A stretch of DNA of 28,040 bases, taken from positions 1 to 28,040 of the IMG/VR virus record IMGVR_UViG_2778261689_000008; one strand, written 5' to 3'. This document shows, piece by piece, positions 1 through 28,040 of the stretch. How positions within the stretch are numbered: the first letter of the stretch is position 1; each line of letters opens with the position of its first letter. Made by a program: the position numbers and the translations under genes. This DNA comes from a virus (taxonomy: Duplodnaviria > Heunggongvirae > Uroviricota > Caudoviricetes). The notes below the pieces were generated by a model that had not been told where the DNA came from, did not search any database, and worked only from the letters and a program-made list of their open reading frames with translations.

Positions 1-489
1 TCAAATCAAGCATCGCACTCTGAAGCAAGTAGCCATCTGCCTGCTTCCTTTGATCTGCGAGAAGTTTGTGGCAGTGATCACCAATCCCCCCTGTGCGCGA
101 GCAGCTTTCAGTCCAGCTTTTGTTCGTTCAACAATCAGTTCACGCTCCATTTCAGCCAGGGCACCCATCACATGAAAGAAAAAGCGTCCCATTGAGGTAC
201 TGGTATCAATTGAATCCGTCAGACTACGAAAGTTGATGCCTCGTTCGCGCAACTCCTCCACCAGCACGACAAGATGCCGCATACTGCGCCCCAGTCGGTC
301 CAGTTTCCAGACCACCAGCGTATCGCCTGCCGATAATGTCCTGAGCAGTTTTTTCAGTCCCGGCCTGTCGGACTTCGTGCCGCTGATTTTGTCCTCAAAA
401 ATCAGCTCACATCCTGCGCACTCCAGCACATTACGCTGCAATTCCGTGTTCTGGTCATTTGTTGACACGCGTACATAGCCAATAAGCAT
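1..489 (-). CDS. pin: Serine-recombinase DNA invertase (Pin/Gin/Hin family); catalytic domain intact, C-terminal DNA-binding region apparently out of frame
   Basis: Track ORF 1-534 reads MLIGYVRVSTNDQ...VVWKLDRLGRS...GALAEMEREL, the catalytic core of resolvase/invertase enzymes. Start trimmed to the ATG at 487-489 (GGGGGA 6 nt upstream). After ...KAARAQGG the frame gives an unrelated tail and stops at bases 1-3; the neighbouring frame reads IGDHCHKLLADQRKQADGYLLQ, which resembles the invertase HTH region as I recall it. Confidence 0.8.
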   Translation of the reverse strand: MLIGYVRVSTNDQNTELQRNVLECAGCELIFEDKISGTKSDRPGLKKLLRTLSAGDTLVVWKLDRLGRSMRHLVVLVEELRERGINFRSLTDSIDTSTSMGRFFFHVMGALAEMERELIVERTKAGLKAARAQGGLVITATNFSQIKGSRQMATCFRVRCLI

Positions 490-546
490 GAGCATCCCCC
501 TGAATAAAAACCGGAGATGATGCCAGTTAGCCATAATCTCTGCATT

Positions 547-570
547 TTCTTAAACGTTGGTTTGGGAGAA
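547..570. other. Invertase crossover site, left copy (imperfect palindrome ttcttaaacgttggtttgggagaa)
   Basis: Its reverse complement matches 2336-2359 at 19 of 24 positions in inverted orientation; both copies encode N-(V/L)-G-L-G-E in frame within the tail-fibre reading frames. Confidence 0.6.
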
Positions 571-915
571 GCGGCTAAAAGAAATGTAGGGACCGGCACC
601 AATCAAATTCCTGACATGTCTAGCTTTACAAGTGGAAATGGCTGGTGTCGTTACCCTGATGGAACTATCTTTCAACGTGGTGTTTCAGTGGCAGGAGCGA
701 TTGGATCTCCCACTTTTATAAATTTCCCCATTGCATTTACCAACTACTCAACCGTGCAAATTGTTGTGTCGTATGATAATGCGGAATCTTCAGTAAATTC
801 AATTCCTTCTTTTGCTGCTACACCCGTTAGTACCGGTCTTGGTTTTAGCTTAATGGGTTCCCAGCCATCAGGTAGCAATACAACTTATTGTCGATGGATA
901 GCTATAGGTAAATAA
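547..915 (+). CDS. Silent alternative tail-fibre C-terminal cassette (would be fused to the constant N-terminus after inversion)
   Basis: Track ORF 517-915 on the opposite strand to the expressed fibre; shares the GLGE junction motif at the crossover site; no convincing own start or RBS. Confidence 0.55.
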   Translation, partial: FLNVGLGEAAKRNVGTGTNQIPDMSSFTSGNGWCRYPDGTIFQRGVSVAGAIGSPTFINFPIAFTNYSTVQIVVSYDNAESSVNSIPSFAATPVSTGLGFSLMGSQPSGSNTTYCRWIAIGK

Positions 916-916
916 A

Positions 917-1360
917 ATGAAAAAATATGTGTACAGTGCAATAAATAACGCTTTCTATCCAACATCAATGAAAGAAGATTATATTTCTGGAAATTGCTGG
1001 CCTACTGATGGTGTTGAATGTGACGAAGATATATTTACAGAATATACAAAGGAACCGCCAACTGGGAAGGTCCGCATCGCTGGAAAAGATGGTTATCCGG
1101 AATGGGGTGAACTACCAGCACTAACTCATGATGAGCAGGTAGCAGCAGCAGAACGCAAGAGGCAGATTCTTATTGAACAGGCCAACTCTAACATGAACAG
1201 CAAGCAATGGCCTGGAAAAGCGGCTATTGGTCGTCTGAAAGGTGAGGAACTGGCGCAATATAATTTGTGGCTGGATTACCTGGACGCACTGGAGCTGGTT
1301 GATACCTCCAGTGTGCCAGATATTGAATGGCCTACGCCTCCGGCAGTTCAGGCCAGATGA
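917..1360 (+). CDS. Tail fibre assembly (chaperone) protein, alternative copy
   Basis: 147 aa; C-terminus LVDTSSVPDIEWPTPP parallels the C-terminus of the minus-strand Tfa (TATDTSTAPDVIWPELP); immediately follows the silent fibre cassette. Confidence 0.75.
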   Translation: MKKYVYSAINNAFYPTSMKEDYISGNCWPTDGVECDEDIFTEYTKEPPTGKVRIAGKDGYPEWGELPALTHDEQVAAAERKRQILIEQANSNMNSKQWPGKAAIGRLKGEELAQYNLWLDYLDALELVDTSSVPDIEWPTPPAVQAR

Positions 1361-1934
1361 CATCCGGCGCTGTGCTGGTATCTGTTGCCGTCACCGCGTC
1401 AATGTAATCCAGCACAGTGTTAAGTCGGGTGGTCTCTGCCTGCATCAGCTTCCGCCCGGCCTGCAATTTAAGTTGAATCAGACTAATGGAAGCCATTGCA
1501 GTATTAATCAGTGACTGACGCTGTACTTCTGCCGCGTCTACTGCGGCGCTATGCTGTGCCTCAGTATCGGTCACCCATTTCTTACCATCCCATTTATCGA
1601 ATGGCGTTAACGGGGTGATAGTGGTTGTATTTTCAGGATAATCACCCGGAGCTGTGATTTCTTTGGCGTCTCCCGTTTCGGTGTTATAGACGATTTCACC
1701 GCGATGGTCTGGCACATATTCCCATGAGTTTAAATCCATCGAACGGCAGATAGCATAACCCGCCTTATGTGTGCCAGGGGCATCTAAACAGGAATATGCA
1801 GGGATACCGACACCAATGGCAAGATATTCATTTGAAGTGGAAATATATTCCCGAGTTTCACCATCATAGTTATAGACGGTAATATTCCCCGCCTTCGTGG
1901 CAATAAGCTCGCTATTTAATACGGCGTTATCCAT
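1332..1934 (-). CDS. Tail fibre assembly (chaperone) protein, currently expressed orientation
   Basis: 200 aa directly downstream of the tail-fibre gene; conserved Tfa-type C-terminal motif; convergent 29-bp overlap with the plus-strand copy. Confidence 0.8.
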   Translation of the reverse strand: MDNAVLNSELIATKAGNITVYNYDGETREYISTSNEYLAIGVGIPAYSCLDAPGTHKAGYAICRSMDLNSWEYVPDHRGEIVYNTETGDAKEITAPGDYPENTTTITPLTPFDKWDGKKWVTDTEAQHSAAVDAAEVQRQSLINTAMASISLIQLKLQAGRKLMQAETTRLNTVLDYIDAVTATDTSTAPDVIWPELPEA

Positions 1935-2638
1935 TATGCAGCCCTCACGATAAAGTTAAATGCAATATTTCGTGGACGGGTTTCACTCCCGCCATATGAT
2001 GATGTAAATCCCGAATATGCCCGGTGTCCCGCATCCGTCGTATTAGCCCAGGAAGGACCGCTAGAAGTATAGATGGCCCCATTGTAATCATGGCCGTGTG
2101 CCTCAATGCTCCCGTCCTGAGCAGACAGGAGAGTCCGTCCTGAATCAATTCCTCTTCCATCATCCCACCCACGAATGAATTCGCCGCGTAAATCTGGCAA
2201 TTTATTTGTCGGATAAACTTTTGCCAGTTCCGGATACTCTTCGGCAGAAAAAGCTGCACCGTTGCATTTCAGCCAGCCTGTTGGCGGTGTGACTGAAGGC
2301 CACGGAACAGGCACACCTACGGGTAATGCAGAGCCTTCTCCCAAACCAAGGTTTTCGAGAGCCGTTTGCACAGTGCCATCCGATTTGATATCGCCAAACG
2401 GATTCTTGCGGCTTAACAGCAGCGCGCGAAGTGCGGTAAGCAACTGATCGTGCCGCCCCTTCTCCAGGCTGGCACCGGATGCCTCCACCACGCTGCAAAG
2501 CTCCTCCTGCAACATGTCAAAGTAGTCATCATCCAGATCGGTGGCAGGCGTGCCAGTCTGGGGGTTACCACGGGTAAAACCGTTCTTACCCGCGCCGAAC
2601 TTATCCTTCTGCGCGGTTTTCGTGTCTATACGATGCAT
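1934..2638 (-). CDS. Tail fibre protein: constant N-terminal part (about 2348-2638) plus invertible C-terminal part (1934 to about 2347)
   Basis: 234 aa; follows the baseplate genes; glycine-rich C-terminal domain; crossover site embedded at the ENLGLGE codons. Confidence 0.75.
2336..2359. other. Invertase crossover site, right copy (ttctcccaaaccaaggttttcgag)
   Basis: Inverted partner of 547-570; lies inside the tail-fibre coding sequence at the constant/variable junction. Confidence 0.6.
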
Positions 2639-2641
2639 GGA

Positions 2642-3226
2642 TTACTCCGGATATTTAAAAATTACGTAGGTATGCGACGGGCAGAGTTTGTTAAGCACAC
2701 ACTCGACAACGGTGTCGCCCCAGATACGCAGTGCGGAATCACAGGGATCGCCACATGTCATCCAGGTGGTGTTGGTGGTGGTTGGCATGTTGACCTGCCA
2801 GTAATACCGCCATTCCGGCGCATTCACCGCGTCAGTACAGGCCGATGAGCAGGTGAACGTGCTTTTGTCGTATCGCGTGATGGTGGCGTCTGGTCTGCCC
2901 AGGGCAGCAAGCTGTGCAAGGTAAAAATCCTCATTGATGCCGCCCGCTAGGTTAACCTTCGCATCCAGCCGTTGCTGACGCTGGCGAAGGGTCTGCGTCC
3001 CTGCGGGAATACATTCATCCGGCAGGCCGCACAGACGCTCCCAGCGATTTATCAGTTCAGTGGTGGTACGCGGATCCAGCTCCCGCATCAGGGCATCCGC
3101 ACGCTGATGAACACGGGTTAATGACGGTGCCGCACCGGCAATCGCCGGATCGCTGGCTGACCATGCCGGACCGGGCGGCAACAGTGCCGATAACAGGCGG
3201 ATGTAATCATCGTTTGTCACGTCCAT
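2642..3226 (-). CDS. Mu gp48-like tail/baseplate protein (YmfQ-like)
   Basis: 194 aa between baseplate J and the tail fibre, the position and size of Mu gp48 / e14 YmfQ. Confidence 0.65.
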
Positions 3227-4275
3227 GAAATCGTCCCCAGAACCGCCAGTTCATTTTTCGCAATGGAGATATTGTCTGCCGGTGCAAGCAACTGATGGCT
3301 ATATTCCCCGTTCGCACCGGAAATCGCCTCACTGATACGCGATACCTTCAGTTCTCCCTGCGGATAACCATCACGCAGAAGAAACGAACGCAACTCCGCG
3401 GTGATGGCGGCTCGTATTTCTGGTGTGTCCGGCGTCACGCGGATATGAAAATCCACCGTATGTGCCACCGGCCTGAATACATACAAATCAGAGCCTGCCA
3501 CCGGGGCCAGTGGCACGATATGTTGTCTTGCTGCCGTTTCCGTTGATTCTTCCGGAATGGGATTAATCAGGTCACTGCTGGCAATCATCACACCGACAGT
3601 TCCCGTTCCCATCCAGTGACGGTATGTCCATGCGCGGGTAATGCCGGGCACTTCTTTAGCCCAGACGACATAGTCCCCGTCAGCCCCGCCCTGAGGCGTC
3701 CAGTAATACCGCTCAATGACGCGGGCGCGCCACGTTTCCAGCTCTTCAGTATCAAATCCGCCTGTAAGGGTGTCAGCCACACCGGAAGACGGCAGACCAT
3801 TCACCGGCGTGACCAGGATTAATGCCGTACCGTCGTCAGCGTTACCGACCGCACCTGCACTTGAGCAGGCGATCGGCACGCGCAGGACACCACCGGAGCT
3901 GGTTGCATCGGCAGTTGCCGTGTACTGAACCAGGTCATCGCGCTGAATAACACTCCCGGCGGTCACCTTCAGGCCATCGCTGACACCTTCCCAGCGCATA
4001 TACCCGCTGGCAGCCGTGGCCCCCTTGCGCGGACACCGTTTCATCGCAGCATGTCGCGCCAGCCAGGACTCATCGCACAGGTCAGGCAGCATGTTCATTG
4101 CCAGATAATCGATGTAACCGTAAACCGTATGCAGCGCCGCCGCATACACCTTTGCCCGCACGTCTTCATCCATGCGCCGGAGCGTGTCGCTGACGTCCAG
4201 CCTGGCGAATAAATCGTTACGGAGCATACTGATATTTTCTGCCAGCGTCGGGCGCTGAAATTCACTGTCCGCCAT
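3217..4275 (-). CDS. Baseplate J-like protein (Mu gp47-like)
   Basis: 352 aa; position in the Mu-like baseplate gene order; overlapping start/stop with neighbours. Confidence 0.7.
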
Positions 4276-4690
4276 GCGTTATCGCACTCCACAGATCATC
4301 AAAAGAAATCATTACCGGTCCGTCACGACGCCAGAGAGTGATACTGTTACCCAGTTCATTAATCCCGGTGCGGCGGATATCCAGATCAATACGGGACACC
4401 ACGCCGTCATCAATCATCCATTGCAGGCATTCGCGGATATACCCCCTTACCGTCTGCACCAGCTGATTGGTCAGTTTGCTGCGCTGAAGCAGCCACAGTC
4501 GGGAGCCGTAACGGTCATTCTGTACCGCAGGCCAGGTATCCCCCCACCATCCCATCGGGACGTCGGCGTTGTCATCAGGCTCCGCCCGCCGCCAGGTAAA
4601 CAGGGAAATCACCACGGCGCGGGTCAGCGGATCCAGTTGTGCGCTGGCGCAGGTGCGTTTACCGTTCACCGTCAGCCACAGTTCCATCAT
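4262..4690 (-). CDS. Baseplate wedge protein, gpW/GP46-like
   Basis: 142 aa between the gpV-like and J-like genes. Confidence 0.6.
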   Translation of the reverse strand: MMELWLTVNGKRTCASAQLDPLTRAVVISLFTWRRAEPDDNADVPMGWWGDTWPAVQNDRYGSRLWLLQRSKLTNQLVQTVRGYIRECLQWMIDDGVVSRIDLDIRRTGINELGNSITLWRRDGPVMISFDDLWSAITHGGQ

Positions 4691-5235
4691 GCCTCCATCG
4701 CTTTATCAGGTTTGTCGGTGTTACTGCCCTGACCGTTCTCTCTGTGACGATGCCCGTTATAGGCAAGCCGCATCGCTGACATGGTGGTGCCGGTGGAGTC
4801 GCACAGGTCTTTCACCTGTCCGGTCACTTCCAGGTCCATTTCAAAACGTGCCTTAGGCGCATTGCGAAACGTGATCGTTTTACCTGCACCGTCCACCACG
4901 ATCCCCTCCCGGGCCAGCGTCACGGACTGCCCCTGATCGTCATAGACAGCCACCTCACCCGTCTGCAGCCCTTTCAGGCGGTAGCGCCGGTCCGACACCG
5001 TAACAACCACCGCATGAGAACGGTCGCCATCCGGAAACAACACCACCGCTTCCGCACCGCTGTTTGCCCTTGCGGTAAAACCGTAGGGTTCAAGATGTTC
5101 AACCCCGGCTTTGGGTTCACCGGCAATCAGGGACACATCCACGGTCTGACATTTCGTGGCGGCACTGATGCTTTTCACCACTGCCCGCCCAATCAGGCCG
5201 AGGAGTTGTCGCTGCATGGCTTCAATCGTCCTCAT
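4687..5235 (-). CDS. Baseplate assembly/spike protein, gpV-like (Mu gp45-like)
   Basis: 182 aa; position after the hub protein. Confidence 0.65.
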   Translation of the reverse strand: MRTIEAMQRQLLGLIGRAVVKSISAATKCQTVDVSLIAGEPKAGVEHLEPYGFTARANSGAEAVVLFPDGDRSHAVVVTVSDRRYRLKGLQTGEVAVYDDQGQSVTLAREGIVVDGAGKTITFRNAPKARFEMDLEVTGQVKDLCDSTGTTMSAMRLAYNGHRHRENGQGSNTDKPDKAMEA

Positions 5236-6314
5236 CAGAACGGGTCCTCCTGTACTCTGGCTTTTTTCTTTTTCCGCGCGCCGGGGGCTTCGGGTTCAGG
5301 CAGATAAGCATCAGGTGGGCCGACACGGATTTCCGTCATGGTGCCGTTCTGGTCCTGAGTGAACGTGACTTCCGAGACAAGCAGTTCGGTATTGTCGAAA
5401 CCACAGACCGGATCGAAGACAATCACCCGCTGGTTGGGCTGCCACAGCGTACCGTTACCCTGTCGCCAGCCCTGCACCAAATAGGTGGTTTCATCCGTCC
5501 GCGCCGCCCGTTGTCGGGCTTCAAAGTCAGCACGCGCAATACAGCCTGCCCCCGTGGCCTGCCCTGTCTGCCTGATATACATCGGACGGTAACGGGCAAT
5601 AAATGCGTCCTCTGTGCGGGCCCGCAGCGCGGTGGTGGTGGCCTCACCGAAATCATCGTCGTTCCCGGCACGCTGCCCCGCCACCTGGTAAACAGAAAAT
5701 CGCTCCCGGATACTCTTCTCCGTATCGCAGGAAAGGATGTTTTCCCCGAGTACCAGCGTAGTATGTGCCCGCGTTGAGCCAATACCGCCAATCACCAGCC
5801 TGCCGTGCGGGTCGTCGTAAGCCAGTGCCTGCTGCTGACCGAGTATTTTGTTGATTACCTCAATCACCGTTTCACCGTGATCAGGCTGAACATCAGGAAT
5901 AACACCCGACGGCGCACCGCTGTTCACCACCTCAATGCCGAAAGGCGCAGCAAGCGCCTGCGCAATCTGCACCAGCGAGCGCCCGTTAAACTGTGTCGGT
6001 TCGGCTGCACAGTCAATCAGGTCAGCCGTCAGACTACGTCCGGCAATACCGGTGCTGACCGAACGGGCATCGTAACGAACGGGAGTCGCCTCCACCCAGC
6101 CGGTGATCACCAGCTCATCACCAATCAGCACTTCCACTTTTGAACCGTTTTTAATGCGCGGCTGAAGCGTGGTGATACCCTCATCTCCCGGCCACTGGCG
6201 AGTGATCTCCACACTGAAATCCCGCGCCAGCCGTTCAATACCGGCACCGATGCGCACCGATGTCCAGCCATTCCACTCCTGGCCATTTACCCGTAGCGTG
6301 ACATTGTCGTTCAT
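5235..6314 (-). CDS. Baseplate hub protein (Mu gp44/P-like, late-control-D-like)
   Basis: 359 aa; follows the DNA-circulation-like gene as in Mu-type tails. Confidence 0.65.
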   Translation of the reverse strand: MNDNVTLRVNGQEWNGWTSVRIGAGIERLARDFSVEITRQWPGDEGITTLQPRIKNGSKVEVLIGDELVITGWVEATPVRYDARSVSTGIAGRSLTADLIDCAAEPTQFNGRSLVQIAQALAAPFGIEVVNSGAPSGVIPDVQPDHGETVIEVINKILGQQQALAYDDPHGRLVIGGIGSTRAHTTLVLGENILSCDTEKSIRERFSVYQVAGQRAGNDDDFGEATTTALRARTEDAFIARYRPMYIRQTGQATGAGCIARADFEARQRAARTDETTYLVQGWRQGNGTLWQPNQRVIVFDPVCGFDNTELLVSEVTFTQDQNGTMTEIRVGPPDAYLPEPEAPGARKKKKARVQEDPF

Positions 6315-7687
6315 TGCACTGGCACCTTCAGAGGGATCACCGGCACAAAGCCGGGATGCGTAATGGCATTACGCCGGATAATGTCCGCGTCACGCGCCGC
6401 GTTATCAAACCAGGTCGCCGCCAGCACCAGCGCGGGTAAAACCTCATCCGGTGTGCGCCGAATGATCCGTGCAGACTGTTTAAGGCGCGTGTTGATATCC
6501 GCATTCAGATCTGCTTTCACCCGGCGCAGCGCCAGAAACAGCGCATCACTGGTTGTACGGGACAACTCCTTATCAATTGCCGTATTCAGTGTGTCGCGAA
6601 TGTCAGTCAGTTCTTCCCACGTCGGCAGGTCAACCGTGTTTTTCACCGCCGGTGCATTGTTCAGTGCCGGATGCGTGACGGAAGGCCAGCCAGTGCTCTG
6701 CGCAGGTGTTGTTGCCTGCCCCACTGCGGAATTCTGCATCACCGCGGAAGTTGTTGGCGCAGGCAATCGGGTGACGGCATACGCCGCTTCACTGATTGCG
6801 GTCGTACGAAGGGTGCTGGCAACCACATTACGCTGCTGCGTAGCCGTGGCGGTGGTTTTACTGTCCGTTTTCCAGACGCCGCGCGGTTGCAGATCGCTGC
6901 CGAGGCTGACACCGGAAAGCGTTTTGATCATGGTGACCAGGTCGCTGGCGTTACCATAAAGGCGTTTCCCGGTACGCCACATTTTCTGCACCTGCTCAAC
7001 GAGATTTTTGCCTGACGATGGTGGCGGCAGAAGTACCGAGATATCCCCCTGCAACAGCCTGGCAGCATCCGATACGGCAGAATCCACCACTTTCATCGCA
7101 TCTGAAACATACCCAAGCATTGTGCTGACATTACCAACGACGTCGTTCTGCACGAAATCCGCCACGCCATCGATACTGAAACCTCTGAAGCTGTCACTGA
7201 TGCAGTCATCCAGTGCAGAACAGGATGACATCAGCGTCTGCGCCGTCGCCGCACCTGAAGTGGGGTAAGAGAGTTCTCCCGCTTCGACAAACTTCAGGTC
7301 AAAGCGGACAATACGCCCTTCACTCTTCGATGTGCTGACCCGAACTTCTCCGTCAACACAGACTTTCAGCTCACCGTATGTCGGATGGACAAGCGTGCCG
7401 GGACCGGGTTTATTCAGCGCGTCAATCAGGCGATCGCGCTGGTCAAAGCAGTCATCTCCCACCACATAAGCCGTGATGGACGGGCGAAAAGTGATTTTCC
7501 CCAGGTCTTCGGTATAGGGTTTGTCGCGGTTCGGGTATTCATGTGTTTCCACACGGCGACCGGTTCCCGCACTTTCTTCTTCAACCTTAAACGGCACGCC
7601 GCGAAATGACGCGTCCTGAAGTCTGTCACGCCAGCCTGAAGACGACGAAAGTAATGAAGGTCGGGTGGGAAATGAGGATAAATCCAT
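6311..7687 (-). CDS. Mu gp43 (N)-like DNA circulation protein
   Basis: 458 aa immediately downstream of the tape measure; N-terminal W-x-D-x-L...ASFRGVPF motif. Confidence 0.6.
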   Translation of the reverse strand: MDLSSFPTRPSLLSSSSGWRDRLQDASFRGVPFKVEEESAGTGRRVETHEYPNRDKPYTEDLGKITFRPSITAYVVGDDCFDQRDRLIDALNKPGPGTLVHPTYGELKVCVDGEVRVSTSKSEGRIVRFDLKFVEAGELSYPTSGAATAQTLMSSCSALDDCISDSFRGFSIDGVADFVQNDVVGNVSTMLGYVSDAMKVVDSAVSDAARLLQGDISVLLPPPSSGKNLVEQVQKMWRTGKRLYGNASDLVTMIKTLSGVSLGSDLQPRGVWKTDSKTTATATQQRNVVASTLRTTAISEAAYAVTRLPAPTTSAVMQNSAVGQATTPAQSTGWPSVTHPALNNAPAVKNTVDLPTWEELTDIRDTLNTAIDKELSRTTSDALFLALRRVKADLNADINTRLKQSARIIRRTPDEVLPALVLAATWFDNAARDADIIRRNAITHPGFVPVIPLKVPVQ

Positions 7688-7711
7688 AGACTGACCTCAA
7701 AAAGGACTGAG

Positions 7712-9619
7712 TTATCGTGGAAAACGAAAAGGGGAATACCCCACATCGTGCGTGATTTTCATCAGGGGATCGGCTTTGCCCGGTACATCAATTATCTTCA
7801 TACCTGGCGGAGCATTCTCGAACGTGACTTTCAGCTCGCTGTGCTGTGTCATGGAAGAAGATGGATTCAACAGCGGAACATTGGGTTTGTACTGACTCAG
7901 GCTGGCCTGATACTGCTCGTACTCTTTACGATCAAAAAAAGGCGTCCAGTCTGAAGCCAGAAACAGCCCTTTATTATCCAGCCAGTTAACCGTATCTTCA
8001 GGAACAACACTTTCCAGAGTATCTTTAACCGGCTCATACATCAGGGTTCCCAGAAAACCATATACCCCGGCCTTCCCGATAAAGCCGCGGCCTTTCCCCA
8101 TCAATCCCGTTTCTGCCGATACCTTCCCCAGCGTACGCATCTCTCTGGTCACTGCGGTAATGGATTTGGTAACGTCAGCAACCCATTTGGTTGCCATAAA
8201 CAGGGCAATCGCTTTCAGAACAGTTTCCCATCCCCCCATCGCCTGCGCCGTTTCATCCACCACGTGCCAGACTTTTTTTATGACAGGACCTACGGTTTCC
8301 CAGTTATCAATAATGAGGTAAGCGCCACCAACCAGAAGAGCAATCAGCCCCTTAGCAGGCGTCATATTCATCACACCGCCGAGAACTTTCATAATTCTGG
8401 ACAAAGAGCCTGCAGCGGCTCCCACCGTCAGTAAGGCCAGACCGATTTTAGCAATGGTCTTAACGAGCTCCGGGTTTTCACGGACAAACGTTCTCACTTC
8501 CTCAAGGAGCGGTTTTACCGCTTCAAGACCATCATTAACCTCAGGAAGAAACGTTTCCCCCAGCGTGGAAGAAATGGCATCAAGTTGATTTTGCAGAAGT
8601 AAAAGCTGGTTTTCCGTCGTCGCTGCCCTCGAAGCATATTCCTTCTGCATCGAACTGCCATACTGCTGGGAATCCGCAACCCGCCTGAAGTTGGTACGCA
8701 ACAAATCAAGGTTAGTCAGCAGAGGTGCTATCGCGCCCAGAGACTCTTTCCCGAACAGGGCATTCAGCACAGCTGCCTGTTTTTCTTTGGGCACTTTAGC
8801 CATCGCATCCAGTACAGACAGCATGGTTCCCCGGGCATCTTTCTGCATATCAGCAGCTAATTTCTTCGGATTGATCCGCAGAAAACGTAATGCCTGTTTC
8901 TGCGATTTTGTCGCGGAATTTCCCGCGGTCAGGGAAAGCATGAAGTTCTTGATCCCTGTGGCGGCAATTTCTGACTCCACGCCCATCCCGGCAATGGTTG
9001 CCCCCATTGCCGCGATTTCGCCGGAAGCCACACCTGCAACACCACCTAAAGGACCAATACGCGTAACAATATCGGAGATTTTCTTCGCATTCGCCGGGCC
9101 GGTATTACCAAGGTAGTTGATTTTGTCAGCCAGCCCGGCCACTTCATCCTGCGTCATATTAAACGCAGTACGCCACTGGGCCATCATCTGCCCGGACTCT
9201 TCAGCCGTGGTATCAAAGGCCACGCCCATCTTCACCGCATCAGTGGCAAACTGCATCAGTTCATCACGTGCAATCCCGGCCTGACCGCCAGCCGCCACAA
9301 TTTCCGCGATCCCGTCTGCAGACATGGGAAGCTCAGTAGACAAAGCGCGTACCTGCTCCGTCATGGCCTTAAACGCATCCGGCGTATCCAGACCGTCTAC
9401 CACTTTGCGGACATCAGCCATCTTCGATTCAAGGGTGATGGCTGATTTTACAGGGAGTGCCAGTGCCCCCATTATTGCAGTACCCGCCCCGGCAGCGCCC
9501 AGAGCAAGGCTGGAGACTTCTTTCTGAAACCCCTTAAGCTGACGCTGCATACCTTTAAGCGGGCCGGACAGCCTGTCAACGGCGGTGATGATGGCTTTCA
9601 GCTGAAAATTATCAGCCAT
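7712..9619 (-). CDS. Tail tape measure protein
   Basis: 635 aa, Ala/Gly-rich and helical with hydrophobic central segments; GAGGAG RBS before the ATG; located between chaperone and baseplate genes. Confidence 0.8.
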   Translation of the reverse strand: MADNFQLKAIITAVDRLSGPLKGMQRQLKGFQKEVSSLALGAAGAGTAIMGALALPVKSAITLESKMADVRKVVDGLDTPDAFKAMTEQVRALSTELPMSADGIAEIVAAGGQAGIARDELMQFATDAVKMGVAFDTTAEESGQMMAQWRTAFNMTQDEVAGLADKINYLGNTGPANAKKISDIVTRIGPLGGVAGVASGEIAAMGATIAGMGVESEIAATGIKNFMLSLTAGNSATKSQKQALRFLRINPKKLAADMQKDARGTMLSVLDAMAKVPKEKQAAVLNALFGKESLGAIAPLLTNLDLLRTNFRRVADSQQYGSSMQKEYASRAATTENQLLLLQNQLDAISSTLGETFLPEVNDGLEAVKPLLEEVRTFVRENPELVKTIAKIGLALLTVGAAAGSLSRIMKVLGGVMNMTPAKGLIALLVGGAYLIIDNWETVGPVIKKVWHVVDETAQAMGGWETVLKAIALFMATKWVADVTKSITAVTREMRTLGKVSAETGLMGKGRGFIGKAGVYGFLGTLMYEPVKDTLESVVPEDTVNWLDNKGLFLASDWTPFFDRKEYEQYQASLSQYKPNVPLLNPSSSMTQHSELKVTFENAPPGMKIIDVPGKADPLMKITHDVGYSPFRFPR

Positions 9620-9703
9620 GCTTCATCTCCTCATTTATACGGACGGCCTCTGCCTCCAGATCAGCAAAGTGGGAAATAGCCGTCCGGCGAAGTTCAAGGG
9701 GGT

Positions 9704-10027
9704 TTAATTTCCAGAACCACGCGACATTGTAGAATCGCTTCCGGAGGTCTCTTCCGTCTCCAAGCCGGTAAAAAAACGCATTACAATCATGCCTGCCTTG
9801 AAAATATCCAGCTTCGTCATCTGCGCTGCAGACGAGCGCGGGATCCCGGCCAGAAGCGGGATATATTTCAGCGCTACCTGACTGTCCATTTTCATACCAC
9901 CATCAGGTGAAACAGAGAAAGGGAACCCCAGCGCCTCAATCTCGTCATACGTAGGCTCACGTATTTCCAGCACATGCAGTGTTTCTTTGTGGGCGATGAT
10001 CGGTTTTTTAAGTACAAGCTCAATCAC
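9704..10027 (-). CDS. Tail assembly chaperone (Mu gp41-like)
   Basis: 107 aa between tail tube and tape measure. Confidence 0.55.
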   Translation of the reverse strand: MIELVLKKPIIAHKETLHVLEIREPTYDEIEALGFPFSVSPDGGMKMDSQVALKYIPLLAGIPRSSAAQMTKLDIFKAGMIVMRFFTGLETEETSGSDSTMSRGSGN

Positions 10028-10380
10028 TGGTAATCCCCTTCTTCACCGTGGAACTCAAGATCAACCGTGCCTTCTTCGGCATTATGGTTCGCTTCGCCGT
10101 GCAGCCAGGCAGACGACAGTACATAGACCTGACCGTTCGCCAGCTCGGCAGTGATGGTCATCTCATCAGACGAGGTGATTTTGCTCACCGGAAAATTCTT
10201 CGGCACCTTGAAGGTCCCTTTGACATAGGGCGCACGGTGAGTTTCCTTGCGGTCCACTGAACCGTCCAGGCCGATGATGTCATCATTGACCGTCCTGTTC
10301 ATGGGCACCTCAATGCCGCCGGTCAGCGATAGCTGCTGACCGTCAATTTTGAAATAACAGGTTCCCCCGATACGGGCCAT
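10024..10380 (-). CDS. Tail tube protein
   Basis: 118 aa directly after the sheath gene with a 1-bp start/stop overlap. Confidence 0.65.
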   Translation of the reverse strand: MARIGGTCYFKIDGQQLSLTGGIEVPMNRTVNDDIIGLDGSVDRKETHRAPYVKGTFKVPKNFPVSKITSSDEMTITAELANGQVYVLSSAWLHGEANHNAEEGTVDLEFHGEEGDYQ

Positions 10381-11876
10381 TATGCAGACTCCTCTGAATA
10401 CTGAAGACGGAACTGGTTAACCACGGCAAAGACACGCAACTGGTTAACATAGTCAGGCGGGAACAGCGTGTTCAGGCGGTTCGGATCGCTGGCATCACGC
10501 TCCACAACCAGGTACTGCTTAAACAGTTCGTAGTTTTCCACGATCCCCGCACGCTCAAGCTGACGGTAGGTTGCCAGCAGTTCCCCTTTGATCACCGCCG
10601 GGGTGACAATCGCCTGACCGGGACCAAAGCGGGTACCGTCACTGGCAAGCTTGTGACGCCCGTACTTACTGGTAATGACGGATTTCAGTTTGCGCAGTAC
10701 ATACGCGCTGGTATGCAGTGTCTCACTGTCGAGGTAGCTGTTATCCGCAACCCCGTAAGCGTTTTTCCTGTACGTGGTGACATCACGCTGAATGCGCAGT
10801 ACCCCGCTTTCGACATACGCCGTTGCCACGCCATGAGACAGCAGGGTCTGTTGTTCGGTCATCGTGAACCGTTTCCCCTTCGGCGCAGGCAGCATACCCA
10901 CCATCTCACCGGTCTGCGTGGGACGTGCCGGATCGTTGCGGATAAACACCGCTGCGCGGGCGGTACGGCTGGCTGCCAGCTCGTCGGCAGGCGTCTGGGT
11001 CTCTTTTTCGTACCCCGCCAGGGTGATGTGCTGCTGGTTAAACTGGTCACCTGCGTTCACCAGTTCTGACAGTGTGCCGGCCTTTGCCGTATACACATGA
11101 CCATACAGCTGACGCGCATAGCTCCAGCGACCGCTGGTATCGTTCATCTCGGTCACCAGCGTGTTAACAGAGGCCGTGTCGTTGAACGGCAGACCGATAT
11201 AATCAAACGGCTCATCCGCCATTGCAGCCACCGCGCCGGTGAGAACCGGAGCGCCCGTTCCGGCGGTCCCCGTCGCCACGGCAATCTGTACGCCCGCTGG
11301 CAGCACTTCGCCCCCACCGAAGCCGTAGTAATTGAGGCTGACAGGAATTTCATTCCCGCAAAGCCCCTTATGGCGAGCGGTCAATGTAACCACACCAGCC
11401 GAAGATGAGGCCGTAAACGGCAGGGCCGGAACGGCATTGATGGCATCTTTGATACTGCTGGCAATCGTCGCGACGTTATCGCCGTTGGTCACCGGTGCCT
11501 GCACGCGGGTACGTCCCACATAAACATTCACCGTGCCGGTTTCGGTTGCTGCCCCGGTCACCGTCAGCGTAACTGTTGCCGCCGCGCCTGTGGATTCAGG
11601 AACGGCAATCACATACAGCTCGCCAAACGGGTCGGTCTGGCGATAAGCCTCGACCATACGCGCCAGCTGACTTCCCGCACCACAAATCTGGCGTGCATAG
11701 TCTGCCGACGGCATCAGTACCAGACTGTTGGCAACAATCTCTGCACCGTTATTGGCATGACCAATCAGCAGCGATGCTCCGCTGTCCTGTGCAGTATTCG
11801 CCGCCTGGTTATCCATTTCCGCATAAAACAACGGAACCAGCGTATTCGACGGAATGGTGTTAAAGCTTATCGTCAT
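10380..11876 (-). CDS. Contractile tail sheath protein
   Basis: 498 aa; first large gene of the tail module, followed by tube and chaperone. Confidence 0.75.
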   Translation of the reverse strand: MTISFNTIPSNTLVPLFYAEMDNQAANTAQDSGASLLIGHANNGAEIVANSLVLMPSADYARQICGAGSQLARMVEAYRQTDPFGELYVIAVPESTGAAATVTLTVTGAATETGTVNVYVGRTRVQAPVTNGDNVATIASSIKDAINAVPALPFTASSSAGVVTLTARHKGLCGNEIPVSLNYYGFGGGEVLPAGVQIAVATGTAGTGAPVLTGAVAAMADEPFDYIGLPFNDTASVNTLVTEMNDTSGRWSYARQLYGHVYTAKAGTLSELVNAGDQFNQQHITLAGYEKETQTPADELAASRTARAAVFIRNDPARPTQTGEMVGMLPAPKGKRFTMTEQQTLLSHGVATAYVESGVLRIQRDVTTYRKNAYGVADNSYLDSETLHTSAYVLRKLKSVITSKYGRHKLASDGTRFGPGQAIVTPAVIKGELLATYRQLERAGIVENYELFKQYLVVERDASDPNRLNTLFPPDYVNQLRVFAVVNQFRLQYSEESA

Positions 11877-12030
11877 CGGTATTCACCTTTTTATTCACGC
11901 GCCGGATATCACCCGCTGCTTCACGGCGCAGCCAGTAGTTGTTCTCGTCAACATTTCGCCCTTCGGCGGGCAAAAGGTCGCCGCGGGCAGGGTCAGGCAC
12001 TGACCGCCCTTTAACAGGTTTGACAAACAT
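11860..12030 (-). CDS. Small 56-aa protein upstream of the sheath gene (not in the supplied track, under 60 aa)
   Basis: ATG at 12030 with GAGGA 5 nt upstream; translates MFVKPVKGRSVPDPARGDLLPAEGRNVDENNYWLRREAAGDIRRVNKKVNTDDDKL; fills the only gap in otherwise tightly packed genes and overlaps the sheath start. Confidence 0.35.
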   Translation of the reverse strand: MFVKPVKGRSVPDPARGDLLPAEGRNVDENNYWLRREAAGDIRRVNKKVNTDDDKL

Positions 12031-12038
12031 GAGGATCC

Positions 12039-12599
12039 TCAGGAAGGAAGGGTTATTTCGGTGTGATGTTCGATATCGCCGTCAGGCCCGTTACCGGGCT
12101 CGAGATAATCAACATCAATCGCCAGCGTTTGCAGTTCATCCAGACTGTTCAGATCATCCTGCTGGCGGGTATCGTCTTCAGTCAGCTCGCTGATGACCGA
12201 AAAATCGAACTGATAAATCAGCTCATGACGATTCAGATCCAGCAGCGTGCCGCCGTCATAGGTAATCGGGTTACCGCACGCTTCCGGGTTCCAGCCCAGC
12301 AGGGCCTTAAAGAGCATCTGCCGGACATCGTCCACCACATCATACGAGGCAAACTGACCGCGCTCATCACGCCCGTTACTCAGTATGACAACCACGGAGA
12401 AGCCCTCTTTCAGCTCCTGCCAGTAGTCGGTCTGGCTTTTGTTTTCTCCCGGAGAGTCATCACCCGGTACCACATACGCCGCCGGGAGTCTCAGCTTTCC
12501 GACCTCCGGCAGATTTTTGAACTGTGCCGCGCCTGCCACCCGGTTTTCAAAATACGGGCAGCGGGCACGCAGCGCAGCAATAACAGGCGTCAGTTTCAT
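12039..12599 (-). CDS. Neck/tail-completion protein of the Mu-like tail module (hypothetical)
   Basis: 186 aa, acidic; sits between the head-tail joining genes and the sheath. Confidence 0.5.
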   Translation of the reverse strand: MKLTPVIAALRARCPYFENRVAGAAQFKNLPEVGKLRLPAAYVVPGDDSPGENKSQTDYWQELKEGFSVVVILSNGRDERGQFASYDVVDDVRQMLFKALLGWNPEACGNPITYDGGTLLDLNRHELIYQFDFSVISELTEDDTRQQDDLNSLDELQTLAIDVDYLEPGNGPDGDIEHHTEITLPS

Positions 12600-13102
12600 C
12601 TGTGTCGTCGCTCCGGCTTCAGTGATTTACGCAATTCCCGCGCCAGAAAATAGCGTGTCCAGCTGCGGTTCTTTTCAAGCGCTTCCACCATGAAGTTATT
12701 ACGTGGAGCCAGTCGCCAGCCGCTGCCACCGGATGCACCACGATGATGACTACGACGACGTTTTGCTCCTCCCCGGACACCAAAAAACAGAAACGCCGGA
12801 TAGAAGTCACCAGAGATCATCCGGTTCCCCTTCCCGTTGCGCTGGTTAGGGGCAATGCGTGTCATAAAACCGGCTCGCTTTTTACTGGCTCTCGGCACCA
12901 TATAACCAATCGAACGAGCCAGGCGTCCGGTCTGATAACCGGGGTTTTCACCCGGTGCCGACCGCGCACGGCGCATCACCAGCCGACGGGCATCACGCAT
13001 ATGACGCTGCCCAATCGTGACAAACGCCCGCCGGACACGGGCGCGGTTAAAGCGCATCTCGGCGGGCTGCTGAACATCAACGTGAAAAAAGGGAGTCGCC
13101 AT
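12596..13102 (-). CDS. HK97 gp10-like head-tail joining protein
   Basis: 168 aa, very basic C-terminus; position after the head-tail adaptor. Confidence 0.55.
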   Translation of the reverse strand: MATPFFHVDVQQPAEMRFNRARVRRAFVTIGQRHMRDARRLVMRRARSAPGENPGYQTGRLARSIGYMVPRASKKRAGFMTRIAPNQRNGKGNRMISGDFYPAFLFFGVRGGAKRRRSHHRGASGGSGWRLAPRNNFMVEALEKNRSWTRYFLARELRKSLKPERRHR

Positions 13103-13487
13103 TGCTGCCTCCGTGACTCTGCCTACATTCGCCCAGCTCCGTACACTCCAGCAGCAGAAAGCGCCGCGCCCCGTTCAGATCGCGCTGACGTTTCACCCGG
13201 TACACACTGTCACCGCAGACCACCTCATAATCAGCGGTGATCCCCCGGCGGTAACGAATGGTGATGTAATGGGTGATGGCGTCCCCGGTCTGCGCGGTTT
13301 CCTGCCAGGTGGTGGCACTGGTCTGGATAACCTTCGCCCATGTCCGGAACGTAACCGGGTATTGAGGCTCCACGCCAAAGTTATCCGCGGGCATATCCAC
13401 CCGCAGGCGGATCAGGACGCGTTTATTCAGTTCACCTGGGTCCGGCAGAATGTAGGTTGCGCTGGTCTGCGCCTGACGAATTTTCAT
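13077..13487 (-). CDS. Head-tail adaptor / head closure protein
   Basis: 136 aa; position and size in the HK97-type head module. Confidence 0.6.
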   Translation of the reverse strand: MKIRQAQTSATYILPDPGELNKRVLIRLRVDMPADNFGVEPQYPVTFRTWAKVIQTSATTWQETAQTGDAITHYITIRYRRGITADYEVVCGDSVYRVKRQRDLNGARRFLLLECTELGECRQSHGGSNGDSLFSR

Positions 13488-13807
13488 TGCGGAAAGTACC
13501 TGTACGGGCCGACAAGCCAGCCAAAACTCTGCGGCATGTCGAGTTTCTCCACTTCCGTAACCGACGAGCGGTTTTCGTAAAAATGGCTGATAAGCATCAG
13601 CATCCCCAGACGAATATCATCCGGCAGGTGCAGCCCGTCCGGATCGCTCTCCGGAATGGTTTCATCCGGTGCATAGAGCTTCCGGTTCAGATACGTTTCC
13701 GTCCGCTTTTGCGCCGCACAGGCCAGCAGTTGCAGATGGCGGTCATCAGCATCGAAATCCTCATCCAGCCGGAGTTGGGCTTTAATCTCTTCCATTGTCA
13801 GAAGCAT
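13484..13807 (-). CDS. Head-tail connector (gp6-like)
   Basis: 107 aa; N-terminal MEEIKAQLRLDEDFDADD acidic helix typical of this family. Confidence 0.6.
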   Translation of the reverse strand: MLLTMEEIKAQLRLDEDFDADDRHLQLLACAAQKRTETYLNRKLYAPDETIPESDPDGLHLPDDIRLGMLMLISHFYENRSSVTEVEKLDMPQSFGWLVGPYRYFPQ

Positions 13808-13809
13808 AC

Positions 13810-14010
13810 TCAGCCCTCTTTACTGGTCGTGGCTTTTTTCTCTTTTGCCGCTTTACTGCTTTTTGCACTGATTCCGCGCTCTGCTAACCCGGCCTGAAGT
13901 GCAATCTCCTGCACCCGGGCAGGAAGCGCCCCGTCGTCATACTCACCGGCCCGAATGACCTCAACACGCATACCGTCCGGTGACCATTTCAGATCTTGTT
14001 TCAGGATCAT
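13810..14010 (-). CDS. Hypothetical 66-aa protein
   Basis: Track ORF between the capsid and connector genes; Lys-rich C-terminus. Confidence 0.4.
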   Translation of the reverse strand: MILKQDLKWSPDGMRVEVIRAGEYDDGALPARVQEIALQAGLAERGISAKSSKAAKEKKATTSKEG

Positions 14011-14031
14011 GATTCTTCACCCGTCAGAACA

Positions 14032-14053
14032 GGGGGCGCGGTTCCGCGCCCCT
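14032..14053 (-). terminator. GC-rich hairpin just downstream of the major capsid gene (terminator or RNA-stabilising stem)
   Basis: 9-bp perfect stem (ggggcgcgg / ccgcgcccc), followed on the minus strand by a weak U-rich tract (CUGUUCUG). Confidence 0.4.
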
Positions 14054-14059
14054 GAGTGA

Positions 14060-15265
14060 TTACGCCGCTGCAATCTTCAGCAGTTTGATGGCCTGCGAAT
14101 CGACCAGCATCCCGCCGGTGCGCTTGGTGGTATAAAAACCGACAAACGGTTTATTGGTGTACGGGTCCCGCAGAATGCGGGTGCCGATACGGTCAACGAT
14201 GGTGTAACCCCGTTTGAAGTTACCAAATGCAATGGCTTTCGCATCAGCGGCGATATCCGGCATCTGTTCGTTTTCAGCGATACCGTAACCCGCCAGAGAG
14301 GACGGCTGCCCCAGTTCCAGCCCCGGACGCCACAGATAGTTACCCTCGGTGTCTTTCAGCAGACGGATGGCAAACAGGCTGTTGTTGTTCATCATGAACT
14401 TCGCGCCAGTGCGGTGTGCCTTACGCAGCGTGTAAATCAGTTTGATAATGGCGTCTGCGGTCACCGCGGTCGCTTCGCCGGATACAATATGCTGAAGTTT
14501 GCCGAACGCCCGGACCTTGTCGGTTTCATCAGTGGATTCATACGCCAGGAACCCTTTCGGCTTCTTGGTGCCATCGCCTGAGGTAAAGGCAATTTCTTCC
14601 TGTTCGGCAAATTCGGTTGCCAGCTCGCTGTTGATCCAGGCCTCCACGTTGAAGAAGGCATCGTCCAGCATTTTCTGGGTAGCCTGCGGGTTGCCGTAGA
14701 TTTCCCCCATGAGAGGTTCAATCAGCTCCAGTCTGGAGGTGGCAGTCTGGGATCGCGTATCCGTTTCCCCCACCCATCCGGAAGCCGTACCGCCCAGATT
14801 CACCAGTTTTTTGTAGTCGGAACCGCCAACGGTGATCACCGTGGCTTCCTGACGCATCACCACTTCATCTTTCAGCAGGTTAAGAATGTTGCGATCCAGT
14901 TCTTCCGGCACGGCGTAGCCACCGTCTTCATCGGTACCCACCTGCAATGCCTTACGCTCCAGATCGCGCAGACCGTCTTCACGGCCTTTACGTAGAAAGC
15001 CCACAAACGCCTCTTTATGCTCGGTGGCCAGTTTATTTTGCGCTCCACCTGCCGGACGTTTCAGCTCAAGCAGCTCTTTTTCAAGGTCGCTTTTGAGATT
15101 TTCCAGCTCGCTGAGTTTCCCGTTCAGGGTTTCCACCTGCCCGGCAAGCTTGCCTTTTTCCTGCTCAATCGCATCCACGCGCTTGTCGTTCTTTGCTTTG
15201 AAGTCGTCAAACTTCTGCTGCAGCTCCTGCGCGACCTGTTCGACATCTTTAATATCAACCGCCAT
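14060..15265 (-). CDS. Major capsid protein, HK97 family
   Basis: 401 aa; N-terminal coiled-coil delta-like region (KLAGQVETLNGKLSELENLKSDLEKELLELK) followed by a capsid body; directly downstream of the protease. Confidence 0.85.
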   Translation of the reverse strand: MAVDIKDVEQVAQELQQKFDDFKAKNDKRVDAIEQEKGKLAGQVETLNGKLSELENLKSDLEKELLELKRPAGGAQNKLATEHKEAFVGFLRKGREDGLRDLERKALQVGTDEDGGYAVPEELDRNILNLLKDEVVMRQEATVITVGGSDYKKLVNLGGTASGWVGETDTRSQTATSRLELIEPLMGEIYGNPQATQKMLDDAFFNVEAWINSELATEFAEQEEIAFTSGDGTKKPKGFLAYESTDETDKVRAFGKLQHIVSGEATAVTADAIIKLIYTLRKAHRTGAKFMMNNNSLFAIRLLKDTEGNYLWRPGLELGQPSSLAGYGIAENEQMPDIAADAKAIAFGNFKRGYTIVDRIGTRILRDPYTNKPFVGFYTTKRTGGMLVDSQAIKLLKIAAA

Positions 15266-15279
15266 CGTATTTCTCCTGA

Positions 15280-15966
15280 TTAGAAGTTCAGATTTTTCAG
15301 TGCATTCAGTGCAGAGCCCACATCCTCAGCGTCGCGCAGGGACAGTGCGCCATAGCCCCCGGCCATGAATGCTTTGGCCTGGGTACGGGAGAGTCCGACA
15401 TCACGCAGGACTCTTTCGATTTTTTTCTGTTCGGGGATTTCCCCGCGGGCCAGCGCGTTCTTGACGTCGCTGATCCGCGCCTCGTCGTTAGACGGAAACG
15501 TCACCAGACTGACTTCCCAGAGGTCGATTTCTTTCAACAGAAAGGCTTCTCTGCTCCGGTCGTATTCCCAGTCTTTCAGGACGTACCCAATAGAAAGGCC
15601 GGTTAACGAACCGGCCTTCATGTGTGCATGTGCGCGTTTTGCGAGGGGATCATCATCAATAAGCAACCGTCCCCTGACGTAAAGCCCGACATCGTCTTCC
15701 TTCATTTCGGTGTAAACACCGATGGGTTCATCCATGCGGTGCTGCCAGAGCAGCGCAGGTAACGCTTTTCTGTCACTCCACGCCCGCAGGGAAGCAGCAA
15801 ATGCCCCGGACATCACCACATCATCGTGGCTGTCCTTTACACCAAAGACGGAGCCATACCCTTCAAACTCACCGGAGTCACTGACAGATTTCAGACTCAG
15901 CGGTACATCAAGACGTTGTTTCGTCTGCATTGGCGTTATCCTTCTGCTTACCGGCTTTACTGCCAT
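15280..15966 (-). CDS. Prohead maturation protease, HK97 family
   Basis: 228 aa between portal and capsid; overlaps the portal 3' end. Confidence 0.8.
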   Translation of the reverse strand: MAVKPVSRRITPMQTKQRLDVPLSLKSVSDSGEFEGYGSVFGVKDSHDDVVMSGAFAASLRAWSDRKALPALLWQHRMDEPIGVYTEMKEDDVGLYVRGRLLIDDDPLAKRAHAHMKAGSLTGLSIGYVLKDWEYDRSREAFLLKEIDLWEVSLVTFPSNDEARISDVKNALARGEIPEQKKIERVLRDVGLSRTQAKAFMAGGYGALSLRDAEDVGSALNALKNLNF

Positions 15967-17149
15967 CGGAGGGTTTCGTGGTCATGTTCATCGGTGTGAG
16001 ATAGACATCACCACCGGGTCGTGGATTCATATCTTCCAGGTCGCGGCAGTCATTGGGAGAGTAAATTCCCCAGTTGATCCCGGTGGCGTAGGCTTCAAAA
16101 CGGGACTTCATATCCCCGCGCAGTAACGCCCCGGCGTTAAATTTGGCGTAATAAACGCCCTGCTTACTTTTTCGTACCAGTCCGGTGTTGATCCGCTGTT
16201 CGATGCGGGTCAGATACGGCACCAGTGAATAGTTGATAAATCCCAGCCCCAGCTCTTCGATATTGTTGAAGGTGGCGCGATCGGTGTTCTGCACCATGTG
16301 CAACGGCACCCGGAACAGACGACAGATTTCTTCAAGCTGAAACTTGCGGGTTTCCAGGAACTGGCTGTCCTCGGCGTTCAGCGCCATCGACTTCCAGTCC
16401 AGCCCCATCTCAAGGATCATCGGGCGGTGAGCATTGCCAAGCCCGGTGTGACGCTCCTCAAAATCTTTCTTCAGGCGCTCATAAGCCTGATCTGACAGCG
16501 TCTGCTCTGTACGCAACACACCCGACGTCACCGCGCCATTGCTGAACAGTCTGGCCCCGTGCTCTTCGGTCGCTGCCGCCAGCGATATTGCCTCGCGGGC
16601 ATAGGCGATGGGATTCAGCCCCACCAGTCCGTCCAGCGTCAGCGTGCGCACATGCCAGATATCCTCCTGGCTCAGTACATCCGTGGAGCCATCCGGGAAT
16701 GTGACCTGATAGACCGGCTCCCAGCTACTGTTAAGCTTCGGTACCACACAGCCGGGATCGACGGGCAGCAGTTCAGCCACTTCGCCAAATGCTTTCACTT
16801 TGTAGGCGTAAAAGTTTCCCCGCAGGCACAGACAGGTGACCACCAGCTCCCAGAACTCCTGCGGCGTCATATAGCCATTGGGATGCGTGGAGATCAGCTT
16901 ATGCAGACGTTCGCCAGCGGCTCTCTGCTTCAGACTGCCGTTCAGGTGATACAGGTTGCAGGGCAACATCCCGACCGACTCCGCCAGCACCCTGACACAG
17001 GAAAAAACCGCCGTCAGTCGCATGGCCCGCTGGCTGCTGATCTGCTTTCCGGTATAGGTGTCGTAGGACAACCCGATAGCATCCGCCAGCTCTGCTGGCG
17101 TGGTCACCGGTGCGTCACTTTTTCGTTGAAATAATCCCGAAAAGAACAC
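15908..17149 (-). CDS. Portal protein, HK97 family
   Basis: 413 aa after terminase; acidic Lys-rich C-terminus. Confidence 0.8.
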   Translation of the reverse strand: MFFSGLFQRKSDAPVTTPAELADAIGLSYDTYTGKQISSQRAMRLTAVFSCVRVLAESVGMLPCNLYHLNGSLKQRAAGERLHKLISTHPNGYMTPQEFWELVVTCLCLRGNFYAYKVKAFGEVAELLPVDPGCVVPKLNSSWEPVYQVTFPDGSTDVLSQEDIWHVRTLTLDGLVGLNPIAYAREAISLAAATEEHGARLFSNGAVTSGVLRTEQTLSDQAYERLKKDFEERHTGLGNAHRPMILEMGLDWKSMALNAEDSQFLETRKFQLEEICRLFRVPLHMVQNTDRATFNNIEELGLGFINYSLVPYLTRIEQRINTGLVRKSKQGVYYAKFNAGALLRGDMKSRFEAYATGINWGIYSPNDCRDLEDMNPRPGGDVYLTPMNMTTKPSDGSKAGKQKDNANADETTS

Positions 17150-17331
17150 TATTTACCTCCGCCGACAGACGACTGTGTACGGTCGAGATATCGCGCCACC
17201 AGCCACGACCAGAACAGACACAACGCCCCGGCAACAACAAACCCCGCCGGGGGATAAATCAGCCAGGCACCATACGCCAGCAAAAGCGCCCCCAGCACGC
17301 CCACCAGAGGCGCGAGAATCAGCATGATCAT
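17149..17331 (-). CDS. Small two-helix membrane protein
   Basis: 60 aa, two hydrophobic segments; 1-bp overlap with the portal start. Confidence 0.45.
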
Positions 17332-17342
17332 AATTACCTCAG

Positions 17343-19076
17343 TTAAAGCGAGCGGATCCCATAGGACTCAATGTGGTCAGACAGCGTGTCTTCTTTCTCG
17401 TACAGCATGGCTCTGCCAACCGCCATAATCAGCGCAACTGCACCATCGATTTTGTTTTCCGCCTGCTCTTTGACGGGCTTCACTAAATCATCGTTACCTG
17501 GCATGTTTTTGCCGACCACATTGCCGATACACCAGGTCATGATGGGATTGCCGTCATGATGAAAGCGTCCCGATTCAATCGCTGCCTCCAGCTCTTTCAT
17601 CGGGTCGGACATATTGGCGAAGTTCTGGACGATAGTAACGGGATTCAGGTCTTCATCAGCAAGGTCATGTGACAGCCCGGTCGCTCCGAAAGGGTCGATG
17701 GGTGACTCACTGACCGGGCTGATTTTGTTCGCCGCTTTGGCCTCTTCGAGGATGTAGCGATAATCCACCTCTGCACCATCGGTAACGGTCAGAACGCCCA
17801 TTTCCACCCATTTCTGAAAGCGTTCGGCTGTCCGGCGATCTTCATTTTTCTCGACGCTATACACCGTGTCATACGGTACCCAGAAACGCGGGGCCACACT
17901 GTAGTAATGCGTTTTACCGTCAATCTCGCGGGTATAAAGTCGCGCCATGCTGTTCATATCCAGCTTACGCGCCAGGTCAAAGGCCAGAATGCACGGCTGC
18001 CCCTCGAACTGCTCAAGAGTCAGTGATTTATCCTCGCAGCTCTGCCAGCTCACCAGGTTGAAATACGCCGAACGCGCCGACACCCAGATATTGAGGTGTT
18101 TTGTTTTAAAGACGTTTGCCAGACGGGCGTTATTTTTCGCACGCTGCTGCTGACTTAACAAAAATTCGCGATAAACCGACACGCCAATATTTGGATTGGC
18201 TTTTTCCAGCACCTGCGGGTCGGTCCAGTCGTCACCTTCATCAACGGTATAGATGATCCCGAACAGTTCATCGTTAGGCACCGAGCCGTTGAGCATCTCG
18301 ATGACTTCCCGCCGTTTGTCGTAGCACGGCCCCTCAATGTTGTACCCGGCGGTGGTGATGGCCCACATCAGTGGCTGACGTCGCGCCCCCATCCCGGTAA
18401 GCATTGTGGTATAAAGCGCATCGGTGGCATGCTCGTGATATTCATCCACCACCGCACAGTGGGGTGATGAACCATCACCTGGGTTGCCGATCAGCGGTTC
18501 AAACCGCGCGCCATCCTCCGGACGGTTCATGTTTGAGGCGTTAACCTCAATCCCGAACGCTTCCGTCAGCATGGGTGTGCGTTTACACATCAGTCGCGCC
18601 GGGCGAAAGACTTCCCACGCCTGTTTCTCTGTCGTGGCACCGGAATACACTTCCGCGCCAAACTCGTTATCACAGGCAAAACAATACAGGGCAACACCGG
18701 CAGAGATTGCTGATTTGCCGTTCTTACGGGGGATTTCGGTGTACACCTCCCGGAAGCGGCGCAACCGGGTGCCTTTATTGACCCAGCCAAACGCACAGCA
18801 GATCACAAATAGCTGCCACGGCTCCAGCGTGATGGGCATCCGTTTGAATGCCCACTCCCCCTTGGTGTGCGGCAACAGCTGAATAAATTTCGCGGCCCGT
18901 TCAGCCAGGTCCTTGTCGAAGCGGTAACGAAACGACTTACTTTTTTCCGCCATCAGGTCATCAAGATGGCGCTGGCAGGCCTGAATCACAAACTGGCAGG
19001 CAACAATCTTTCCGCGCACGACATCCCGGGCATACTGATTTGCAGCATTTACGTTGGGGTAAGATTTCCGGCTCAT
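17343..19076 (-). CDS. Terminase large subunit
   Basis: 577 aa; ATPase-type motifs (GKS, VVDEYHE) and C-terminal nuclease region; overlaps the small subunit by 4 bp. Confidence 0.85.
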
Positions 19077-19576
19077 GATTCGATGATTTTCAGAAACGGG
19101 TTAGTGGCTTTCTTCTTCCCCGCCAGGCCAATCAGACGCTGGCGGCTGCTGGGGTCGAGTCCGAGCATTGCCCCCGTACTGCTCATCTCGGACTCCTGTT
19201 CTTTTTTGGCGGTCAGCTCCGGATTTTTGACCATACCGCCCATTGCACCGGTGATGGTGTTGCCCTGTCTGGCAATATTTTTCACGGCACGTCGCCAGAA
19301 CTCGTAGGCCACGCACCACCGCTCAAGCACCGCAAGGTCAGTCACGCACAGCAGGCCCTGACCGCAGAGTTCTTTAGTTGTCAGTTGCCACATGATCGTG
19401 GCGAGAGGGAGATCTTCTTCAGCGAACCACTCCGGTGGCTCAACACCTTTGATGGGCGTAAAAACAGGTTCATCTTTGTTCAGGGCTCGCTTGCCGGGGT
19501 TTCCGGCCAGCGCCTTGCGCGCCGTTGGCTTGGGGCGACGCCCGGAACGCCCCGCCGTTCCAGCCATATGCGGCAC
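19073..19576 (-). CDS. Terminase small subunit (P27-like), GTG start
   Basis: 167 aa with N-terminal [22 protein letters not shown] motif typical of P27-family small terminases. Confidence 0.75.
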
Positions 19577-19606
19577 TCCTGGTTAAATTTCATTTTTCGC
19601 GGGTAT

Positions 19607-19666
19607 AAAAAAACGATGGGGCGGGCAGTCCGGAAGACGTCAGGTCACAGAGATTTGACCCGCCCC
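19607..19666 (-). terminator. Terminator-like element between HNH and terS (8-bp G/C stem, internal stems, then U7); possibly also the cos region
   Basis: ggggcggg (19618-19625) and cccgcccc (19659-19666) are inverted repeats enclosing 33 bp with internal palindromes (ggtca...tgacc, gacgtc); the A7 run at 19607-19613 gives U7 on the minus strand. Confidence 0.35.
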
Positions 19667-19693
19667 TCCCTCACAGACAGTTGAGAATTATTA

Positions 19694-20113
19694 TCACTTT
19701 AGCCGTTCACGGGCCGTCTTCGCCTTATGGCACGGCCAGCACAGACTCTGCAGATTACAGTCGGCATCAGTGCCGCCATGCGCTTTAGGGATGATGTGGT
19801 CAACAGTTTTCGCCTCACGCACCACACCAGCACGCAGACATAACTGACACAGGCCTTTGTCACGTTGCAGCACACGTTCACGGATAACATCCCATTTCGA
19901 ACCATAACCGCGCTGGTGTCTGGACTGGCCCGGCTTGTATTGCTTCCAGCCTTCACTTTTGTGGCTTTCGCAATAGCCTGACGGGTCAGTTGTGGTATGG
20001 CGGCAGCCGCGAACACGGCAGGCTTTTGGGGTTCGTGGTGGCATGCTGGCTCCAATAAAAAGCCCCGCGACGCGAGGCTTAGACAGAAAAAACACCGGAT
20101 AAGATCTGGTCAT
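19694..20113 (-). CDS. HNH endonuclease
   Basis: 139 aa with paired Cys/His motifs (CRHTT...CESHK; HIIPKAHGG...CWPCH); located immediately upstream of terS, as in HK97-like cos phages. Confidence 0.8.
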   Translation of the reverse strand: MTRSYPVFFLSKPRVAGLFIGASMPPRTPKACRVRGCRHTTTDPSGYCESHKSEGWKQYKPGQSRHQRGYGSKWDVIRERVLQRDKGLCQLCLRAGVVREAKTVDHIIPKAHGGTDADCNLQSLCWPCHKAKTARERLK

Positions 20114-20313
20114 TCTTCCTTTTTAATAATGACTTCTCGAGGGCGCAATTGTTGGATAGCACGACAGATACAATATGGAATAACTGCCCATGCTACTCCC
20201 ATTGCTGCACCTGCAGCCTGTTGTGGAGCACTCTGAGCACCGAAAACCCCGAGGATTCCTTCAATAAATCCAATAGCACTACACAAAAGACTGATGACCC
20301 AGAGAATTTTCAT
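20110..20313 (-). CDS. Small two-helix membrane protein, translationally coupled to HNH
   Basis: 67 aa; ATGA stop/start overlap with the HNH gene; AT-rich upstream region. Confidence 0.5.
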   Translation of the reverse strand: MKILWVISLLCSAIGFIEGILGVFGAQSAPQQAAGAAMGVAWAVIPYCICRAIQQLRPREVIIKKEE

Positions 20314-20430
20314 AAACCCAAACTCCTTTTAAATAAACACATTACTAGGATAATTCTCATAAAATGTTAGTAAAGTATTTTCAGGAAAATAGCGTATCAC
20401 TGCCTATTTTTGACACTGATGCTGGGATAA

Positions 20431-20805
20431 TTATTCCGATCGCTGGAGTTGCTCATGATGATACAGAGCGAGAATCAGGTCATAAGACCCTTGCCTGTCT
20501 TTGTAACCAGTTTTATCAACCAATTCAGCTTTACTGATTCCGGGTAAATCAAGAATCAGATTCGCAACTTCAATTGCCCTTTGGTACAACTTACCGCCCT
20601 TTTTCTCCCCATGCAGTGGTTTTACATTCTTCAGGTAACCGCTATCCGCCAGGGCGAGAAATGTTGCCCTTGGGCATATCTTCTTTCTTGACGATTCGCT
20701 TTCTGTAACCTCTGCGACAGCTGCATCCCATGCATCACGAGGAGTCATTGAGCTATCAGCCACCAAATGATAAGCGATTAAAGCAACGTGAGCGTATTGA
20801 GACAT
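20431..20805 (-). CDS. Hypothetical protein, 124 aa (moron position after the lysis cassette)
   Basis: Track ORF; no family recognised. Confidence 0.5.
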   Translation of the reverse strand: MSQYAHVALIAYHLVADSSMTPRDAWDAAVAEVTESESSRKKICPRATFLALADSGYLKNVKPLHGEKKGGKLYQRAIEVANLILDLPGISKAELVDKTGYKDRQGSYDLILALYHHEQLQRSE

Positions 20806-20843
20806 AATGCATCCATATACAAAAATCTAATGATAAGACTTTT

Positions 20844-21287
20844 CTAATATGAACACTGTGATCTCACATATTCTTGCAGGCCATTCAATTGGTTAGTTAT
20901 GGTTTCGATGCGCTCTCTGAGAACGAAATAATCCCGTTGAGCGGTGTCAGTAAGTCTGGGGCTGGAAGCATCATCCACGCCGGAGGCGGCGGTGGTTTTA
21001 TGCTTGTCCGGACAGACTGCTTTGACGTGCAGCCACTTACGACCAGCAGAAACATCAGCACGAAGACTTTCGATAGTCGCGTTAGCATCAGCAAGCTCCT
21101 TTGTGTATCTGGCGTCGAGTTCTGCTACATCATGTTGACGCTTCTGCATGTCAGCGATTGTGGATGTGGCCTTATCGCGCTGCTCTTTGTAGGTAATGGC
21201 GTTATCACGGTAATGATTAACCGCCCATGACAGGCAGACGATGATGCAGATAACCAGAGCGGAGATAATCGCGGTTACTCTGCTCAT
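20844..21287 (-). CDS. Rz: i-spanin Rz
   Basis: 147 aa; N-terminal [34 protein letters not shown] closely resembles lambda Rz; overlaps the endolysin stop. Confidence 0.85.
20897..21094 (-). CDS. Rz1: o-spanin Rz1 lipoprotein, embedded in Rz in another frame
   Basis: Lipobox LVVSGC followed by the proline-rich [25 protein letters not shown], lambda Rz1-like; entirely inside Rz. Confidence 0.8.
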
Positions 21288-21760
21288 ACCTCAATCTCTC
21301 TGACCATTCCGCCAGCTTCTTTGAATTTTGCAATCAGGTTGTCAGCCTTATGCTCGAACTGACCATAACCAGCCCCCGGCAGTGAAGCCCAGATATTGCT
21401 GCAACGGTCGATTGCCTGACGGATATCACCGCGATCAATCATCGGTAAAGCGCCACGTTCTTTAATCTGCTGCAATGCCACTGCGTCCTGGCTTTTGGGG
21501 GAGAAGTCTTTCAGGCCAAGCTGCTTACGGTAAGCATCCCACCAGCGTGAAAGAAGCTGATAACGCCCGGCTGCTGTTGATTTGAGTTTTGGGTTTAGCG
21601 TGACAAGTTTGCGAGGATGATCGGAGTAATCAGTAAATAGCTCTCCGCCTACAATGACGTCATAACCATGATTTCTGGTTTTCTGCCGTCCGTTATCCGT
21701 TCCTTCTGACCATGCCACCATATCGAGGAAAGCCTTACGCTGAGGATTAAGATTTTGCAT
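21284..21760 (-). CDS. R: Endolysin, lambda R-type lytic transglycosylase
   Basis: 158 aa; [57 protein letters not shown] is near-identical to lambda R as I recall it. Confidence 0.9.
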
Positions 21761-22064
21761 TTTTCACCCCTGTCAGTCGTTCCCAGAAGTACGTCAGTGC
21801 AACCGAACCCATCGCACCACTAATCCCCGCTGTCGCGAGAATCATGTAAATACTGAATCCACTTTCGATGCTGATCAGGCCACCAATAACACCGGTGAAT
21901 CCTGATACCACTATCTGAGCCAGAGCATTTATCCAACTCCACGTTGCTTTACTCTGCTTCACATCTATCAGGTAGCGGACTAGACCGCCCCAACCTGCGA
22001 TGATCAGCAAAACGAGCCAGAACGCTCCGGCAAGGCTCTCTTTTTCGTGCATATGAATAGCCAA
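21747..22064 (-). CDS. Holin (TTG start with a downstream in-frame ATG, M-A-I-H-M)
   Basis: 105 aa with three hydrophobic segments, immediately upstream of and overlapping the endolysin. Confidence 0.7.
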   Translation of the reverse strand: MAIHMHEKESLAGAFWLVLLIIAGWGGLVRYLIDVKQSKATWSWINALAQIVVSGFTGVIGGLISIESGFSIYMILATAGISGAMGSVALTYFWERLTGVKNAKS

Positions 22065-22168
22065 TGTTTCGCCGCCGACAAAAGGCCGGGACGTTAAATG
22101 TCAGAAATCAGGCTCACGGGGTAATTTAACGACAAAGCACGGAGTTGATGCTCCCCGCAAGCCTGGAA

Positions 22169-22193
22169 TAAAAAAGCCAGCATGTAGCTGGCA
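22169..22193 (-). terminator. Intrinsic terminator, tR'-like, about 190 nt downstream of Q
   Basis: On the minus strand: GCCAGC-UACAU-GCUGGC (6-bp stem, 5-nt loop) followed by UUUUUU; the distance from the Q stop matches the roughly 190-nt late leader RNA of lambdoid phages. Confidence 0.5.
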
Positions 22194-22269
22194 ACAGAGG
22201 GTTAAGCAATATCAACTCAACAGTTGAAGACACCCTGGCTGGGGTAGGTTGGAAGGCTACTCACCGTCC

Positions 22270-22307
22270 AGAAACAGAAAAGCCCAAAGTTTTAAACCTC
22301 GGGCTTG
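22270..22307 (-). terminator. Second hairpin plus U-rich tract inside the late leader (candidate pause/terminator or qut-associated structure)
   Basis: AAGCCC...GGGCUU stem with an internally paired loop, followed by UUCUGUUUCUGG on the minus strand; 70-100 nt downstream of the Q stop. Confidence 0.3.
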
Positions 22308-22373
22308 AATTTGGATTACTGCCAGTGCGTACAACATTGGCAAAATATCAGATTTACACGAAATATATGCTTT

Positions 22374-23063
22374 TTAATCCAGTTTTGCAATACTTTGCTG
22401 TGAAAATGTCGTCTTTTGTTTTGAACGTGTTTTCGTTAAAAGCAATAAAGCTTGGCTATCAAGCTGTAGAAAAATGTGCTTCATTGCAACCCAGCGTTCA
22501 GTAAATGTCTCAGACCAGTTTTTTGATGTCACTCCCACCAGTGATGCCAGCTCCTGGTATTCATAGGTCTTACGCCCTGCCAGCTCGTTCTTCACATCCT
22601 GTGCCGCCAGCCAGATCAACTTCTTTAAGCGTTCCAGTGTCTTACTGGCAATTTTTCTTTTACCTAACAGAGCCTTAAACTCGTTCCATGCCCACTGCGT
22701 TATGGCAACCTGATGCTCCCAGCGAACACTTTCGCTGTAACTCCACAGCAACCACGCTTTCTGATGTTCTTCGAGAGACAGAACCGCGCGGCGCCATGAA
22801 GATGTTGAGAACTCAACCTGGCTGACCAGTGCAATGGATGAACCTTTTGCGTACGACTGCTTACCGGAAATCGGCGGATTATCCAGCGTAATCATCTTGC
22901 CCGTTACCTCATCCAGAATGCGCGGCTTCTTTCGTTTATATGTACCAGTATCAAATTGTGCATGCTCCAGCCAGGCTTCAAGCTGGCCTTTCGTTGCTCC
23001 GCTCAAATCAGCAGTAGCCACAATGAGTTGCTCGCGGACATACTGTAAATATTGGGTATTCAT
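22374..23063 (-). CDS. Late-gene antiterminator Q
   Basis: 229 aa directly upstream of the late leader and lysis genes and downstream of rusA/ylcG. Confidence 0.7.
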   Translation of the reverse strand: MNTQYLQYVREQLIVATADLSGATKGQLEAWLEHAQFDTGTYKRKKPRILDEVTGKMITLDNPPISGKQSYAKGSSIALVSQVEFSTSSWRRAVLSLEEHQKAWLLWSYSESVRWEHQVAITQWAWNEFKALLGKRKIASKTLERLKKLIWLAAQDVKNELAGRKTYEYQELASLVGVTSKNWSETFTERWVAMKHIFLQLDSQALLLLTKTRSKQKTTFSQQSIAKLD

Positions 23064-23200
23064 GCGGCAGCTCCTTTCAGTGTTTTGGCGTAATTCTTCA
23101 GTATCCGGTAATCGGTCAAAACAGAACCGGGGAAACGATATAAGCGCAGGCGCATCCAGCGGTGGCGAAGACGTTCTGCCATATAAGACTCAAACATCAT
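23060..23200 (-). CDS. ylcG: YlcG-like small protein (46 aa; not in the supplied track)
   Basis: Translates [46 protein letters not shown]; ATGA overlap with the rusA stop and with the Q start; same position as ylcG in DLP12. Confidence 0.6.
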
Positions 23201-23559
23201 TCATTCCCCAGTTCAGTGATGGTCAGCTCCAGCTTCCCACCTTTGGTAACGGGCATCTTCACAACACGGTAATCAACGACCTGAACATCATCCAGCCAGA
23301 AACCTGCTTTGGTGAGTGCGTCAAAAGCGGCTTTTTGCAGATTATCCAGGTCACGGCGACGGCGATCCGGCATGTGGCACTCAATACGGATTTTCACAGG
23401 CATAGCCAGGCCGATATCCAGCATTGCGTTTTTAATGATTCGGGCGACGTTATCGCGGTATGCCTGCCCCTCTGCGCTGACGTGCGTGCGCCCGCGATTA
23501 TGGCGGTAATAGCGATTATTGCTCGGAGGCCAGGGTAATGTGATGCTGTAGGTATTCAC
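23197..23559 (-). CDS. rusA: Holliday junction resolvase RusA
   Basis: 120 aa; [10 protein letters not shown] ... [29 protein letters not shown] matches RusA. Confidence 0.9.
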
Positions 23560-23846
23560 GCCTTAATACCCCCCTCTTTCAGCCAGATAACCTGTGTTCT
23601 CGCCATACCTTCCAGCGCGCATTCTTTTGCATACTCAGCATCGACAAAATGTGTGCGGCGGTCGATTTCGTCGTGACAGGCAGAACATGCGATGGTGGCA
23701 ATCAGGTCTGGCGGTTTGATACCGGTACCGCACAATCCAGCCAGCCGGATATGTGCCAGTACAGACGTTTCAGAATTGCCATTACATACGCCAGGGATTC
23801 TTACCTGGCATTCCCGACCACGCGCTGCTTTTCTCAAATCAGCCAT
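23556..23846 (-). CDS. ybcO: YbcO-like protein (DUF1364, Cys-rich putative nuclease)
   Basis: Start trimmed to [23 protein letters not shown] (96 aa); cysteine cluster; position between ninE and rusA as in DLP12. Confidence 0.7.
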
Positions 23847-24009
23847 GATTCCTCCTTGCTGCCAGTCGCAACCATTTTTTATCAACCAGGCTGGCGGTAT
23901 ATCCGAGCAGAGTTGGTATTTCGGATGGCTTCAGCTCAGGTTTACGCTTACGACGATTTGGTACTTTGTAGATGTGTCCGTTCATGACACGAATAAGCGG
24001 TGTAGCCAT
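23839..24009 (-). CDS. ninE: NinE-like small protein (56 aa; not in the supplied track)
   Basis: Translates [56 protein letters not shown]; 1-nt overlap with the ybcN stop; overlaps the ybcO start. Confidence 0.6.
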   Translation of the reverse strand: MATPLIRVMNGHIYKVPNRRKRKPELKPSEIPTLLGYTASLVDKKWLRLAARRNHG

Positions 24010-24464
24010 TACGCCTCCTGCTTGTCGCGCAGCAGCTGGAACTCGCAGCTCTGCGGAATAGTCAGGTGGCAGCCAATATTCATCGCCCAGGCTTCAACCT
24101 TACACAGGAAGACATACATCTCTCCGGTATCGAGATCGGAGGTATGACGTAATGACTGAATGGTGGTGATTTCACCGGTTACGACATCAACCAGTTCTTT
24201 GGTTTCATAACCGAGATAAGTGTGTTTGAGTGCATCTTTTACCCATACTGCAGTAGCGAACGTTTTCCCCCTGCTGATGAGGTATTCGCTGATTTCGCTG
24301 TACCACATGTGGCTGAGTGCATTCTGGGAAAGACTGCGTCTCTCGCGCCACGGTTTAAGCACCATGCGAAAGCATTTTCCGTCCTCCAGATAAGGCTGGA
24401 TCTGCTGACCGATAGCGGTGAAGTTACCGCGATGCAATTTGATACCGTCTTGTGGGAGGTTCAC
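24009..24464 (-). CDS. ybcN: YbcN-like nin-region protein
   Basis: 151 aa; GTG start with GGAGGTGA upstream; position and size match DLP12 ybcN. Confidence 0.7.
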
Positions 24465-24507
24465 GCTTCACCTCCGCAGAGGTCAAACGCTAGATGCAAA
24501 GAATTGC

Positions 24508-24626
24508 AGGTGCATTTCTGCATCTGTGAAGGGAGAAGAGAGTTTGGATTGTATGTGCGCATAAACGTCCCCGTTTAGCGCAGAAGTCACCAGAGTTGTT
24601 CAGGCTCCGATGACATGATTATGGCG
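24508..24626. repeat. 119-bp direct repeat, copy A (upstream of ybcN)
   Basis: About 110 of 119 positions identical to 26508-26626 with no indels; contains a near-palindromic 18-mer (24508-24525) and a 10-bp-stem hairpin (24557-24581). Confidence 0.85.
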
Positions 24627-24651
24627 AGTTGATTATCGCAAATCAAAGGTT

Positions 24652-25008
24652 TTAATTGTGCTTTATTCCTTCAAGCGTTGCCTTCATACCAACCAAAGAA
24701 ATGTTTAGCTCTCCAACTTTCTCAGGGCTATATAATTCAGAATGAAGCCAATATTCTGATTTATCTAAACATCTTTTAGCCAGCTCTCGATCAAAGTCTA
24801 CGACTTGGGAAGACGCTTCATACCAAAGCCTATAAAGTTTTTCTTCTTCGTTTGGGTTATTAGGCTCACCACGTTTTAATTTTTCAGTATATAAAATTGT
24901 TGAACAAATCGCAGGAGTTAATCCAGTGATTGCCCTCTGCCGCAGATCGGATTTGTTTGTTATCCACCCTAACAGACGATCTCCCATCCATGTGATAATT
25001 GTATCCAT
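24652..25008 (-). CDS. AT-rich orphan protein, 118 aa, no recognised family
   Basis: Track ORF, visibly AT-rich relative to flanking phage genes; GAAGGG 9 nt upstream of the ATG. Confidence 0.55.
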   Translation of the reverse strand: MDTIITWMGDRLLGWITNKSDLRQRAITGLTPAICSTILYTEKLKRGEPNNPNEEEKLYRLWYEASSQVVDFDRELAKRCLDKSEYWLHSELYSPEKVGELNISLVGMKATLEGIKHN

Positions 25009-25469
25009 GCTTTAGCCCTTCTTAGTAAATAGTGTGTAGGGCGACTGAAGGACCGAGTTTATGCTTTTTCGCATTGCTTTCAGTTAGTACACCGGTATCG
25101 CACCGGAAACAATCCTACGGCAAATTGGTTGTCTGACCTCTCGGTTTTTCGTGCATTAACCGATACCCACTACAGTCTCGGCGAAAGCTGCACACCCCCA
25201 GGGTGTACTGGTAGCACTCGGCACAGCCTAGCACGCCACTTTCTTCTCACTATCCAGTCTAATTTTATCCCCTAGTCAGACACTCAGATGTAGTGCTCCG
25301 CAGCGGCATGCGGGGGAATACAAAAACTCGGACAAAATTGGGCCCTCCTTTTTGAATCACTCGCGGGGATGTAGTTATTAATACATGGAAAAAGATCTGT
25401 TTTCAAATCCAACATTATATGGTTTCAATACCACGGGGTGGCTATGTGTTTCTCATTGTTAATTGGAAT
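25009..25469 (-). other. ORF-free 460-bp region rich in short stems; candidate structured non-coding RNA or regulatory region
   Basis: No ORF of 60 aa or more on either strand and only 15-20 codon ORFs with weak RBSs by manual scan; multiple short inverted repeats (ccggtatcgcaccgg, acaccc-cca-gggtgt, ccgca-gcggca-tgcgg, tcggtt...aaccga, gggccc). Confidence 0.3.
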
Positions 25470-26078
25470 CTACTGTAATCGATCCGAACGTAAATGCGGC
25501 AAAACTCGACTCCACTTATCATCCTGCCACGGCCGGAATTTTACATGCGCCGTTTCTCTGGCAAGGATTGCTCGCGCCTTGCTGAGTATCAGGGGATATT
25601 CCTGACTGATAGAAGTAAAGCGACCGGCTTCGCGGTGCTCCGCAACCTGAAGAAGTGGAGTAACGTTCTGGCAGGCGATTAACATCGTATCACTTGCTCG
25701 CCATAACCAGGCGAGTGTGCAAAGTTCGTTATCAGTGAATTGTTTTGTGATTGGTGATTGTTGAACTTCTCGATCGAGAATATCCAGCACCCAGCGGCGG
25801 AATTCTTTGGCCACAGGAGTACGAGCAAACATGGCGATCAAATGGGCTCCGCGAAGGCTAAATACTCGAGACTCCTGCATTCCACGAGGGGTGGTCACTT
25901 TGACCACCCTTGTCATCATATCTGTGAATTCATCTGAGTGCCGAGAGTAAATGCGCTGAACTGCTTTATCGTCCGCATATTCCAGTGCTAAACCAACTTC
26001 AGTGGCAGTAAGCCAAATTCTGTTATTGTGGCAAATCGGGGTAAACGTCGTTTTGTGGAATGCTAATTGAGTAGTCAT
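25470..26078 (-). CDS. Bro-N / antirepressor-like protein (tentative)
   Basis: 202 aa; the N-terminal half (FHKTTFTPICHNNRIWLTATEVGLALEYADDKA...) resembles Bro-N/KilA-N antirepressor domains. Confidence 0.55.
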   Translation of the reverse strand: MTTQLAFHKTTFTPICHNNRIWLTATEVGLALEYADDKAVQRIYSRHSDEFTDMMTRVVKVTTPRGMQESRVFSLRGAHLIAMFARTPVAKEFRRWVLDILDREVQQSPITKQFTDNELCTLAWLWRASDTMLIACQNVTPLLQVAEHREAGRFTSISQEYPLILSKARAILARETAHVKFRPWQDDKWSRVLPHLRSDRLQ

Positions 26079-26233
26079 AGTATCACCTCATCAGGTTAAC
26101 CATCACCACCAACGACGCCAATCGACTGGTGGTGAACTGTGTAAGGTTGGCGTAACCGGCTACTCAAACCCGGCGCTTCCGAAGAAGCCCTCACACAGCC
26201 CACCATAATTTGGGCATAGCCGTGCTTAGCGCA

Positions 26234-26256
26234 CAAAAAAACCGCTTAACGCGGTA
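26234..26256 (-). terminator. Intrinsic terminator-like hairpin with U7
   Basis: Minus strand: ACCGC-GUUAA-GCGGU followed by UUUUUUUG; lies between the small hydrophobic ORF and the Bro-N-like gene. Confidence 0.4.
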
Positions 26257-26341
26257 TGCGTTGAGTAGTATCCCGGGACGCCAATCCCGTGTGCCGATTT
26301 TGCGGCAACGCACAGAATATAGCGCCGGATAAATCATGTCG

Positions 26342-26431
26342 TCAACCCCAGTAAATGGACACCATGATGATCACAGCCATAGCTGCTACAACAGTTACAA
26401 CTACCTCAGGCCAAAACATAACGATTTCCAT
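26342..26431 (-). CDS. Small hydrophobic peptide, 29 aa (trimmed from the 82-aa track ORF)
   Basis: MEIVMFWPEVVVTVVAAMAVIIMVSIYWG with AAAGGTGAT immediately before the ATG; the longer track ORF would start inside repeat B, which is non-coding in copy A. Confidence 0.35.
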   Translation of the reverse strand: MEIVMFWPEVVVTVVAAMAVIIMVSIYWG

Positions 26432-26507
26432 ATCACCTTTAGCCGCCAGACGAATAGAGACTCCCAATTCTGGCTGTCGAAGTAAAACACCGAATGTAAA
26501 AAATCGT

Positions 26508-26626
26508 AGGTGCATTTCTGCATCTGTGAATGGAGATGAGAGTTTGGATTGTGTGTGCGCATAAACGTCCCCGTTTAGCGCAGAAGTCACCGGAGTTTTT
26601 TAGGCTCCGATGACAATATTATGGCT
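26508..26626. repeat. 119-bp direct repeat, copy B (exactly 2000 bp from copy A)
   Basis: See copy A; the hairpin (26557-26581) and the near-palindromic 18-mer (26508-26525) are conserved without change. Confidence 0.85.
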
Positions 26627-26709
26627 TTTTTATTTCTAAATTCAAAACTTGAAAATATTAAGATTCGCTTTTAAATCAACCCTAAACAACTGAAGATAAC
26701 ATCTGATAG

Positions 26710-27669
26710 TCAGCTAATTGCAAAGATATTAAAAATAACTTTAGGGAGTGCGAAAGATGAAATAAAAAGCACAACCATAAAAATGGCATGCTTAATAAAT
26801 GATGAGCTTGTAAAAAAAGCTCCTCCCTTGCTAATTCCTGCCATAAAAACAAAGATAAAGCTAATTAAGCACGACCATATCACTAACAAAACTGAGATTG
26901 ACATGCTTAAAGACATATCGCGAGAAAATACGTTTACTGAAATAGAAATGAAGGTAAAGAAAGAAGCAAATAAAGCAATGACACCCAGCATTGAGTTCCT
27001 TGCTGTAATTACTTCCGATTCAAAGCTTTTAACTTTCTCATGTATATCTTTTTCAGCATTTGATAATGTTGCATCAAATTGCTCAATCTTTGCAGTTTGC
27101 TGAGATAATGAAGACATTACCTTACCTATTTTTCTTTTAGTATCATTAATATTCTTTTTGCTCTTATTCAACTCTTGCGAAAAATTGGTTAGTTGATCAT
27201 TGATATTTTTCCAGAGGATGTTATCAATATCACTTTTTGTATATTTTTTTACATTCTCTTTATTAAAAGAAATTGTAGATTCAGAATTATTATTAACAAA
27301 GTAATTAGATAAAATGGCATTAGAGACAGTATTATCCATCACCGGCACAGTTGCTTTTGAACTGTATTTTATAGCTTCATGCAACATTTCTTTTTCATTA
27401 ACAAAAAGAGAGGTTTTTATTAAGTTTTGTGATGCCGCGTCTTTGATAGATATACTTTCCCGCTCTTTATTTGAAGCTGTTGCAGTTTTATTATCTATCT
27501 GCAAATTACTAATTTTTTGCACCCCTCCTGTATACGTAGATGTACTATTCGATACTTGTGAATTAGAATAAAGTGAATGATGCGCAGTTCTTTTTGCCAT
27601 GTCATCGTTGACTATAGCATTATTTTTTGCAGTTCTTTTTATATCCTTTTTATTATCATCCTTATTCAT
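26710..27669 (-). CDS. AT-rich protein, 319 aa: Asn/Ser/Lys-rich coiled-coil N-terminal region plus three C-terminal transmembrane helices; candidate exclusion/abortive-infection effector
   Basis: Track ORF; strongly AT-rich; GAGGTG RBS; C-terminal hydrophobic segments LGVIALFASFFTFISISVNVF, SISVLLVIWSCLISFIFVFMAGI, AIFMVVLFISSFALPKVIFNIFAI; 14-bp gap to the upstream ORF. Confidence 0.65.
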   Translation of the reverse strand: MNKDDNKKDIKRTAKNNAIVNDDMAKRTAHHSLYSNSQVSNSTSTYTGGVQKISNLQIDNKTATASNKERESISIKDAASQNLIKTSLFVNEKEMLHEAIKYSSKATVPVMDNTVSNAILSNYFVNNNSESTISFNKENVKKYTKSDIDNILWKNINDQLTNFSQELNKSKKNINDTKRKIGKVMSSLSQQTAKIEQFDATLSNAEKDIHEKVKSFESEVITARNSMLGVIALFASFFTFISISVNVFSRDMSLSMSISVLLVIWSCLISFIFVFMAGISKGGAFFTSSSFIKHAIFMVVLFISSFALPKVIFNIFAIS

Positions 27670-27683
27670 TCAGCCACCTCACA

Positions 27684-28040
27684 TTACTGAATTTCATTCA
27701 CTTTACTTAAAAAGGCTTTTTTTGTTTTTTCTGCGGTATATTTATCTTTAAATATAAAACTCTCGATTGTATTCACATCGATCTGTTTCACTAGCATTGG
27801 TTGTTCTCTGACAATATCATATCCTGACATAATCGACAAATGACAATTAAATATGGACTGCTCAAACTCGAATTTTTTATTATACATTAAATTAATATCT
27901 TCAATTATTTCGCTATCATTCTGCATGTTGTTACTAAGATAGTTTTTAACAATCTCTTTGTTTGGGTTGTTGTTTAATTCCGCCTTAACGGCCACCAAGC
28001 CCTGAGAGATCCCCTCATAATTTCCCCAAAGCGTAACCAT
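27684..28040 (-). CDS. AT-rich hypothetical protein; N-terminus may lie beyond the window edge
   Basis: Track ORF reaching the last base of the window; Asn/Lys/Ile-rich; operon-like spacing with the 319-aa gene. Confidence 0.5.
   Translation of the reverse strand: MVTLWGNYEGISQGLVAVKAELNNNPNKEIVKNYLSNNMQNDSEIIEDINLMYNKKFEFEQSIFNCHLSIMSGYDIVREQPMLVKQIDVNTIESFIFKDKYTAEKTKKAFLSKVNEIQ

Follow-up and report, generated by a model that had tools for sequence, protein, structure and literature searches.

The left end of the stretch of phage DNA analysed here (the window, 28,040 nt) carries a truncated and fixed pseudogene of a pinE-type DNA invertase, beside an invertible tail-fibre segment that is itself intact and is found in both orientations in different genomes. 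We put the probability of this overall reading at about 0.86. It extends to two processes, inversion of the segment in trans and overwriting of the 5′ part of the gene, which we infer from the distribution of orientations and alleles. The last ~27 codons of pin were removed by the event that brought an autotransporter gene to the end of the prophage, and the ~70 nt left of the DNA-binding-domain region are heavily diverged and carry two or more single-base indels, of which one falls at a run of G. The enhancer-bearing 5′ part of the gene may still be functional, the invertases of foreign prophages may catalyse inversion in trans, and repeated overwriting by intact pin alleles would make the 5′ part of the pseudogene look intact.

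The prophage is e14-like, with lambdoid early genes, a contractile tail and integration at a tRNA-Thr gene, and otherwise appears to be complete. Its gene for a serine DNA invertase of the pinE type is present at the left end of the window as the 5′ three-quarters only, with the following features:

1..489, minus strand: truncated pinE-type serine DNA-invertase pseudogene (ORF and translation, RefSeq label, Pfam match to Resolvase only)
88..489, minus strand: catalytic (Resolvase) domain and helix E, open, 94-97% identity to intact pinE
86..91, minus strand: G6 homopolymer at which the frame departs from that of intact genes, shorter by one base than its counterpart in intact pinE (GGGACGA)
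17..87, minus strand: decayed remnant of the DNA-binding-domain arm and helix 1, 72% identity to pinE nt 405-472, with extra 1-nt indels
1..16, minus strand: start of non-homologous junction DNA, which continues beyond the window as an AT-rich spacer and a convergent autotransporter gene

By homology, translation starts at the ATG at 489 (MLIGYVRVS) and gives a product of 162 aa; the ATG at 534 marks only the longest possible ORF (177 aa). The called frame reads through ERTKAGLKAARAQGG into LVITATNFSQIKGSRQMATCFRVRCLI and stops at a TGA in bases 3-1 of the minus strand, and the neighbouring frame, GIGDHCHKLLADQRKQADGYLLQSAMLDL, is open at the window edge and has no stop inside the window. Both of these features, together with the C6 on the plus strand at 86-91 that the minus-strand gene reads as G6, had been described in the first-pass annotation and were confirmed in the sequence. 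Runs of at least six G or C occur four times in the 28 kb, so that the homopolymer by itself is unremarkable. It is informative because it coincides with the point at which the reading frame and the similarity to pinE both break.

In sister prophages, whose tail and head genes are ~97% identical to those of the window, pinE is intact (184 aa) and the next gene along is a GIY-YIG gene. Alignment with intact pinE gave 93.8% identity over nt 1-400 of the gene, and 97% over nt 258-400. Over nt 402-472 (window 87-17) the identity is 72% to pinE nt 405-472, colinear and with at least one further indel, at a score that was reached in none of 2000 shuffles. After nt ~472 (window ~17) there is no detectable similarity to pinE; one MAFFT alignment gave a weak similarity to the end of the gene, which by shuffling was not significant past nt ~472. 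Around the run, CAGGGACGAATTGG in intact genes corresponds to CAGGGGGGATTGG in the window, which is shorter by one base: the 7 nt GGGACGA of intact pinE are matched by 6 (GGGGGG) in the window. The extra indels downstream vary with the alignment, appearing either as one 14-nt gap or as two 1-nt gaps. The final ~83 nt of the gene (~27 codons, most of the helix-turn-helix) are missing, and unrelated AT-rich DNA stands in their place. Uniform decay in situ does not account for the sharp drop in identity at the G-run (97% to 72%), which requires either that gene conversion affected the 5′ part or that a mosaic junction of older date lies there.

The neighbouring frame descends from the DNA-binding-domain arm and helix 1 of the intact protein (IGGRRPKLTPEQWEQAGRLIAS giving IGDHCHKLLADQRKQADGYLLQ). 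The first-pass annotation had likened this frame to the helix-turn-helix region of Pin-type invertases. That resemblance holds at the DNA level (72%, 0 of 2000 shuffles) but is confined to the GGRRPK arm and helix 1; the remnant is not the recognition helix, and the frame has no HTH_7 domain. Genes of the hin, gin or cin type from Salmonella, Klebsiella, Yersinia and P1-like phages were considered as sources of the tail, and none matched better than pinE. A sensitive blastn search with the divergent tail (window 1-100) against complete E. coli genomes, phages and plasmids, together with a scan for an exact 53-nt pattern in one genome per species, turned up only 27 E. coli genomes and one contig from a chicken-gut metagenome-assembled genome, and no full-length relative. 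Descent of the tail from a distinct lineage of intact invertases is unsupported, as its only matches are these 27 genomes and the metagenome contig, all with the identical junction.

The DNA past the window edge could be read in closely related chromosomes. Window positions 1-600 are 100% identical to the chromosomes of E. coli 1409 and PSS-16, and positions 1-571 are 99.7% identical to that of E. coli F1005. PSS-16 is the genome closest to the window, with 98% identity over 95% of the first 25 kb, and is not identical to it. In the genomes that are identical over 1-600, the neighbouring frame ends two codons past the window (in LDLM and a stop); ~125 nt of very AT-rich spacer separate it from the stop codon of an autotransporter gene of 2.2 kb in convergent orientation. 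A helix-turn-helix is encoded in none of the frames beyond the window in these genomes, which disposes of the suggestion that the called C-terminus might be a genuine variant with its helix-turn-helix further downstream. The RefSeq (PGAP) label of the equivalent of 88-489, in all carriers inspected, is ‘recombinase family protein; frameshifted; incomplete; missing C-terminus’; the pseudogene status of identical DNA was thus already known.

The autotransporter gene (733 aa; L001 669-2870, just left of window base 1) lies between the attachment site and the truncated pin, with an att-like tRNA-Thr fragment at L001 ~176-222. Sister prophages with an intact pinE have a LEM-3-like GIY-YIG gene in its place. 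The set of complete E. coli genomes with the autotransporter gene coincides exactly with the 27 that have the pin junction, from which we conclude that the truncation and the autotransporter gene are one inherited block. A second cargo gene besides the autotransporter gene, iss (increased serum survival, a bor-like lipoprotein), was located by homology with PSS-16 (L011 25796-26089) at window ~20570-20860, between the terminase region and the lysis genes.

The domain content of the encoded product agrees with the DNA alignment. The Pfam Resolvase domain (PF00239) is covered from position 2 to 144 of 145 (E = 3e-50), the Ser9 nucleophile is retained in the MLIGYVRVS N-terminus, and the structure of Mu Gin (4m6f) aligns over residues 1-136 only (E = 3e-69). 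Intact PinE has HTH_7 at residues 138-180, and this Pfam domain is absent from the product of the G6 allele and from that of the G7 allele described below. The GRRPK arm is lost, the best frame reading GDHCHK, and the recognition helix (with RQKVAIIYDVGISTLYKKF) is gone. The residues of helix 1 through which Hin contacts Fis are Q151, R154 and L155 (PMC3798978); relative to Hin, two of these three are lost in the remnant. Lacking the GRRPK arm and the helix-turn-helix, the product of either frame, which has a complete catalytic domain and dimerization helix E, is predicted to be unable to bind the crossover sites, and with HTH_7 absent the truncated protein should not by itself be capable of acting as an invertase.

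Of 5426 complete E. coli genomes, 27 carry the junction, always on the chromosome and with ≥98% identity; the isolates come from several continents. The one match outside these genomes, DVIU01000229.1 (L014, 3841 bp), comes from chicken excreta and was binned as ‘Candidatus Scatousia excrementigallinarum’; it has the identical junction, including the G6, and is most likely a mis-binned E. coli contig. Variation among the truncated alleles is unevenly spread, with ~50 variable sites in nt 1-330 and essentially none from nt 331 to the junction, a pattern that points to other pin alleles having recombined repeatedly with the 5′ part. The lineage has changes of its own, namely E127K and P99S (P99 is otherwise conserved, and S is found throughout the lineage). 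The closest pairs of alleles show a high share of amino-acid changes, including two out of two between F1005 and 1409, the latter having the allele of the window. We conclude that the gene is a fixed and old pseudogene in ordinary decay.

A different view of the same alleles is that the protein, now a catalytic domain only, has been kept for a function, either by pairing through helix E with the invertases of other prophages in inactive heterodimers, which would damp or bias switching, or because its 5′ segment carries the Fis enhancer that inversion in trans would need in cis. It would account for the Resolvase domain and helix E being complete and open in 25 of the 27 carriers despite their allelic diversity, and by analogy with Hin the Pin enhancer may lie in the retained part, at about window 390-460. 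We nevertheless consider it improbable. Two carriers have deleted the 5′ half of the gene and the left crossover site. The closest alleles are rich in amino-acid changes, among them those of APEC-O117H42 (D12A and L45V), where D12A is three residues from the catalytic Ser9, and P99S is lineage-wide. The open 5′ part is, moreover, explained by repeated recombination with intact alleles. The proposal that the truncated fragment may be expressed as a decoy subunit that tunes switching, or the 5′ remnant kept as a cis enhancer, is quite improbable for us and would leave the segment an orphan switch either way. That foreign invertases keep the orphan segment with the remnant as enhancer or decoy, making this more than passive decay, is likewise unlikely.

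In the two carriers with the deletion, TUM9868 and EC06 (L021 and L022; locus 245-463), pin nt 1 to ~185 have been lost along with the left crossover site and some of the invertible segment. Of the recombinase gene a fragment of 219 nt remains, fused to a truncated tail gene, and the switch is physically destroyed.

The state of the run itself bears on whether pin could be restored by a single slip. Across the 27 carriers, the run is G6 in 23, G7 in two (1217KP and APEC-O117H42) and AG5 in two (TUM9868 and EC06). Over the 399 nt upstream, 40 sites distinguish the two G7 alleles, and each is 3-4 nt from some G6 allele; G7 has arisen twice, or has been mis-called twice in those assemblies. A recent −1 slippage at the G-run of an otherwise intact gene, reversible by a +1 slip that would make the run an on/off contingency tract, would fit the 7 nt of intact pinE against the 6 of the window, and the G7 alleles, each nearest a G6 allele, suggest recurrent changes of length. 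We regard this as very improbable, as the sequence beyond the window in identical genomes refutes it: the last ~83 nt of the gene are absent, the DNA downstream of the run has further indels and 28% divergence, and no downstream frame encodes a helix-turn-helix. The alternative tract length does not yield a functional full-length product of the kind expected of a contingency locus, the G7 product being 151 aa long and ending in LDLM without an HTH. The frameshift at the G-run that the first-pass annotation proposed is real in so far as the frame breaks there relative to pinE and G7 occurs in two of the 27 carriers, but it is not a simple shift, as the 3′ end has been replaced.

The same annotation had raised the possibility that the G6 tract is a sequencing or assembly error. 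Homopolymers are error-prone, and both G7 assemblies could be such errors, but 23 independent complete assemblies and one metagenome contig agree on the G6 and on the entire tail that follows it, and a corrected run would still leave the gene unrestored; an error in the G6 tract is hardly credible. Scarcely more tenable is the idea that a true variant invertase, with a short and novel C-terminus, still recombines DNA, say via a partner protein, for which the open reading frame speaks and nothing else: the tail is 27 aa in G6 alleles and 16 aa in G7 alleles, such that no single protein tail is conserved, its DNA is decayed pinE sequence read out of frame, and most of the arm and of the Fis-contacting residues of helix 1 are lost.

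The DNA next to the truncated gene is organized as a complete tail-fibre switch:

552..571: left crossover site (pix-like), GCTTCTCCCAAACCAACGTTT on the minus strand, a 20-nt inverted repeat with one mismatch to CCTTCTCCCAAACCAA
2335..2354: right crossover site, within the tail-fibre gene, containing CCTTCTCCCAAACCAA exactly
552..2354: invertible segment of 1803 bp, homologue of the e14 P segment, reversed in F1005 at 99.9% identity with collinear flanks
1934..2638, minus strand: tail-fibre gene in its current orientation, 234 aa, ~95 constant N-terminal codons plus variable C-terminus 1 (annotated in relatives as ‘phage tail protein’)
1332..1934, minus strand: tfaE-like tail-fibre assembly gene, partner of the expressed cassette (ORF, annotation of relatives)
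572..915, plus strand: silent alternative tail-fibre C-terminal cassette (gp53-like), which on simulated inversion gives an in-frame protein of 215 aa
917..1360, plus strand: second tail-fibre assembly gene, partner of the silent cassette (ORF, annotation of relatives)

The two 20-nt arms (552-571 and 2335-2354) are 95% complementary, as expected of the inverted crossover sites of ~26 bp in the Din family, and the repeat of the e14 P segment is CCTTCTCCCAAACCAA (PMC12529663). The arrangement is that of an e14-type switch, with the constant N-terminus outside the segment and two opposed C-terminal cassettes with their tfa genes inside it. On simulated inversion the tail-fibre ORF stays open, with 234 aa in the current orientation and 215 aa in the other, and the 215-aa ORF is annotated in F1005, where the segment is flipped. 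In PSS-16 (L011), a T-to-A change at the equivalent of window 2461 creates an internal stop in the tail-fibre gene, which RefSeq lists as a pseudogene; the window copy is open over its 234 aa.

Whilst the invertase gene is dead, the segment has continued to invert. In F1005 it is reversed and 99.9% identical to that of the window, with breakpoints inside the repeat arms and the same truncated pin alongside, which indicates that the inversion occurred after the truncation. The segment is likewise reversed in HKUOPY1, and among the 25 carriers listed the similarity to the window stops exactly at 571 in 10-11 (~40%). The first-pass annotation had suggested that loss of the invertase would lock the tail-fibre switch in its current orientation. 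The reversed segment of F1005 and the ~40% of carriers with reversed segments speak against this: genomes that share this dead gene have the segment either way round, and over evolutionary time the switch is not locked. The annotation had named the finding of both orientations in culture as evidence against a lock; they are known here between genomes, rather than in culture, and are not attributable to the truncated product. Orientation differences between more distant carriers could partly reflect whole segments imported via homologous recombination.

To the right of the segment, window 2355-3571 is only 97.0% identical to F1005 (L003), as against 99.9% within the segment. This step points to a breakpoint of homologous recombination at the right crossover site or close to it.

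The orientation polymorphism suggests that the segment is most likely flipped in trans by the invertases of other co-resident prophages, either other copies of Pin or PinQ/PinR. PinQ, PinR and PinE are each able to invert the P segment of e14, Fin is active on the Hin segment, and PinE also on the G segment of Mu and the H segment of Salmonella (PMC12529663). Of the 25 carriers listed, 18 have 2-4 pin-like places per chromosome. Among the same carriers, a single pin-like place was found by megablast in PSS-16, LR-50, 1217KP, JS01, BA92 and ECNB21-M121, and in carriers with one detectable pin-like place the switch may be static.

Deletion of pinE in K-12 locks the P segment though pinQ and pinR are present (PMC12529663). 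Trans inversion at native expression levels may thus be inefficient; alternatively, the deletion may have taken the cis enhancer in the 5′ end of the gene, in which case the lock would be expected. The Hin enhancer is situated ~100 bp from hixL, within the 5′ end of the gene (PMC3798978), and the presumed Pin enhancer may by the same reasoning fall within the DNA that is retained here (~window 390-460).

These findings have consequences for annotation and for predictions of phage biology. The gene is best annotated as a truncated pseudogene and not as a repairable frameshifted invertase, and its called C-terminal tail as out-of-frame junk. The occurrence of the segment in both orientations despite its own dead invertase fits the published cross-action of Pin-family enzymes between prophages, and orientation probably depends on which other prophages co-reside. 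Predictions of host range or phage defence should not assume a fixed orientation in this lineage.

The closest known system is the PinE/P segment of e14 in E. coli K-12, which has the same gene order (ymfQ, tail fibre, tfa, tfa′, stf′, pin). The e14 segment has 1797 bp, against 1803 bp here, the repeat core CCTTCTCCCAAACCAA is the same, and the catalytic region of pin has ~94% DNA identity to pinE alleles. Unlike its e14 counterpart, the pin gene described here lacks its last ~27 codons, the preceding DNA-binding segment has decayed and is frameshifted, and an autotransporter gene lies downstream, in a position that in e14 is occupied by mcrA.

Gin of Mu, Cin of P1 and Hin of Salmonella, which depend on Fis and an enhancer, have a homologous catalytic domain, whereas the product encoded in the window has no HTH_7. 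The likeness to Gin extends to the control of alternative tail-fibre C-termini by inversion in both systems. A different kind of broken invertase is the split cin of the P1-like phage vB_EcoM-813R1, which is likewise interrupted after the catalytic domain; there, a frameshift lies in a full-length gene, whereas here the 3′ end is physically missing. The cin-type invertase of that phage (L019 229-800) is divided into two ORFs, ‘Hin1’ and ‘Hin2’, and its translation meets stops after residue ~105. Lastly, the action of PinQ and PinR on the P segment and of Fin on the H segment provides the precedent for flipping by an enzyme encoded elsewhere (PMC12529663). In contrast to those cases, the gene in cis is dead in the prophage described here, so that action in trans, which the orientation polymorphism suggests, would be the only route by which its tail-fibre segment is inverted.

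Follow-up and report, generated by a model that had tools for sequence, protein, structure and literature searches.

The window, that is, the whole 28,040-nt stretch of DNA analysed here, most probably carries at its left end a tail-fibre switch of the Din family (Pin/Gin/Cin/Hin type), the orthologue of the P segment of the E. coli K-12 cryptic prophage e14, here in an SfV/SfIV-like prophage. Its adjacent invertase is dead and the segment would be invertible only in trans; we put the probability of this reading at roughly 80%. The Gin/Pin/Cin-type classification given in a preliminary description of this DNA was right, as judged from the sites, the opposed cassettes, the invertase homologue, and a flipped isomer in the genome F1005 (NZ_OY754353.1). 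The system itself is already known: the e14 P segment was reported in 1985 (Plasterk and van de Putte, as cited in PMC4272514), and RefSeq uses the labels pinE, tfaE, and ymfQ. The useful outcome here is a corrected annotation, with exact 26-bp sites, a 1,793-bp segment, two fibre isoforms, and an invertase pseudogene. For predictions of host range or phase variation in this prophage, autonomous switching should not be assumed.

Two crossover sites bracket the segment

A repeat finder run over positions 1-3200 returned as its top inverted repeat two 20-nt arms at 552-571 and 2335-2354, which are 95% complementary and lie 1,763 nt apart. When the 28-kb window was scanned with the pattern TTCTCCCAAACCAASGTTT at a tolerance of 3 mismatches, exactly two matches were obtained, at 552-570 on the minus strand and at 2336-2354 on the plus strand (chance expectation 0.01; two matches in 0 of 100 shuffles). 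Further crossover sites, as found in multi-site systems such as Min or the shufflons, were sought with the 3-mismatch pattern and with a looser core pattern, AAAC[CG]NN[CG]GTTT. Both scans gave just the same two places, and a Min- or shufflon-like multi-site inversion system was rejected.

The sites had been proposed as 24-bp elements at 547-570 and 2336-2359. The inverted pair was confirmed, whereas the 24-bp extent was not, the natural and functional unit being 26 bp. The invertase-proximal site spans 545-570 (TTTTCTTAAACG-TT-GGTTTGGGAGAA) with its core at 557-558, and the site within the fibre gene spans 2336-2361 (TTCTCCCAAACC-AA-GGTTTTCGAGAG) with its core at 2348-2349, in codon 97. Both are imperfect dyads in which 12-bp half-sites flank a 2-bp TT/AA core, with a symmetry of 8/12 and 9/12, and the two 26-bp sites are identical at 21 of 26 positions in inverted orientation. 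For the 24-mers, a recount of 547-570 against the reverse complement of 2336-2359 gave 20/24 rather than the 19/24 reported before. Alignment to the 26-bp gix and cix sites, which had been suggested as a check, revealed that the window sites share their half-site consensus (TTnTCnnAAACC-NN-GGTTTnnnAGAA); the TT/AA core is that of cix. The fibre-side site matches its counterpart inside stfP of K-12 e14 at every base, and the site at 545-570 is one base off its K-12 e14 counterpart. Both sites translate as N-[L/V]-G-L-G-E, in agreement with the in-frame N-x-G-L-G-E described earlier. Because the core has the same position within the codon in the two frames, inversion would give a fibre of either 234 or 215 aa.

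Two fibre cassettes share one constant N-terminus

The invertible segment comprises 1,793 bp between the core dinucleotides (557-2349), in keeping with the inverted alignment in F1005. It contains two opposed cassettes, each with a fibre C-terminus and a chaperone, and the ORFs and Pfam matches agree with the layout first described. In the present orientation, the expressed fibre ORF (1934-2638, minus strand) encodes 234 aa. Its constant N-terminus, codons 1-96 (2350-2638, minus strand), lies outside the segment and is 98% identical to residues 1-105 of K-12 StfP, with weak similarity to the N-terminus of the Mu fibre protein S (PDB 5yvq/8ju3, E=0.04-0.06). It starts 4 nt past the end of the gene for a YmfQ / Mu gp48-like baseplate protein (2642-3226, minus strand; Pfam Phage_Mu_Gp48, E=1e-26; 98.5% identity to K-12 YmfQ), the last gene of the Mu-like baseplate block ahead of the fibre. 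The variable C-terminus of the expressed fibre (1934-2349, minus strand; Pfam Collar, E=1.8e-14) has a phage tail collar domain with one HxH motif and an 11-residue C-terminal stretch. Its sequence matches in the PDB are the T4 gp37 fibre tip (2xgf, E=9e-17) and T4 gp12, and its identity to K-12 StfE is 62%. The chaperone of the expressed cassette (1332-1934, minus strand; 200 aa; Pfam Caudo_TAP, E=2e-31) is TfaE-like, with 87.5% identity to K-12 TfaE over 200 aa.

The silent alternative C-terminus lies on the plus strand (559-915, in a frame opening at 547). It is of the gp53-like type (Pfam PF21882, Gp53-like_C, E=3.9e-10) and only 33% identical to the StfP C-terminus. Its chaperone (917-1360, plus strand; 147 aa; Pfam Caudo_TAP, E=7e-31) is 72% identical to the C-terminal half of K-12 TfaP. 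Stops or frameshifts downstream of the junction would speak against a working switch; none were found in the silent cassette, and its reading frame is open through the junction. Inversion in silico produced an open 215-aa alternative fibre in place of the 234-aa one, each then followed by its own chaperone, which bears out the clean swap of C-termini that had been predicted. A promoter and terminator scan of positions 1-3300 gave 6 promoter-like sites against 4.0±2.0 in shuffled sequences, with nothing above expectation and no promoter in a position to drive either the silent cassette or the invertase.

The adjacent invertase gene is a pseudogene that retains a predicted enhancer

A gene homologous to Pin-type serine DNA invertases directly adjoins the site at 545-570, with transcription leading away from the segment (1-489, minus strand; Pfam Resolvase N-terminal domain, E=4e-50). 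An intact Din invertase has about 184-193 aa, with a catalytic domain and a C-terminal helix-turn-helix (HTH) domain; in the window gene, the catalytic domain is intact to codon 134 and the similarity to K-12 PinE, at 94.8% amino acid identity, covers residues 1-134 only. The intact catalytic domain and the high identity would favour a self-contained switch, in which this neighbouring invertase works and can invert the segment unaided. However, DNA alignment to intact pinE genes revealed 1-nt deletions near window positions 85/86 and 37/38, the first of which shifts the frame after codon 134. Moreover, the homology to pinE stops near position 20, at nt 472 of 555, and the 3' end with the last ~28 codons, including the DNA-recognition helix of the HTH, is lost; no Pfam match to an HTH domain was found in the remnant. 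The sequence thus contradicts a self-driven switch, which we regard as very improbable. Slippage at the G6 run at the first frameshift was also considered as a way of restoring the protein and was rejected, as the restored frame ends after about 165 aa without an HTH. RefSeq marks the same gene in 7 related genomes as 'frameshifted; incomplete; missing C-terminus'.

In serine invertases such as Hin and Gin, the C-terminal HTH confers site recognition. With two deletions and no C-terminal DNA-binding domain, the adjacent gene is, as its sequence shows, dead, so that the switch, although of the Din family by descent, cannot drive itself. The term 'complete' used for it in the preliminary description thus does not hold.

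At the DNA level, the 5' part of the gene is 71-76% identical to cin and gin. It contains a region homologous to the Fis-dependent recombinational enhancer ('sis') at 404-471 (minus strand), corresponding to gene nt 19-86; the P7 record NC_050152 annotates cin nt 19-86 as the enhancer. The predicted enhancer matches P7 at 55 of 68 nt and Mu gin at 50 of 68, compared with 40 of 64 for each in the adjoining 64 nt. The 5' part of the broken invertase gene is therefore predicted still to carry a conserved enhancer sequence.

A near-identical locus in another genome carries the segment inverted

The inverted arrangement was sought in related genomes and found in F1005, where window positions 552-2354 align inverted at 99.9% and positions 1-571 and 2335-6769 are collinear. 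The flipped copy sits in the same paoD/autotransporter/invertase-remnant locus with the same broken invertase, its breakpoints lie inside the 20-bp repeats, and the gp53-like fusion is annotated there as a CDS of 648 nt. Identity between the window and F1005 is 99.8-99.9% over a stretch that begins 3 kb left of the window and takes in the whole segment. Both orientations are thus represented in nature, and the breakpoints coincide with the sites.

The 5' invertase allele of the window (at least 99% identity) was found in only three genomes, all with the broken 3' end, and the next best match reached 95.1%. Since the allele is confined to genomes with a broken invertase, the two isomers would most simply have diverged after the invertase was lost. 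In each of these three genomes, 2-4 other pin-like loci are present, making 3 to 5 places per record.

The broken-invertase junction recurs in about 25 complete genomes, whose two orientation classes are roughly equal in size. We rejected this near-equality as proof of trans flipping, as the lineage is mosaic and homologous cassette exchange confounds the counts; the orientation argument was therefore restricted to the near-identical pair of the window and F1005. The mosaic structure is seen in 7 genomes, which have almost the same sequence in the 3' remnant and the autotransporter module but diverge by 5-8% in the invertase 5' part, indicating that homologous recombination moves cassettes. 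Such recombination could in principle have delivered the flipped segment of F1005.

This leads to an alternative in which, for want of a cis invertase, inversion has ceased in this lineage although the sites and cassettes are preserved. Either the F1005 flip would then predate the loss of the invertase, or homologous recombination would have brought it in from a phage whose invertase still worked. The invertase pseudogene and the frequent recombination in its 5' part and in the cassettes fit this account, as does the decay of the fibre gene in relatives, which has an internal stop in PSS-16 and carries an insertion of the IS66 family in strain 1409. In K-12, moreover, deletion of pinE locks the P segment in a single orientation even though native pinQ is present, and only over-produced PinQ flips it strongly (PMC12529663). 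Nevertheless, the segment lies in opposite orientations in the window and F1005, switched exactly at the 20-bp repeats and at nearly complete identity, genomes with an intact invertase lack this 5' allele, and both sites and the enhancer sequence are intact, and we consider a segment that has ceased to invert rather unlikely. The locked K-12 mutant also means that trans flipping may be rare.

Inversion in trans by another Din-family invertase is the likeliest mode that we infer for the segment. An orphan switch without its own recombinase, retaining both sites and the predicted cis enhancer, may still be flipped by the invertases of other prophages or plasmids, a possibility that we hold tentatively and at somewhat less than even odds. 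If this is true, the fibre type of this phage, or a free tip protein from the ORF at 517-915 that serves in superinfection defence like StfE2 of K-12, would be set by the other mobile elements of the host. The pair of the window lineage and F1005 suggests a small natural example of an orphaned switch that still inverts.

Comparison with known inversion systems and proposed mechanism

The closest known system is the e14 P segment of K-12, which has the same gene order as the window (ymfQ-stfP-tfaP-tfaE-stfE-pinE) and a length of 1,797 bp (PMC12529663) versus 1,793 bp. Inversion of e14 has been detected in K-12 by whole-genome sequencing and PCR (PMC4272514) and was also shown in PMC12529663. 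Several features set the window apart. Its orientation is the reverse of that in the MG1655 reference, the collar-type tip being the one expressed, and its tips are other alleles than those of e14 StfE and StfP. The window invertase is truncated and frameshifted, and whereas e14 is a 15-kb remnant, the window prophage is full length.

The G/gin system of Mu and the C/cin system of P1 and P7 have the same architecture and orientation (gin/S'/U'/U/S/gp48 in Mu, cin/Sv'/U'/U/Sv in P7). The 5' end of the invertase gene harbours the enhancer in Mu and P7, as predicted for the window, and the window fibre, like that of Mu, is carried by a Mu-type baseplate (gp45-gp48 homologues). In contrast, the window fibres are short (234 or 215 aa, versus about 500 aa or more in Mu, P1, and P7), the segment is 1.8 kb long rather than 3 kb as in Mu or 4 kb as in P7, and the invertase, unlike Gin and Cin, is defective.

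Binding of the sites, synapse formation with Fis, cleavage at the core, and subunit rotation are established for Gin, Hin, Cin, and Pin. By analogy, invertase dimers would bind both crossover sites of the window, and Fis bound to the predicted enhancer in the invertase 5' end would assemble the synapse. The DNA would then be cut at the TT/AA core, the subunits would rotate, and the ends would be rejoined. The invertase itself would come from a co-resident prophage or plasmid and act in trans, using the intact sites together with the predicted enhancer still present in cis. Such cross-prophage control has a counterpart in K-12, where PinQ, encoded by the Qin prophage, flips the e14 P segment in trans to give StfE2, which blocks T2 adsorption (PMC12529663). 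There, a segment of the same class is flipped by an invertase encoded elsewhere, which is what the window switch would need and what the window/F1005 pair fits, although the tips concerned (K-12 StfP and StfE) differ from those of the window.

The K-12 precedent of StfE2 also bears on a co-opted host function. Here, the ORF at 517-915 (132 aa), which starts outside the segment and continues into the silent cassette, would be made as a free fibre-tip protein for defence against superinfection and not for virion host range, its identity changing with the orientation. The ORF is open and is an annotated CDS in RefSeq relatives. On the other hand, the promoter scan was empty near 480-560 on the plus strand, and the GGAG motif is just 0-3 nt from two candidate ATGs. 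A role in the virion is simpler, because the prophage otherwise looks complete, with both att repeats, and we judge the co-opted function to be improbable.

The prophage belongs to the SfV/SfIV/e14 group

From the terminase through head, tail, and baseplate genes to the constant part of the fibre (2335-19634), the window is 97-98% identical to SfV, SfIV, SfII, and SfI, Shigella serotype-converting phages whose Mu-like tail is contractile. By this identity, the prophage is a member of the known SfV/SfIV/e14 group, which is lambdoid and combines an HK97-like head with a Mu-like tail. The Mu-like tail in a lambdoid prophage, as given in the preliminary description, is accordingly not unusual, being that of the known SfV/SfIV/SfII/e14 phages. 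The tRNA-Thr 3' end is repeated exactly, over 48 bp, on the far side of the autotransporter gene in PSS-16. This places the autotransporter within the prophage as cargo, with both att repeats present, and a deletion junction with host DNA was rejected as the origin of the invertase truncation.

The long alignment to SfV, SfIV, SfII, and SfI stops at position 2335, where the fibre crossover site has its outer edge. Beyond it, SfII and SfIV match the window again at 552-596, the start of the gp53-like tip, and these two phages appear to carry the gp53-like tip type.

Two inverted crossover sites bracket a tail-fibre switch

A repeat search of positions 1-3200 gave as best inverted repeat two 20-nt arms at 552-571 and 2335-2354, which are 95% complementary and spaced by 1,763 nt. 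The 19-nt pattern TTCTCCCAAACCAASGTTT, with up to 3 mismatches, matches exactly twice in the 28,040-bp window, at 552-570 and 2336-2354 on opposite strands; 0.01 matches were expected by chance, and none of 100 shuffles contained two. A looser core pattern revealed no extra crossover site in the window. The full 26-bp sites, TTTTCTTAAACG-TT-GGTTTGGGAGAA on the invertase side (545-570) and TTCTCCCAAACC-AA-GGTTTTCGAGAG inside the fibre gene (2336-2361), are imperfect dyads about a 2-bp core. Their cores are identical, and the sites are inverted relative to each other. The preliminary description counted 19 of 24 matching positions between the two 24-mers, which we correct to 20 of 24, and was right that both sites read in frame as N-[L/V]-G-L-G-E; the core codon phase is the same in both frames.

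ORF calls and Pfam matches bear out the layout described earlier of fibre, chaperone, opposed frame and second chaperone. On the minus strand, the 234-aa fibre (1934-2638, Phage Tail Collar domain) is accompanied by a 200-aa chaperone (1332-1934, Caudo_TAP). The plus strand carries the opposed open frame (547-915, Gp53-like_C) and a 147-aa chaperone (917-1360, Caudo_TAP). Inverting 557-2349 in silico produced an unbroken 215-aa fibre with its natural stop 1 base ahead of the 147-aa chaperone, in agreement with the proposed clean swap of the fibre C-terminus. The expressed tip has sequence similarity to T4 gp12 and to the T4 gp37 fibre tip, the latter in its collar region and C-terminus (PDB 2xgf, E=9e-17), and the constant N-terminus weakly resembles that of Mu fibre protein S (E about 0.04). 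Co-option of the silent tip for host defence through ORF 517-915, as for StfE2 in K-12, appears improbable: this frame is open, but a promoter scan gave no promoter signal for it and its ribosome-binding-site spacing is poor.

The chaperone genes are convergent and overlap by 29 nt at 1332-1360. Their 3' parts contain an 18-nt inverted repeat (89%; 1270-1287 and 1396-1413) and code, one on each strand, for similar C-terminal stretches (LDYLDALELVD and LDYIDAVTATD); the repeat forms a second internal inverted homology without the crossover-site pattern.

Relationship to the P segment of prophage e14

Judged by sequence, the switch and the P segment of K-12 prophage e14 are orthologues. The e14 gene order in MG1655, ymfQ-ycfK(stfP)-tfaP-tfaE-stfE-pinE, is that of the window, and the window proteins are 98.5% identical to YmfQ, 98% to StfP residues 1-105, 87.5% to TfaE and 94.8% to PinE residues 1-134. 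The fibre-gene crossover site is identical in e14, and the invertase-side site differs by 1 base. The variable tips, in contrast, are other alleles: identity to StfE is 62% for the collar-type expressed tip, and the silent gp53-like tip shares just 33% with the StfP C-terminus. The MG1655 reference has the opposite orientation to the window. The layouts of Mu (gin, S', U', U, S, gp48) and P7 (cin, Sv', U', U, Sv) are likewise those of the window, and aligning Mu gix and P7 cix with the window sites gives a common half-site pattern, which supports the assignment to the Gin/Pin/Cin type.

The adjoining invertase gene is frameshifted and truncated

The switch had been called complete, whereas its adjoining invertase is dead, with two 1-nt deletions and a lost C-terminus. 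The ORF at 1-534 on the minus strand contains the Pfam Resolvase catalytic domain, and no Pfam match to a DNA-binding domain was found in it. In a DNA alignment, the remnant is 94% identical to intact pinE genes over gene nt 1-411. A 1-nt deletion in a G run follows (window about 85/86); beyond it the remnant is poorly conserved, with a second 1-nt deletion at about 37/38, and homology to pinE stops at nt 472 of 555 (window about 20), where AT-rich DNA begins. The missing final ~28 codons, PRQKVAIIYDVG(V/I)STLYK(R/K)F... in PinE, make up the recognition part of the helix-turn-helix. Correcting the first frameshift would not rescue the protein, which would still end after about 165 aa. In each of the seven related genomes that we inspected, RefSeq labels this gene 'frameshifted; incomplete; missing C-terminus'.

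Serine invertases recognize their sites through the C-terminal domain, as established for Hin and Gin. Because this domain is missing, the remnant cannot drive inversion. An autonomous switch is contradicted by the sequence and is hardly credible. The remnant does keep a putative enhancer region. The P7 record annotates nt 19-86 of cin as enhancer, and over this 68-nt stretch the window matches P7 at 55 and Mu gin at 50 positions, compared with 40 of the next 64 nt for each.

Both orientations occur in nature

We built both predicted post-inversion junctions and searched them in 5,426 complete E. coli genomes. The isolate F1005 (NZ_OY754353.1) contains the two flipped junctions side by side (99.0% and 99.8% identity). 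Its alignment to the window is collinear over 1-571 (99.65%), inverted over 552-2354 (99.89%) and collinear again over 2335-6769 (98.0%), the blocks overlapping only in the two 20-bp repeats. The chromosomal locus (paoD, LysR fragment, autotransporter) and the broken invertase are the same. The preliminary description had made the switch depend on an inverted arrangement in related genomes, and F1005 carries this flipped isomer. Both isomers therefore occur in nature.

A frozen relic, with F1005 explained by recombination and not by inversion, is the more serious alternative, and we consider it rather unlikely. Homologous recombination does exchange modules here, since seven genomes have essentially the same autotransporter, intergenic region and invertase 3' remnant, yet four of them (PSS-11, 160-11H1, LR-50 and HKUOPY1) deviate from the window at 22-31 of 401 nt (5-8%) in the invertase 5' part. 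However, the window and F1005 are near-identical, and there is no donor with an intact invertase. Apart from PSS-16, 1409 and F1005, which all have the broken 3' end, no genome carries the 5' allele of the window at 99% identity or more; the next-best match among 5,294 matching records is 95.1%. On the simplest view, one isomer thus gave rise to the other in a background lacking a functional cis invertase.

The junction of autotransporter gene and invertase remnant is found in about 25 complete genomes. According to their annotation, the gp53-like and the collar-type cassette each stand beside the remnant in about half of them (LR-50 and HKUOPY1 were checked). We rejected this split as proof of flipping in trans, as the lineage is mosaic.

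Candidate trans-acting invertases are present, since PSS-16, 1409 and F1005 contain 3, 5 and 3 pin-like places, respectively. Such flipping has a published precedent, as the e14 P segment has been reported to be inverted by PinQ of prophage Qin (PMC12529663). Flipping in trans may be rare, because the P segment remained locked in a pinE deletion mutant with native pinQ (PMC12529663). Sequencing and PCR have documented that the e14 segment inverts in ordinary K-12 cultures (PMC4272514).

As read from the sequence, the locus combines inverted 26-bp sites, two complete cassettes in opposed orientation, a fibre gene divided by one of the sites, a conserved putative enhancer region and a dead cis invertase. 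In the Gin, Hin, Cin and Pin systems, invertase dimers occupy the two sites and Fis the enhancer to build the synapse; the core dinucleotide is cut, the subunits rotate 180 degrees and the ends are rejoined. Here, the enzyme would come from another element in the cell. One orientation would join the constant 96 codons to the collar-type tip, with its TfaE-like chaperone, and the other to the gp53-like tip, with its own 147-aa chaperone; the tips may differ in receptor specificity. The switch system is already known and its genes are named in RefSeq relatives, to which an orphaned switch with a natural isomer pair is a minor but tidy addition.

In closely related O157:H7 strains with annotated pinE (e.g., NZ_CP066748.1 and NZ_CP066753.1, both near 4.4 Mb), some search results match the window-type arrangement and others the flipped junction, with the invertase beside the collar-type tip. 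From hit tables alone, this suggests both isomers of a homologous switch within the clone.

Prophage context and neighbouring variation

The window is an E. coli prophage. Among complete genomes, strain PSS-16 comes closest (99.9% identity over 1-2700) but is not the same strain, as 37 differences occur in the first 6.7 kb. Its prophage, integrated at tRNA-Thr beside proA, is annotated with lambda-type early, replication and lysis genes (Q, P, Bet/Exo/Gam, S24 repressor), an HK97-type head and a Mu-type contractile tail and baseplate (sheath, tube, DNA circularisation protein, V, gp46, J/gp47, YmfQ/gp48). This gene content agrees with the Mu-like tail in a lambdoid prophage noted earlier, a combination that belongs to the known SfV/e14 group, since 2335-19634 shares 97-98% identity with Shigella phages SfIV, SfII, SfI and SfV. 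This long identity ends where the fibre crossover site has its outer edge, at 2335, so the site coincides with a mosaic module boundary. A further match to SfII and SfIV covers 552-596, where the gp53-like tip starts.

The whole PSS-16 element (NZ_AP027713.1) lies between two exact 48-bp direct copies of the 3' end of tRNA-Thr (extracts L001, 1175-1222, and L003, 32119-32166). The 2.2-kb autotransporter gene (L001 1669-3870), which ends 131 nt left of window position 1, is therefore terminal cargo inside the prophage, abutting the truncated invertase.

The closest relatives show a decaying fibre gene. That of PSS-16 is annotated with an internal stop, and the window copy is intact; one of the 3 base differences over 1-2700 lies in this gene at 2461 (T in the window, A in PSS-16). 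In strain 1409, identity to the window stops within the gene at ~1986, followed by an ISCro1 (IS66-family) element (extract L002, 5986-8632).

The window also differs from PSS-16 at 20150-20860, where PSS-16 carries iss, annotated as encoding the increased serum survival lipoprotein, flanked by the HNH endonuclease and Rz genes. No iss-sized plus-strand ORF is present in this interval of the window, which has instead a 124-aa ORF at 20431-20805 on the minus strand; the difference looks like a moron-slot polymorphism.

Follow-up and report, generated by a model that had tools for sequence, protein, structure and literature searches.

The sequence that occurs twice around an accessory segment of this lambdoid prophage is probably the promoter-leader that is conserved before the nin operon and is known as ylcH in DLP12 and as orf33 in phage 82. 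It is present as an intact copy (A) directly before ybcN and as a second copy (B), which was probably left 2 kb away as accessory modules accumulated ahead of the leader. In the window (the whole stretch of DNA analysed, 28,040 nucleotides), positions 24508-24626 and 26508-26626 were identical at 110/119 positions (92.4%) without gaps and started exactly 2000 bp apart, which bears out the pair of 119-bp direct repeats, about 92% identical and free of indels, described in the earlier note; every item of cassette content listed there was also found, on the minus strand. The homology extended beyond 119 bp, with 120/132 identities (90.9%) across 24494-24625 and 134/156 (85.9%) across 24479-24634, and identity dropped to 28-37% in the flanks at the same offset. 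Compared with other lineages of the same element, copy B could be aligned, with divergence, from the -35 region (~26645) to ~26470. The exact 2000-bp spacing is meaningless, because the copies lie 2003, 2322, 1934, 1482, 1242, and ~1234 bp apart in related prophages. E. coli L9 was 99.6% identical to the window over 21348-28001 and divergent elsewhere. The features of the two copies, and of the gene following copy A, were as follows.

24461..24646, minus strand: unit copy A, the intact nin-operon leader, with a promoter-like site, two hairpins, and the ylcH ORF
24646-24641, minus strand: copy A -35, TTGATT, within a TTGAT-N8-ATCAA palindrome
24623-24618, minus strand: copy A -10, CATAAT, a consensus match
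24614-24586, minus strand: copy A hairpin 1, loop CCUGAACAA
24581-24557, minus strand: copy A hairpin 2, loop GGGA
24562-24461, minus strand: copy A ylcH ORF, its TGA stop overlapping the GTG with which ybcN begins
24009..24464, minus strand: ybcN, NinB/Orf family, first gene of the nin operon, coupled to ylcH by overlap
26470..26645, minus strand: unit copy B, the second leader copy, from alignment to copy A and other unit lineages
26645-26640, minus strand: copy B -35-like TTGAAT, a promoter-like match
26623-26618, minus strand: copy B -10, CATAAT, a promoter-like match
26614-26586, minus strand: copy B hairpin 1
26581-26557, minus strand: copy B hairpin 2
26562-26401, minus strand: copy B ylcH-like ORF, extending to 53 aa, its normal end and the coupling to ninB lost

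The ylcH/orf33 ORF is 31-33 aa long, and its stop overlaps the start of ninB/ybcN. This overlap, which defines the position of a leader unit, is GTGA at 24461-24464 in copy A and is missing from copy B. Among distinct units, ylcH ended on an ATGA or GTGA overlapping the start of the next gene in 103 of 109, the downstream genes being very divergent NinB/Orf alleles, and the three N-terminal versions of ylcH differed in length by multiples of 3 nt. Across 104-110 distinct IMG/VR units, conservation began sharply at the -35; that the 21-nt core never varied among them was partly forced, because the core itself served as the search pattern. The palindrome overlapped the -35 in most units, and one variant lineage carried an extended -10, TGTTATAAT, in place of the -35/-10 pair. 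Compensatory changes have preserved both hairpins, whose loops read YCUGAACAM and GGGA, and both copies in the window fold in this way. With pairs counted from the loops outward, the stems being out of register in the plain MAFFT alignment of 106 units (RNAalifold), hairpin 1, whose loop is conserved, was 80.7% paired with more than 10 covarying stems, and hairpin 2 was 94.7% paired with 5 covarying stems, compared with 31-52% in controls whose pairing partner was shifted along the alignment. The z-scores of the leader fold were -4.7 for copy A, -6.0 for copy B, and -3.6 for phi80. The swap site itself is constrained at both the RNA and the coding level.

We propose that the leader would consist of a sigma-70 promoter, a transcript with a pair of hairpins at its 5' end, and a short ORF of 31-33 codons before ninB/ybcN, coupled to the translation of that gene, with hairpin 2 offering the Shine-Dalgarno sequence of ylcH in its GGGA loop and holding the AUG within its 3' arm. 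The small ORF ylcH of DLP12 would then have a likely role, as the coupled leader of ybcN, and copy A would be the working leader of ybcN-ninE-ybcO-rusA-ylcG-Q, the order in which the genes of the nin operon follow ybcN. The onset of conservation at the -35, the extended -10 variant, and the position of the Gifsy-1 homologue (below) bear on promoter activity indirectly, and the unit promoter is presumably active in E. coli. No usable promoter data on ylcH/ybcN were found in the literature, and a search of Rfam 15 (E<=5, 24300-26800) returned C4, isrK, and c4-a1b1 only, with no match for the unit. Hairpin 1 was rejected as an N/boxB-type site, as the closest genome had no other YCUGAACAM hairpin in its immunity-to-replication region and the two further matches in the window sat in distant structural-gene DNA. 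The palindrome was likewise set aside as an FNR/CRP-type site: its half-sites are FNR-like, but their spacing is N8 rather than N4, and the palindrome is absent from the Gifsy-1 version of the unit. The Gifsy-1 gene STMMW_26411 has been reported to be induced anaerobically (PMC7067206).

The distribution of the unit identifies a concrete, widely conserved site, the leader before ninB, where accessory genes are stacked and exchanged in the lambda-like prophages of E. coli, Klebsiella, and Enterobacter. When the unit was compared with lambdoid prophages, as the earlier note had advised, single copies marked a conserved junction directly upstream of ninB/ybcN in phage 82, DLP12, HK639, HK225, phi80, and Enterobacter and Klebsiella phages, and the genes upstream of the unit were unrelated across phages. 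A single unit lay before ninB/ybcN in 27 of 29 phage records. Of the 5426 complete E. coli genomes, ~2750 carried the unit, at a median of 1 and a maximum of 4 places per genome, which were in prophage nin regions only and always accompanied by ybcN/ninE annotations. A second, partly decayed unit upstream of an isrK/C4-antirepressor cassette was present in ~415 E. coli genomes. Neither of the two outcomes named beforehand as fatal to a swappable cassette was therefore observed: two copies are not core backbone, occurring in only ~415 of the ~2750 unit-carrying genomes, and a median of one place per genome, confined to nin regions, is not the pattern of a ubiquitous host intergenic repeat.

Parts of the unit have been recorded previously. 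The phage 82 record X92588 annotates orf33, a putative -35/-10, an RBS, and a 'possible regulator-binding site', and IR4 of the phi80 record JX871397 is hairpin 2. Copy A was 93.6% identical to the unit of phage 82, and both lie directly upstream of orf151/ybcN; however, the unit is single in phage 82, DLP12, and phi80, whereas the prophage analysed here has a second, uncoupled copy 2 kb upstream. The covariation of the hairpins, the ylcH-ninB coupling over divergent NinB alleles, and the link to a transcription start site (TSS) in Gifsy-1 are new here and absent from those records. Concerning the last, Gifsy-1 carries TTGACT-N17-CATAAT followed by the CCUGAACAA hairpin, and the implied start lies ~1606 nt upstream of antQ. 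The TSS of the antQ operon has been reported 1,600 nt upstream of antQ (PMC4825925). The published figure is rounded ('1,600 bases'), and at that precision the short Gifsy-1 version of the unit appears to coincide with the mapped start, which would tie the latter to a conserved element common to E. coli phages. The Gifsy-1 unit hairpin has 5 bp only and differs from the minimum-free-energy fold.

The segment between the copies, and the gene upstream of copy B, contained the following features.

26710..27669, minus strand: AT-rich gene for a 319-aa predicted membrane/coiled-coil protein (phrog_25335), upstream of copy B
26342-26431, minus strand: 29-aa hydrophobic ORF, MEIVMFWPEVVVTVVAAMAVIIMVSIYWG, whose stop overlaps the isrK -35
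26235..26345, minus strand: isrK locus with its promoter-like site (RF01394 and consensus matches)
26345-26316, minus strand: isrK promoter-like site, TTGACG-N18-TATATT, a consensus match only
26270-26322, minus strand: c4-a1b1 (RF03163), overlapping isrK, at 39.6 bits, below the gathering score of 46.7
26235-26307, minus strand: isrK sRNA (RF01394), 58.7 bits against a gathering score of 50
26255-26241 plus U7, minus strand: isrK intrinsic terminator, a 5-bp GC-rich stem followed by T7, a consensus match only
26125..26210, minus strand: C4 antisense RNA (RF01695), full length (model 1-87), at 74.8 bits, above the gathering score of 45
25470..26078, minus strand: antirepressor gene ant, with Bro-N (E 3.8e-10) and P22_AR_C (E 1.9e-15) domains, PHROG anti-repressor Ant
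25009-25469, minus strand: ORF-free stretch
25041..25406, minus strand: candidate structured RNA of ~330 nt including its promoter, the RNA running from ~25370 to ~25041, identified comparatively
25406-25401 (TTGAAA), N17, 25383-25378 (TATTAA), minus strand: promoter-like site of the ~330-nt RNA
24652..25008, minus strand: 118-aa orphan cargo gene (phrog_12412), a predicted four-helix bundle

The earlier note had read this segment as one swappable unit of unknown function. That the contents are swappable agrees with their variation between prophages; the segment is, however, composite, and half of it belongs to the well-known isrK/C4-antirepressor kind. We propose that the bracketed 2 kb would comprise three separately exchangeable modules: an immI-like antirepressor module (isrK/a1b1 sites, C4 RNA, and Ant), which would work like P1 c4-ant and Gifsy-1 isrK-anrP, then a promoter-bearing structured RNA of ~330 nt, and then a cargo gene. 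In the first module, the C4 RNA scores above its gathering threshold and has the antirepressor gene immediately downstream, and the score, promoter-like site, and putative intrinsic terminator of isrK together indicate probable membership of that family. The hairpin-U7 terminator seen in the earlier note is the isrK terminator. A 36-aa ORF over the C4 RNA is the analogue of orf45. On visual inspection, both isrK and the leader of ant contained UUGGCGU, complementary to ACGCCAA of C4, and RNAduplex energies of C4 with either partner were indistinguishable from shuffles. Three of the four copy-B lineages retained the 29-aa hydrophobic ORF, one of them with a 6-nt indel that keeps the frame; in the O157-type lineage a stop codon interrupts it. 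The isrK-C4 segment also occurred at other positions in 246 phage records, close to ninE in Stx phages and, in Gifsy-1, following Q, and the two-unit loci L030 and L149 lacked ant.

Two known systems resemble the antirepressor module. The immI operon of P1 and P7 comprises the c4 antisense RNA with its a1/b1 and a2/b2 target sites, icd, and ant. The module here likewise has a C4-family RNA ahead of its antirepressor gene; however, icd is missing, Ant is a Bro-N/P22AR protein where P1 has Ant1/2, and the target region upstream of C4 forms a separate sRNA with a terminator of its own, isrK. Gifsy-1, also a lambdoid prophage with an 82-type Q, is similar in its isrK-orf45-anrP-isrJ locus, in which isrK is followed by a conserved RNA/ORF segment and an antirepressor. 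The isrK of Gifsy-1 is transcribed from a promoter of its own, and its terminator is leaky (Hershko-Shalev et al. 2016, PMC4825925). In contrast to Gifsy-1, where the cassette follows Q, the cassette here lies between P and ninB, and the 36-aa ORF stops at 26096-26098, 17 nt short of the ant ATG at 26078, whereas orf45 overlaps as AUGA. IsrJ was undetected in the Rfam search over 24300-26800, and a different RNA, of ~330 nt, follows ant.

Between ant and copy A, different prophages carried the 118-aa orphan, a HEPN protein with a 133-aa protein, or a 169-aa protein, and the swapped cargo of related prophages included a HEPN pair, a PIN-like protein, and a membrane peptide. The 118-aa orphan was found in Enterobacteriaceae only and had no Pfam or PADLOC match; its AlphaFold model was a generic four-helix bundle without a PDB match at E<=0.001. 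The GC content was 0.38 for this gene and 0.31 for the 319-aa gene, compared with 0.50-0.52 for the backbone. The 319-aa gene is part of a separate variable accessory region, from replication gene P to the unit, and lies outside the bracketed cassette.

The modular theory of lambdoid phage evolution provides the frame for the two-copy arrangement. Homology-driven mosaics formed on short diverged homologies have been described, including in the phi80/DLP12 nin region (De Paepe et al. 2014, PMC3945230). As in such mosaics, a short conserved joint here lies between exchangeable segments, with breakpoints inside it and differing cargo on either side; unlike other module-boundary sequences, this joint would be a promoter-leader under RNA-level constraint, duplicated in tandem around inserted modules. 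The unit is among the few conserved sequences in the variable region and therefore would serve as a recombination joint. We infer that homology-driven recombination (Red/Rad52-type or RecA) between lambdoid phages stacked the modules before the leader, and that copy B, nearly full-length, uncoupled, and derived from another unit lineage, would have been left upstream. The 3' part of copy B indeed resembles a different unit lineage (L040 type). All B copies had one common unit-to-cassette junction, while their upstream breakpoints differed (unit positions 104, 113, 144, and 147). Being 84-100% identical among themselves, the B lineages have diverged over the long term, and thus the two-copy arrangement is stable. 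Modular recombination between phages ordinarily yields repeat pairs of this kind, and nothing here overturns the accepted picture of phage mosaicism.

The principal alternative is that copy B is a maintained second regulatory module, so that one promoter-leader would drive both the antirepressor cassette (from B) and the nin/Q operon (from A) under one signal; if Ant lifted a repressor of the unit promoter, Ant would reinforce its own expression through copy B and be linked to Q expression through copy A. We consider this rather unlikely. It would account for the good TTGAAT-N16-CATAAT match, both hairpins, and the ylcH start retained in the copy B of the window, where one stem pair of the hairpins is even stronger (G-U to G-C), and for the copy B of HR5-1, which has a complete 5' half of another lineage with TTGATT, a -10-like site, and the CCUGAACA hairpin. 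A palindrome over the -35 in most units would also suit it, as would the effect of AnrP and IsrK in Gifsy-1, which raise the mRNA of the antQ operon with its unit-like promoter (PMC4825925). However, the palindrome has no known regulator and is degraded in this copy B; isrK has a strong promoter-like site of its own just downstream, 125 bp from copy B; and the isrK-C4-ant module works elsewhere without an upstream unit. Moreover, copy B has decayed in lineage-specific ways (ATG to ATA, a 4-nt deletion, loss of part of the promoter, a RefSeq pseudogene call): that of IdasGreatGrand lacks the promoter part and the ylcH ATG, and that of O157-type prophages is frameshifted and annotated as a pseudogene. 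Such decay is more in keeping with a relic of recombination than with a second regulator under maintenance, and we regard copy B as presumably mainly a relic. The two readings offered in the earlier note, a cassette-exchange junction or a duplicated regulatory module, are partly supported: the conserved junction, promoter-like site, structured leader, and coupled ORF are all present, and the duplicate shows lineage-specific decay.

That the repeats act as a substrate, with homologous recombination between A and B deleting or re-acquiring the cassette and giving populations with and without it, appears improbable. The length is ample, 132 bp at 91% exceeding the ~30-50 bp needed by Red-beta-type recombinases (PMC3945230), single-copy and two-copy prophages both exist in E. 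coli, and the A and B copies have some variant positions in common across prophages; but no single-copy unit could be recognized as an A/B hybrid left behind by deletion, and such loss follows from any direct repeat, with no sign of a selected function. Much less probable still are mobile-element ends or a target duplication (a transposon, an attC integron-like cassette, or a site-specific insertion). Direct repeats do bracket foreign-looking DNA, and the unit holds hairpin-forming sequences and a palindrome at its 5' edge; however, neither ORFs nor annotations indicate a transposase or integrase in or beside the segment, the cassette ends lack terminal inverted repeats, and 132-176 bp at 86-92% identity is unlike a target-site duplication. 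In addition, the variable upstream breakpoints of copy B, the mosaic of independent modules between the copies, and the single unit at the same position in most phages, with clear gene-expression anatomy, all stand against it. An integron gene cassette (attC) in particular was rejected for want of an integrase at the locus and on account of this anatomy and the fixed place before ninB. We give practically no credence to a generic host intergenic repeat (REP/BIME/ERIC-like) or a chance match, for which the intergenic position speaks and nothing more: 110/119 ungapped identities stand against ~28-37% in the flanks, and the unit, besides being confined to nin regions, occurs in isolated phages.

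With the leader read as a joint left by recombination, the single unexpected item of the locus is the ~330-nt RNA, which has not been described before. The 460 bp listed in the earlier note as having no ORF hold this conserved candidate structured RNA, the evidence for whose structure is solely comparative: folded as a single sequence, the 461-nt spacer was unremarkable (z -0.41). In other lineages a covarying intrinsic terminator closed the RNA, in many of them only ~25-45 nt short of the start codon of the cargo gene, and in this lineage it led straight into the RBS of the 118-aa gene, with a hairpin over the RBS. No Rfam 15 family (E<=5, 24300-26800) and no tRNA or tmRNA matched it. Its layout alone, with promoter, RNA, terminator, and cargo gene, resembles riboswitch-like attenuators and type III toxin-antitoxin systems. 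A type III (ToxIN-like) system was rejected: unlike ToxI, the RNA has no tandem repeats (none in 24400-26750), and the downstream proteins belong to unrelated families. We tentatively raise the possibility that a new RNA family gates swappable, often toxin-like cargo (HEPN-like, PIN-like, membrane peptide, or the 118-aa orphan) placed directly before the nin leader, and that the duplicated leader is an antirepressor-responsive promoter module by which this accessory slot and the Q operon are switched together; gating may proceed through the terminator in many lineages or through the RBS-sequestering hairpin in this one. An unannotated structured RNA beside toxin-like cargo could regulate accessory or defence genes of prophages. 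A scan of species-representative genomes gave one match, in a MAG labelled Collinsella, which is uninformative on taxonomic range. Among the complete E. coli genomes, the ~330-nt RNA was present in 159 of 5426.

The two direct repeats recognized in the earlier note were present at window positions 24508-24626 and 26508-26626, exactly 2000 bp apart and identical at 110 of 119 positions without gaps. The homology was longer than these 119 bp, reaching 90.9% identity over 132 bp (24494-24625) and 85.9% over 156 bp, and at the same offset the flanks were only 28-37% identical; a chance match was thus rejected. On the minus strand, read in the transcription sense, the gene order is P, two AT-rich genes, copy B of the repeat, a 29-aa hydrophobic ORF, isrK, C4, an antirepressor gene (ant), an ORF-free stretch, a 118-aa ORF, copy A, ybcN, ninE, ybcO, rusA, ylcG, and Q. 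The nearest complete genome, that of Escherichia coli L9, was 99.6% identical across window positions 21348-28001. We explain the repeat as a duplicated, conserved promoter-leader of the nin operon (hereafter, the unit) that brackets a mosaic whose modules are exchangeable; a known antirepressor system makes up half of this mosaic. The earlier note had proposed an exchange junction or a duplicated regulatory module around a swappable unit of unassigned function; the exchangeable contents and the conserved promoter-leader agree with that proposal, whereas the antirepressor system shows that the cassette is not a single segment of unlabelled function.

Features of the region, in window coordinates
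24461-24646, minus strand: copy A of the unit, before ybcN
25041-25406, minus strand: structured RNA candidate of ~330 nt (comparative), promoter-like site included
26096-26206, minus strand: 36-aa ORF with ATG start, overlapping C4; positional analogue of Gifsy-1 orf45
26125-26210, minus strand: C4 antisense RNA (Rfam, 74.8 bits; gathering score 45)
26235-26307, minus strand: isrK (Rfam, 58.7 bits; gathering score 50)
26470-26645, minus strand: copy B of the unit

BLAST searches of phage genomes, a check suggested in the earlier note, detected the unit in 29 records, including phage 82, HK639, HK225, phi80, several lambda-like coliphages, and Enterobacter and Klebsiella phages. The ninB/ybcN gene was directly 3' of the unit in all 29, and 27 carried a single copy, which marks a conserved junction upstream of this gene. 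The phage 82 record annotates orf33, putative -35 and -10 elements, an RBS, and a "possible regulator-binding site" in the unit, the phi80 record labels its second hairpin IR4, and in DLP12 of E. coli K-12 the unit is the ylcH region. Among 5426 complete E. coli genomes, ~2750 carried the unit, at a median of one place per genome; thus, the ubiquitous host intergenic repeat that the earlier note had considered was rejected.

IMG/VR was scanned for exact occurrences of a 21-nt core, which yielded >120 loci and 104-110 distinct unit versions; the invariance of this core across the set is partly forced, because it was the search word. The anatomy, read in the transcription sense, was constant across these versions. 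Conservation starts abruptly at TTGAT(T), which serves as the -35 element and as one arm of a TTGAT-N8-ATCAA palindrome and is followed 17 nt later by CATAAT; the sequences 5' of the -35 are unrelated among units. One lineage carries an extended -10, TGTTATAAT, in place of this arrangement. Hairpin 1 begins a few bases past the -10; its stem of ~10 bp occurs in more than 10 alternative covarying versions, and the nine nucleotides of its loop, YCUGAACAM, are conserved. For hairpin 2, the stem was seen in five covarying versions, whose loop is always GGGA; this loop is the Shine-Dalgarno (SD) sequence of the 31-33-aa ORF ylcH, with the AUG (or GUG) located within the 3' arm. A C-rich, G-poor stretch, the near-invariant core, and the end of ylcH, which bears the SD of the next gene, then follow. 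In loop-anchored counts, hairpin 2 was 94.7% paired and hairpin 1 was 80.7% paired (some mis-anchored sequences enter this second value), compared with only 31-52% of positions when the pairing partner was shifted along the alignment. Single-sequence folding also recovered both hairpins; the z-scores were -4.7 for copy A, -6.0 for copy B, and -3.6 for phi80.

Several minor observations concern these motifs. The palindrome overlaps the -35 at window positions 24628-24646 and in most units; its half-sites are FNR-like but wrongly spaced, and an FNR site was not supported, nor was a boxB-like role of hairpin 1. A second CUGAAC-like motif (AAUCUGAACUC, AAUCAGAACAC, or AAUCCAAACUC) is located in the C-rich coding part of ylcH, at 24535-24550 in the window and at equivalent positions in other units; as an echo of the hairpin 1 loop, it could represent a repeated protein- or Rho-binding motif. 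Elsewhere in the window, YCTGAACAM occurs on the minus strand at 10468-10476 and 19476-19484, and the count of three (0.76 expected) was reached in 5 of 100 shuffles.

The ylcH stop overlaps the next start codon as ATGA or GTGA in 103 of the 109 distinct units, and the length differences among its three N-terminal versions are multiples of three; this is the behaviour of a genuine upstream ORF with coupling to the next gene. Downstream, the NinB/Orf alleles have diverged to an extreme degree (YbcN type, lambda-NinB-like types, and 145-aa types), and therefore the leader is better conserved than the gene it serves. In one unit lineage (IMG/VR loci L040, L070, and L081), ylcH is coupled instead to a 271-aa protein with four CxxCxGxG motifs, a DnaJ-type zinc-finger pattern.

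In Gifsy-1 (NC_010392), a short version of the unit was found at 36614-36667 on the minus strand, upstream of STM2620, with which the operon ending in antQ begins. It consists of TTGACT-N17-CATAAT, then ACUGG-CCUGAACAA-CCAGU, and then an SD and ATG; the hairpin has only 5 bp and differs from the predicted minimum-energy fold. A start ~7 nt past this -10 would fall ~1606 nt upstream of the antQ start codon, which matches the transcription start site published for the antQ operon at "1,600 bases" upstream (PMC4825925). Expression of IsrK or AnrP raised the mRNA of this operon (PMC4825925). Because of this match, the abrupt start of conservation at the -35, and the lineage with an extended -10, we consider it likely that the unit carries a genuine promoter. 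STMMW_26411, a Gifsy-1 gene near STM2620, is induced only anaerobically (Owen et al. 2020, PMC7067206).

Within the cassette, isrK is preceded by TTGACG-N18-TATATT, and its 3' end is the hairpin-U7 terminator noticed previously; a c4-a1b1 Rfam match that overlaps isrK was sub-threshold. The gene after C4 encodes a protein with a Bro-N domain and a P22AR C-terminal domain, and its PHROG matches are antirepressor families. The same layout is found in P1 immI (c4-ant) and in the isrK-orf45-anrP locus of Gifsy-1, where IsrK switches on translation of the antirepressor (PMC4825925). Unlike in Gifsy-1, isrJ was not detected in the window cassette, and the 36-aa ORF over C4 is not AUGA-coupled to ant but ends 17 nt before it. 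The module is located between P and ybcN in the window, after Q in Gifsy-1, and near ninE in Stx phages. The isrK-C4 segment was present in 246 phage records, and therefore belongs to a mobile module of a well-known kind. Of the four copy-B lineages, three have kept the 29-aa hydrophobic ORF that lies between copy B and isrK, one of them with an in-frame 6-nt indel; in the fourth, the O157-type lineage, a stop codon breaks it.

The 460 bp described in the earlier note as having no ORF were not empty, as comparative folding of 23 distinct versions pointed to a conserved structured RNA inside. The ORF-free stretch was ~78-80% identical to Klebsiella phage sequences and shared exact 26-29-mers with ~50 IMG/VR contigs; the RNA itself, single-copy and unannotated, was present in 159 of 5426 complete E. 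coli genomes. RNAalifold predicted 86 pairs in 17 helices, three of them long-range, with compensatory changes at 18 of the 86 pairs. In the pair-count test, 96.8% of cells were paired compared with 92.5% in shuffles, all five measures were above every one of 500 shuffles (0/500 reached the observed covariation), and controls with shifted partners were 33-46% paired. A promoter-like site (TTGAAA or TTGTAT, N17, and TATTAA, TTAAAT, or TTATAT), conserved in position and variable in spacer, places the 5' end at the first helix. In many lineages, the RNA ends in a covarying intrinsic terminator only ~25-45 nt before the next start; in the window lineage, a hairpin covering the RBS of the 118-aa gene takes the place of this terminator. 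The genes after the RNA are mutually unrelated, encoding the 118-aa family, a small membrane protein, a 183-aa RX4H-motif protein, or a 177-aa PIN-like protein. No Rfam family matched the element at E<=5, no tandem repeats were found in it, and a tRNA or tmRNA was ruled out. We rate the element as a good candidate for a new family of structured RNAs, and its layout suggests either a leader or attenuator acting in cis, or an RNA-then-terminator-then-toxin arrangement. We regard this undescribed RNA as the most interesting by-product of the analysis, and it merits its own follow-up. The 118-aa protein belongs to a small family confined to Enterobacteriaceae, and its model, a four-helix bundle of generic type, gave no informative structural match. 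In many DLP12-like prophages (L006 from E. coli 500111 and ~20 IMG/VR loci), ant has been reduced to 323 or 89 nt of its 3' end, after which come the structured RNA, a complete or truncated 118-aa gene, and the unit; this decayed cassette often adjoins ybcK/emrE.

The two-copy state was not the universal backbone that the earlier note had weighed: the window-type B junction occurred in ~118 genomes and the O157-type in 297, a total of ~415, or 15% of unit-carrying genomes, and the contents varied. Two units bracket isrK-C4-ant with a HEPN protein and a 133-aa protein in O157, O26, and O103 strains, isrK-C4-ant with a 169-aa protein in HR5-1 and phage PhiR26_1, and the window's own gene set in phage IdasGreatGrand. 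In two IMG/VR loci, L030 (3271-4661, copies 1242 bp apart, 177-aa PIN-like cargo) and L149 (copies ~1234 bp apart), they bracket the structured RNA and a PIN-like or membrane protein without isrK, C4, or ant. The spacing between units ranged from ~1234 to 2322 bp among related prophages.

One unit-to-cassette junction was common to all B copies preceding the isrK cassette, which indicates one ancestral event. The upstream homology of the B copies ends at differing unit positions (104, 113, 144, and 147), and toward its 3' end copy B is similar to the L040-type unit, a similarity that stops just short of the downstream gene's SD; therefore, copy B is an almost complete leader of a foreign lineage and not a target duplication. 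In HR5-1, its 5' half derives from a further unit lineage. Experiments have shown that lambdoid phages exchange DNA through short diverged homologies, including in the phi80/DLP12 nin region (PMC3945230), and the simplest interpretation is that recombination in this variable region uses the conserved leader as its joint. Modules would have been stacked before the leader, leaving a second copy of the unit behind. A transposon or integron cassette was rejected, given the lack of a recombinase, the unsuitable length and identity of the repeats, and a unit anatomy fixed for gene expression. We consider it rather unlikely that copy B has been maintained to act as a second, co-regulated promoter, possibly giving Ant feedback; this reading would accord with the apparently intact copy B of the window and with the increase by AnrP of transcription from the Gifsy-1 homologue of the unit. 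The B copies decay by lineage: in IdasGreatGrand, the ATG is changed to ATA and the promoter part is lost, a 4-nt deletion occurs in this phage and in the O157 type, and the O157-type copy is a partial pseudogene in RefSeq.

Between P and copy B, two very AT-rich genes (GC 0.31-0.32; 26710-28040, minus strand) look like a separate accessory island. One encodes a 319-aa protein with C-terminal hydrophobic segments (phrog_25335, function not assigned), and the other a 221-aa hypothetical protein cut by the window end. In other prophages, the same slot between P and the unit holds ren, a SNIPE-associated gene, emrE-ybcK, or ybcL-ybcM.

Follow-up and report, generated by a model that had tools for sequence, protein, structure and literature searches.

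Genomic context and the two copies of the repeat

The window, i.e. the whole stretch of 28,040 nucleotides analysed here, is a lambda-like prophage of Escherichia coli, with 100% identity to strain L9. On its minus strand the replication genes O and P are followed by two unknown ORFs, copy 2 of a direct repeat, an IsrK-like RNA, a C4-like RNA, the gene for a Bro-N/P22AR antirepressor, another unknown ORF and copy 1 of the repeat, behind which lie a 33-codon CDS and the genes ybcN, ninE, ybcO, rusA, ylcG and Q. The enclosing repeat (24479-24634 and 26479-26634) comprises 156 nt, 134 of which are identical, and its copies are spaced by exactly 2000 nt. Direct reading of the sequence confirmed that two sub-elements singled out by a first-pass annotation are unchanged between the copies: an 18-mer, aggtgcatttctgcatct (24508-24525 and 26508-26525), and a 25-nt hairpin, gcgcataaacgtccccgtttagcgc (24557-24581 and 26557-26581). 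The 18-mer had been called near-palindromic, correctly so since its arms aggtgca and tgcatct are complementary at 6 of 7 positions, and the 25-nt hairpin has, as described, a 10-pair stem with one bulged base and a loop, tccc, that reads GGGA on the minus strand.

It had also been argued that the freedom of exactly these blocks from substitutions is a sign of selection. Taken from the two copies alone the argument is weak: identical stretches extend beyond the two sub-elements, and between 24617 and 24500 the copies differ at 2 of 57 stem positions vs 9 of 61 non-stem positions (Fisher p = 0.055). The conclusion itself stands, as the wider sequence comparison described below indicates that both blocks are under selection.

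A four-hairpin leader with a short upstream ORF

Comparative sequence analysis indicates that the two conserved blocks are hairpins of one minus-strand RNA leader of ~185 nt, which comprises four hairpins (H1-H4) and a short upstream ORF. The Shine-Dalgarno character of the GGGA loop, the U-rich tract of the 18-mer, two more hairpins and the promoter-like site described here go beyond the first-pass annotation.

In copy 1, a consensus scan identified a sigma-70-type promoter-like site (24618-24646, minus strand), with TTGATT as the -35 (24646-24641), a 17-nt spacer and CATAAT as the -10 (24623-24618); the record of phage 82 (X92588) annotates the same site as putative -35/-10 elements. The -10 reads NATAAT in 178 of 202 versions of the element and the -35 reads TTGNNN in about 185 of the 202, while some lineages carry an extended -10, TGTTATAAT, in place of the -35. 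Homology between unrelated prophages starts abruptly at this site, namely at its -35. A TTGAT-N9-ATCAA dyad overlaps the -35.

H1 (24586-24614, minus strand; GUCAUCGGAG-CCUGAACAA-CUCUGGUGAC) has a 10-pair stem, including two G.U pairs, and its apex is a U-A-closed, GNRA-like GAACA pentaloop. About 95% of the 202 versions have a loop of the class U-GRRCA-N, and X92588 annotates the hairpin as a 'possible regulator-binding site'. In two loci (L202 and L208), hairpins with an H1-type loop occur three times in tandem.

H2 (24557-24581, minus strand; GCGCUAAACG-GGGA-CGUUUAUGCGC) is the 25-nt hairpin. Its loop (24571-24568) constitutes a Shine-Dalgarno sequence, followed at a spacing of 5 nt in the window by an AUG (24562-24560) within the 3' arm; in the homologues the GGGA loop likewise lies 3-6 nt upstream of an ATG or GTG in the 3' arm that opens a conserved short ORF. 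The loop is of the GNRA type and reads GGGA in 65 of 73 distinct homologues, with UGGGAA in 4 more, and at least five sequence versions of H2 exist, all of which retain the loop and the start codon in the 3' arm. In phi80 (JX871397) the arms of H2 are annotated as 'IR4'. As had been noted, no U-tract accompanies this hairpin on either strand and it is not a terminator: the stem is followed by ACAUACAAUCC, and a terminator scan reported no site there.

H3 (24507-24526, minus strand; CAGAUGCA-GAAA-UGCACCUG) is formed by the 18-mer and one additional pair, contains a conserved A.C mismatch, and is extended by three further pairs in most homologues. Its loop is GNRA in 62 of 73 versions and non-GNRA in the other 11, hence GNRA is here a preference and not a rule. 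Directly 3' of H3 there is a U-rich tail (24493-24506, minus strand), CAAUUCUUUGCAUC in the window and GAUUUUCUGCAU in most homologues, whose alignment columns are at least 90% conserved, third codon positions included. The spacer between H2 and H3 is single-stranded, C/U-rich, and the least conserved part of the unit.

H4 (24463-24490, minus strand; GCGUUUGACCUC-UGCG-GAGGUGAAGCGU) was identified in the minimum free energy fold and covers the Shine-Dalgarno sequence GGAGG and the GUG start codon of ybcN. In hairpins of the ybcN type the inner four loop bases are UGCG, UUCG, UCCG or UACG, i.e. they follow the UNCG pattern. The gene ybcN itself (24009-24464, minus strand, by annotation), a member of the Orf/NinB family, lies downstream of copy 1 and is the predicted target of the leader.

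Covariation analysis

In order to avoid selecting on the RNA itself, we retrieved loci via the downstream protein, from four divergent NinB/YbcN lineages, and added phages from GenBank. A profile search with nhmmer found the element upstream of 79/80, 80/80, 47/77 and 48/53 loci of the four lineages, respectively, in 200 unique versions. One of the 'negative' loci (L212) turned out to be a very diverged member with an unchanged layout, and in the remaining ones the upstream gene adjoins ninB directly. A covariance model was built from six gap-free seeds, and 73 distinct versions were realigned to it.

The 73 versions give 2934 cells, of which 95.1% are paired. Compensatory changes occur in 38 of the 42 pairs: 9/10 in H1, 10/10 in H2, 8/10 in H3 and 11/12 in H4, the last across three sequence versions of that hairpin. 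The covariation score of 0.551 compares with 0.178 for shuffled alignments (0 of 500 reach the observed value) and with 0.06 or lower for slid controls. The search for compensatory changes that the first-pass annotation had recommended thus shows that the substitutions in the stems are largely compensated, and the 25-nt hairpin (97.6% of cells paired) qualifies as a genuine RNA structure of the transcribed minus strand. A model-guided alignment favours structure, a bias that is reduced by the slid controls and by an analysis of H3 in an alignment made with MAFFT alone (A1, 46 representatives): there, 96.7% of cells are paired, changes on both sides affect 8 of 10 pairs and 44 cells, none of 500 shuffles reaches the observed values, and slid controls score 0.05 or lower. 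On the strength of these two checks we regard the covariation signal as real. RNAalifold independently predicts H3 de novo, while the alternative H3b (AUGCAGAAA paired with UUUCUGCAU), preferred in the minimum free energy fold of the single sequence, lacks covariation (1 pair, a value reached by 342 of 500 shuffles) and was rejected as a conserved structure.

The wobble pairs reveal the strand. The alignment contains 319 G.U vs 38 A.C cells, which indicates that the structure is an RNA of the transcribed strand. Taken on its own, H3 is ambiguous in this respect due to its two conserved A.C mismatches, and the strand is settled by the other helices. In copy 1, the RNA of the minus strand folds with -57.7 kcal/mol vs -38.0 +/- 4.0 for shuffled sequences (z = -5.0, 0 of 200), and the plus strand with z = -2.2. 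A covariance model built solely from other phages scores the two copies of the window at 91.7 and 89.4 bits.

These data also bear on a role of the blocks at the level of DNA, in which the 18-mer and/or the dyad of H1 would be operators by which a dimeric regulator acts on the local promoter, or the whole block a mere recombination 'linker' at a mosaic junction. The first-pass annotation had taken the 18-mer for a dimeric-protein operator, and the depositors of the phage 82 sequence had also thought of a DNA operator. The dyad symmetry agrees with this, as do the position of H1, roughly +1 to +29 with respect to the promoter-like site, the separate dyad over the -35, and the finding that the element marks a boundary of the mosaic and stands, as a direct repeat, on either side of a cassette. 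Yet the half-sites of the 18-mer are not conserved: CAGAUGCA/UGCACCUG is replaced across lineages by CCGAUGGC/GCCACCGG, UCGGCGUC/GAUGCUGA and others, with complementarity alone retained, which identifies the 18-mer as an RNA helix and not a protein operator. Besides, the excess of G.U over A.C would be meaningless for duplex DNA, and a neutral linker would exhibit neither compensatory changes nor an open frame. The operator reading is therefore contradicted for the 18-mer, H1 and H2, and a function at the DNA level appears highly improbable to us. A linker role may nevertheless exist as a by-product, and it probably explains the origin of the duplication.

The upstream ORF and its relation to ybcN

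The upstream ORF of copy 1 (24461-24562, minus strand; RefSeq CDS WP_001303586.1) has 33 codons and is the homologue of orf33 of phage 82 and of ylcH of E. coli K-12. Its stop codon TGA overlaps the GTG start of ybcN in the tetranucleotide GTGA (24464-24461). K-12 ylcH (b4588) has the same layout, and in X92588 the ribosome-binding site and orf33 were annotated by hand. In all 198 unique versions an upstream ORF of 30-42 codons runs from the 3' arm of H2 to the main start codon, with an RTGA overlap of stop and start in 174 of them, and the start codon of the upstream ORF is paired in 194. The frame survives insertions and deletions between hairpin versions. The encoded peptide, on the other hand, is poorly conserved, with 127 distinct sequences among the 198 versions, and it changes from SQMQKCTC to SPMAKATG exactly where the stem of H3 covaries. 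A frame that is kept while the peptide varies freely argues that selection acts on the integrity of the frame and not on the peptide sequence. A conserved functional peptide is thus unlikely, and the 33-aa product has no match in PHROG.

This layout is the one expected of translational coupling: the upstream stop codon overlaps or abuts the main start codon, nucleotides are constrained while the peptide varies, and H4, which according to the structure prediction hides the main Shine-Dalgarno sequence and start codon, lies on the path of a ribosome translating the upstream ORF. As for other potential regulators, a promoter scan of the plus strand yielded no candidate for antisense control of the upstream ORF. 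The duplex energies of the neighbouring IsrK-like and C4-like RNAs with the leader were within the range of shuffled sequences, and regulation by these two RNAs was rejected on that ground. The first-pass annotation had also proposed the adjacent Bro-N-like protein as a candidate regulator, but no link of the Bro-N/P22AR protein to the element emerged.

Proposed mechanism and possible role of H3

We consider it reasonably probable that the conserved blocks are parts of a structured 5' leader RNA that acts in cis and, in lambda-like prophages, controls ybcN/ninB, the gene with which the nin region begins. Its promoter, terminator and translational coupling are all inferred from the sequence. 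In its default state the leader would be translationally closed, with H2 limiting initiation on the upstream ORF and H4 blocking ybcN/ninB by hiding its Shine-Dalgarno sequence and start codon. H3 with the U-rich tail would end a part of the transcripts early and thus generate a short RNA of about 115-125 nt. A ribosome translating the upstream ORF would melt H3 and allow read-through, and the same ribosome would open H4, so that termination and reinitiation at RTGA could start the translation of ybcN/ninB. The upstream ORF would then matter as a track for the ribosome and not via its peptide. The conserved loop of H1 and the two conserved A.C mismatches of H3 lie outside this account.

The predicted termination at H3 deserves separate consideration. 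H3 is located midway along the upstream ORF, and its stem always abuts UUUCUGCAU/UUUUUGCAU, even where the stem sequences are unrelated. Its stability (dG from -7 to -16 kcal/mol) is comparable to that of the stem of the adjacent IsrK terminator, and a scan flagged a terminator-like site at 24522-24505. The tail is moderately U-rich (3-5 U in the 8 nt next to the stem), and weaker in copy 1 of the window (AAUUCUUU). Based on the invariable position of H3 next to a conserved U-rich run and on its IsrK-like stability, we suggest that it may be a leaky intrinsic terminator, suppressed by the translating ribosome. In the transcriptomics of K-12, ylcH RNA is listed on its own, without ybcN (PMC8910356), which lends weak support to termination at H3.

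Comparison with known systems

The closest analogy is to the IsrK-orf45-anrP module of the Salmonella prophage Gifsy-1, where a leaky terminator in the leader was shown experimentally, and where the upstream ORF orf45, conserved in nucleotides and variable in peptide, is translationally coupled to anrP through an AUGA overlap (PMC4825925). A homologous module sits between the two copies of our window. The leader described here resembles the IsrK system in possessing its own promoter (here a promoter-like site), a structured leader, a candidate leaky terminator that would release a short RNA, an upstream ORF whose stop codon overlaps the main start and in which nucleotides are constrained over peptide, and a location in the early region of a prophage. 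It has neither sequence nor Rfam relationship to IsrK, and unlike the latter it comprises four covarying hairpins with GNRA- and UNCG-type caps and an upstream start codon inside a hairpin; the gene behind it is ybcN/ninB or a small hydrophobic ORF and not an antirepressor.

A second analogy is provided by tap-repA of plasmid R1 and repY-repZ of ColIb-P9, in which translation of a leader ORF unfolds a hairpin that hides the main ribosome-binding site, and in which stop and start codons overlap. The same parts, a short leader ORF, an RBS-hiding hairpin and a stop/start overlap, are found here, with the coupling predicted from their arrangement. The plasmid systems are governed by cis-encoded antisense RNAs (CopA and Inc RNA, respectively), whereas here neither an antisense promoter (in the scan) nor a complementary RNA (among the IsrK-like and C4-like RNAs) was found.

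With respect to terminators, H3 occupies the position of lambda tR2, which is likewise located between the replication genes and ninB. Like tR2 and attenuators, H3 with its U-rich tail has the geometry of a terminator, and like the hairpin of the pyrBI attenuator, which is located inside a translated leader ORF, it lies within its own leader ORF. It differs from tR2 in having no sequence similarity to it, a weaker U-tract and its own promoter-like site.

The loop of H1 recalls lambda boxB, whose loops are GAAAA or GAAGA pentaloops: its apex is likewise a U-A-closed G-R-R-N-A pentaloop, as expected of the boxB part of a nut site. It differs from boxB by a two-base 5' bulge below the apex, by its wrong genomic position, and by being common to phages with unrelated or absent N proteins. 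A boxA sequence (CGCUCUUUA) was not found near either copy with up to 1 mismatch, and a lambda-type nut site was rejected on this basis. More generally, RNA sites may recruit proteins in several ways, as exemplified by N and boxB, by put RNA, or by the translational operators of coat proteins, and H1, perhaps with the GNRA loops of H2 and H3, could in principle bind a protein, of the phage or the host, by which RNA polymerase is modified or translation repressed. In agreement with such a function, the sequence of the H1 loop is conserved in the form of the lambda boxB GAANA loop while the stem covaries, the loop is repeated in the tandem hairpins of L202 and L208, and H2 is built like an operator, with a Shine-Dalgarno sequence in the loop and an AUG in the stem. 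But apart from the missing boxA, the site does not follow PL or PR, phages of different N specificity, and also HK639, which has no N, have the same H1 loop, no match was found in Rfam, and copy 2 of the window has lost the loop motif while keeping the stem. We regard protein recruitment as quite unlikely, although it would be compatible with the leader model.

Earlier annotations in X92588, JX871397 and K-12 (ylcH) cover the promoter-like site, H1, H2 and the upstream ORF. They describe DNA repeats or operators and a hypothetical protein, without RNA structure, H3, H4, covariation or the coupling layout.

Copy 2 and the antirepressor cassette

Copy 2 possesses a promoter-like site (26618-26645, minus strand, by consensus scan: TTGAAT, 16-nt spacer, CATAAT), an H1 (26586-26614, minus strand) with an intact 10-pair stem and a degenerate loop (CCUAAAAAA), an H2 (26557-26581, minus strand) of the same sequence as in copy 1, and the core of H3 (the 18-mer, 26508-26525, minus strand), followed by CGAUUUUUUACAU. 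Most other loci of the copy-2 type retain the CCUGAACAA loop in H1. The place of ybcN is taken by a small hydrophobic ORF of 29 aa (MEIVMFWPEVVVTVVAAMAVIIMVSIYWG; 26342-26431, minus strand), which has no annotation in RefSeq and matches phrog_4612 (E = 1.7e-16). All 18 versions of the copy-2 type are followed by such a conserved ORF of 29-31 aa, which occurs as two different peptides and is truncated in one group.

The cassette between the copies (25470-26307, minus strand) encodes the IsrK-like RNA (26307-26235; RF01394, 58.7 bits), the C4-like RNA (26210-26125; RF01695, 74.8 bits) and the Bro-N/P22AR antirepressor (26078-25470), which has anti-repressor matches in PHROG. In nearly all loci with at least 65% identity to the antirepressor, the element is present on both sides of this IsrK-C4-antirepressor cassette. 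In other prophages the copies are 1.5-2.5 kb apart, and the exact spacing of 2000 nt in the window is therefore incidental.

In the copy-2-type versions the unit is preserved from the promoter through H1, H2 and H3 to the U-tail, and H4 has been lost. Their upstream ORFs end anywhere from -96 to +93 nt with respect to the small ORF, and an early stop occurs in three groups, which indicates that coupling is not maintained at these loci, even though H1-H3 are. Since copy 2 fronts a conserved small ORF, while its H1 loop, H4 and coupling are degraded, we rejected the view of it as a pure relic and consider it a relic in part. Compared with type I toxin-antitoxin systems of the hok/mok type, copy 2 has a hydrophobic ORF of 29-31 aa and a variable overlap with the leader ORF; an antisense RNA that would complete this layout was not found. 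The pattern of copy 2 fits a leader that behaves as a portable cassette, and recombination between leaders at a mosaic junction is the most likely origin of the direct repeat.

The selective retention of parts in copy 2 is also an argument for another explanation, according to which the unit is a small RNA gene of about 120 nt (promoter, H1, H2, spacer, H3 and U-tail), possibly dual-function like IsrK, which acts in trans, be it on its own long isoform or on different targets, with coupling being secondary. Copy 2 and all 18 versions of its type preserve exactly the part from the promoter to the U-tail, while H4 is lost and the geometry required for coupling is not kept. Several further features would suit such a gene: H2 and H3 are separated by a single-stranded, C/U-rich stretch, the unit ends in a hairpin followed by a U tail, ylcH RNA is listed separately in K-12, and IsrK offers a precedent, being an sRNA derived from a leader which activates its own long isoform. 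However, no target has been identified, the U-tail is weak for a terminator of the Hfq type, the spacer is the least conserved part of the unit, and a review of phage sRNAs contains no description of the element. A pure sRNA, moreover, requires neither the upstream ORF frame found in 198 of 198 full-length versions nor the RTGA overlap found in 174, and an sRNA gene as the primary function is in our opinion rather unlikely. More speculatively, the leader could be a dual-function RNA, whose short H3-terminated form is an abundant prophage sRNA and activates, in trans, either its own long isoform or targets in the host, and whose H1 loop recruits a protein, the two together forming an N-independent switch, active in the lysogen, for the nin-region genes and the small membrane peptide; this combination we find unlikely.

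Distribution, novelty and implications

The element is present in 2,778 of 5,426 complete E. coli genomes, including the DLP12 prophage of K-12, and in prophages of Klebsiella, Enterobacter, Raoultella and Entomohabitans. A scan of 596 Gb with a 17-nt pattern returned mostly chance matches, and Raoultella and Entomohabitans alone were retained from it. A search of the window against Rfam 15 at the gathering score detected C4 and isrK elsewhere and nothing on the element, and a permissive scan of 24430-24670 gave a single chance match (E = 7.2). In the literature on ylcH, ybcN, nin-region terminators and IR4 of phi80, the 1996 phage 82 paper not included, we found no functional study. The leader has thus not previously been described as an RNA element, the annotations of 1996 and 2012 being of DNA repeats or a hypothetical protein. 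We class the leader as an RNA family that is new but belongs to a known kind of regulation, namely a leader ORF with predicted translational coupling and possibly attenuation.

The covariation of this family is among the clearest obtainable, and yet the family is missing from Rfam. Our analysis suggests that ylcH should be re-read as a regulatory leader ORF instead of an ordinary protein-coding gene. The reading of the leader as a cis-acting control element predicts how ybcN/ninB and the downstream nin genes, e.g. rusA, would stay silent or be switched on. It also suggests that a regulatory leader can move as a cassette between prophage genes, and in doing so mark the junctions of the mosaic.

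Hairpins and promoter-like region of the element

H3, the extended 18-mer hairpin of the leader, contains two symmetric A.C mismatches (window 24510/24523 and homologues; columns 110.131 and 114.127 of A1, the MAFFT-only alignment of 46 representatives). They are retained in 41-42 of these representatives, while the neighbouring pairs all covary, and would become G.U pairs if read on the opposite strand.

In two viral contigs (L202 and L208, about 515-600), three H1-like hairpins are arranged in tandem upstream of H2, the hairpin with the GGGA loop, and each of them carries a C(U/C)GAACA(A/G) loop. The presence of three tandem copies in these contigs suggests that the H1 loop serves as a binding site, here repeated, for some factor.

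A TTGAT-N9-ATCAA dyad (24624-24646, minus strand) overlaps the -35 and the spacer of the promoter-like site. It is conserved in the majority of the element's versions of E. coli and phi80 type (homologues in L005-L301) and is not present in copy 2 of the window. The half-sites resemble those of FNR, but their spacing is wrong for an FNR site (N9 rather than N4). The dyad may be a DNA operator.

Genomic neighborhood of the copies

Directly 3' of copy 2 we found an unannotated hydrophobic ORF of 29 aa (26342-26431, minus strand; MEIVMFWPEVVVTVVAAMAVIIMVSIYWG) with a Shine-Dalgarno sequence of its own, which matches the uncharacterised phage family phrog_4612 in PHROG (E = 1.7e-16). Other prophages encode two versions of the peptide, one group having a truncated form. 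This small peptide may reside in the membrane or be toxin-like.

The window also contains a complete Gifsy-1-like module (25470-26345, minus strand), composed of a promoter (TTGACG-18-TATATT, 26345-26316), an IsrK-like RNA (26307-26235, RF01394), a C4-like RNA (26210-26125, RF01695) equivalent to STnc1160/orf45', and, as its last part, the Bro-N/P22AR antirepressor, all on the minus strand. Here, the ORF across the C4 region ends 18 nt short of the antirepressor ATG, without overlap.

In the source genome (NZ_CP142044.1) the element was matched at three places, which places a third copy in another prophage of that genome. Immediately upstream of copy 1 lies a 118-aa ORF (phrog_12412, 24652-25008, minus strand), and immediately upstream of copy 2 an AT-rich 319-aa ORF (phrog_25335, 26710-27669, minus strand). 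Because the sequence upstream of the element differs widely from prophage to prophage, the element is a marker of a mosaic junction, an insertion point for accessory genes.

What the first reader, a model, noticed from the sequence alone, without database searches (positions are those of the whole stretch)
24652..25008. AT-rich 118-aa orphan gene next to the ORF-free region
The ORF is clearly more AT-rich than the flanking nin genes and I recognise no domain in it. Its compositional contrast and position inside the repeat-bracketed cassette suggest a horizontally acquired moron, the kind of locus where prophages carry exclusion or defence cargo.
Basis: partly seen in the sequence, partly recalled or inferred. 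Interest (0 to 1): 0.5.

Follow-up and report, generated by a model that had tools for sequence, protein, structure and literature searches.

The report
Prophage cargo gene behind structured RNA
The 118-residue ORF is a real, selected, AT-rich accessory gene of lambda-like prophages with unknown function, and the "empty" DNA in front of it is an unannotated, strongly structured ~330-nt RNA gene that marks a slot where related phages carry different small cargo genes.

Summary
An ATG-started 118-aa ORF lies at 24652-25008 (-). Its GC is 38% (GC3 31%) against 47-53% for its neighbours, and it sits inside a cassette bracketed by a 156-nt direct repeat. It is not an orphan. It evolves under purifying selection (dN/dS 0.06-0.24), occurs in 158 of 5426 complete E. 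coli genomes, and a profile finds 349 distant relatives. It has no Pfam, NCBIfam, PADLOC or PDB match, and the model is a plain four-helix bundle. In other bacteria the same domain is the N-terminal module of proteins that end in TIR, multi-transmembrane or hydrolase-like parts.

The neighbouring "ORF-free region" is a ~330-nt RNA gene (25370-25039, -). It has 95 predicted pairs, 18 of them with compensatory changes, a conserved promoter-like site, and in several lineages its own terminator. Between this RNA and ninB, different phages carry different AT-rich unknown genes; orf118 is one such cargo.

Function is unproven.

The parts
24652..25008 (-). orf118: a 118-aa soluble protein modelled as a four-helix bundle. 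Member of an uncharacterised family with no Pfam entry. Conserved positions are A33, T37, Y40, E55, W62, A65, L76, A77, C80, K83 and W87.
   Evidence: ORF. Homologues. dN/dS 0.06-0.24. AF2 pLDDT 75.9 with 4 helices. No predicted TM segment.
25009..25038 (-). Short junction between the RNA and orf118. It carries a Shine-Dalgarno-like AAGAAGGG (25023-25016) and no terminator.
   Evidence: Sequence. The fold is not different from shuffles (z -1.2, 0.2, 1.2 in three lineages), whereas the Klebsiella version has a strong terminator (z -3.9).
25039..25370 (-). Conserved structured RNA of about 330 nt, in two domains and 18 helices. It is not in Rfam and is not annotated in any E. coli genome.
   Evidence: Alignment. 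RNAalifold gives 95 pairs, 18 compensatory. 98% of cells are paired against 33-46% in slid controls, and no shuffle of 500 reaches the observed value. No Rfam hit. nhmmer places it at 25370-25039. Present in 159 of 5426 genomes, with nothing annotated under it in any of the 30 records listed.
25377..25406 (-). Inferred sigma-70-type promoter of the RNA: -35 TTGAAA at 25406-25401 and -10 TATTAA/ATTAAT at 25383-25377. The likely start is near A25370.
   Evidence: The TTG and the T.AAT positions, with their spacing, are invariant across 8 diverse loci although the surrounding sequence differs. Conservation begins abruptly here. The simple consensus scan does not call it, so this is an inference.
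25470..26078 (-). Antirepressor (Ant; Bro-N plus P22_AR_C domains). It shares the repeat-bracketed cassette but is not an obligate partner of orf118.
   Evidence: Pfam and PHROG matches. Most genomes carry ant without the RNA and orf118, or the reverse.
26125..26210 (-). C4 antisense RNA, the P1 immI-type regulator of ant.
   Evidence: Rfam RF01695, 74.8 bits against a gathering score of 45.
26235..26307 (-). isrK-like Hfq-binding RNA, which also carries the a1/b1 target-like sequence.
   Evidence: Rfam RF01394, 58.7 bits. c4-a1b1 scores 39.6 bits, below threshold.
24479..24634 (.). Proximal copy of the 156-nt direct repeat. It corresponds to the phage 82 orf33 region with its putative promoter, upstream of ninB.
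26479..26634 (.). Distal copy of the 156-nt direct repeat, 86% identical to the proximal copy.
24009..24464 (-). ninB/orf151-type recombination mediator. It is the conserved right-hand anchor of the cargo slot.
   Evidence: PHROG 72, E 1.9e-51. Phage 82 annotation.

Best explanation
orf118 is a genuine, translated accessory gene of lambdoid prophages. It is one of at least six alternative AT-rich cargo genes that occupy the slot between a conserved ~330-nt structured RNA gene and ninB. In this lineage the RNA's terminator is missing. orf118 is therefore most likely transcribed as the 3' extension of that RNA from the RNA's own promoter, and also by early-rightward read-through during lytic growth. 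The protein is a soluble four-helix bundle with no catalytic or membrane part. It consists only of a domain that elsewhere is the N-terminal module of TIR, multi-transmembrane and hydrolase-like effector proteins. I infer that it acts by binding rather than by catalysis, in phage-host conflict. The reading I favour is a domain-only decoy or inhibitor (counter-defence or host takeover) made early in infection. What is shown: the gene is real, it is cargo in a hotspot, it has an RNA neighbour, and the domain homology holds. What is inferred: co-transcription, the promoter, and the whole functional reading.
For: Real gene: dN/dS 0.06-0.24, 21 close clusters and 349 distant relatives. Cargo in a hotspot: the RNA is followed by orf118, or by a 183-aa, a 178-aa two-TM, a 95-aa plus 162-aa, or a 177-aa protein, or by nothing, before ninB or its positional equivalent. 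All of these are AT-rich and have no Pfam or PADLOC hit. RNA and co-transcription: the RNA structure is supported by covariation, there is a conserved promoter-like site, and terminators are present in other lineages but absent before orf118. Binding-only protein: the model is a four-helix bundle with no predicted TM segment. Domain homology to effector-fused proteins: hhalign probability 99.1%, E 6e-19. The fusions are to TIR (PF13676, 3.8e-18), to 2-4 TM helices in at least 10 representatives, and to a region like the N-terminus of PDC-S60. One fusion lies beside GmrSD and another on an ArdC-bearing element. Use during lytic growth: phage homologues at 35-51% identity lie in early-left operons, often overlapping a DNA_pol3_theta gene and near DNA methylases, xis and int. 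All copies point the same way as early transcription.
Against: There is no experimental or expression data. No similarity to any known anti-defence or defence protein was found. I could not show that Enterobacteria encode an effector carrying this domain that could serve as a target (one search was uninformative). Most family members (116 of 148) are stand-alone, and I sampled contexts for only a handful. An own promoter, AT-richness and membrane-protein alternatives in the same slot fit lysogen-expressed defence cargo equally well. The gene is deleted or decayed in about 38% of E. coli carriers, so it is dispensable.
Confidence: 0.35

Rival explanations
1. orf118 is a lysogen-expressed defence or superinfection-exclusion cargo that protects the host from other phages. 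It would be driven by the promoter of the upstream RNA.
For: It sits in a variable hotspot whose alternative AT-rich cargos include membrane proteins. A promoter-like site lies upstream. The composition is atypical. The domain is fused to TIR and TM effectors, and one fusion neighbours GmrSD. One stand-alone relative lies in the lysis-terminase slot of a prophage that also carries KwaA.
Against: The protein has no effector, nuclease, NTPase or membrane part. PADLOC gives no hit. More distant phage copies are embedded in early-left operons, translationally coupled to a theta-like gene and without a promoter of their own, so they would be silent in lysogens. The gene is a frequent pseudogene.
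Confidence: 0.25
2. orf118 is a replication- or recombination-associated accessory factor. It would bind a host or phage replisome or repair component, working alongside the P1 Hot-like theta homologue or the nin recombination genes.
For: A DNA_pol3_theta homologue lies immediately upstream, with overlapping start and stop codons in several cases, in most of the distant phage loci examined (L066-L070, L107, L109-L112, L114). In the window and in L114 the gene directly precedes ninB.
Against: This rests on neighbourhood only. In the window's subfamily the theta gene is absent from the window. The domain's fusions are to TIR, TM and hydrolase modules, not to DNA-metabolism domains. No nucleic-acid-binding motif was recognised.
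Confidence: 0.12
3. orf118 and the upstream RNA form an obligate pair. This could be a ribonucleoprotein, a type III-like toxin-antitoxin in which the RNA neutralises the protein, or an RNA leader acting as a riboswitch-like regulator dedicated to orf118.
For: The layout of promoter, structured RNA, no terminator, then a small protein resembles ToxIN-type loci. In E. coli the two nearly always co-occur (159 against 158 genomes). Every locus whose orf118 is at least 69% identical carries the RNA.
Against: The RNA occurs with its own terminator and unrelated downstream genes in several lineages. orf118-like genes at 51% identity or below never have the RNA nearby. The RNA stays at least 98% identical where orf118 is deleted or decayed. 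There are no tandem repeats. The junction is unstructured.
Confidence: 0.08
4. orf118 is a non-functional leftover ORF.
For: About 38% of E. coli carriers have an internally deleted, decayed copy. The Shine-Dalgarno sequence is weak in other lineages.
Against: There is strong purifying selection across lineages with saturated synonymous sites. The motif is conserved across 349 relatives. The gene is intact in the isolated phages IdasGreatGrand and Turner.
Confidence: 0.03

Closest known systems
Morons and accessory-gene hotspots of temperate phages (the lambda ren/ninA position; the P2 and P4 defence hotspots). Recalled from my own knowledge of the literature.
   Same: The gene is present or absent among close relatives. 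It has atypical AT-rich composition and a variable slot between conserved anchors, here the RNA and ninB. A promoter lies upstream.
   Different: No terminator follows orf118. The promoter belongs to a 330-nt structured RNA rather than to the gene itself. None of the cargos matches a known defence family.
P1 immI (c4-icd-ant) and the Gifsy-1 isrK-orf45-anrP-isrJ module (PMC4825925).
   Same: The upstream half of the repeat-bracketed cassette has isrK, the C4 RNA and a Bro-N/P22_AR_C antirepressor in that order.
   Different: The RNA and orf118 are a separate module. They occur without isrK, C4 and ant in most genomes, and the reverse also holds. No isrJ match was found.
Domain-only decoys and effector-associated adaptor domains: EADs of NTP-dependent conflict systems, CARD-only and PYD-only proteins, and phage sponges such as Tad and Acb. 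From my own knowledge, offered as an analogy only.
   Same: It is a small stand-alone helical domain, homologous to the non-effector N-terminal module of TIR and TM effector proteins, and it is carried by a virus.
   Different: No Pfam EAD family matches. No partner NTPase, ligand or binding has been shown. Membership is not established.
Type III toxin-antitoxin loci (ToxIN, AbiQ). From my own knowledge.
   Same: The gene order is promoter, non-coding RNA, then a small protein, on a mobile element.
   Different: The RNA is a single 330-nt multi-helix fold, not tandem repeats. The protein is a helical bundle, not a ToxN-type RNase. The two parts are separable in evolution.
Large structured phage-associated RNAs of unknown function (GOLLD, ROOL, HEARO and similar). 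From my own knowledge and Rfam.
   Same: It is a long, ornate, covariation-supported RNA in prophages with no known function.
   Different: No Rfam model matches. It is shorter (~330 nt), was found only in prophages and phages of Enterobacterales-type hosts, and has a fixed position upstream of the nin genes.

Membership tests
Moron (independently expressed prophage accessory gene) | Present in some genomes but absent from closely related phages | tested here: met
   Phage 82, 4A7 and others have a single copy of the repeat and no cassette. Only 158 of 5426 E. coli genomes carry orf118 DNA.
Moron (independently expressed prophage accessory gene) | Nucleotide composition differs from the flanking phage genes | tested here: met
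   GC 0.381 and GC3 0.311, against 0.47-0.53 and 0.44-0.60 in the flanks.
Moron (independently expressed prophage accessory gene) | Own promoter upstream and own terminator downstream | tested here: inconclusive
   A conserved promoter-like site exists, but it lies upstream of the RNA, 360 nt before the ATG, and the consensus scan does not call it. No terminator lies between orf118 and ninB.
Moron (independently expressed prophage accessory gene) | Expressed from the repressed prophage | not testable with these tools
   This needs RNA-seq or a Northern blot of a lysogen.
Known anti-phage defence proteins (PADLOC-DB v2) | Significant match to a defence-system HMM | tested here: not met
   0 families for orf118. 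Hits among distant relatives cover only their TIR or other C-terminal parts.
Type III toxin-antitoxin (ToxIN-like) | Antitoxin RNA made of tandem direct repeats | tested here: not met
   No tandem repeats in 24400-26700. The RNA is a single multi-helix fold.
Type III toxin-antitoxin (ToxIN-like) | Obligate co-occurrence of RNA and protein | tested here: not met
   The RNA occurs without orf118. orf118-like genes occur without the RNA.
HEPN domain | Conserved Rx4-6H motif in a four-helix bundle | tested here: not met
   The family's conserved residues are A33, T37, Y40, E55, W62, A65, C80, K83 and W87. There is no conserved R...H pair. No Pfam HEPN hit.
Effector-associated domains (EAD1-11) or Death-like adaptors | Match to the Pfam EAD models | tested here: not met
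   No Pfam family for orf118, or for the domain in 61 relatives.
Effector-associated domains (EAD1-11) or Death-like adaptors | The same domain on both an effector and a partner STAND/NTPase in one locus | not tested
   Only three contexts of fused proteins were read, and none showed an NTPase partner.
P1 immI / Gifsy-1 isrK-anrP module | C4-type RNA plus target sites upstream of an antirepressor gene | tested here: met
   This applies to the upstream half of the cassette only: isrK 58.7 bits, C4 74.8 bits, Ant with Bro-N and P22_AR_C. orf118 is not part of this module.
Any Rfam family (for the upstream RNA) | Covariance-model match | tested here: not met
   Nothing in 25009-25469 at the gathering threshold or at E up to 5.

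The most novel reading that the evidence does not exclude
The ~330-nt structured RNA and the gene behind it form a previously undescribed RNA-led cargo platform of lambdoid phages. A conserved, autonomously transcribed RNA controls or accompanies a swappable conflict gene. On this reading orf118 would be the first example of a phage-borne, domain-only copy of a new sensor or adaptor domain of TIR and membrane abortive-infection effectors, acting as a decoy.
Probability: 0.15. Interest if true: 0.8.

Novelty: new variant of a known kind. Interest (0 to 1): 0.55.

Why it matters
There are two leads, and both can be tested in E. coli with the isolated phages IdasGreatGrand and Turner.

1. orf118 defines a widespread protein domain that has no Pfam entry and no name. 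The domain is attached to TIR and membrane effectors, and phages carry it on its own. This is the pattern expected for a sensor or adaptor of immune effectors and for a viral decoy of it.

2. The supposedly empty DNA next to orf118 is a large RNA supported by covariation. It is absent from Rfam and from E. coli genome annotation, although it is present in about 3% of complete E. coli genomes. It marks a cargo hotspot filled with unknown genes. Large structured RNAs of unknown function are rare in so well-studied a host.

Tried and rejected
Sequence and fold searches for orf118:
- Pfam, NCBIfam and PADLOC found nothing for orf118.
- A PDB profile search gave 0 hits.
- Foldseek against BFVD gave nothing significant.
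- The afdb50 library was unavailable.

Searches of collections:
- Two genome-contig scans for the RNA gave either nothing or five hits in unrelated MAGs with different spacing, which I take to be chance.
- The search for related loci with the broad alignment failed.
- A second protein search with the effector-fused domain returned too little to tell which taxa carry such effectors.

Ideas about the RNA and its junction that I rejected:
- A hairpin sequestering the Shine-Dalgarno sequence at the RNA-orf118 junction. The folds are no better than shuffles.
- A small ORF inside the RNA. A 61-aa frame is open in some lineages, but no such frame is open in the window, where I read TAG in place of CAG in the sequence.
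- A long-range GUCUGAC/GUCAGAC pseudoknot. Both motifs were part of my search pattern, and the variants in L121 and L122 give mismatches rather than covariation.

Ideas about orf118 that I rejected:
- A HEPN motif in orf118 (absent).
- A type III toxin-antitoxin (no repeats, and the parts are separable).
- Membership of the isrK-C4-ant module (the parts are separable).

Literature searches found nothing on this RNA or this protein.

Full report
**Setting.** The window is a lambdoid prophage whose genes run on the minus strand. It is 99.9% identical to E. coli strain L9, NZ_CP142044.1. Reading in the direction of transcription, the order is:
- AT-rich unknown genes (28040-26710);
- a 156-nt repeat copy (26634-26479);
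- isrK (26307-26235) and the C4 antisense RNA (26210-26125);
- an antirepressor with Bro-N and P22_AR_C domains (26078-25470);
- an ORF-free stretch;
- the 118-aa ORF (25008-24652);
- the second repeat copy (24634-24479);
- ninB, ninE, a ybcO-like gene, rusA, Q, lysis genes and late genes.

**Observation.**
- Its GC is 0.381 and its GC3 0.311. ninB has 0.504/0.599 and ant 0.484/0.463.
- Pfam, NCBIfam and PADLOC recognise nothing in it. Only PHROG 12412, of unknown function, matches.
- The bracketing repeat is real: 156 nt, 86% identical, 2000 nt start to start.
- The repeat corresponds to the orf33/putative-promoter segment upstream of orf151 (ninB) in phage 82. Phages that lack the cassette have one copy of it. 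The cassette is therefore an insertion relative to those phages and could be lost again by recombination between the repeats.

**The gene is real and is not an orphan.**
- Close relatives (69-98% identity) occur in Escherichia, Enterobacter and Obesumbacterium prophages.
- Between these lineages synonymous sites are saturated (pS 0.65-0.79) while dN/dS is 0.06-0.24.
- The exact protein is seen on at least 1000 contigs and is always named 'hypothetical protein'.
- A profile search of 1.84 billion representatives gave 349 hits at E up to 1e-3. Most are stand-alone proteins of 100-150 aa (116 of the best 148).
- Across 61 diverse members the invariant or nearly invariant positions are A26, A33, T37, Y40, E55, W62, A65, L76, A77, C80, K83, W87 and I103.
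- None of the 61 members has a Pfam hit over this domain.

**Domain architecture of relatives.** In 29 of the best 148 representatives the protein is longer than 150 aa.
- The orf118-like domain is N-terminal to a TIR domain in P0068 (PF13676, E 3.8e-18).
- It precedes 2-4 predicted transmembrane helices in at least 10 proteins.
- It precedes a region matching the N-terminus of the PADLOC candidate PDC-S60 in P0055.
- It precedes a hydrolase-like region, a weak match, in P0162.
- A profile-profile comparison of the close family against 13 such fused proteins gives probability 99.1% and E 6e-19 over orf118 residues 17-114. The homology is solid.
- The TIR fusion lies next to a GmrSD restriction gene. 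A transmembrane fusion lies next to an HTH gene and an ArdC-like gene.
- Stand-alone relatives lie next to an integrase with TIR and NUDIX genes nearby, and in the lysis-terminase slot of a prophage.

This is the pattern of a recognition or adaptor module of conflict systems. The evidence is by association only.

**The ORF-free region is an RNA gene.** I aligned the ~500 nt upstream of orf118 homologues from independent loci, together with a Klebsiella phage that shares only this stretch.
- A block of about 333 nt is far better conserved than the adjacent coding sequence.
- RNAalifold on 11 diverse copies predicts 95 pairs in 18 helices, and 18 pairs show compensatory double changes.
- On that structure 98.0% of cells are paired, against 33-46% when partners are slid by 1-3 columns. 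There are 18 pairs with double changes against 2-4 in the slid controls. The covariation score is 0.245 against about 0.05. No shuffle of 500 reaches the observed values.
- Conserved G-U pairs fix the strand as the window's minus strand.
- No Rfam family matches, even at E up to 5.
- Conservation starts abruptly at about 25370. Just upstream, a TTG and a T.AAT element at promoter spacing are invariant although the surrounding sequence differs. I read this as the RNA's own promoter. It is an inference, because the simple consensus scan does not call it.
- In the lineages L003/L028/L036 (Klebsiella-type), L016, L019, L041, L053, L120 and L122-L124 the RNA ends in a clear GC-hairpin plus U-tract terminator. 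There it is a discrete non-coding RNA.
- A 61-aa frame inside it is open in some lineages, but no such frame is open in the window, where I read TAG in place of CAG. It is not coding.
- In complete E. coli genomes the RNA occurs once in 159 of 5426, and no feature is annotated under it in any of the 30 records listed.

**Relation between the RNA and orf118.** In the orf118 lineages the terminator is replaced by a short junction that is not significantly structured, followed by the ATG 30 nt after the RNA. Co-transcription is the simplest reading. The two are nevertheless separable.
- A sequence profile of the RNA finds exactly one copy in every locus whose orf118 is at least 69% identical. It finds none within several kb of any orf118-like gene at 51% identity or below.
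- The RNA occurs with other downstream genes. These are a 183-aa protein (Klebsiella), a 178-aa protein with two hydrophobic segments, a 95-aa plus 162-aa pair, a 177-aa protein, or nothing before a DUF1367 gene. In each case ninB or its positional equivalent follows.
- All these alternatives have 36-42% GC and no Pfam or PADLOC match.
- In about 60 of 158 E. coli carriers orf118 has an internal deletion of about 125-137 nt, and the remnant has drifted to about 92% identity. The RNA stays at 98% or above.

The picture is a conserved RNA and ninB flanking a swappable cargo slot, with orf118 as the commonest cargo in E. coli.

**Contexts of more distant phage copies.** Phage homologues at 35-51% identity sit in early-left operons near DNA methylases, xis and int. 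In most of the loci examined a DNA polymerase III theta (P1 Hot-like, PF06440) gene lies immediately upstream, often with overlapping stop and start codons. In L114 the order is theta-like gene, orf118-like gene, ninB. These copies have no promoter of their own and would be made during lytic growth.

**What it most likely does.**

What is shown:
- it is a selected, soluble protein consisting of a single domain;
- that domain is attached to effector modules elsewhere;
- the gene is cargo in a hotspot;
- an RNA gene lies directly upstream.

What is inferred:
- The protein works by binding, because it has no catalytic motif, no membrane segment and no effector.
- Every phage context is compatible with expression from early lytic transcription, whereas only the RNA-led context offers expression in a lysogen.
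- A replisome- or recombination-linked role suggested by the theta-like neighbour (0.12), an obligate RNA-protein pair or type III-like toxin-antitoxin (0.08), and a dead ORF (0.03) are less likely, for the reasons given under the rival explanations.

**Comparison with known systems.** Comparisons to published systems other than the Gifsy-1 paper are from my own knowledge.
- The upstream half of the cassette (isrK, C4, Ant) matches the P1 immI and Gifsy-1 isrK-anrP type of antirepressor control (PMC4825925). It is a separate module, because most genomes carry one part without the other.
- orf118 meets the moron criteria of patchy distribution and odd composition. It does not meet the criterion of a flanking terminator, and its promoter is that of the RNA.
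- It fails the membership tests for PADLOC families, HEPN, Pfam EADs and ToxIN-type toxin-antitoxins.
- The RNA belongs to no Rfam family.

**Verdict.** The gene is an ordinary kind of object, a prophage cargo gene of unknown function, in an unusual setting. The more surprising item is its neighbour, the large structured RNA that defines the cargo slot. Interest is 0.55.

Noticed in passing
window 25039-25370 (-), promoter-like site 25377-25406: An unannotated ~330-nt RNA with strong covariation support (95 pairs, 18 compensatory). It has its own promoter-like site and, in other lineages, its own terminator. It is in no Rfam family and is present in 159 of 5426 complete E. coli genomes. Its function is unknown.
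   Followed up: yes
L003 2900-3451 (-); L122 (RNA at 9116-9446 +), L119 (5915-6245 +) and L121 (4351-4024 -), with the cargo genes directly downstream of the RNA in each: The slot between the RNA and ninB holds unrelated AT-rich genes in other phages: a 183-aa protein, a 178-aa protein with two hydrophobic segments, a 95-aa plus 162-aa pair, and a 177-aa protein. None has a Pfam or PADLOC match. It looks like a cargo hotspot of unknown genes.
   Followed up: partly
window 26125-26307 (-) and 25470-26078 (-): isrK-like RNA, C4 antisense RNA and a Bro-N/P22_AR_C antirepressor in P1 immI / Gifsy-1 order. A sub-threshold c4-a1b1 target match (26270-26322) overlaps isrK.
   Followed up: partly
window 26710-27669 (-) and 27684-28040 (-): Two very AT-rich genes (GC 0.31 and 0.32) lie upstream of the distal repeat. 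One is a 319-aa protein with only weak, sub-threshold Pfam matches to coiled-coil-type families and a hydrophobic C-terminus (my reading of the sequence). The other is a partial ORF. They match only PHROGs of unknown function (25335, 24110) and have no PADLOC hit. They may be another cargo pair.
   Followed up: partly
window 24479-24634 and 26479-26634: The 156-nt direct repeat corresponds to the phage 82 orf33 segment with its putative promoter and regulator-binding site. The distal copy no longer keeps the 33-codon frame. The repeat could mediate gain or loss of the whole 1.8-kb cassette.
   Followed up: partly
L066-L070, L107, L109-L112, L114: More distant phage homologues of orf118 are almost always directly preceded by a DNA polymerase III theta (P1 Hot-like) gene, often with overlapping codons. 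This conserved gene pair has unknown meaning.
   Followed up: partly
E. coli genomes; e.g. L021, L015, L032: About 38% of E. coli carriers have a 66-aa or 60-aa remnant of orf118 (PHROG 8527), caused by an internal ~125-137-nt deletion plus drift. The upstream RNA stays nearly identical.
   Followed up: yes
NZ_CP174001.1 (43-kb E. coli plasmid record): One copy of the RNA lies on a 43-kb plasmid record, possibly a phage-plasmid. I did not examine it.
   Followed up: no

Follow-up and report, generated by a model that had tools for sequence, protein, structure and literature searches.

Kissing loops occur in the aptamers of riboswitches, and the put RNA of phage HK022 comprises two stem-loops (approximately 70 nt) just downstream of pL and pR. 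Large RNAs with conserved long-range contacts are, to our knowledge, rare, and those that have come to be understood are usually ribozymes, riboswitches or ribonucleoprotein cores. ROOL and GOLLD have been described in one preprint as RNA-only assemblies (bioRxiv 10.1101/2024.12.08.627333). Prophage sRNAs act on host or phage transcripts (PMC4825925; bioRxiv 10.1101/787010), and in the Gifsy-1 operon isrK-orf45-anrP-isrJ the IsrJ sRNA follows the antirepressor gene (PMC4825925).

The window analysed here, a stretch of 28,040 nt, belongs to a lambda-like E. coli prophage of the DLP12 type and spans its late and nin region, with the genes on the minus strand; here the NinB-family gene ybcN comes next after an AT-rich orphan (Table 1). 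The original prediction drew attention to an apparently empty gap upstream of that orphan (25009-25469), as a structured non-coding RNA or a dense regulatory region. That both strands are free of ORFs of 60 aa or more there is borne out, the gap holding only ORFs of 20-48 codons, and "dense regulatory region" proves a poor description of its contents. We conclude with high confidence that the gap contains a real, uncatalogued family of structured RNA belonging to the lambda-like prophages of enterobacteria; our confidence in any account of how this RNA works is low. E. coli and the lambda-like phages are the most thoroughly studied of systems, yet the RNA is absent from Rfam 15 and from the literature found by topic and by sequence string, and in current annotations the region is either empty or occupied by spurious small CDS.

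A self-contained module among exchanged neighbours

The genes elsewhere in the window had been described as overlapping or less than 40 bp apart, which does not hold throughout, as 26079-26341 is a second ORF-poor stretch. The latter contains the C4 and isrK RNAs of a P1-immI-like control module (26125-26345, minus strand) upstream of the Bro-N/P22AR_C gene, composed of known families and identical in layout to Gifsy-1 isrK-orf45-anrP. ARAGORN called neither a tRNA nor a tmRNA.

Table 1. Coordinates, in the window, of the RNA, its predicted structural elements and the adjoining features
Feature	Position	Strand	Remarks
Conserved ncRNA core, ~330 nt	25041-25370	minus	from AUCCCCGCGAG to UCAGUCGCC
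-35-like hexamer TTGAAA	25401-25406	minus	TTG conserved; promoter inferred
-10-like hexamer ATTAAT	25377-25382	minus	ends 6 nt before first base of P1; promoter inferred
Domain I	25267-25370	minus	RNAalifold and manual structure
P1	25365-25370 with 25267-25272	minus	closes three-way junction of domain I
P2 arm	25310-25364	minus	inside domain I
P3 hairpin	25281-25305	minus	inside domain I
P3 loop CACUAC	25290-25295	minus	5' half of loop-loop (kissing) contact; pairing in all sequences
Domain II	25043-25259	minus	multi-helix, closed by P4, holds P5-P11
P4	25254-25259 with 25043-25048	minus	closes domain II
P5 arm	25183-25243	minus	domain II
P6	25190-25208	minus	domain II
P7	25159-25182	minus	domain II
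P7 loop GUAGUG	25168-25173	minus	3' half of loop-loop (kissing) contact; pairing in all sequences
P8	25140-25145 with 25052-25057	minus	domain II
P9	25127-25138	minus	domain II
P10	25092-25106	minus	domain II
P11	25061-25074	minus	domain II
Spacer, RNA to orphan start codon	25009-25040	minus	terminator absent; -6.9 kcal/mol, z = -0.4
118-aa AT-rich orphan (phrog_12412)	24652-25008	minus	borders gap downstream
Bro-N/P22AR_C antirepressor-type gene (ant)	25470-26078	minus	borders gap upstream
C4 antisense RNA	26125-26210	minus	Rfam match
c4-a1b1/isrK RNA	26235-26322	minus	Rfam match; own terminator 26255-26241
Sigma-70-like promoter of P1-immI-like module	26345-26316	minus	

Conservation beyond this prophage, which the original prediction had proposed to seek by BLASTN, was found in E. 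coli genomes, phages and IMG/VR contigs. It sets in sharply at AUCCCCGCGAG (25370) and extends as far as UCAGUCGCC (about 25041), and the core so delimited is 72-100% identical and almost indel-free across 25-31 distinct sequences while both flanks change. All members measure 339-341 nt, and they fall into approximately 6-8 lineages, the most divergent members being 72-80% identical. Of 5,426 complete E. coli genomes, 159 carry the module; in 158 of these carriers the gap, of 461 bp, is 95-100% identical, and it is unannotated in every case. Four sequenced phages and about 60 IMG/VR contigs also carry the module, the block being 100% identical in many E. coli genomes and in the coliphages Turner and IdasGreatGrand. 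Klebsiella phage Kp4856-1 has a block that aligns with window positions 25042-25396 at ~78% identity and lies between two different flanking genes, encoding a dATP/dGTP pyrophosphohydrolase upstream and an unrelated 183-aa protein downstream.

Each of three different conserved patterns retrieves the same ~62 IMG/VR loci. A metagenome scan yielded six new sequences, of which five differ from known variants by no more than 5% and the sixth probably contains many errors; an 18-mer scan of GTDB species genomes produced chance matches only, the module was absent from plasmids, and blastn with divergent members returned the same four phage records and nothing further. Among 80 closely related ybcN-bearing prophage loci, a covariance model of domain I detected the RNA in ten, all known copies, and no divergent copies. 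As far as sampled, the family is confined to lambda-like prophages of Enterobacteriaceae.

At least four different genes are found upstream of this RNA, and at least five arrangements downstream. The former include Ant, a TagO-like lipoprotein accompanied by a 3' remnant of ant, and dATP/dGTP pyrophosphohydrolases, among others; the latter consist of the 118-aa orphan, a 178-aa protein with two transmembrane segments, the 183-aa protein, a pair of 95-aa and 162-aa proteins, or a NinB-like DUF1367 protein directly. E. coli strain 3426 and other prophages provide further contexts, and at one locus (L012) the RNA and its terminator are followed by the NinB-like gene with no accessory gene between. 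The downstream proteins lack Pfam and PADLOC matches, and are assigned only to PHROGs of "unknown function". Together these observations describe a self-contained module, maintained by purifying selection as the genes around it are swapped.

The orphan illustrates this pattern. Its relatives occupy 47 IMG/VR loci (L195-L241), all behind the RNA, even at 75% amino acid identity; domain I lies directly ahead at a fixed distance in 45 of them, the remaining two being either cut or rearranged. A frameshift shortens the orphan to ~67 aa at 24 of these 47 loci, where the RNA is intact. The orphan is probably co-transcribed with the RNA in the window variant, as one of several interchangeable downstream genes. 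More broadly, the RNA adjoins a slot of exchanged AT-rich accessory genes, and may help to explain how prophage cargo is expressed or insulated.

These contexts bear directly on the partnership envisaged in the original prediction, in which the RNA would serve the Bro-N-like gene or the orphan as an antitoxin, after the manner of type III toxin-antitoxin systems, or as a dedicated regulator. The order of promoter, RNA, terminator and ORF does resemble that of toxI-toxN loci, and the orphan is always found behind the RNA. However, most relatives carry unrelated genes in place of Ant upstream, the genes downstream share no homology and match no toxin, the RNA is kept in the half of the orphan loci where the orphan is truncated, and the tandem repeats typical of type III antitoxins are missing, Tandem Repeats Finder (minimum score 30) returning no rows for the element. 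The partnership is therefore largely refuted by context, and we allow it next to no probability.

The boundary upstream of the RNA is also visible in two E. coli prophages (L005 and L006, ~3464-3640), where a remnant of the 3' end of ant still lies ahead of the RNA, and the TagO-like lipoprotein gene, with its own terminator, has taken the place of the rest of ant, placing the mosaic junction just upstream of the RNA. Separately, the 183-aa gene of Kp4856-1 (phrog_27260; L003 3394-3945) encodes near its C-terminus the motif RHNLLH, which was spotted by eye and matches the Rx4H form typical of HEPN RNases.

Fold, strand and coding potential

The gap had been characterized as hairpin-rich, a description that single-sequence folding does not sustain, since the energies are within chance. 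Relative to dinucleotide shuffles, folding of the 330-nt core gives a minimum free energy with z = -1.1 for the minus strand and +0.06 for the plus strand, such that thermodynamic stability is insignificant as a sign of structure; a repeat finder reports a single palindrome, near the promoter-like element described below. Four inverted repeats named in the original prediction are all where it placed them, yet two of them are broken in Klebsiella-type variants. The ccggtatcgcaccgg repeat (P10) and the acaccc..gggtgt repeat (P6) are maintained by compensatory changes among relatives, while the arms of the ccgca..tgcgg and tcggtt..aaccga hairpins pair with other segments in the Klebsiella-type variants. 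The region exceeds chance because the 330-nt block is conserved across changing flanks and covaries at the level of helices.

RNAalifold predicted 82 pairs, compensatory changes occurring in 13, and its output was refined by hand and by a helix scan into a final model of 92 pairs in 16 helices. When applied to alignment A3, this model is 96.9% paired, vs 36-45% in slid registers, in which the 3' partners were shifted by 1-3 columns. Its pairs that change on both sides number 19 (vs 1-6 slid), its covariation score is 0.202 (vs 0.04-0.06 slid), and the observed values were reached in none of 500 shuffles; the covariation analysis suggested in the original prediction thus returns 19 pairs with compensatory changes. 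As only ~6-8 lineages are available, covariation at single pairs is noisy, and it is the helix-level and slid-register controls which carry the argument. A single-column covariation scan for further tertiary pairs was likewise too noisy.

The model indicates a minus-strand transcript with a conserved two-domain fold. Domain I is mostly invariant in sequence, and support for its helices therefore consists of G-U/A-U exchanges and one compensatory pair; a covariance model built on this domain (R1) scores 127 bits at the window copy. In domain II, compensatory changes are found in P4, P5, P5b, P6, P7, P8, and P10. The two domains are predicted to be joined by a 6-bp helix between the loops of P3 and P7, which is 100% paired and covaries at two of its six pairs, in three co-varying versions (CACUAC/GUAGUG, CGCAAC/GUUGCG, and CACCAC/GUGGUG) plus one U-G variant. 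A second interdomain contact, of 25275-25280 with 25132-25137, is a possible candidate, both sequences being invariant and so devoid of covariation support. The model contains 240 G-U cells vs 6 A-C cells (~40:1), and 28 of its pairs are G-U at some point in the alignment, vs three that are ever A-C. Because G-U so far exceeds A-C, the folded molecule appears to be the minus-strand transcript, which is co-directional with the phage early-right operon.

Long invariant unpaired stretches within the model, such as 25110-25126 and 25075-25088, invite comparison with Hfq- or ProQ-type sRNAs, in that they might constitute seeds for pairing with host or phage mRNAs, presented by the fold. Such a role has precedent in prophage sRNAs (PMC4825925; bioRxiv 10.1101/787010), and would be in keeping with the U-tailed intrinsic terminators present in most relatives, if not in the window variant. 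The RNA is, however, 3-5 times longer than typical sRNAs, and its fixed length, together with the covarying intramolecular loop-loop contact, points to selection on a three-dimensional fold. We therefore regard a base-pairing sRNA as improbable.

Signs of translation were sought in every frame. Variable columns are spread evenly over the three phases (41/44/44), so that codon periodicity is absent, and the longest sense ORF, of 61 codons, stays open in no more than 4 of the 25 variants, its variable columns being distributed 14/17/16 over the codon positions. A 19-codon ORF behind an AAGGAGG motif was rejected, its substitutions being even over codon positions and the ORF unconserved. Antisense stop-free runs of ~110 codons, which occur in some variants, were dismissed as genes on the same two grounds, namely absent conservation and absent codon periodicity. 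The annotation of phage Turner (PP925837) places two small "hypothetical protein" CDS within the RNA (L002 4107-4226 and 4276-4407); neither is conserved in relatives, and they are probably spurious calls. Small-protein readings were rejected because the ORFs are unconserved and lack codon periodicity, and a conserved short protein-coding ORF, which the original prediction had named as contrary evidence, was looked for and none was found. By these measures the region does not code for protein.

The Turner CDS and the antisense runs, along with the mosaic junctions gathered at the edges of the block, might instead suggest that there is no independent RNA here at all, and that the region is a gene in decay, several small protein genes, or a site acting at the level of DNA, in recombination, replication or single-stranded structure. 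Against this stand the coding tests above, and the compensatory changes and 40:1 excess of G-U over A-C, which indicate selection on a transcript of one strand, a single-stranded DNA structure on that strand being a remote possibility. Moreover, each genome carries a single copy of the module, lacking terminal repeats. We consider explanations of this kind very improbable. Conservation, covariation, strand asymmetry and the absent coding signal instead support the structured non-coding RNA that was originally proposed.

Ends of the RNA and its relation to the gene behind it

Upstream of P1, the flank is variable except for two hexamers separated by 17-18 nt. The -35-like box exists as TTGAAA, TTGAAT or TTGTAT, with TTG in all variant types but one, and the -35 region is lost in variant L059. 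The -10-like box of the window reads TTTAAT or TTAAAT in relatives, and its position relative to the AUCCCC at the start of the RNA is constant in all variants. The conserved upstream motif can be written TTG-N19/20-T(T/A)AAT-N6. A strict consensus promoter scan did not call this conserved promoter-like element, and since the -10 hexamer lacks the usual A at position 2, the promoter would be weak or atypical. From the conserved placement of these boxes we infer that the RNA has its own sigma-70-like promoter.

Several features near this element (window 25386-25405 and 25395-25433) are peculiar to the E. coli variant. The -35 box and the spacer are overlapped by an imperfect palindrome (TGGAAAAAGATCT/AGATCTGTTTTCA); two 17-nt direct repeats each contain TTGAAA; and a perfect TATAAT at 25414-25419 (minus strand) has no matching -35 box. 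These could represent an operator or a second start site.

At the other end, four variant types possess a G+C-rich hairpin followed by U7-8, located 5-20 nt after P4. These hairpins comprise three unrelated sequences, and fold at -14 to -19 kcal/mol (z = -2.8 to -4.8). Folding revealed no intrinsic terminator in the window type or the L004 type, and for these two a discrete 3' end is consequently not predicted. The next ORF begins 25-40 nt past the U-tract, or ~33 nt past the RNA, which leaves no room for a promoter, and where a terminator is present the downstream ORF must therefore rely on read-through. Terminators were examined by folding because a terminator scan overlooked a clear example, and its negatives do not amount to absence; the example in question is an intrinsic terminator of -15.2 kcal/mol at ~3950-3990 of the Kp4856-1 locus (AAACCGCCUACCGGCGGUUUUUUUU).

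This arrangement permits two accounts of the RNA. On balance we judge it somewhat probable that the minus strand at 25041-25370 encodes a non-coding RNA of ~330 nt, which is made from its own promoter and acts through its fold. Transcription would start from the weak sigma-70-like promoter that ends 6 nt ahead of the first helix, and in most relatives the intrinsic terminator would cut the transcript, giving a discrete RNA of ~365 nt in a layout like that of a prophage "moron". In the window variant, for want of a terminator, the RNA would form the 5' part of the orphan transcript. The three-dimensional fold would most likely allow the RNA to act in trans, either by self-assembly or as a binder of a ligand or of a protein from host or phage, and the RNA would be neither a plain antisense RNA nor the dedicated partner of either neighbouring gene. 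Where present, the terminator would also throttle transcription into the accessory gene behind the RNA, as a side effect of the layout.

The other account makes the RNA a cis-acting leader, that is, the 5' UTR of the following accessory gene, exerting riboswitch- or attenuator-like control over the accessory-gene slot. It draws on the constant one-strand order of promoter-like element, RNA, terminator (where present) and ORF, on the restriction of the 118-aa orphan to positions behind the RNA, and on the kissing loops known from riboswitch aptamers. We keep this reading in play because the downstream ORFs lack promoters of their own and the window variant lacks a terminator. It must, however, accommodate at least five non-homologous downstream arrangements behind one RNA, including one with no accessory gene (L012), and an RNA that stays intact where the orphan is truncated. 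The terminators are unrelated or absent and lie outside the conserved fold, for which reason a conserved switch between aptamer and expression platform is not visible; in this check, alternative pairings were judged by eye. Finally, 330 nt in two closed domains is large for a leader. Overall, we rate a leader as unlikely, if far from negligible.

A discrete RNA made from its own promoter is favoured because the start is conserved, terminators have arisen repeatedly and independently, and the RNA survives without any particular neighbour. Counting against it, the promoter is proposed from sequence, with a -10 box that lacks the canonical A and, in L059, no -35 box, and the promoter-less ORFs close behind the terminators fit a leader or attenuator too.

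Relation to known RNA families and systems

Rfam 15 (4,227 models), searched with the whole window at the gathering threshold and with the gap (25009-25469) at E up to 10, gave no match in the gap, and the RNA is hence still uncatalogued, in agreement with its original designation as undescribed. In two divergent relatives, the same search at E up to 10 gave chance matches on their terminators only. The related models C4, isrK and c4-a1b1 (clan CL00128; RF01695, RF01394, RF03163) match 26125-26322 and have no match in the gap; nor, at E up to 10, do the models for IsrJ, riboswitches, or the group I intron, which would in addition have to be reconciled with flanks that are unrelated genes in different relatives. 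The ROOL and GOLLD models match neither the gap nor the two divergent relatives.

The HK022 put RNA differs from the new RNA in location, as the latter lies in the nin region, and in size, the latter measuring 330 nt. Cobalamin and lysine riboswitches share with it a multi-helix fold, a loop-loop contact, and a place ahead of an ORF and, in many cases, of a terminator; they differ in that the new RNA has no conserved class of downstream gene, and its terminator lies outside the conserved fold. Nearest in layout is toxI-toxN, with its promoter, structured RNA, intrinsic terminator and read-through-dependent ORF, an order which is reproduced in the four variant types with terminators, and in the window variant without one. 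Unlike toxI, the new RNA is not an array of tandem repeats; the ORFs behind it are unrelated to each other and to ToxN/AbiQ, no conserved endoribonuclease toxin gene being found among the five downstream arrangements by Pfam or PADLOC; and it is conserved while the ORF changes. Nearest in position is IsrJ, as the window variant has the same succession of isrK/C4 module, antirepressor gene and non-coding RNA. IsrJ, however, is 74 nt long, and the new RNA is mostly not beside an antirepressor gene in relatives.

More tentatively, the RNA may found a new class of large, compact phage RNA in E. coli and Klebsiella, a functional three-dimensional machine expressed from the prophage, of which the fixed length and the L3-L7 contact would be the reflection; we hold this bolder reading to be doubtful. 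Such a machine could be a ribozyme, a high-affinity binder of a protein or ligand, or a self-assembling particle like ROOL or GOLLD. If so, the RNA would mark or control a slot in which phages swap accessory, and possibly defence, genes, and its function is directly testable because the host is genetically tractable. ROOL and GOLLD are the nearest in kind to the new RNA, being likewise prophage-borne, several hundred nucleotides long, rich in helices, held by long-range tertiary contacts, and free of an obligate protein partner. They are larger, at ~580-800 nt vs 330 nt, and reside in Firmicutes or lake bacteria, in contrast to the Enterobacteriaceae which host the new RNA. By analogy with these RNA-only assemblies, the loop-loop contact of the new RNA could in principle form between molecules rather than within one.

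Follow-up and report, generated by a model that had tools for sequence, protein, structure and literature searches.

What do the two genes encode that lie at the strongly AT-rich end of the window, by which we mean the whole stretch of 28,040 nucleotides analysed here, and do they form a unit with a role of its own in the prophage that carries them? The GC content of the last three 500-bp bins (26501-28000) is 0.35, 0.29 and 0.31, against 0.40-0.61 (mostly 0.44-0.61) in all the other bins, which agrees with an earlier note on this DNA that the composition here is unlike the rest of the prophage. The same profile dips to 0.40 at 501-1000 and at 24501-25008, where a 118-aa ORF lies on the minus strand (24652-25008) and has no Pfam match; both regions may hold further accessory genes of the prophage. 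We refer to the two AT-rich genes, in their order of transcription, as gene A and gene B, and to the pair as the cassette.

The gene pair and its disruption in the source genome

Gene B is the 319-aa ORF described previously, at 26710..27669 on the minus strand. The 14-bp intergenic spacer (27670..27683, minus strand) and the Shine-Dalgarno sequence GAGGTG (27675-27680, minus strand, 5 nt before the gene B ATG), which had also been noted, were read directly from the sequence. Gene coordinates of other loci gave a similarly tight spacing, of about 10-20 bp, and the two genes are translationally coupled through this spacer and its GAGGTG, with gene B following on the end of gene A. The upstream gene had been taken for an ORF that runs off the window, and this reading had to be given up. 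Alignment to the intact locus of E. coli L9 (L001:13085-13750), where gene A encodes a protein of 221 aa (WP_021526100.1), showed that only the 3' remnant of gene A, codons 117-221 and the stop, is present in the window (27684..28001, minus strand), while the last 39 bp (28002..28040, no strand assigned) are the end of an IS4-family element of the ISVsa5/IS10 type, with 100% identity to annotated IS ends. These are the ends of an "IS4-like element ISVsa5 family transposase" in more than 1,100 plasmid records including NC_002134, and we take the sequence to be the IS10 end of Tn10. When 26600-28040 was searched by megablast against 5,426 complete E. coli genomes, the cassette part (query 1-1402 only) matched 21 genomes, with homology to these uninterrupted loci ending at window position 28001, and 28002-28040 gave multi-copy matches in 1,044 genomes. 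The junction at 28001/28002, which falls on the first base of gene A codon 117, was common to none of the complete E. coli genomes searched. The listed ORF of 118 aa at this edge consists of 13 IS-derived codons joined to gene A residues 117-221, and since its first 13 codons come from the IS, the ATG at 28040 is an artefact. The IS end probably also explains why the window, and the contig, stops at 28040. Thus, in the source genome gene A is split by an IS10/ISVsa5-type element and gene B is cut off from the promoter-like element of the cassette (see below); because gene A is split, the cassette is probably inactive there, and this interrupted copy should not be counted as functional.

The full-length gene A protein was modelled by AlphaFold2 with a pLDDT of 89 and a pTM of 0.87, and is predicted to be a cytosolic protein of 221 aa with a duplicated beta-alpha-beta-beta-beta-alpha sandwich fold. 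The product of gene B falls into three parts, namely a disordered, hypervariable, Asn/Ser/Lys-rich tail (residues 1-144; 27238-27669, minus strand), a heptad-patterned helix (residues 145-222; 27004-27237, minus strand) and a near-invariant three-helix membrane domain (residues 223-319 and the stop; 26710-27003, minus strand). Hydropathy placed hydrophobic segments at about 225-250, 254-283 and 289-319, and the AlphaFold2 model, built from a 21-sequence alignment, gave helices at 145-251 (single and unbroken), 254-281 and 289-315, so that both methods agree on the three C-terminal hydrophobic helices proposed earlier. The pLDDT was 77-92 across most of 145-319 and below 50 at residues 1-140, which have no secondary structure in the model and are of low complexity (N 14%, S 13%, K 12%). 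Heptad-compatible windows were found from about residue 154 onward into TM1, and the heptad helix of ~145-222 continues directly into TM1. The N-terminal part had been described as Asn/Ser/Lys-rich and probably coiled-coil; its composition is as described, but the first ~140 residues are predicted to be a disordered tail without a coiled coil, and the coiled-coil-like character is predicted for the stalk at ~145-222. In the family alignment (A1) all of the 53 invariant columns lie within D199-P309 and the N-terminus is hypervariable. A pore-lining polar stripe was looked for among the invariant Ser, Thr and Asn residues; their helical-wheel resultant was 0.40, compared with a random expectation of ~0.32, and we do not claim such a stripe. 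We infer an N-in topology from the 225-residue hydrophilic, Lys-rich N-terminal part, which has no signal sequence, and the product of gene B would then sit in the inner membrane, its disordered tail in the cytoplasm and its helix of ~80 residues running on into the first of three membrane helices.

Two known types of membrane protein were considered for gene B and rejected. The appearance of TM1 had suggested a CorA-type channel; such channels are recognised by a Pfam CorA domain, a GMN motif and two C-terminal membrane helices, a description that gene B does not fit. Class I holins are proteins of ~100 aa with three membrane helices, encoded in the lysis cassette, whereas gene B codes for 319 aa with a cytoplasmic N-terminal part of 225 residues, lies far from the holin and endolysin genes of the prophage and has no holin match in Pfam or PHROGs.

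Place in the prophage, spread and selection

The host element is a lambda-like prophage. In the loci L001, L033 and L034 the order on one strand is an O-like gene, P, the 221-aa gene, the 319-aa gene, a gap of ~630 bp and a Bro-N/P22AR_C gene, followed by ybcN, ninE, rusA, Q, lysis genes and head genes, and the window is collinear with this order. It had been suggested that the remaining genes of a larger system lie beyond 28040. This finds no support: in intact loci the unit is exactly two genes of 1.64 kb in all, and the part that corresponds to the DNA past 28040 holds the remainder of the 221-aa gene and then the replication genes P and O. On its other side, between the cassette and the Bro-N/P22AR_C gene (25470-26078), we noticed an unannotated ORF of 82 aa with a GTG start and a hydrophobic C-terminal stretch (VVVTVVAAMAVIIMVSIYWG) at 26342-26590 on the minus strand; its GC content is normal and it has no RefSeq annotation in the matching genomes. 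Between this ORF and the Bro-N/P22AR_C gene, Rfam models detected an isrK Hfq-binding RNA (26235-26307, minus strand, 58.7 bits), a C4 antisense RNA (26125-26210, minus strand, 74.8 bits) and, below threshold, C4 a1/b1 targets (26270-26322, minus strand). This region (26125-26322), which also holds a terminator-like hairpin ACCGCGTTAAGCGGT followed by a T-run, looks like an antirepressor control module of the P1 immI or Gifsy-1 type.

The 3' part of P is present in 3,496 of the 5,426 E. coli genomes, while the cassette is found in 21 of them. Almost all of the P matches start at query position 35, so that cassette carriers have their own version of the 34 nt at the end of P (L001 13903-13936, just outside the window), unlike that of ~3,500 other E. 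coli genomes with this P gene, and the P protein has 240 aa in cassette-carrying prophages as against 233 aa elsewhere. One of the recombination boundaries of the cassette is marked by this stretch. We compared the slot after P in five other sampled prophages, and found there ren alone, ren with emrE and ybcK, ren with two hypothetical genes, one hypothetical gene (in this prophage a HEPN gene lies past the antirepressor gene) and, in a prophage remnant, an inverse autotransporter gene. The slot after P is thus a variable accessory site, usually held by ren, whose place the cassette takes. In E. coli 2014C-3057 (L052 179-975) a HEPN-domain gene and a neighbouring hypothetical gene lie directly downstream of the P22AR_C antirepressor gene; they are more of the variable cargo of the same region.

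Homologues of gene B form 26 clusters at 90% identity, all of them from Enterobacterales or from metagenomes. In all 24 loci for which sequence upstream of gene B is present, gene A is its immediate neighbour there; the hosts range from E. coli to Yersinia and Erwinia, and the count takes in loci from IMG/VR as well as a diverged pair from Yersinia (hhalign probability 99.9%, E 2e-34). In every context examined the upstream gene codes for 220-221 aa, and the upstream proteins are homologous to one another, with 35-63% identity and without gaps. The surroundings of the pair differ from host to host. It was found after ninB in a prophage remnant of Citrobacter, after O/P in Kosakonia, near Dam, Exc and an integrase gene in Erwinia, before Q in a Yersinia prophage, stand-alone near icd in Scandinavium, stand-alone in Leclercia, and, at a further locus, abutting an integrase gene next to ompW. 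These contexts show that the pair moves as a unit between phage and non-phage settings. In every host the GC content of the cassette is 31-35%. A -10-like box (TATAAAAT, TAGAAT or TATACT) is conserved ~35 nt upstream of the gene A ATG in seven of seven aligned contexts, as a consensus match only. Behind gene B a terminator is clear in just two loci, L006 and L009, and none is clear in the E. coli version. The pair is rare and patchy among the complete E. coli genomes, and no copies were seen in the phage isolates or plasmids searched. A moron in the sense of Hendrix and colleagues is present in some and absent from other related phages and differs in composition from its flanks, both of which were found here; it also has a promoter and a terminator of its own, and on these the observations are the -10-like box and the terminators just given. 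The cassette is a self-contained, horizontally mobile two-gene accessory unit ("moron") of Enterobacterales temperate phages.

We estimated pS and pN by the Nei-Gojobori method against the E. coli gene. For gene B, pS was 0.74-0.89 (saturated) and pN 0.11-0.21 in the TM region (223-315), 0.58-0.86 and 0.35-0.47 in the stalk (145-222), and 0.65-0.87 and 0.53-0.67 in the N-terminal tail (1-144), where pN is about equal to pS; for gene A as a whole pS was 0.73-0.80 and pN 0.35-0.45. By these estimates the membrane domain of gene B is under strong purifying selection, and because its low pN goes with saturated pS, its invariance is due to selection over a long time and not to recent transfer, while the sequence of the tail is essentially unconstrained. 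The presence of the gene pair in 24 loci, the saturated synonymous divergence and the strong amino-acid conservation together show that gene B is not a chance ORF. The cassette is a real, selectively maintained and uncharacterised two-gene unit.

Relatives of the two proteins

No specific family had been recognised for this locus earlier, and our searches came to the same result, as neither protein had a significant match in Pfam, NCBIfam or PADLOC. PADLOC-DB v2.0, which includes RexAB, Kiwa, Zorya, the CBASS/Pycsar TM effectors, Rst and PD, matched neither. When PADLOC was run over 21 members of the gene B family and 17 members of the gene A family, it gave nothing beyond scattered coiled-coil noise, with one or two members per model. 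Those to JetC, PDC-M43B, gop and others (one or two of the 21 gene B members) were set aside as coiled-coil or low-complexity noise, since a match to the near-invariant region would have been made by every member. The sole PHROGs matches of the two proteins were phrog_25335 and phrog_24110, both of function unknown. Sequence searches of solved structures with gene B returned only coiled-coil noise (keratin, gp26, GCN4), those with gene A returned nothing even with a 53-sequence profile, and fold searches yielded generic folds only. Both protein families are undescribed.

The family of gene A reaches much further than the cassette. When 1.84 billion representatives were searched exhaustively with an HMM, 1,011 of them matched at E<=1e-3 and 408 at <=1e-10, nearly all of 220-250 aa and matching end to end. 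The family maps to phrog_24110 and to phrog_22817, likewise of function unknown, and ten sampled members had no Pfam or PADLOC match; a scan of reference genomes with a narrower gene A alignment gave four MAG loci only. Distant homologues, from metagenomes and from Desulfobacterales/Proteobacteria MAGs, stand at the head of tight operons of soluble proteins. Three of these operons have three genes (L013 396-2196, L016 3551-5304 and L017 1543-3457). The third gene encodes a HEPN domain in L013 (24.8 bits against a Pfam gathering threshold of 22) and has a weak HEPN match in L016, and in L017 the second and third genes match PADLOC PDC-M32A (3e-6) and PDC-M32B (2e-5); L014 and L015 gave weak PDC-M32A matches. 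L011 adjoins an integrase gene and L013 a GemA gene. The L013, L016 and L017 operons may represent an undescribed modular system, and taken together these loci suggest that the gene A family is one conserved front-end protein coupled to differing downstream genes. Conflict systems are typically built in this way, from a shared module and exchangeable partners, and we have counted this in favour of a defence reading of the cassette.

A further neighbourhood was seen on an AT-rich metagenomic contig (L032 5878-9504), where an SDH-type (PF01972) protease, a gene A homologue, a 312-aa coiled-coil/TM protein and an Mrr_cat/NA-iREase1 nuclease are encoded in a row, with RhuM and DUF4143 ATPase genes close by; it looks like a defence island. 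By eye the 312-aa protein could be taken for a homologue of gene B, but hhalign gave a probability of 7%, and we regard it as analogous in architecture only.

Gene A has also been picked out by machine learning. Table S10 of the DefensePredictor study (Science 2026, PMC13092281) lists it as a "Predicted novel defense gene", in the instance WP_224204944.1 (NZ_CP083585.1 3764650-3765315) of cluster WP_021526100.1, which is the same gene as gene A; the coordinates are those of our E. coli match H19. The cluster has a mean log-odds of 4.99 (minimum 4.23, maximum 6.92) against a stringent cutoff of 4, its Table S10 entry records no homology or structural hit, and Table S6 gives 6 of 16 units scoring 4-6 as validated (PMC13092281). 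An accession search placed gene A neither among the cloned units of Table S6 nor among the validated systems DS-1 to DS-45, which lowered plating or plaque size when cloned, and gene B accessions were absent from the table entries searched (PMC13092281). The flag on gene A is a prediction and not a validation. Neither the arrangement as two genes nor the membrane partner, the wider family or the interruption by the IS is described in the paper (PMC13092281). A literature search by accession found no mention of the cassette in full texts.

Possible functions of the cassette

That the locus combines a soluble part with a membrane effector in a defence or exclusion module was the main proposal of the earlier note. 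As a candidate function it is the best supported among the readings considered, by the mobile AT-rich cassette with its promoter-like element, the coupling of distant gene A relatives to HEPN and PDC-M32-like genes, and DefensePredictor. Our preferred explanation, to which we would give a little less than an even chance, is that the cassette is an anti-phage defence or exclusion system with gene A as sensor or regulator and gene B as membrane effector. It rests on the strict co-occurrence of genes A and B, their mobility, the low GC content with the promoter-like box, the selection and patchiness described above, the gene A family and the DefensePredictor listing. In such a system gene A would sense a cue of infection, or act as a regulator, and control gene B; gene B would oligomerise through its coiled-coil stalk, and its membrane domain would perturb the inner membrane, by damaging or gating it, so that the infected cell is arrested (abortive infection) or the incoming phage blocked, as is thought for lambda RexA/RexB.

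A soluble component with a membrane effector is an architecture of a known kind. The classic example of a membrane effector activated by a cytosolic sensor is RexAB, which like the cassette is a prophage two-gene unit with the soluble protein first and a polytopic inner-membrane protein second. However, we found no sequence or fold similarity and no PADLOC or Pfam match; RexB has four membrane helices and is not known to have a coiled-coil stalk or a disordered tail, and the place of rexAB is the immunity region whereas the cassette lies after P or elsewhere. Kiwa, too, is a defence system of two genes, the membrane protein KwaA and the soluble KwaB, but the cassette has no PADLOC Kiwa match, the gene order of Kiwa is the reverse and KwaA has four membrane helices. 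With the PDC-M32 and HEPN operons the cassette shares a gene A homologue at the head, followed there by PDC-M32A, PDC-M32B or HEPN genes; its own proteins match neither model, however, and those operons consist of three soluble genes without a gene B homologue, PDC-M32 itself being only a candidate PADLOC system. Lambda ren occupies the same slot directly downstream of P in lambdoid prophages; it is unrelated in sequence and a single gene of ~96 aa, whereas the cassette is AT-rich, 1.64 kb long and found at other positions as well.

A broader proposal, which we hold only tentatively and think rather unlikely as it stands, is that gene A represents a large unrecognised family of small cytosolic sensors or adaptors, for whose more than 1,000 clusters (at 50% identity) Pfam, NCBIfam and PADLOC have no model, and that this family is the shared front end of a modular anti-phage system in which the effectors can be exchanged. 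The cassette would be the membrane-effector branch of a new defence superfamily; the effector in prophages of Enterobacterales would be the coiled-coil membrane protein with three helices, and in other phyla HEPN nucleases or PDC-M32-like proteins would take that role.

The cassette could also be a superinfection-exclusion device at the membrane in which gene B, like P22 SieA, T4 Imm and Kiwa KwaA, keeps phage DNA from entering or senses the machinery that injects it, with gene A as regulator or effector and with survival of the cell. We consider this improbable. The strongly constrained polytopic membrane domain would fit a specific, conserved membrane partner in host or phage, the hypervariable cytoplasmic tail could reflect an arms race, and the cassette is carried by a prophage and has a promoter-like element; yet it shows no similarity to known Sie proteins or Kiwa, the known single-protein Sie systems work without a soluble partner, and the pairing of gene A relatives with HEPN-type genes suggests that gene A acts upstream of a toxic effector and is not the effector itself. 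An equally low probability attaches to the proposal that the pair serves the phage's own lytic cycle, for example in modulating the host membrane, anchoring replication at the membrane or setting the time of lysis, and is expressed from pR with O, P and the nin genes. In its favour, the pair follows O/P directly and reads the same way in E. coli and Kosakonia, stands just before Q in Yersinia and takes the place of ren in the early-right operon, and behind gene B the E. coli version has no clear terminator. On the other hand, the pair also occurs at the ends of prophages beside integrase genes, and by itself in chromosomes without nearby phage genes, has its own conserved promoter-like box and is missing from all but 21 of the 3,496 E. 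coli genomes with a P gene of this type, and the prophage already has a complete holin/endolysin/spanin set.

Least probable of all is a toxin-antitoxin-like addiction module or host-fitness (lysogenic conversion) factor, with gene B as a membrane toxin or membrane-function protein and gene A as its antidote or regulator: two tightly coupled genes, soluble first and membrane second, in an AT-rich, mobile and patchily distributed unit would suit it, as would the label "Yip1 family protein" that one NCBI record gives to a gene B homologue, but Pfam supports neither Yip1 nor any toxin family, the source genome tolerates a disrupted gene A beside an intact gene B (a point against a simple antitoxin role that IS polarity on gene B weakens), and, with many toxin-antitoxin modules serving in defence themselves, this reading overlaps the preferred one.

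Should the preferred reading, anti-phage defence by a sensor or regulator and a membrane effector, prove right, the cassette would add two undescribed protein families to prophage-encoded immunity and provide a compact, 1.64-kb E. coli model of a cytosolic sensor that controls a membrane effector. It also offers a concrete and easily cloned case for a machine-learning prediction that is not yet validated. Since the gene A family is large and appears to be coupled to different types of effector in distant bacteria, the characterisation of one member could annotate more than 1,000 orphan protein clusters.
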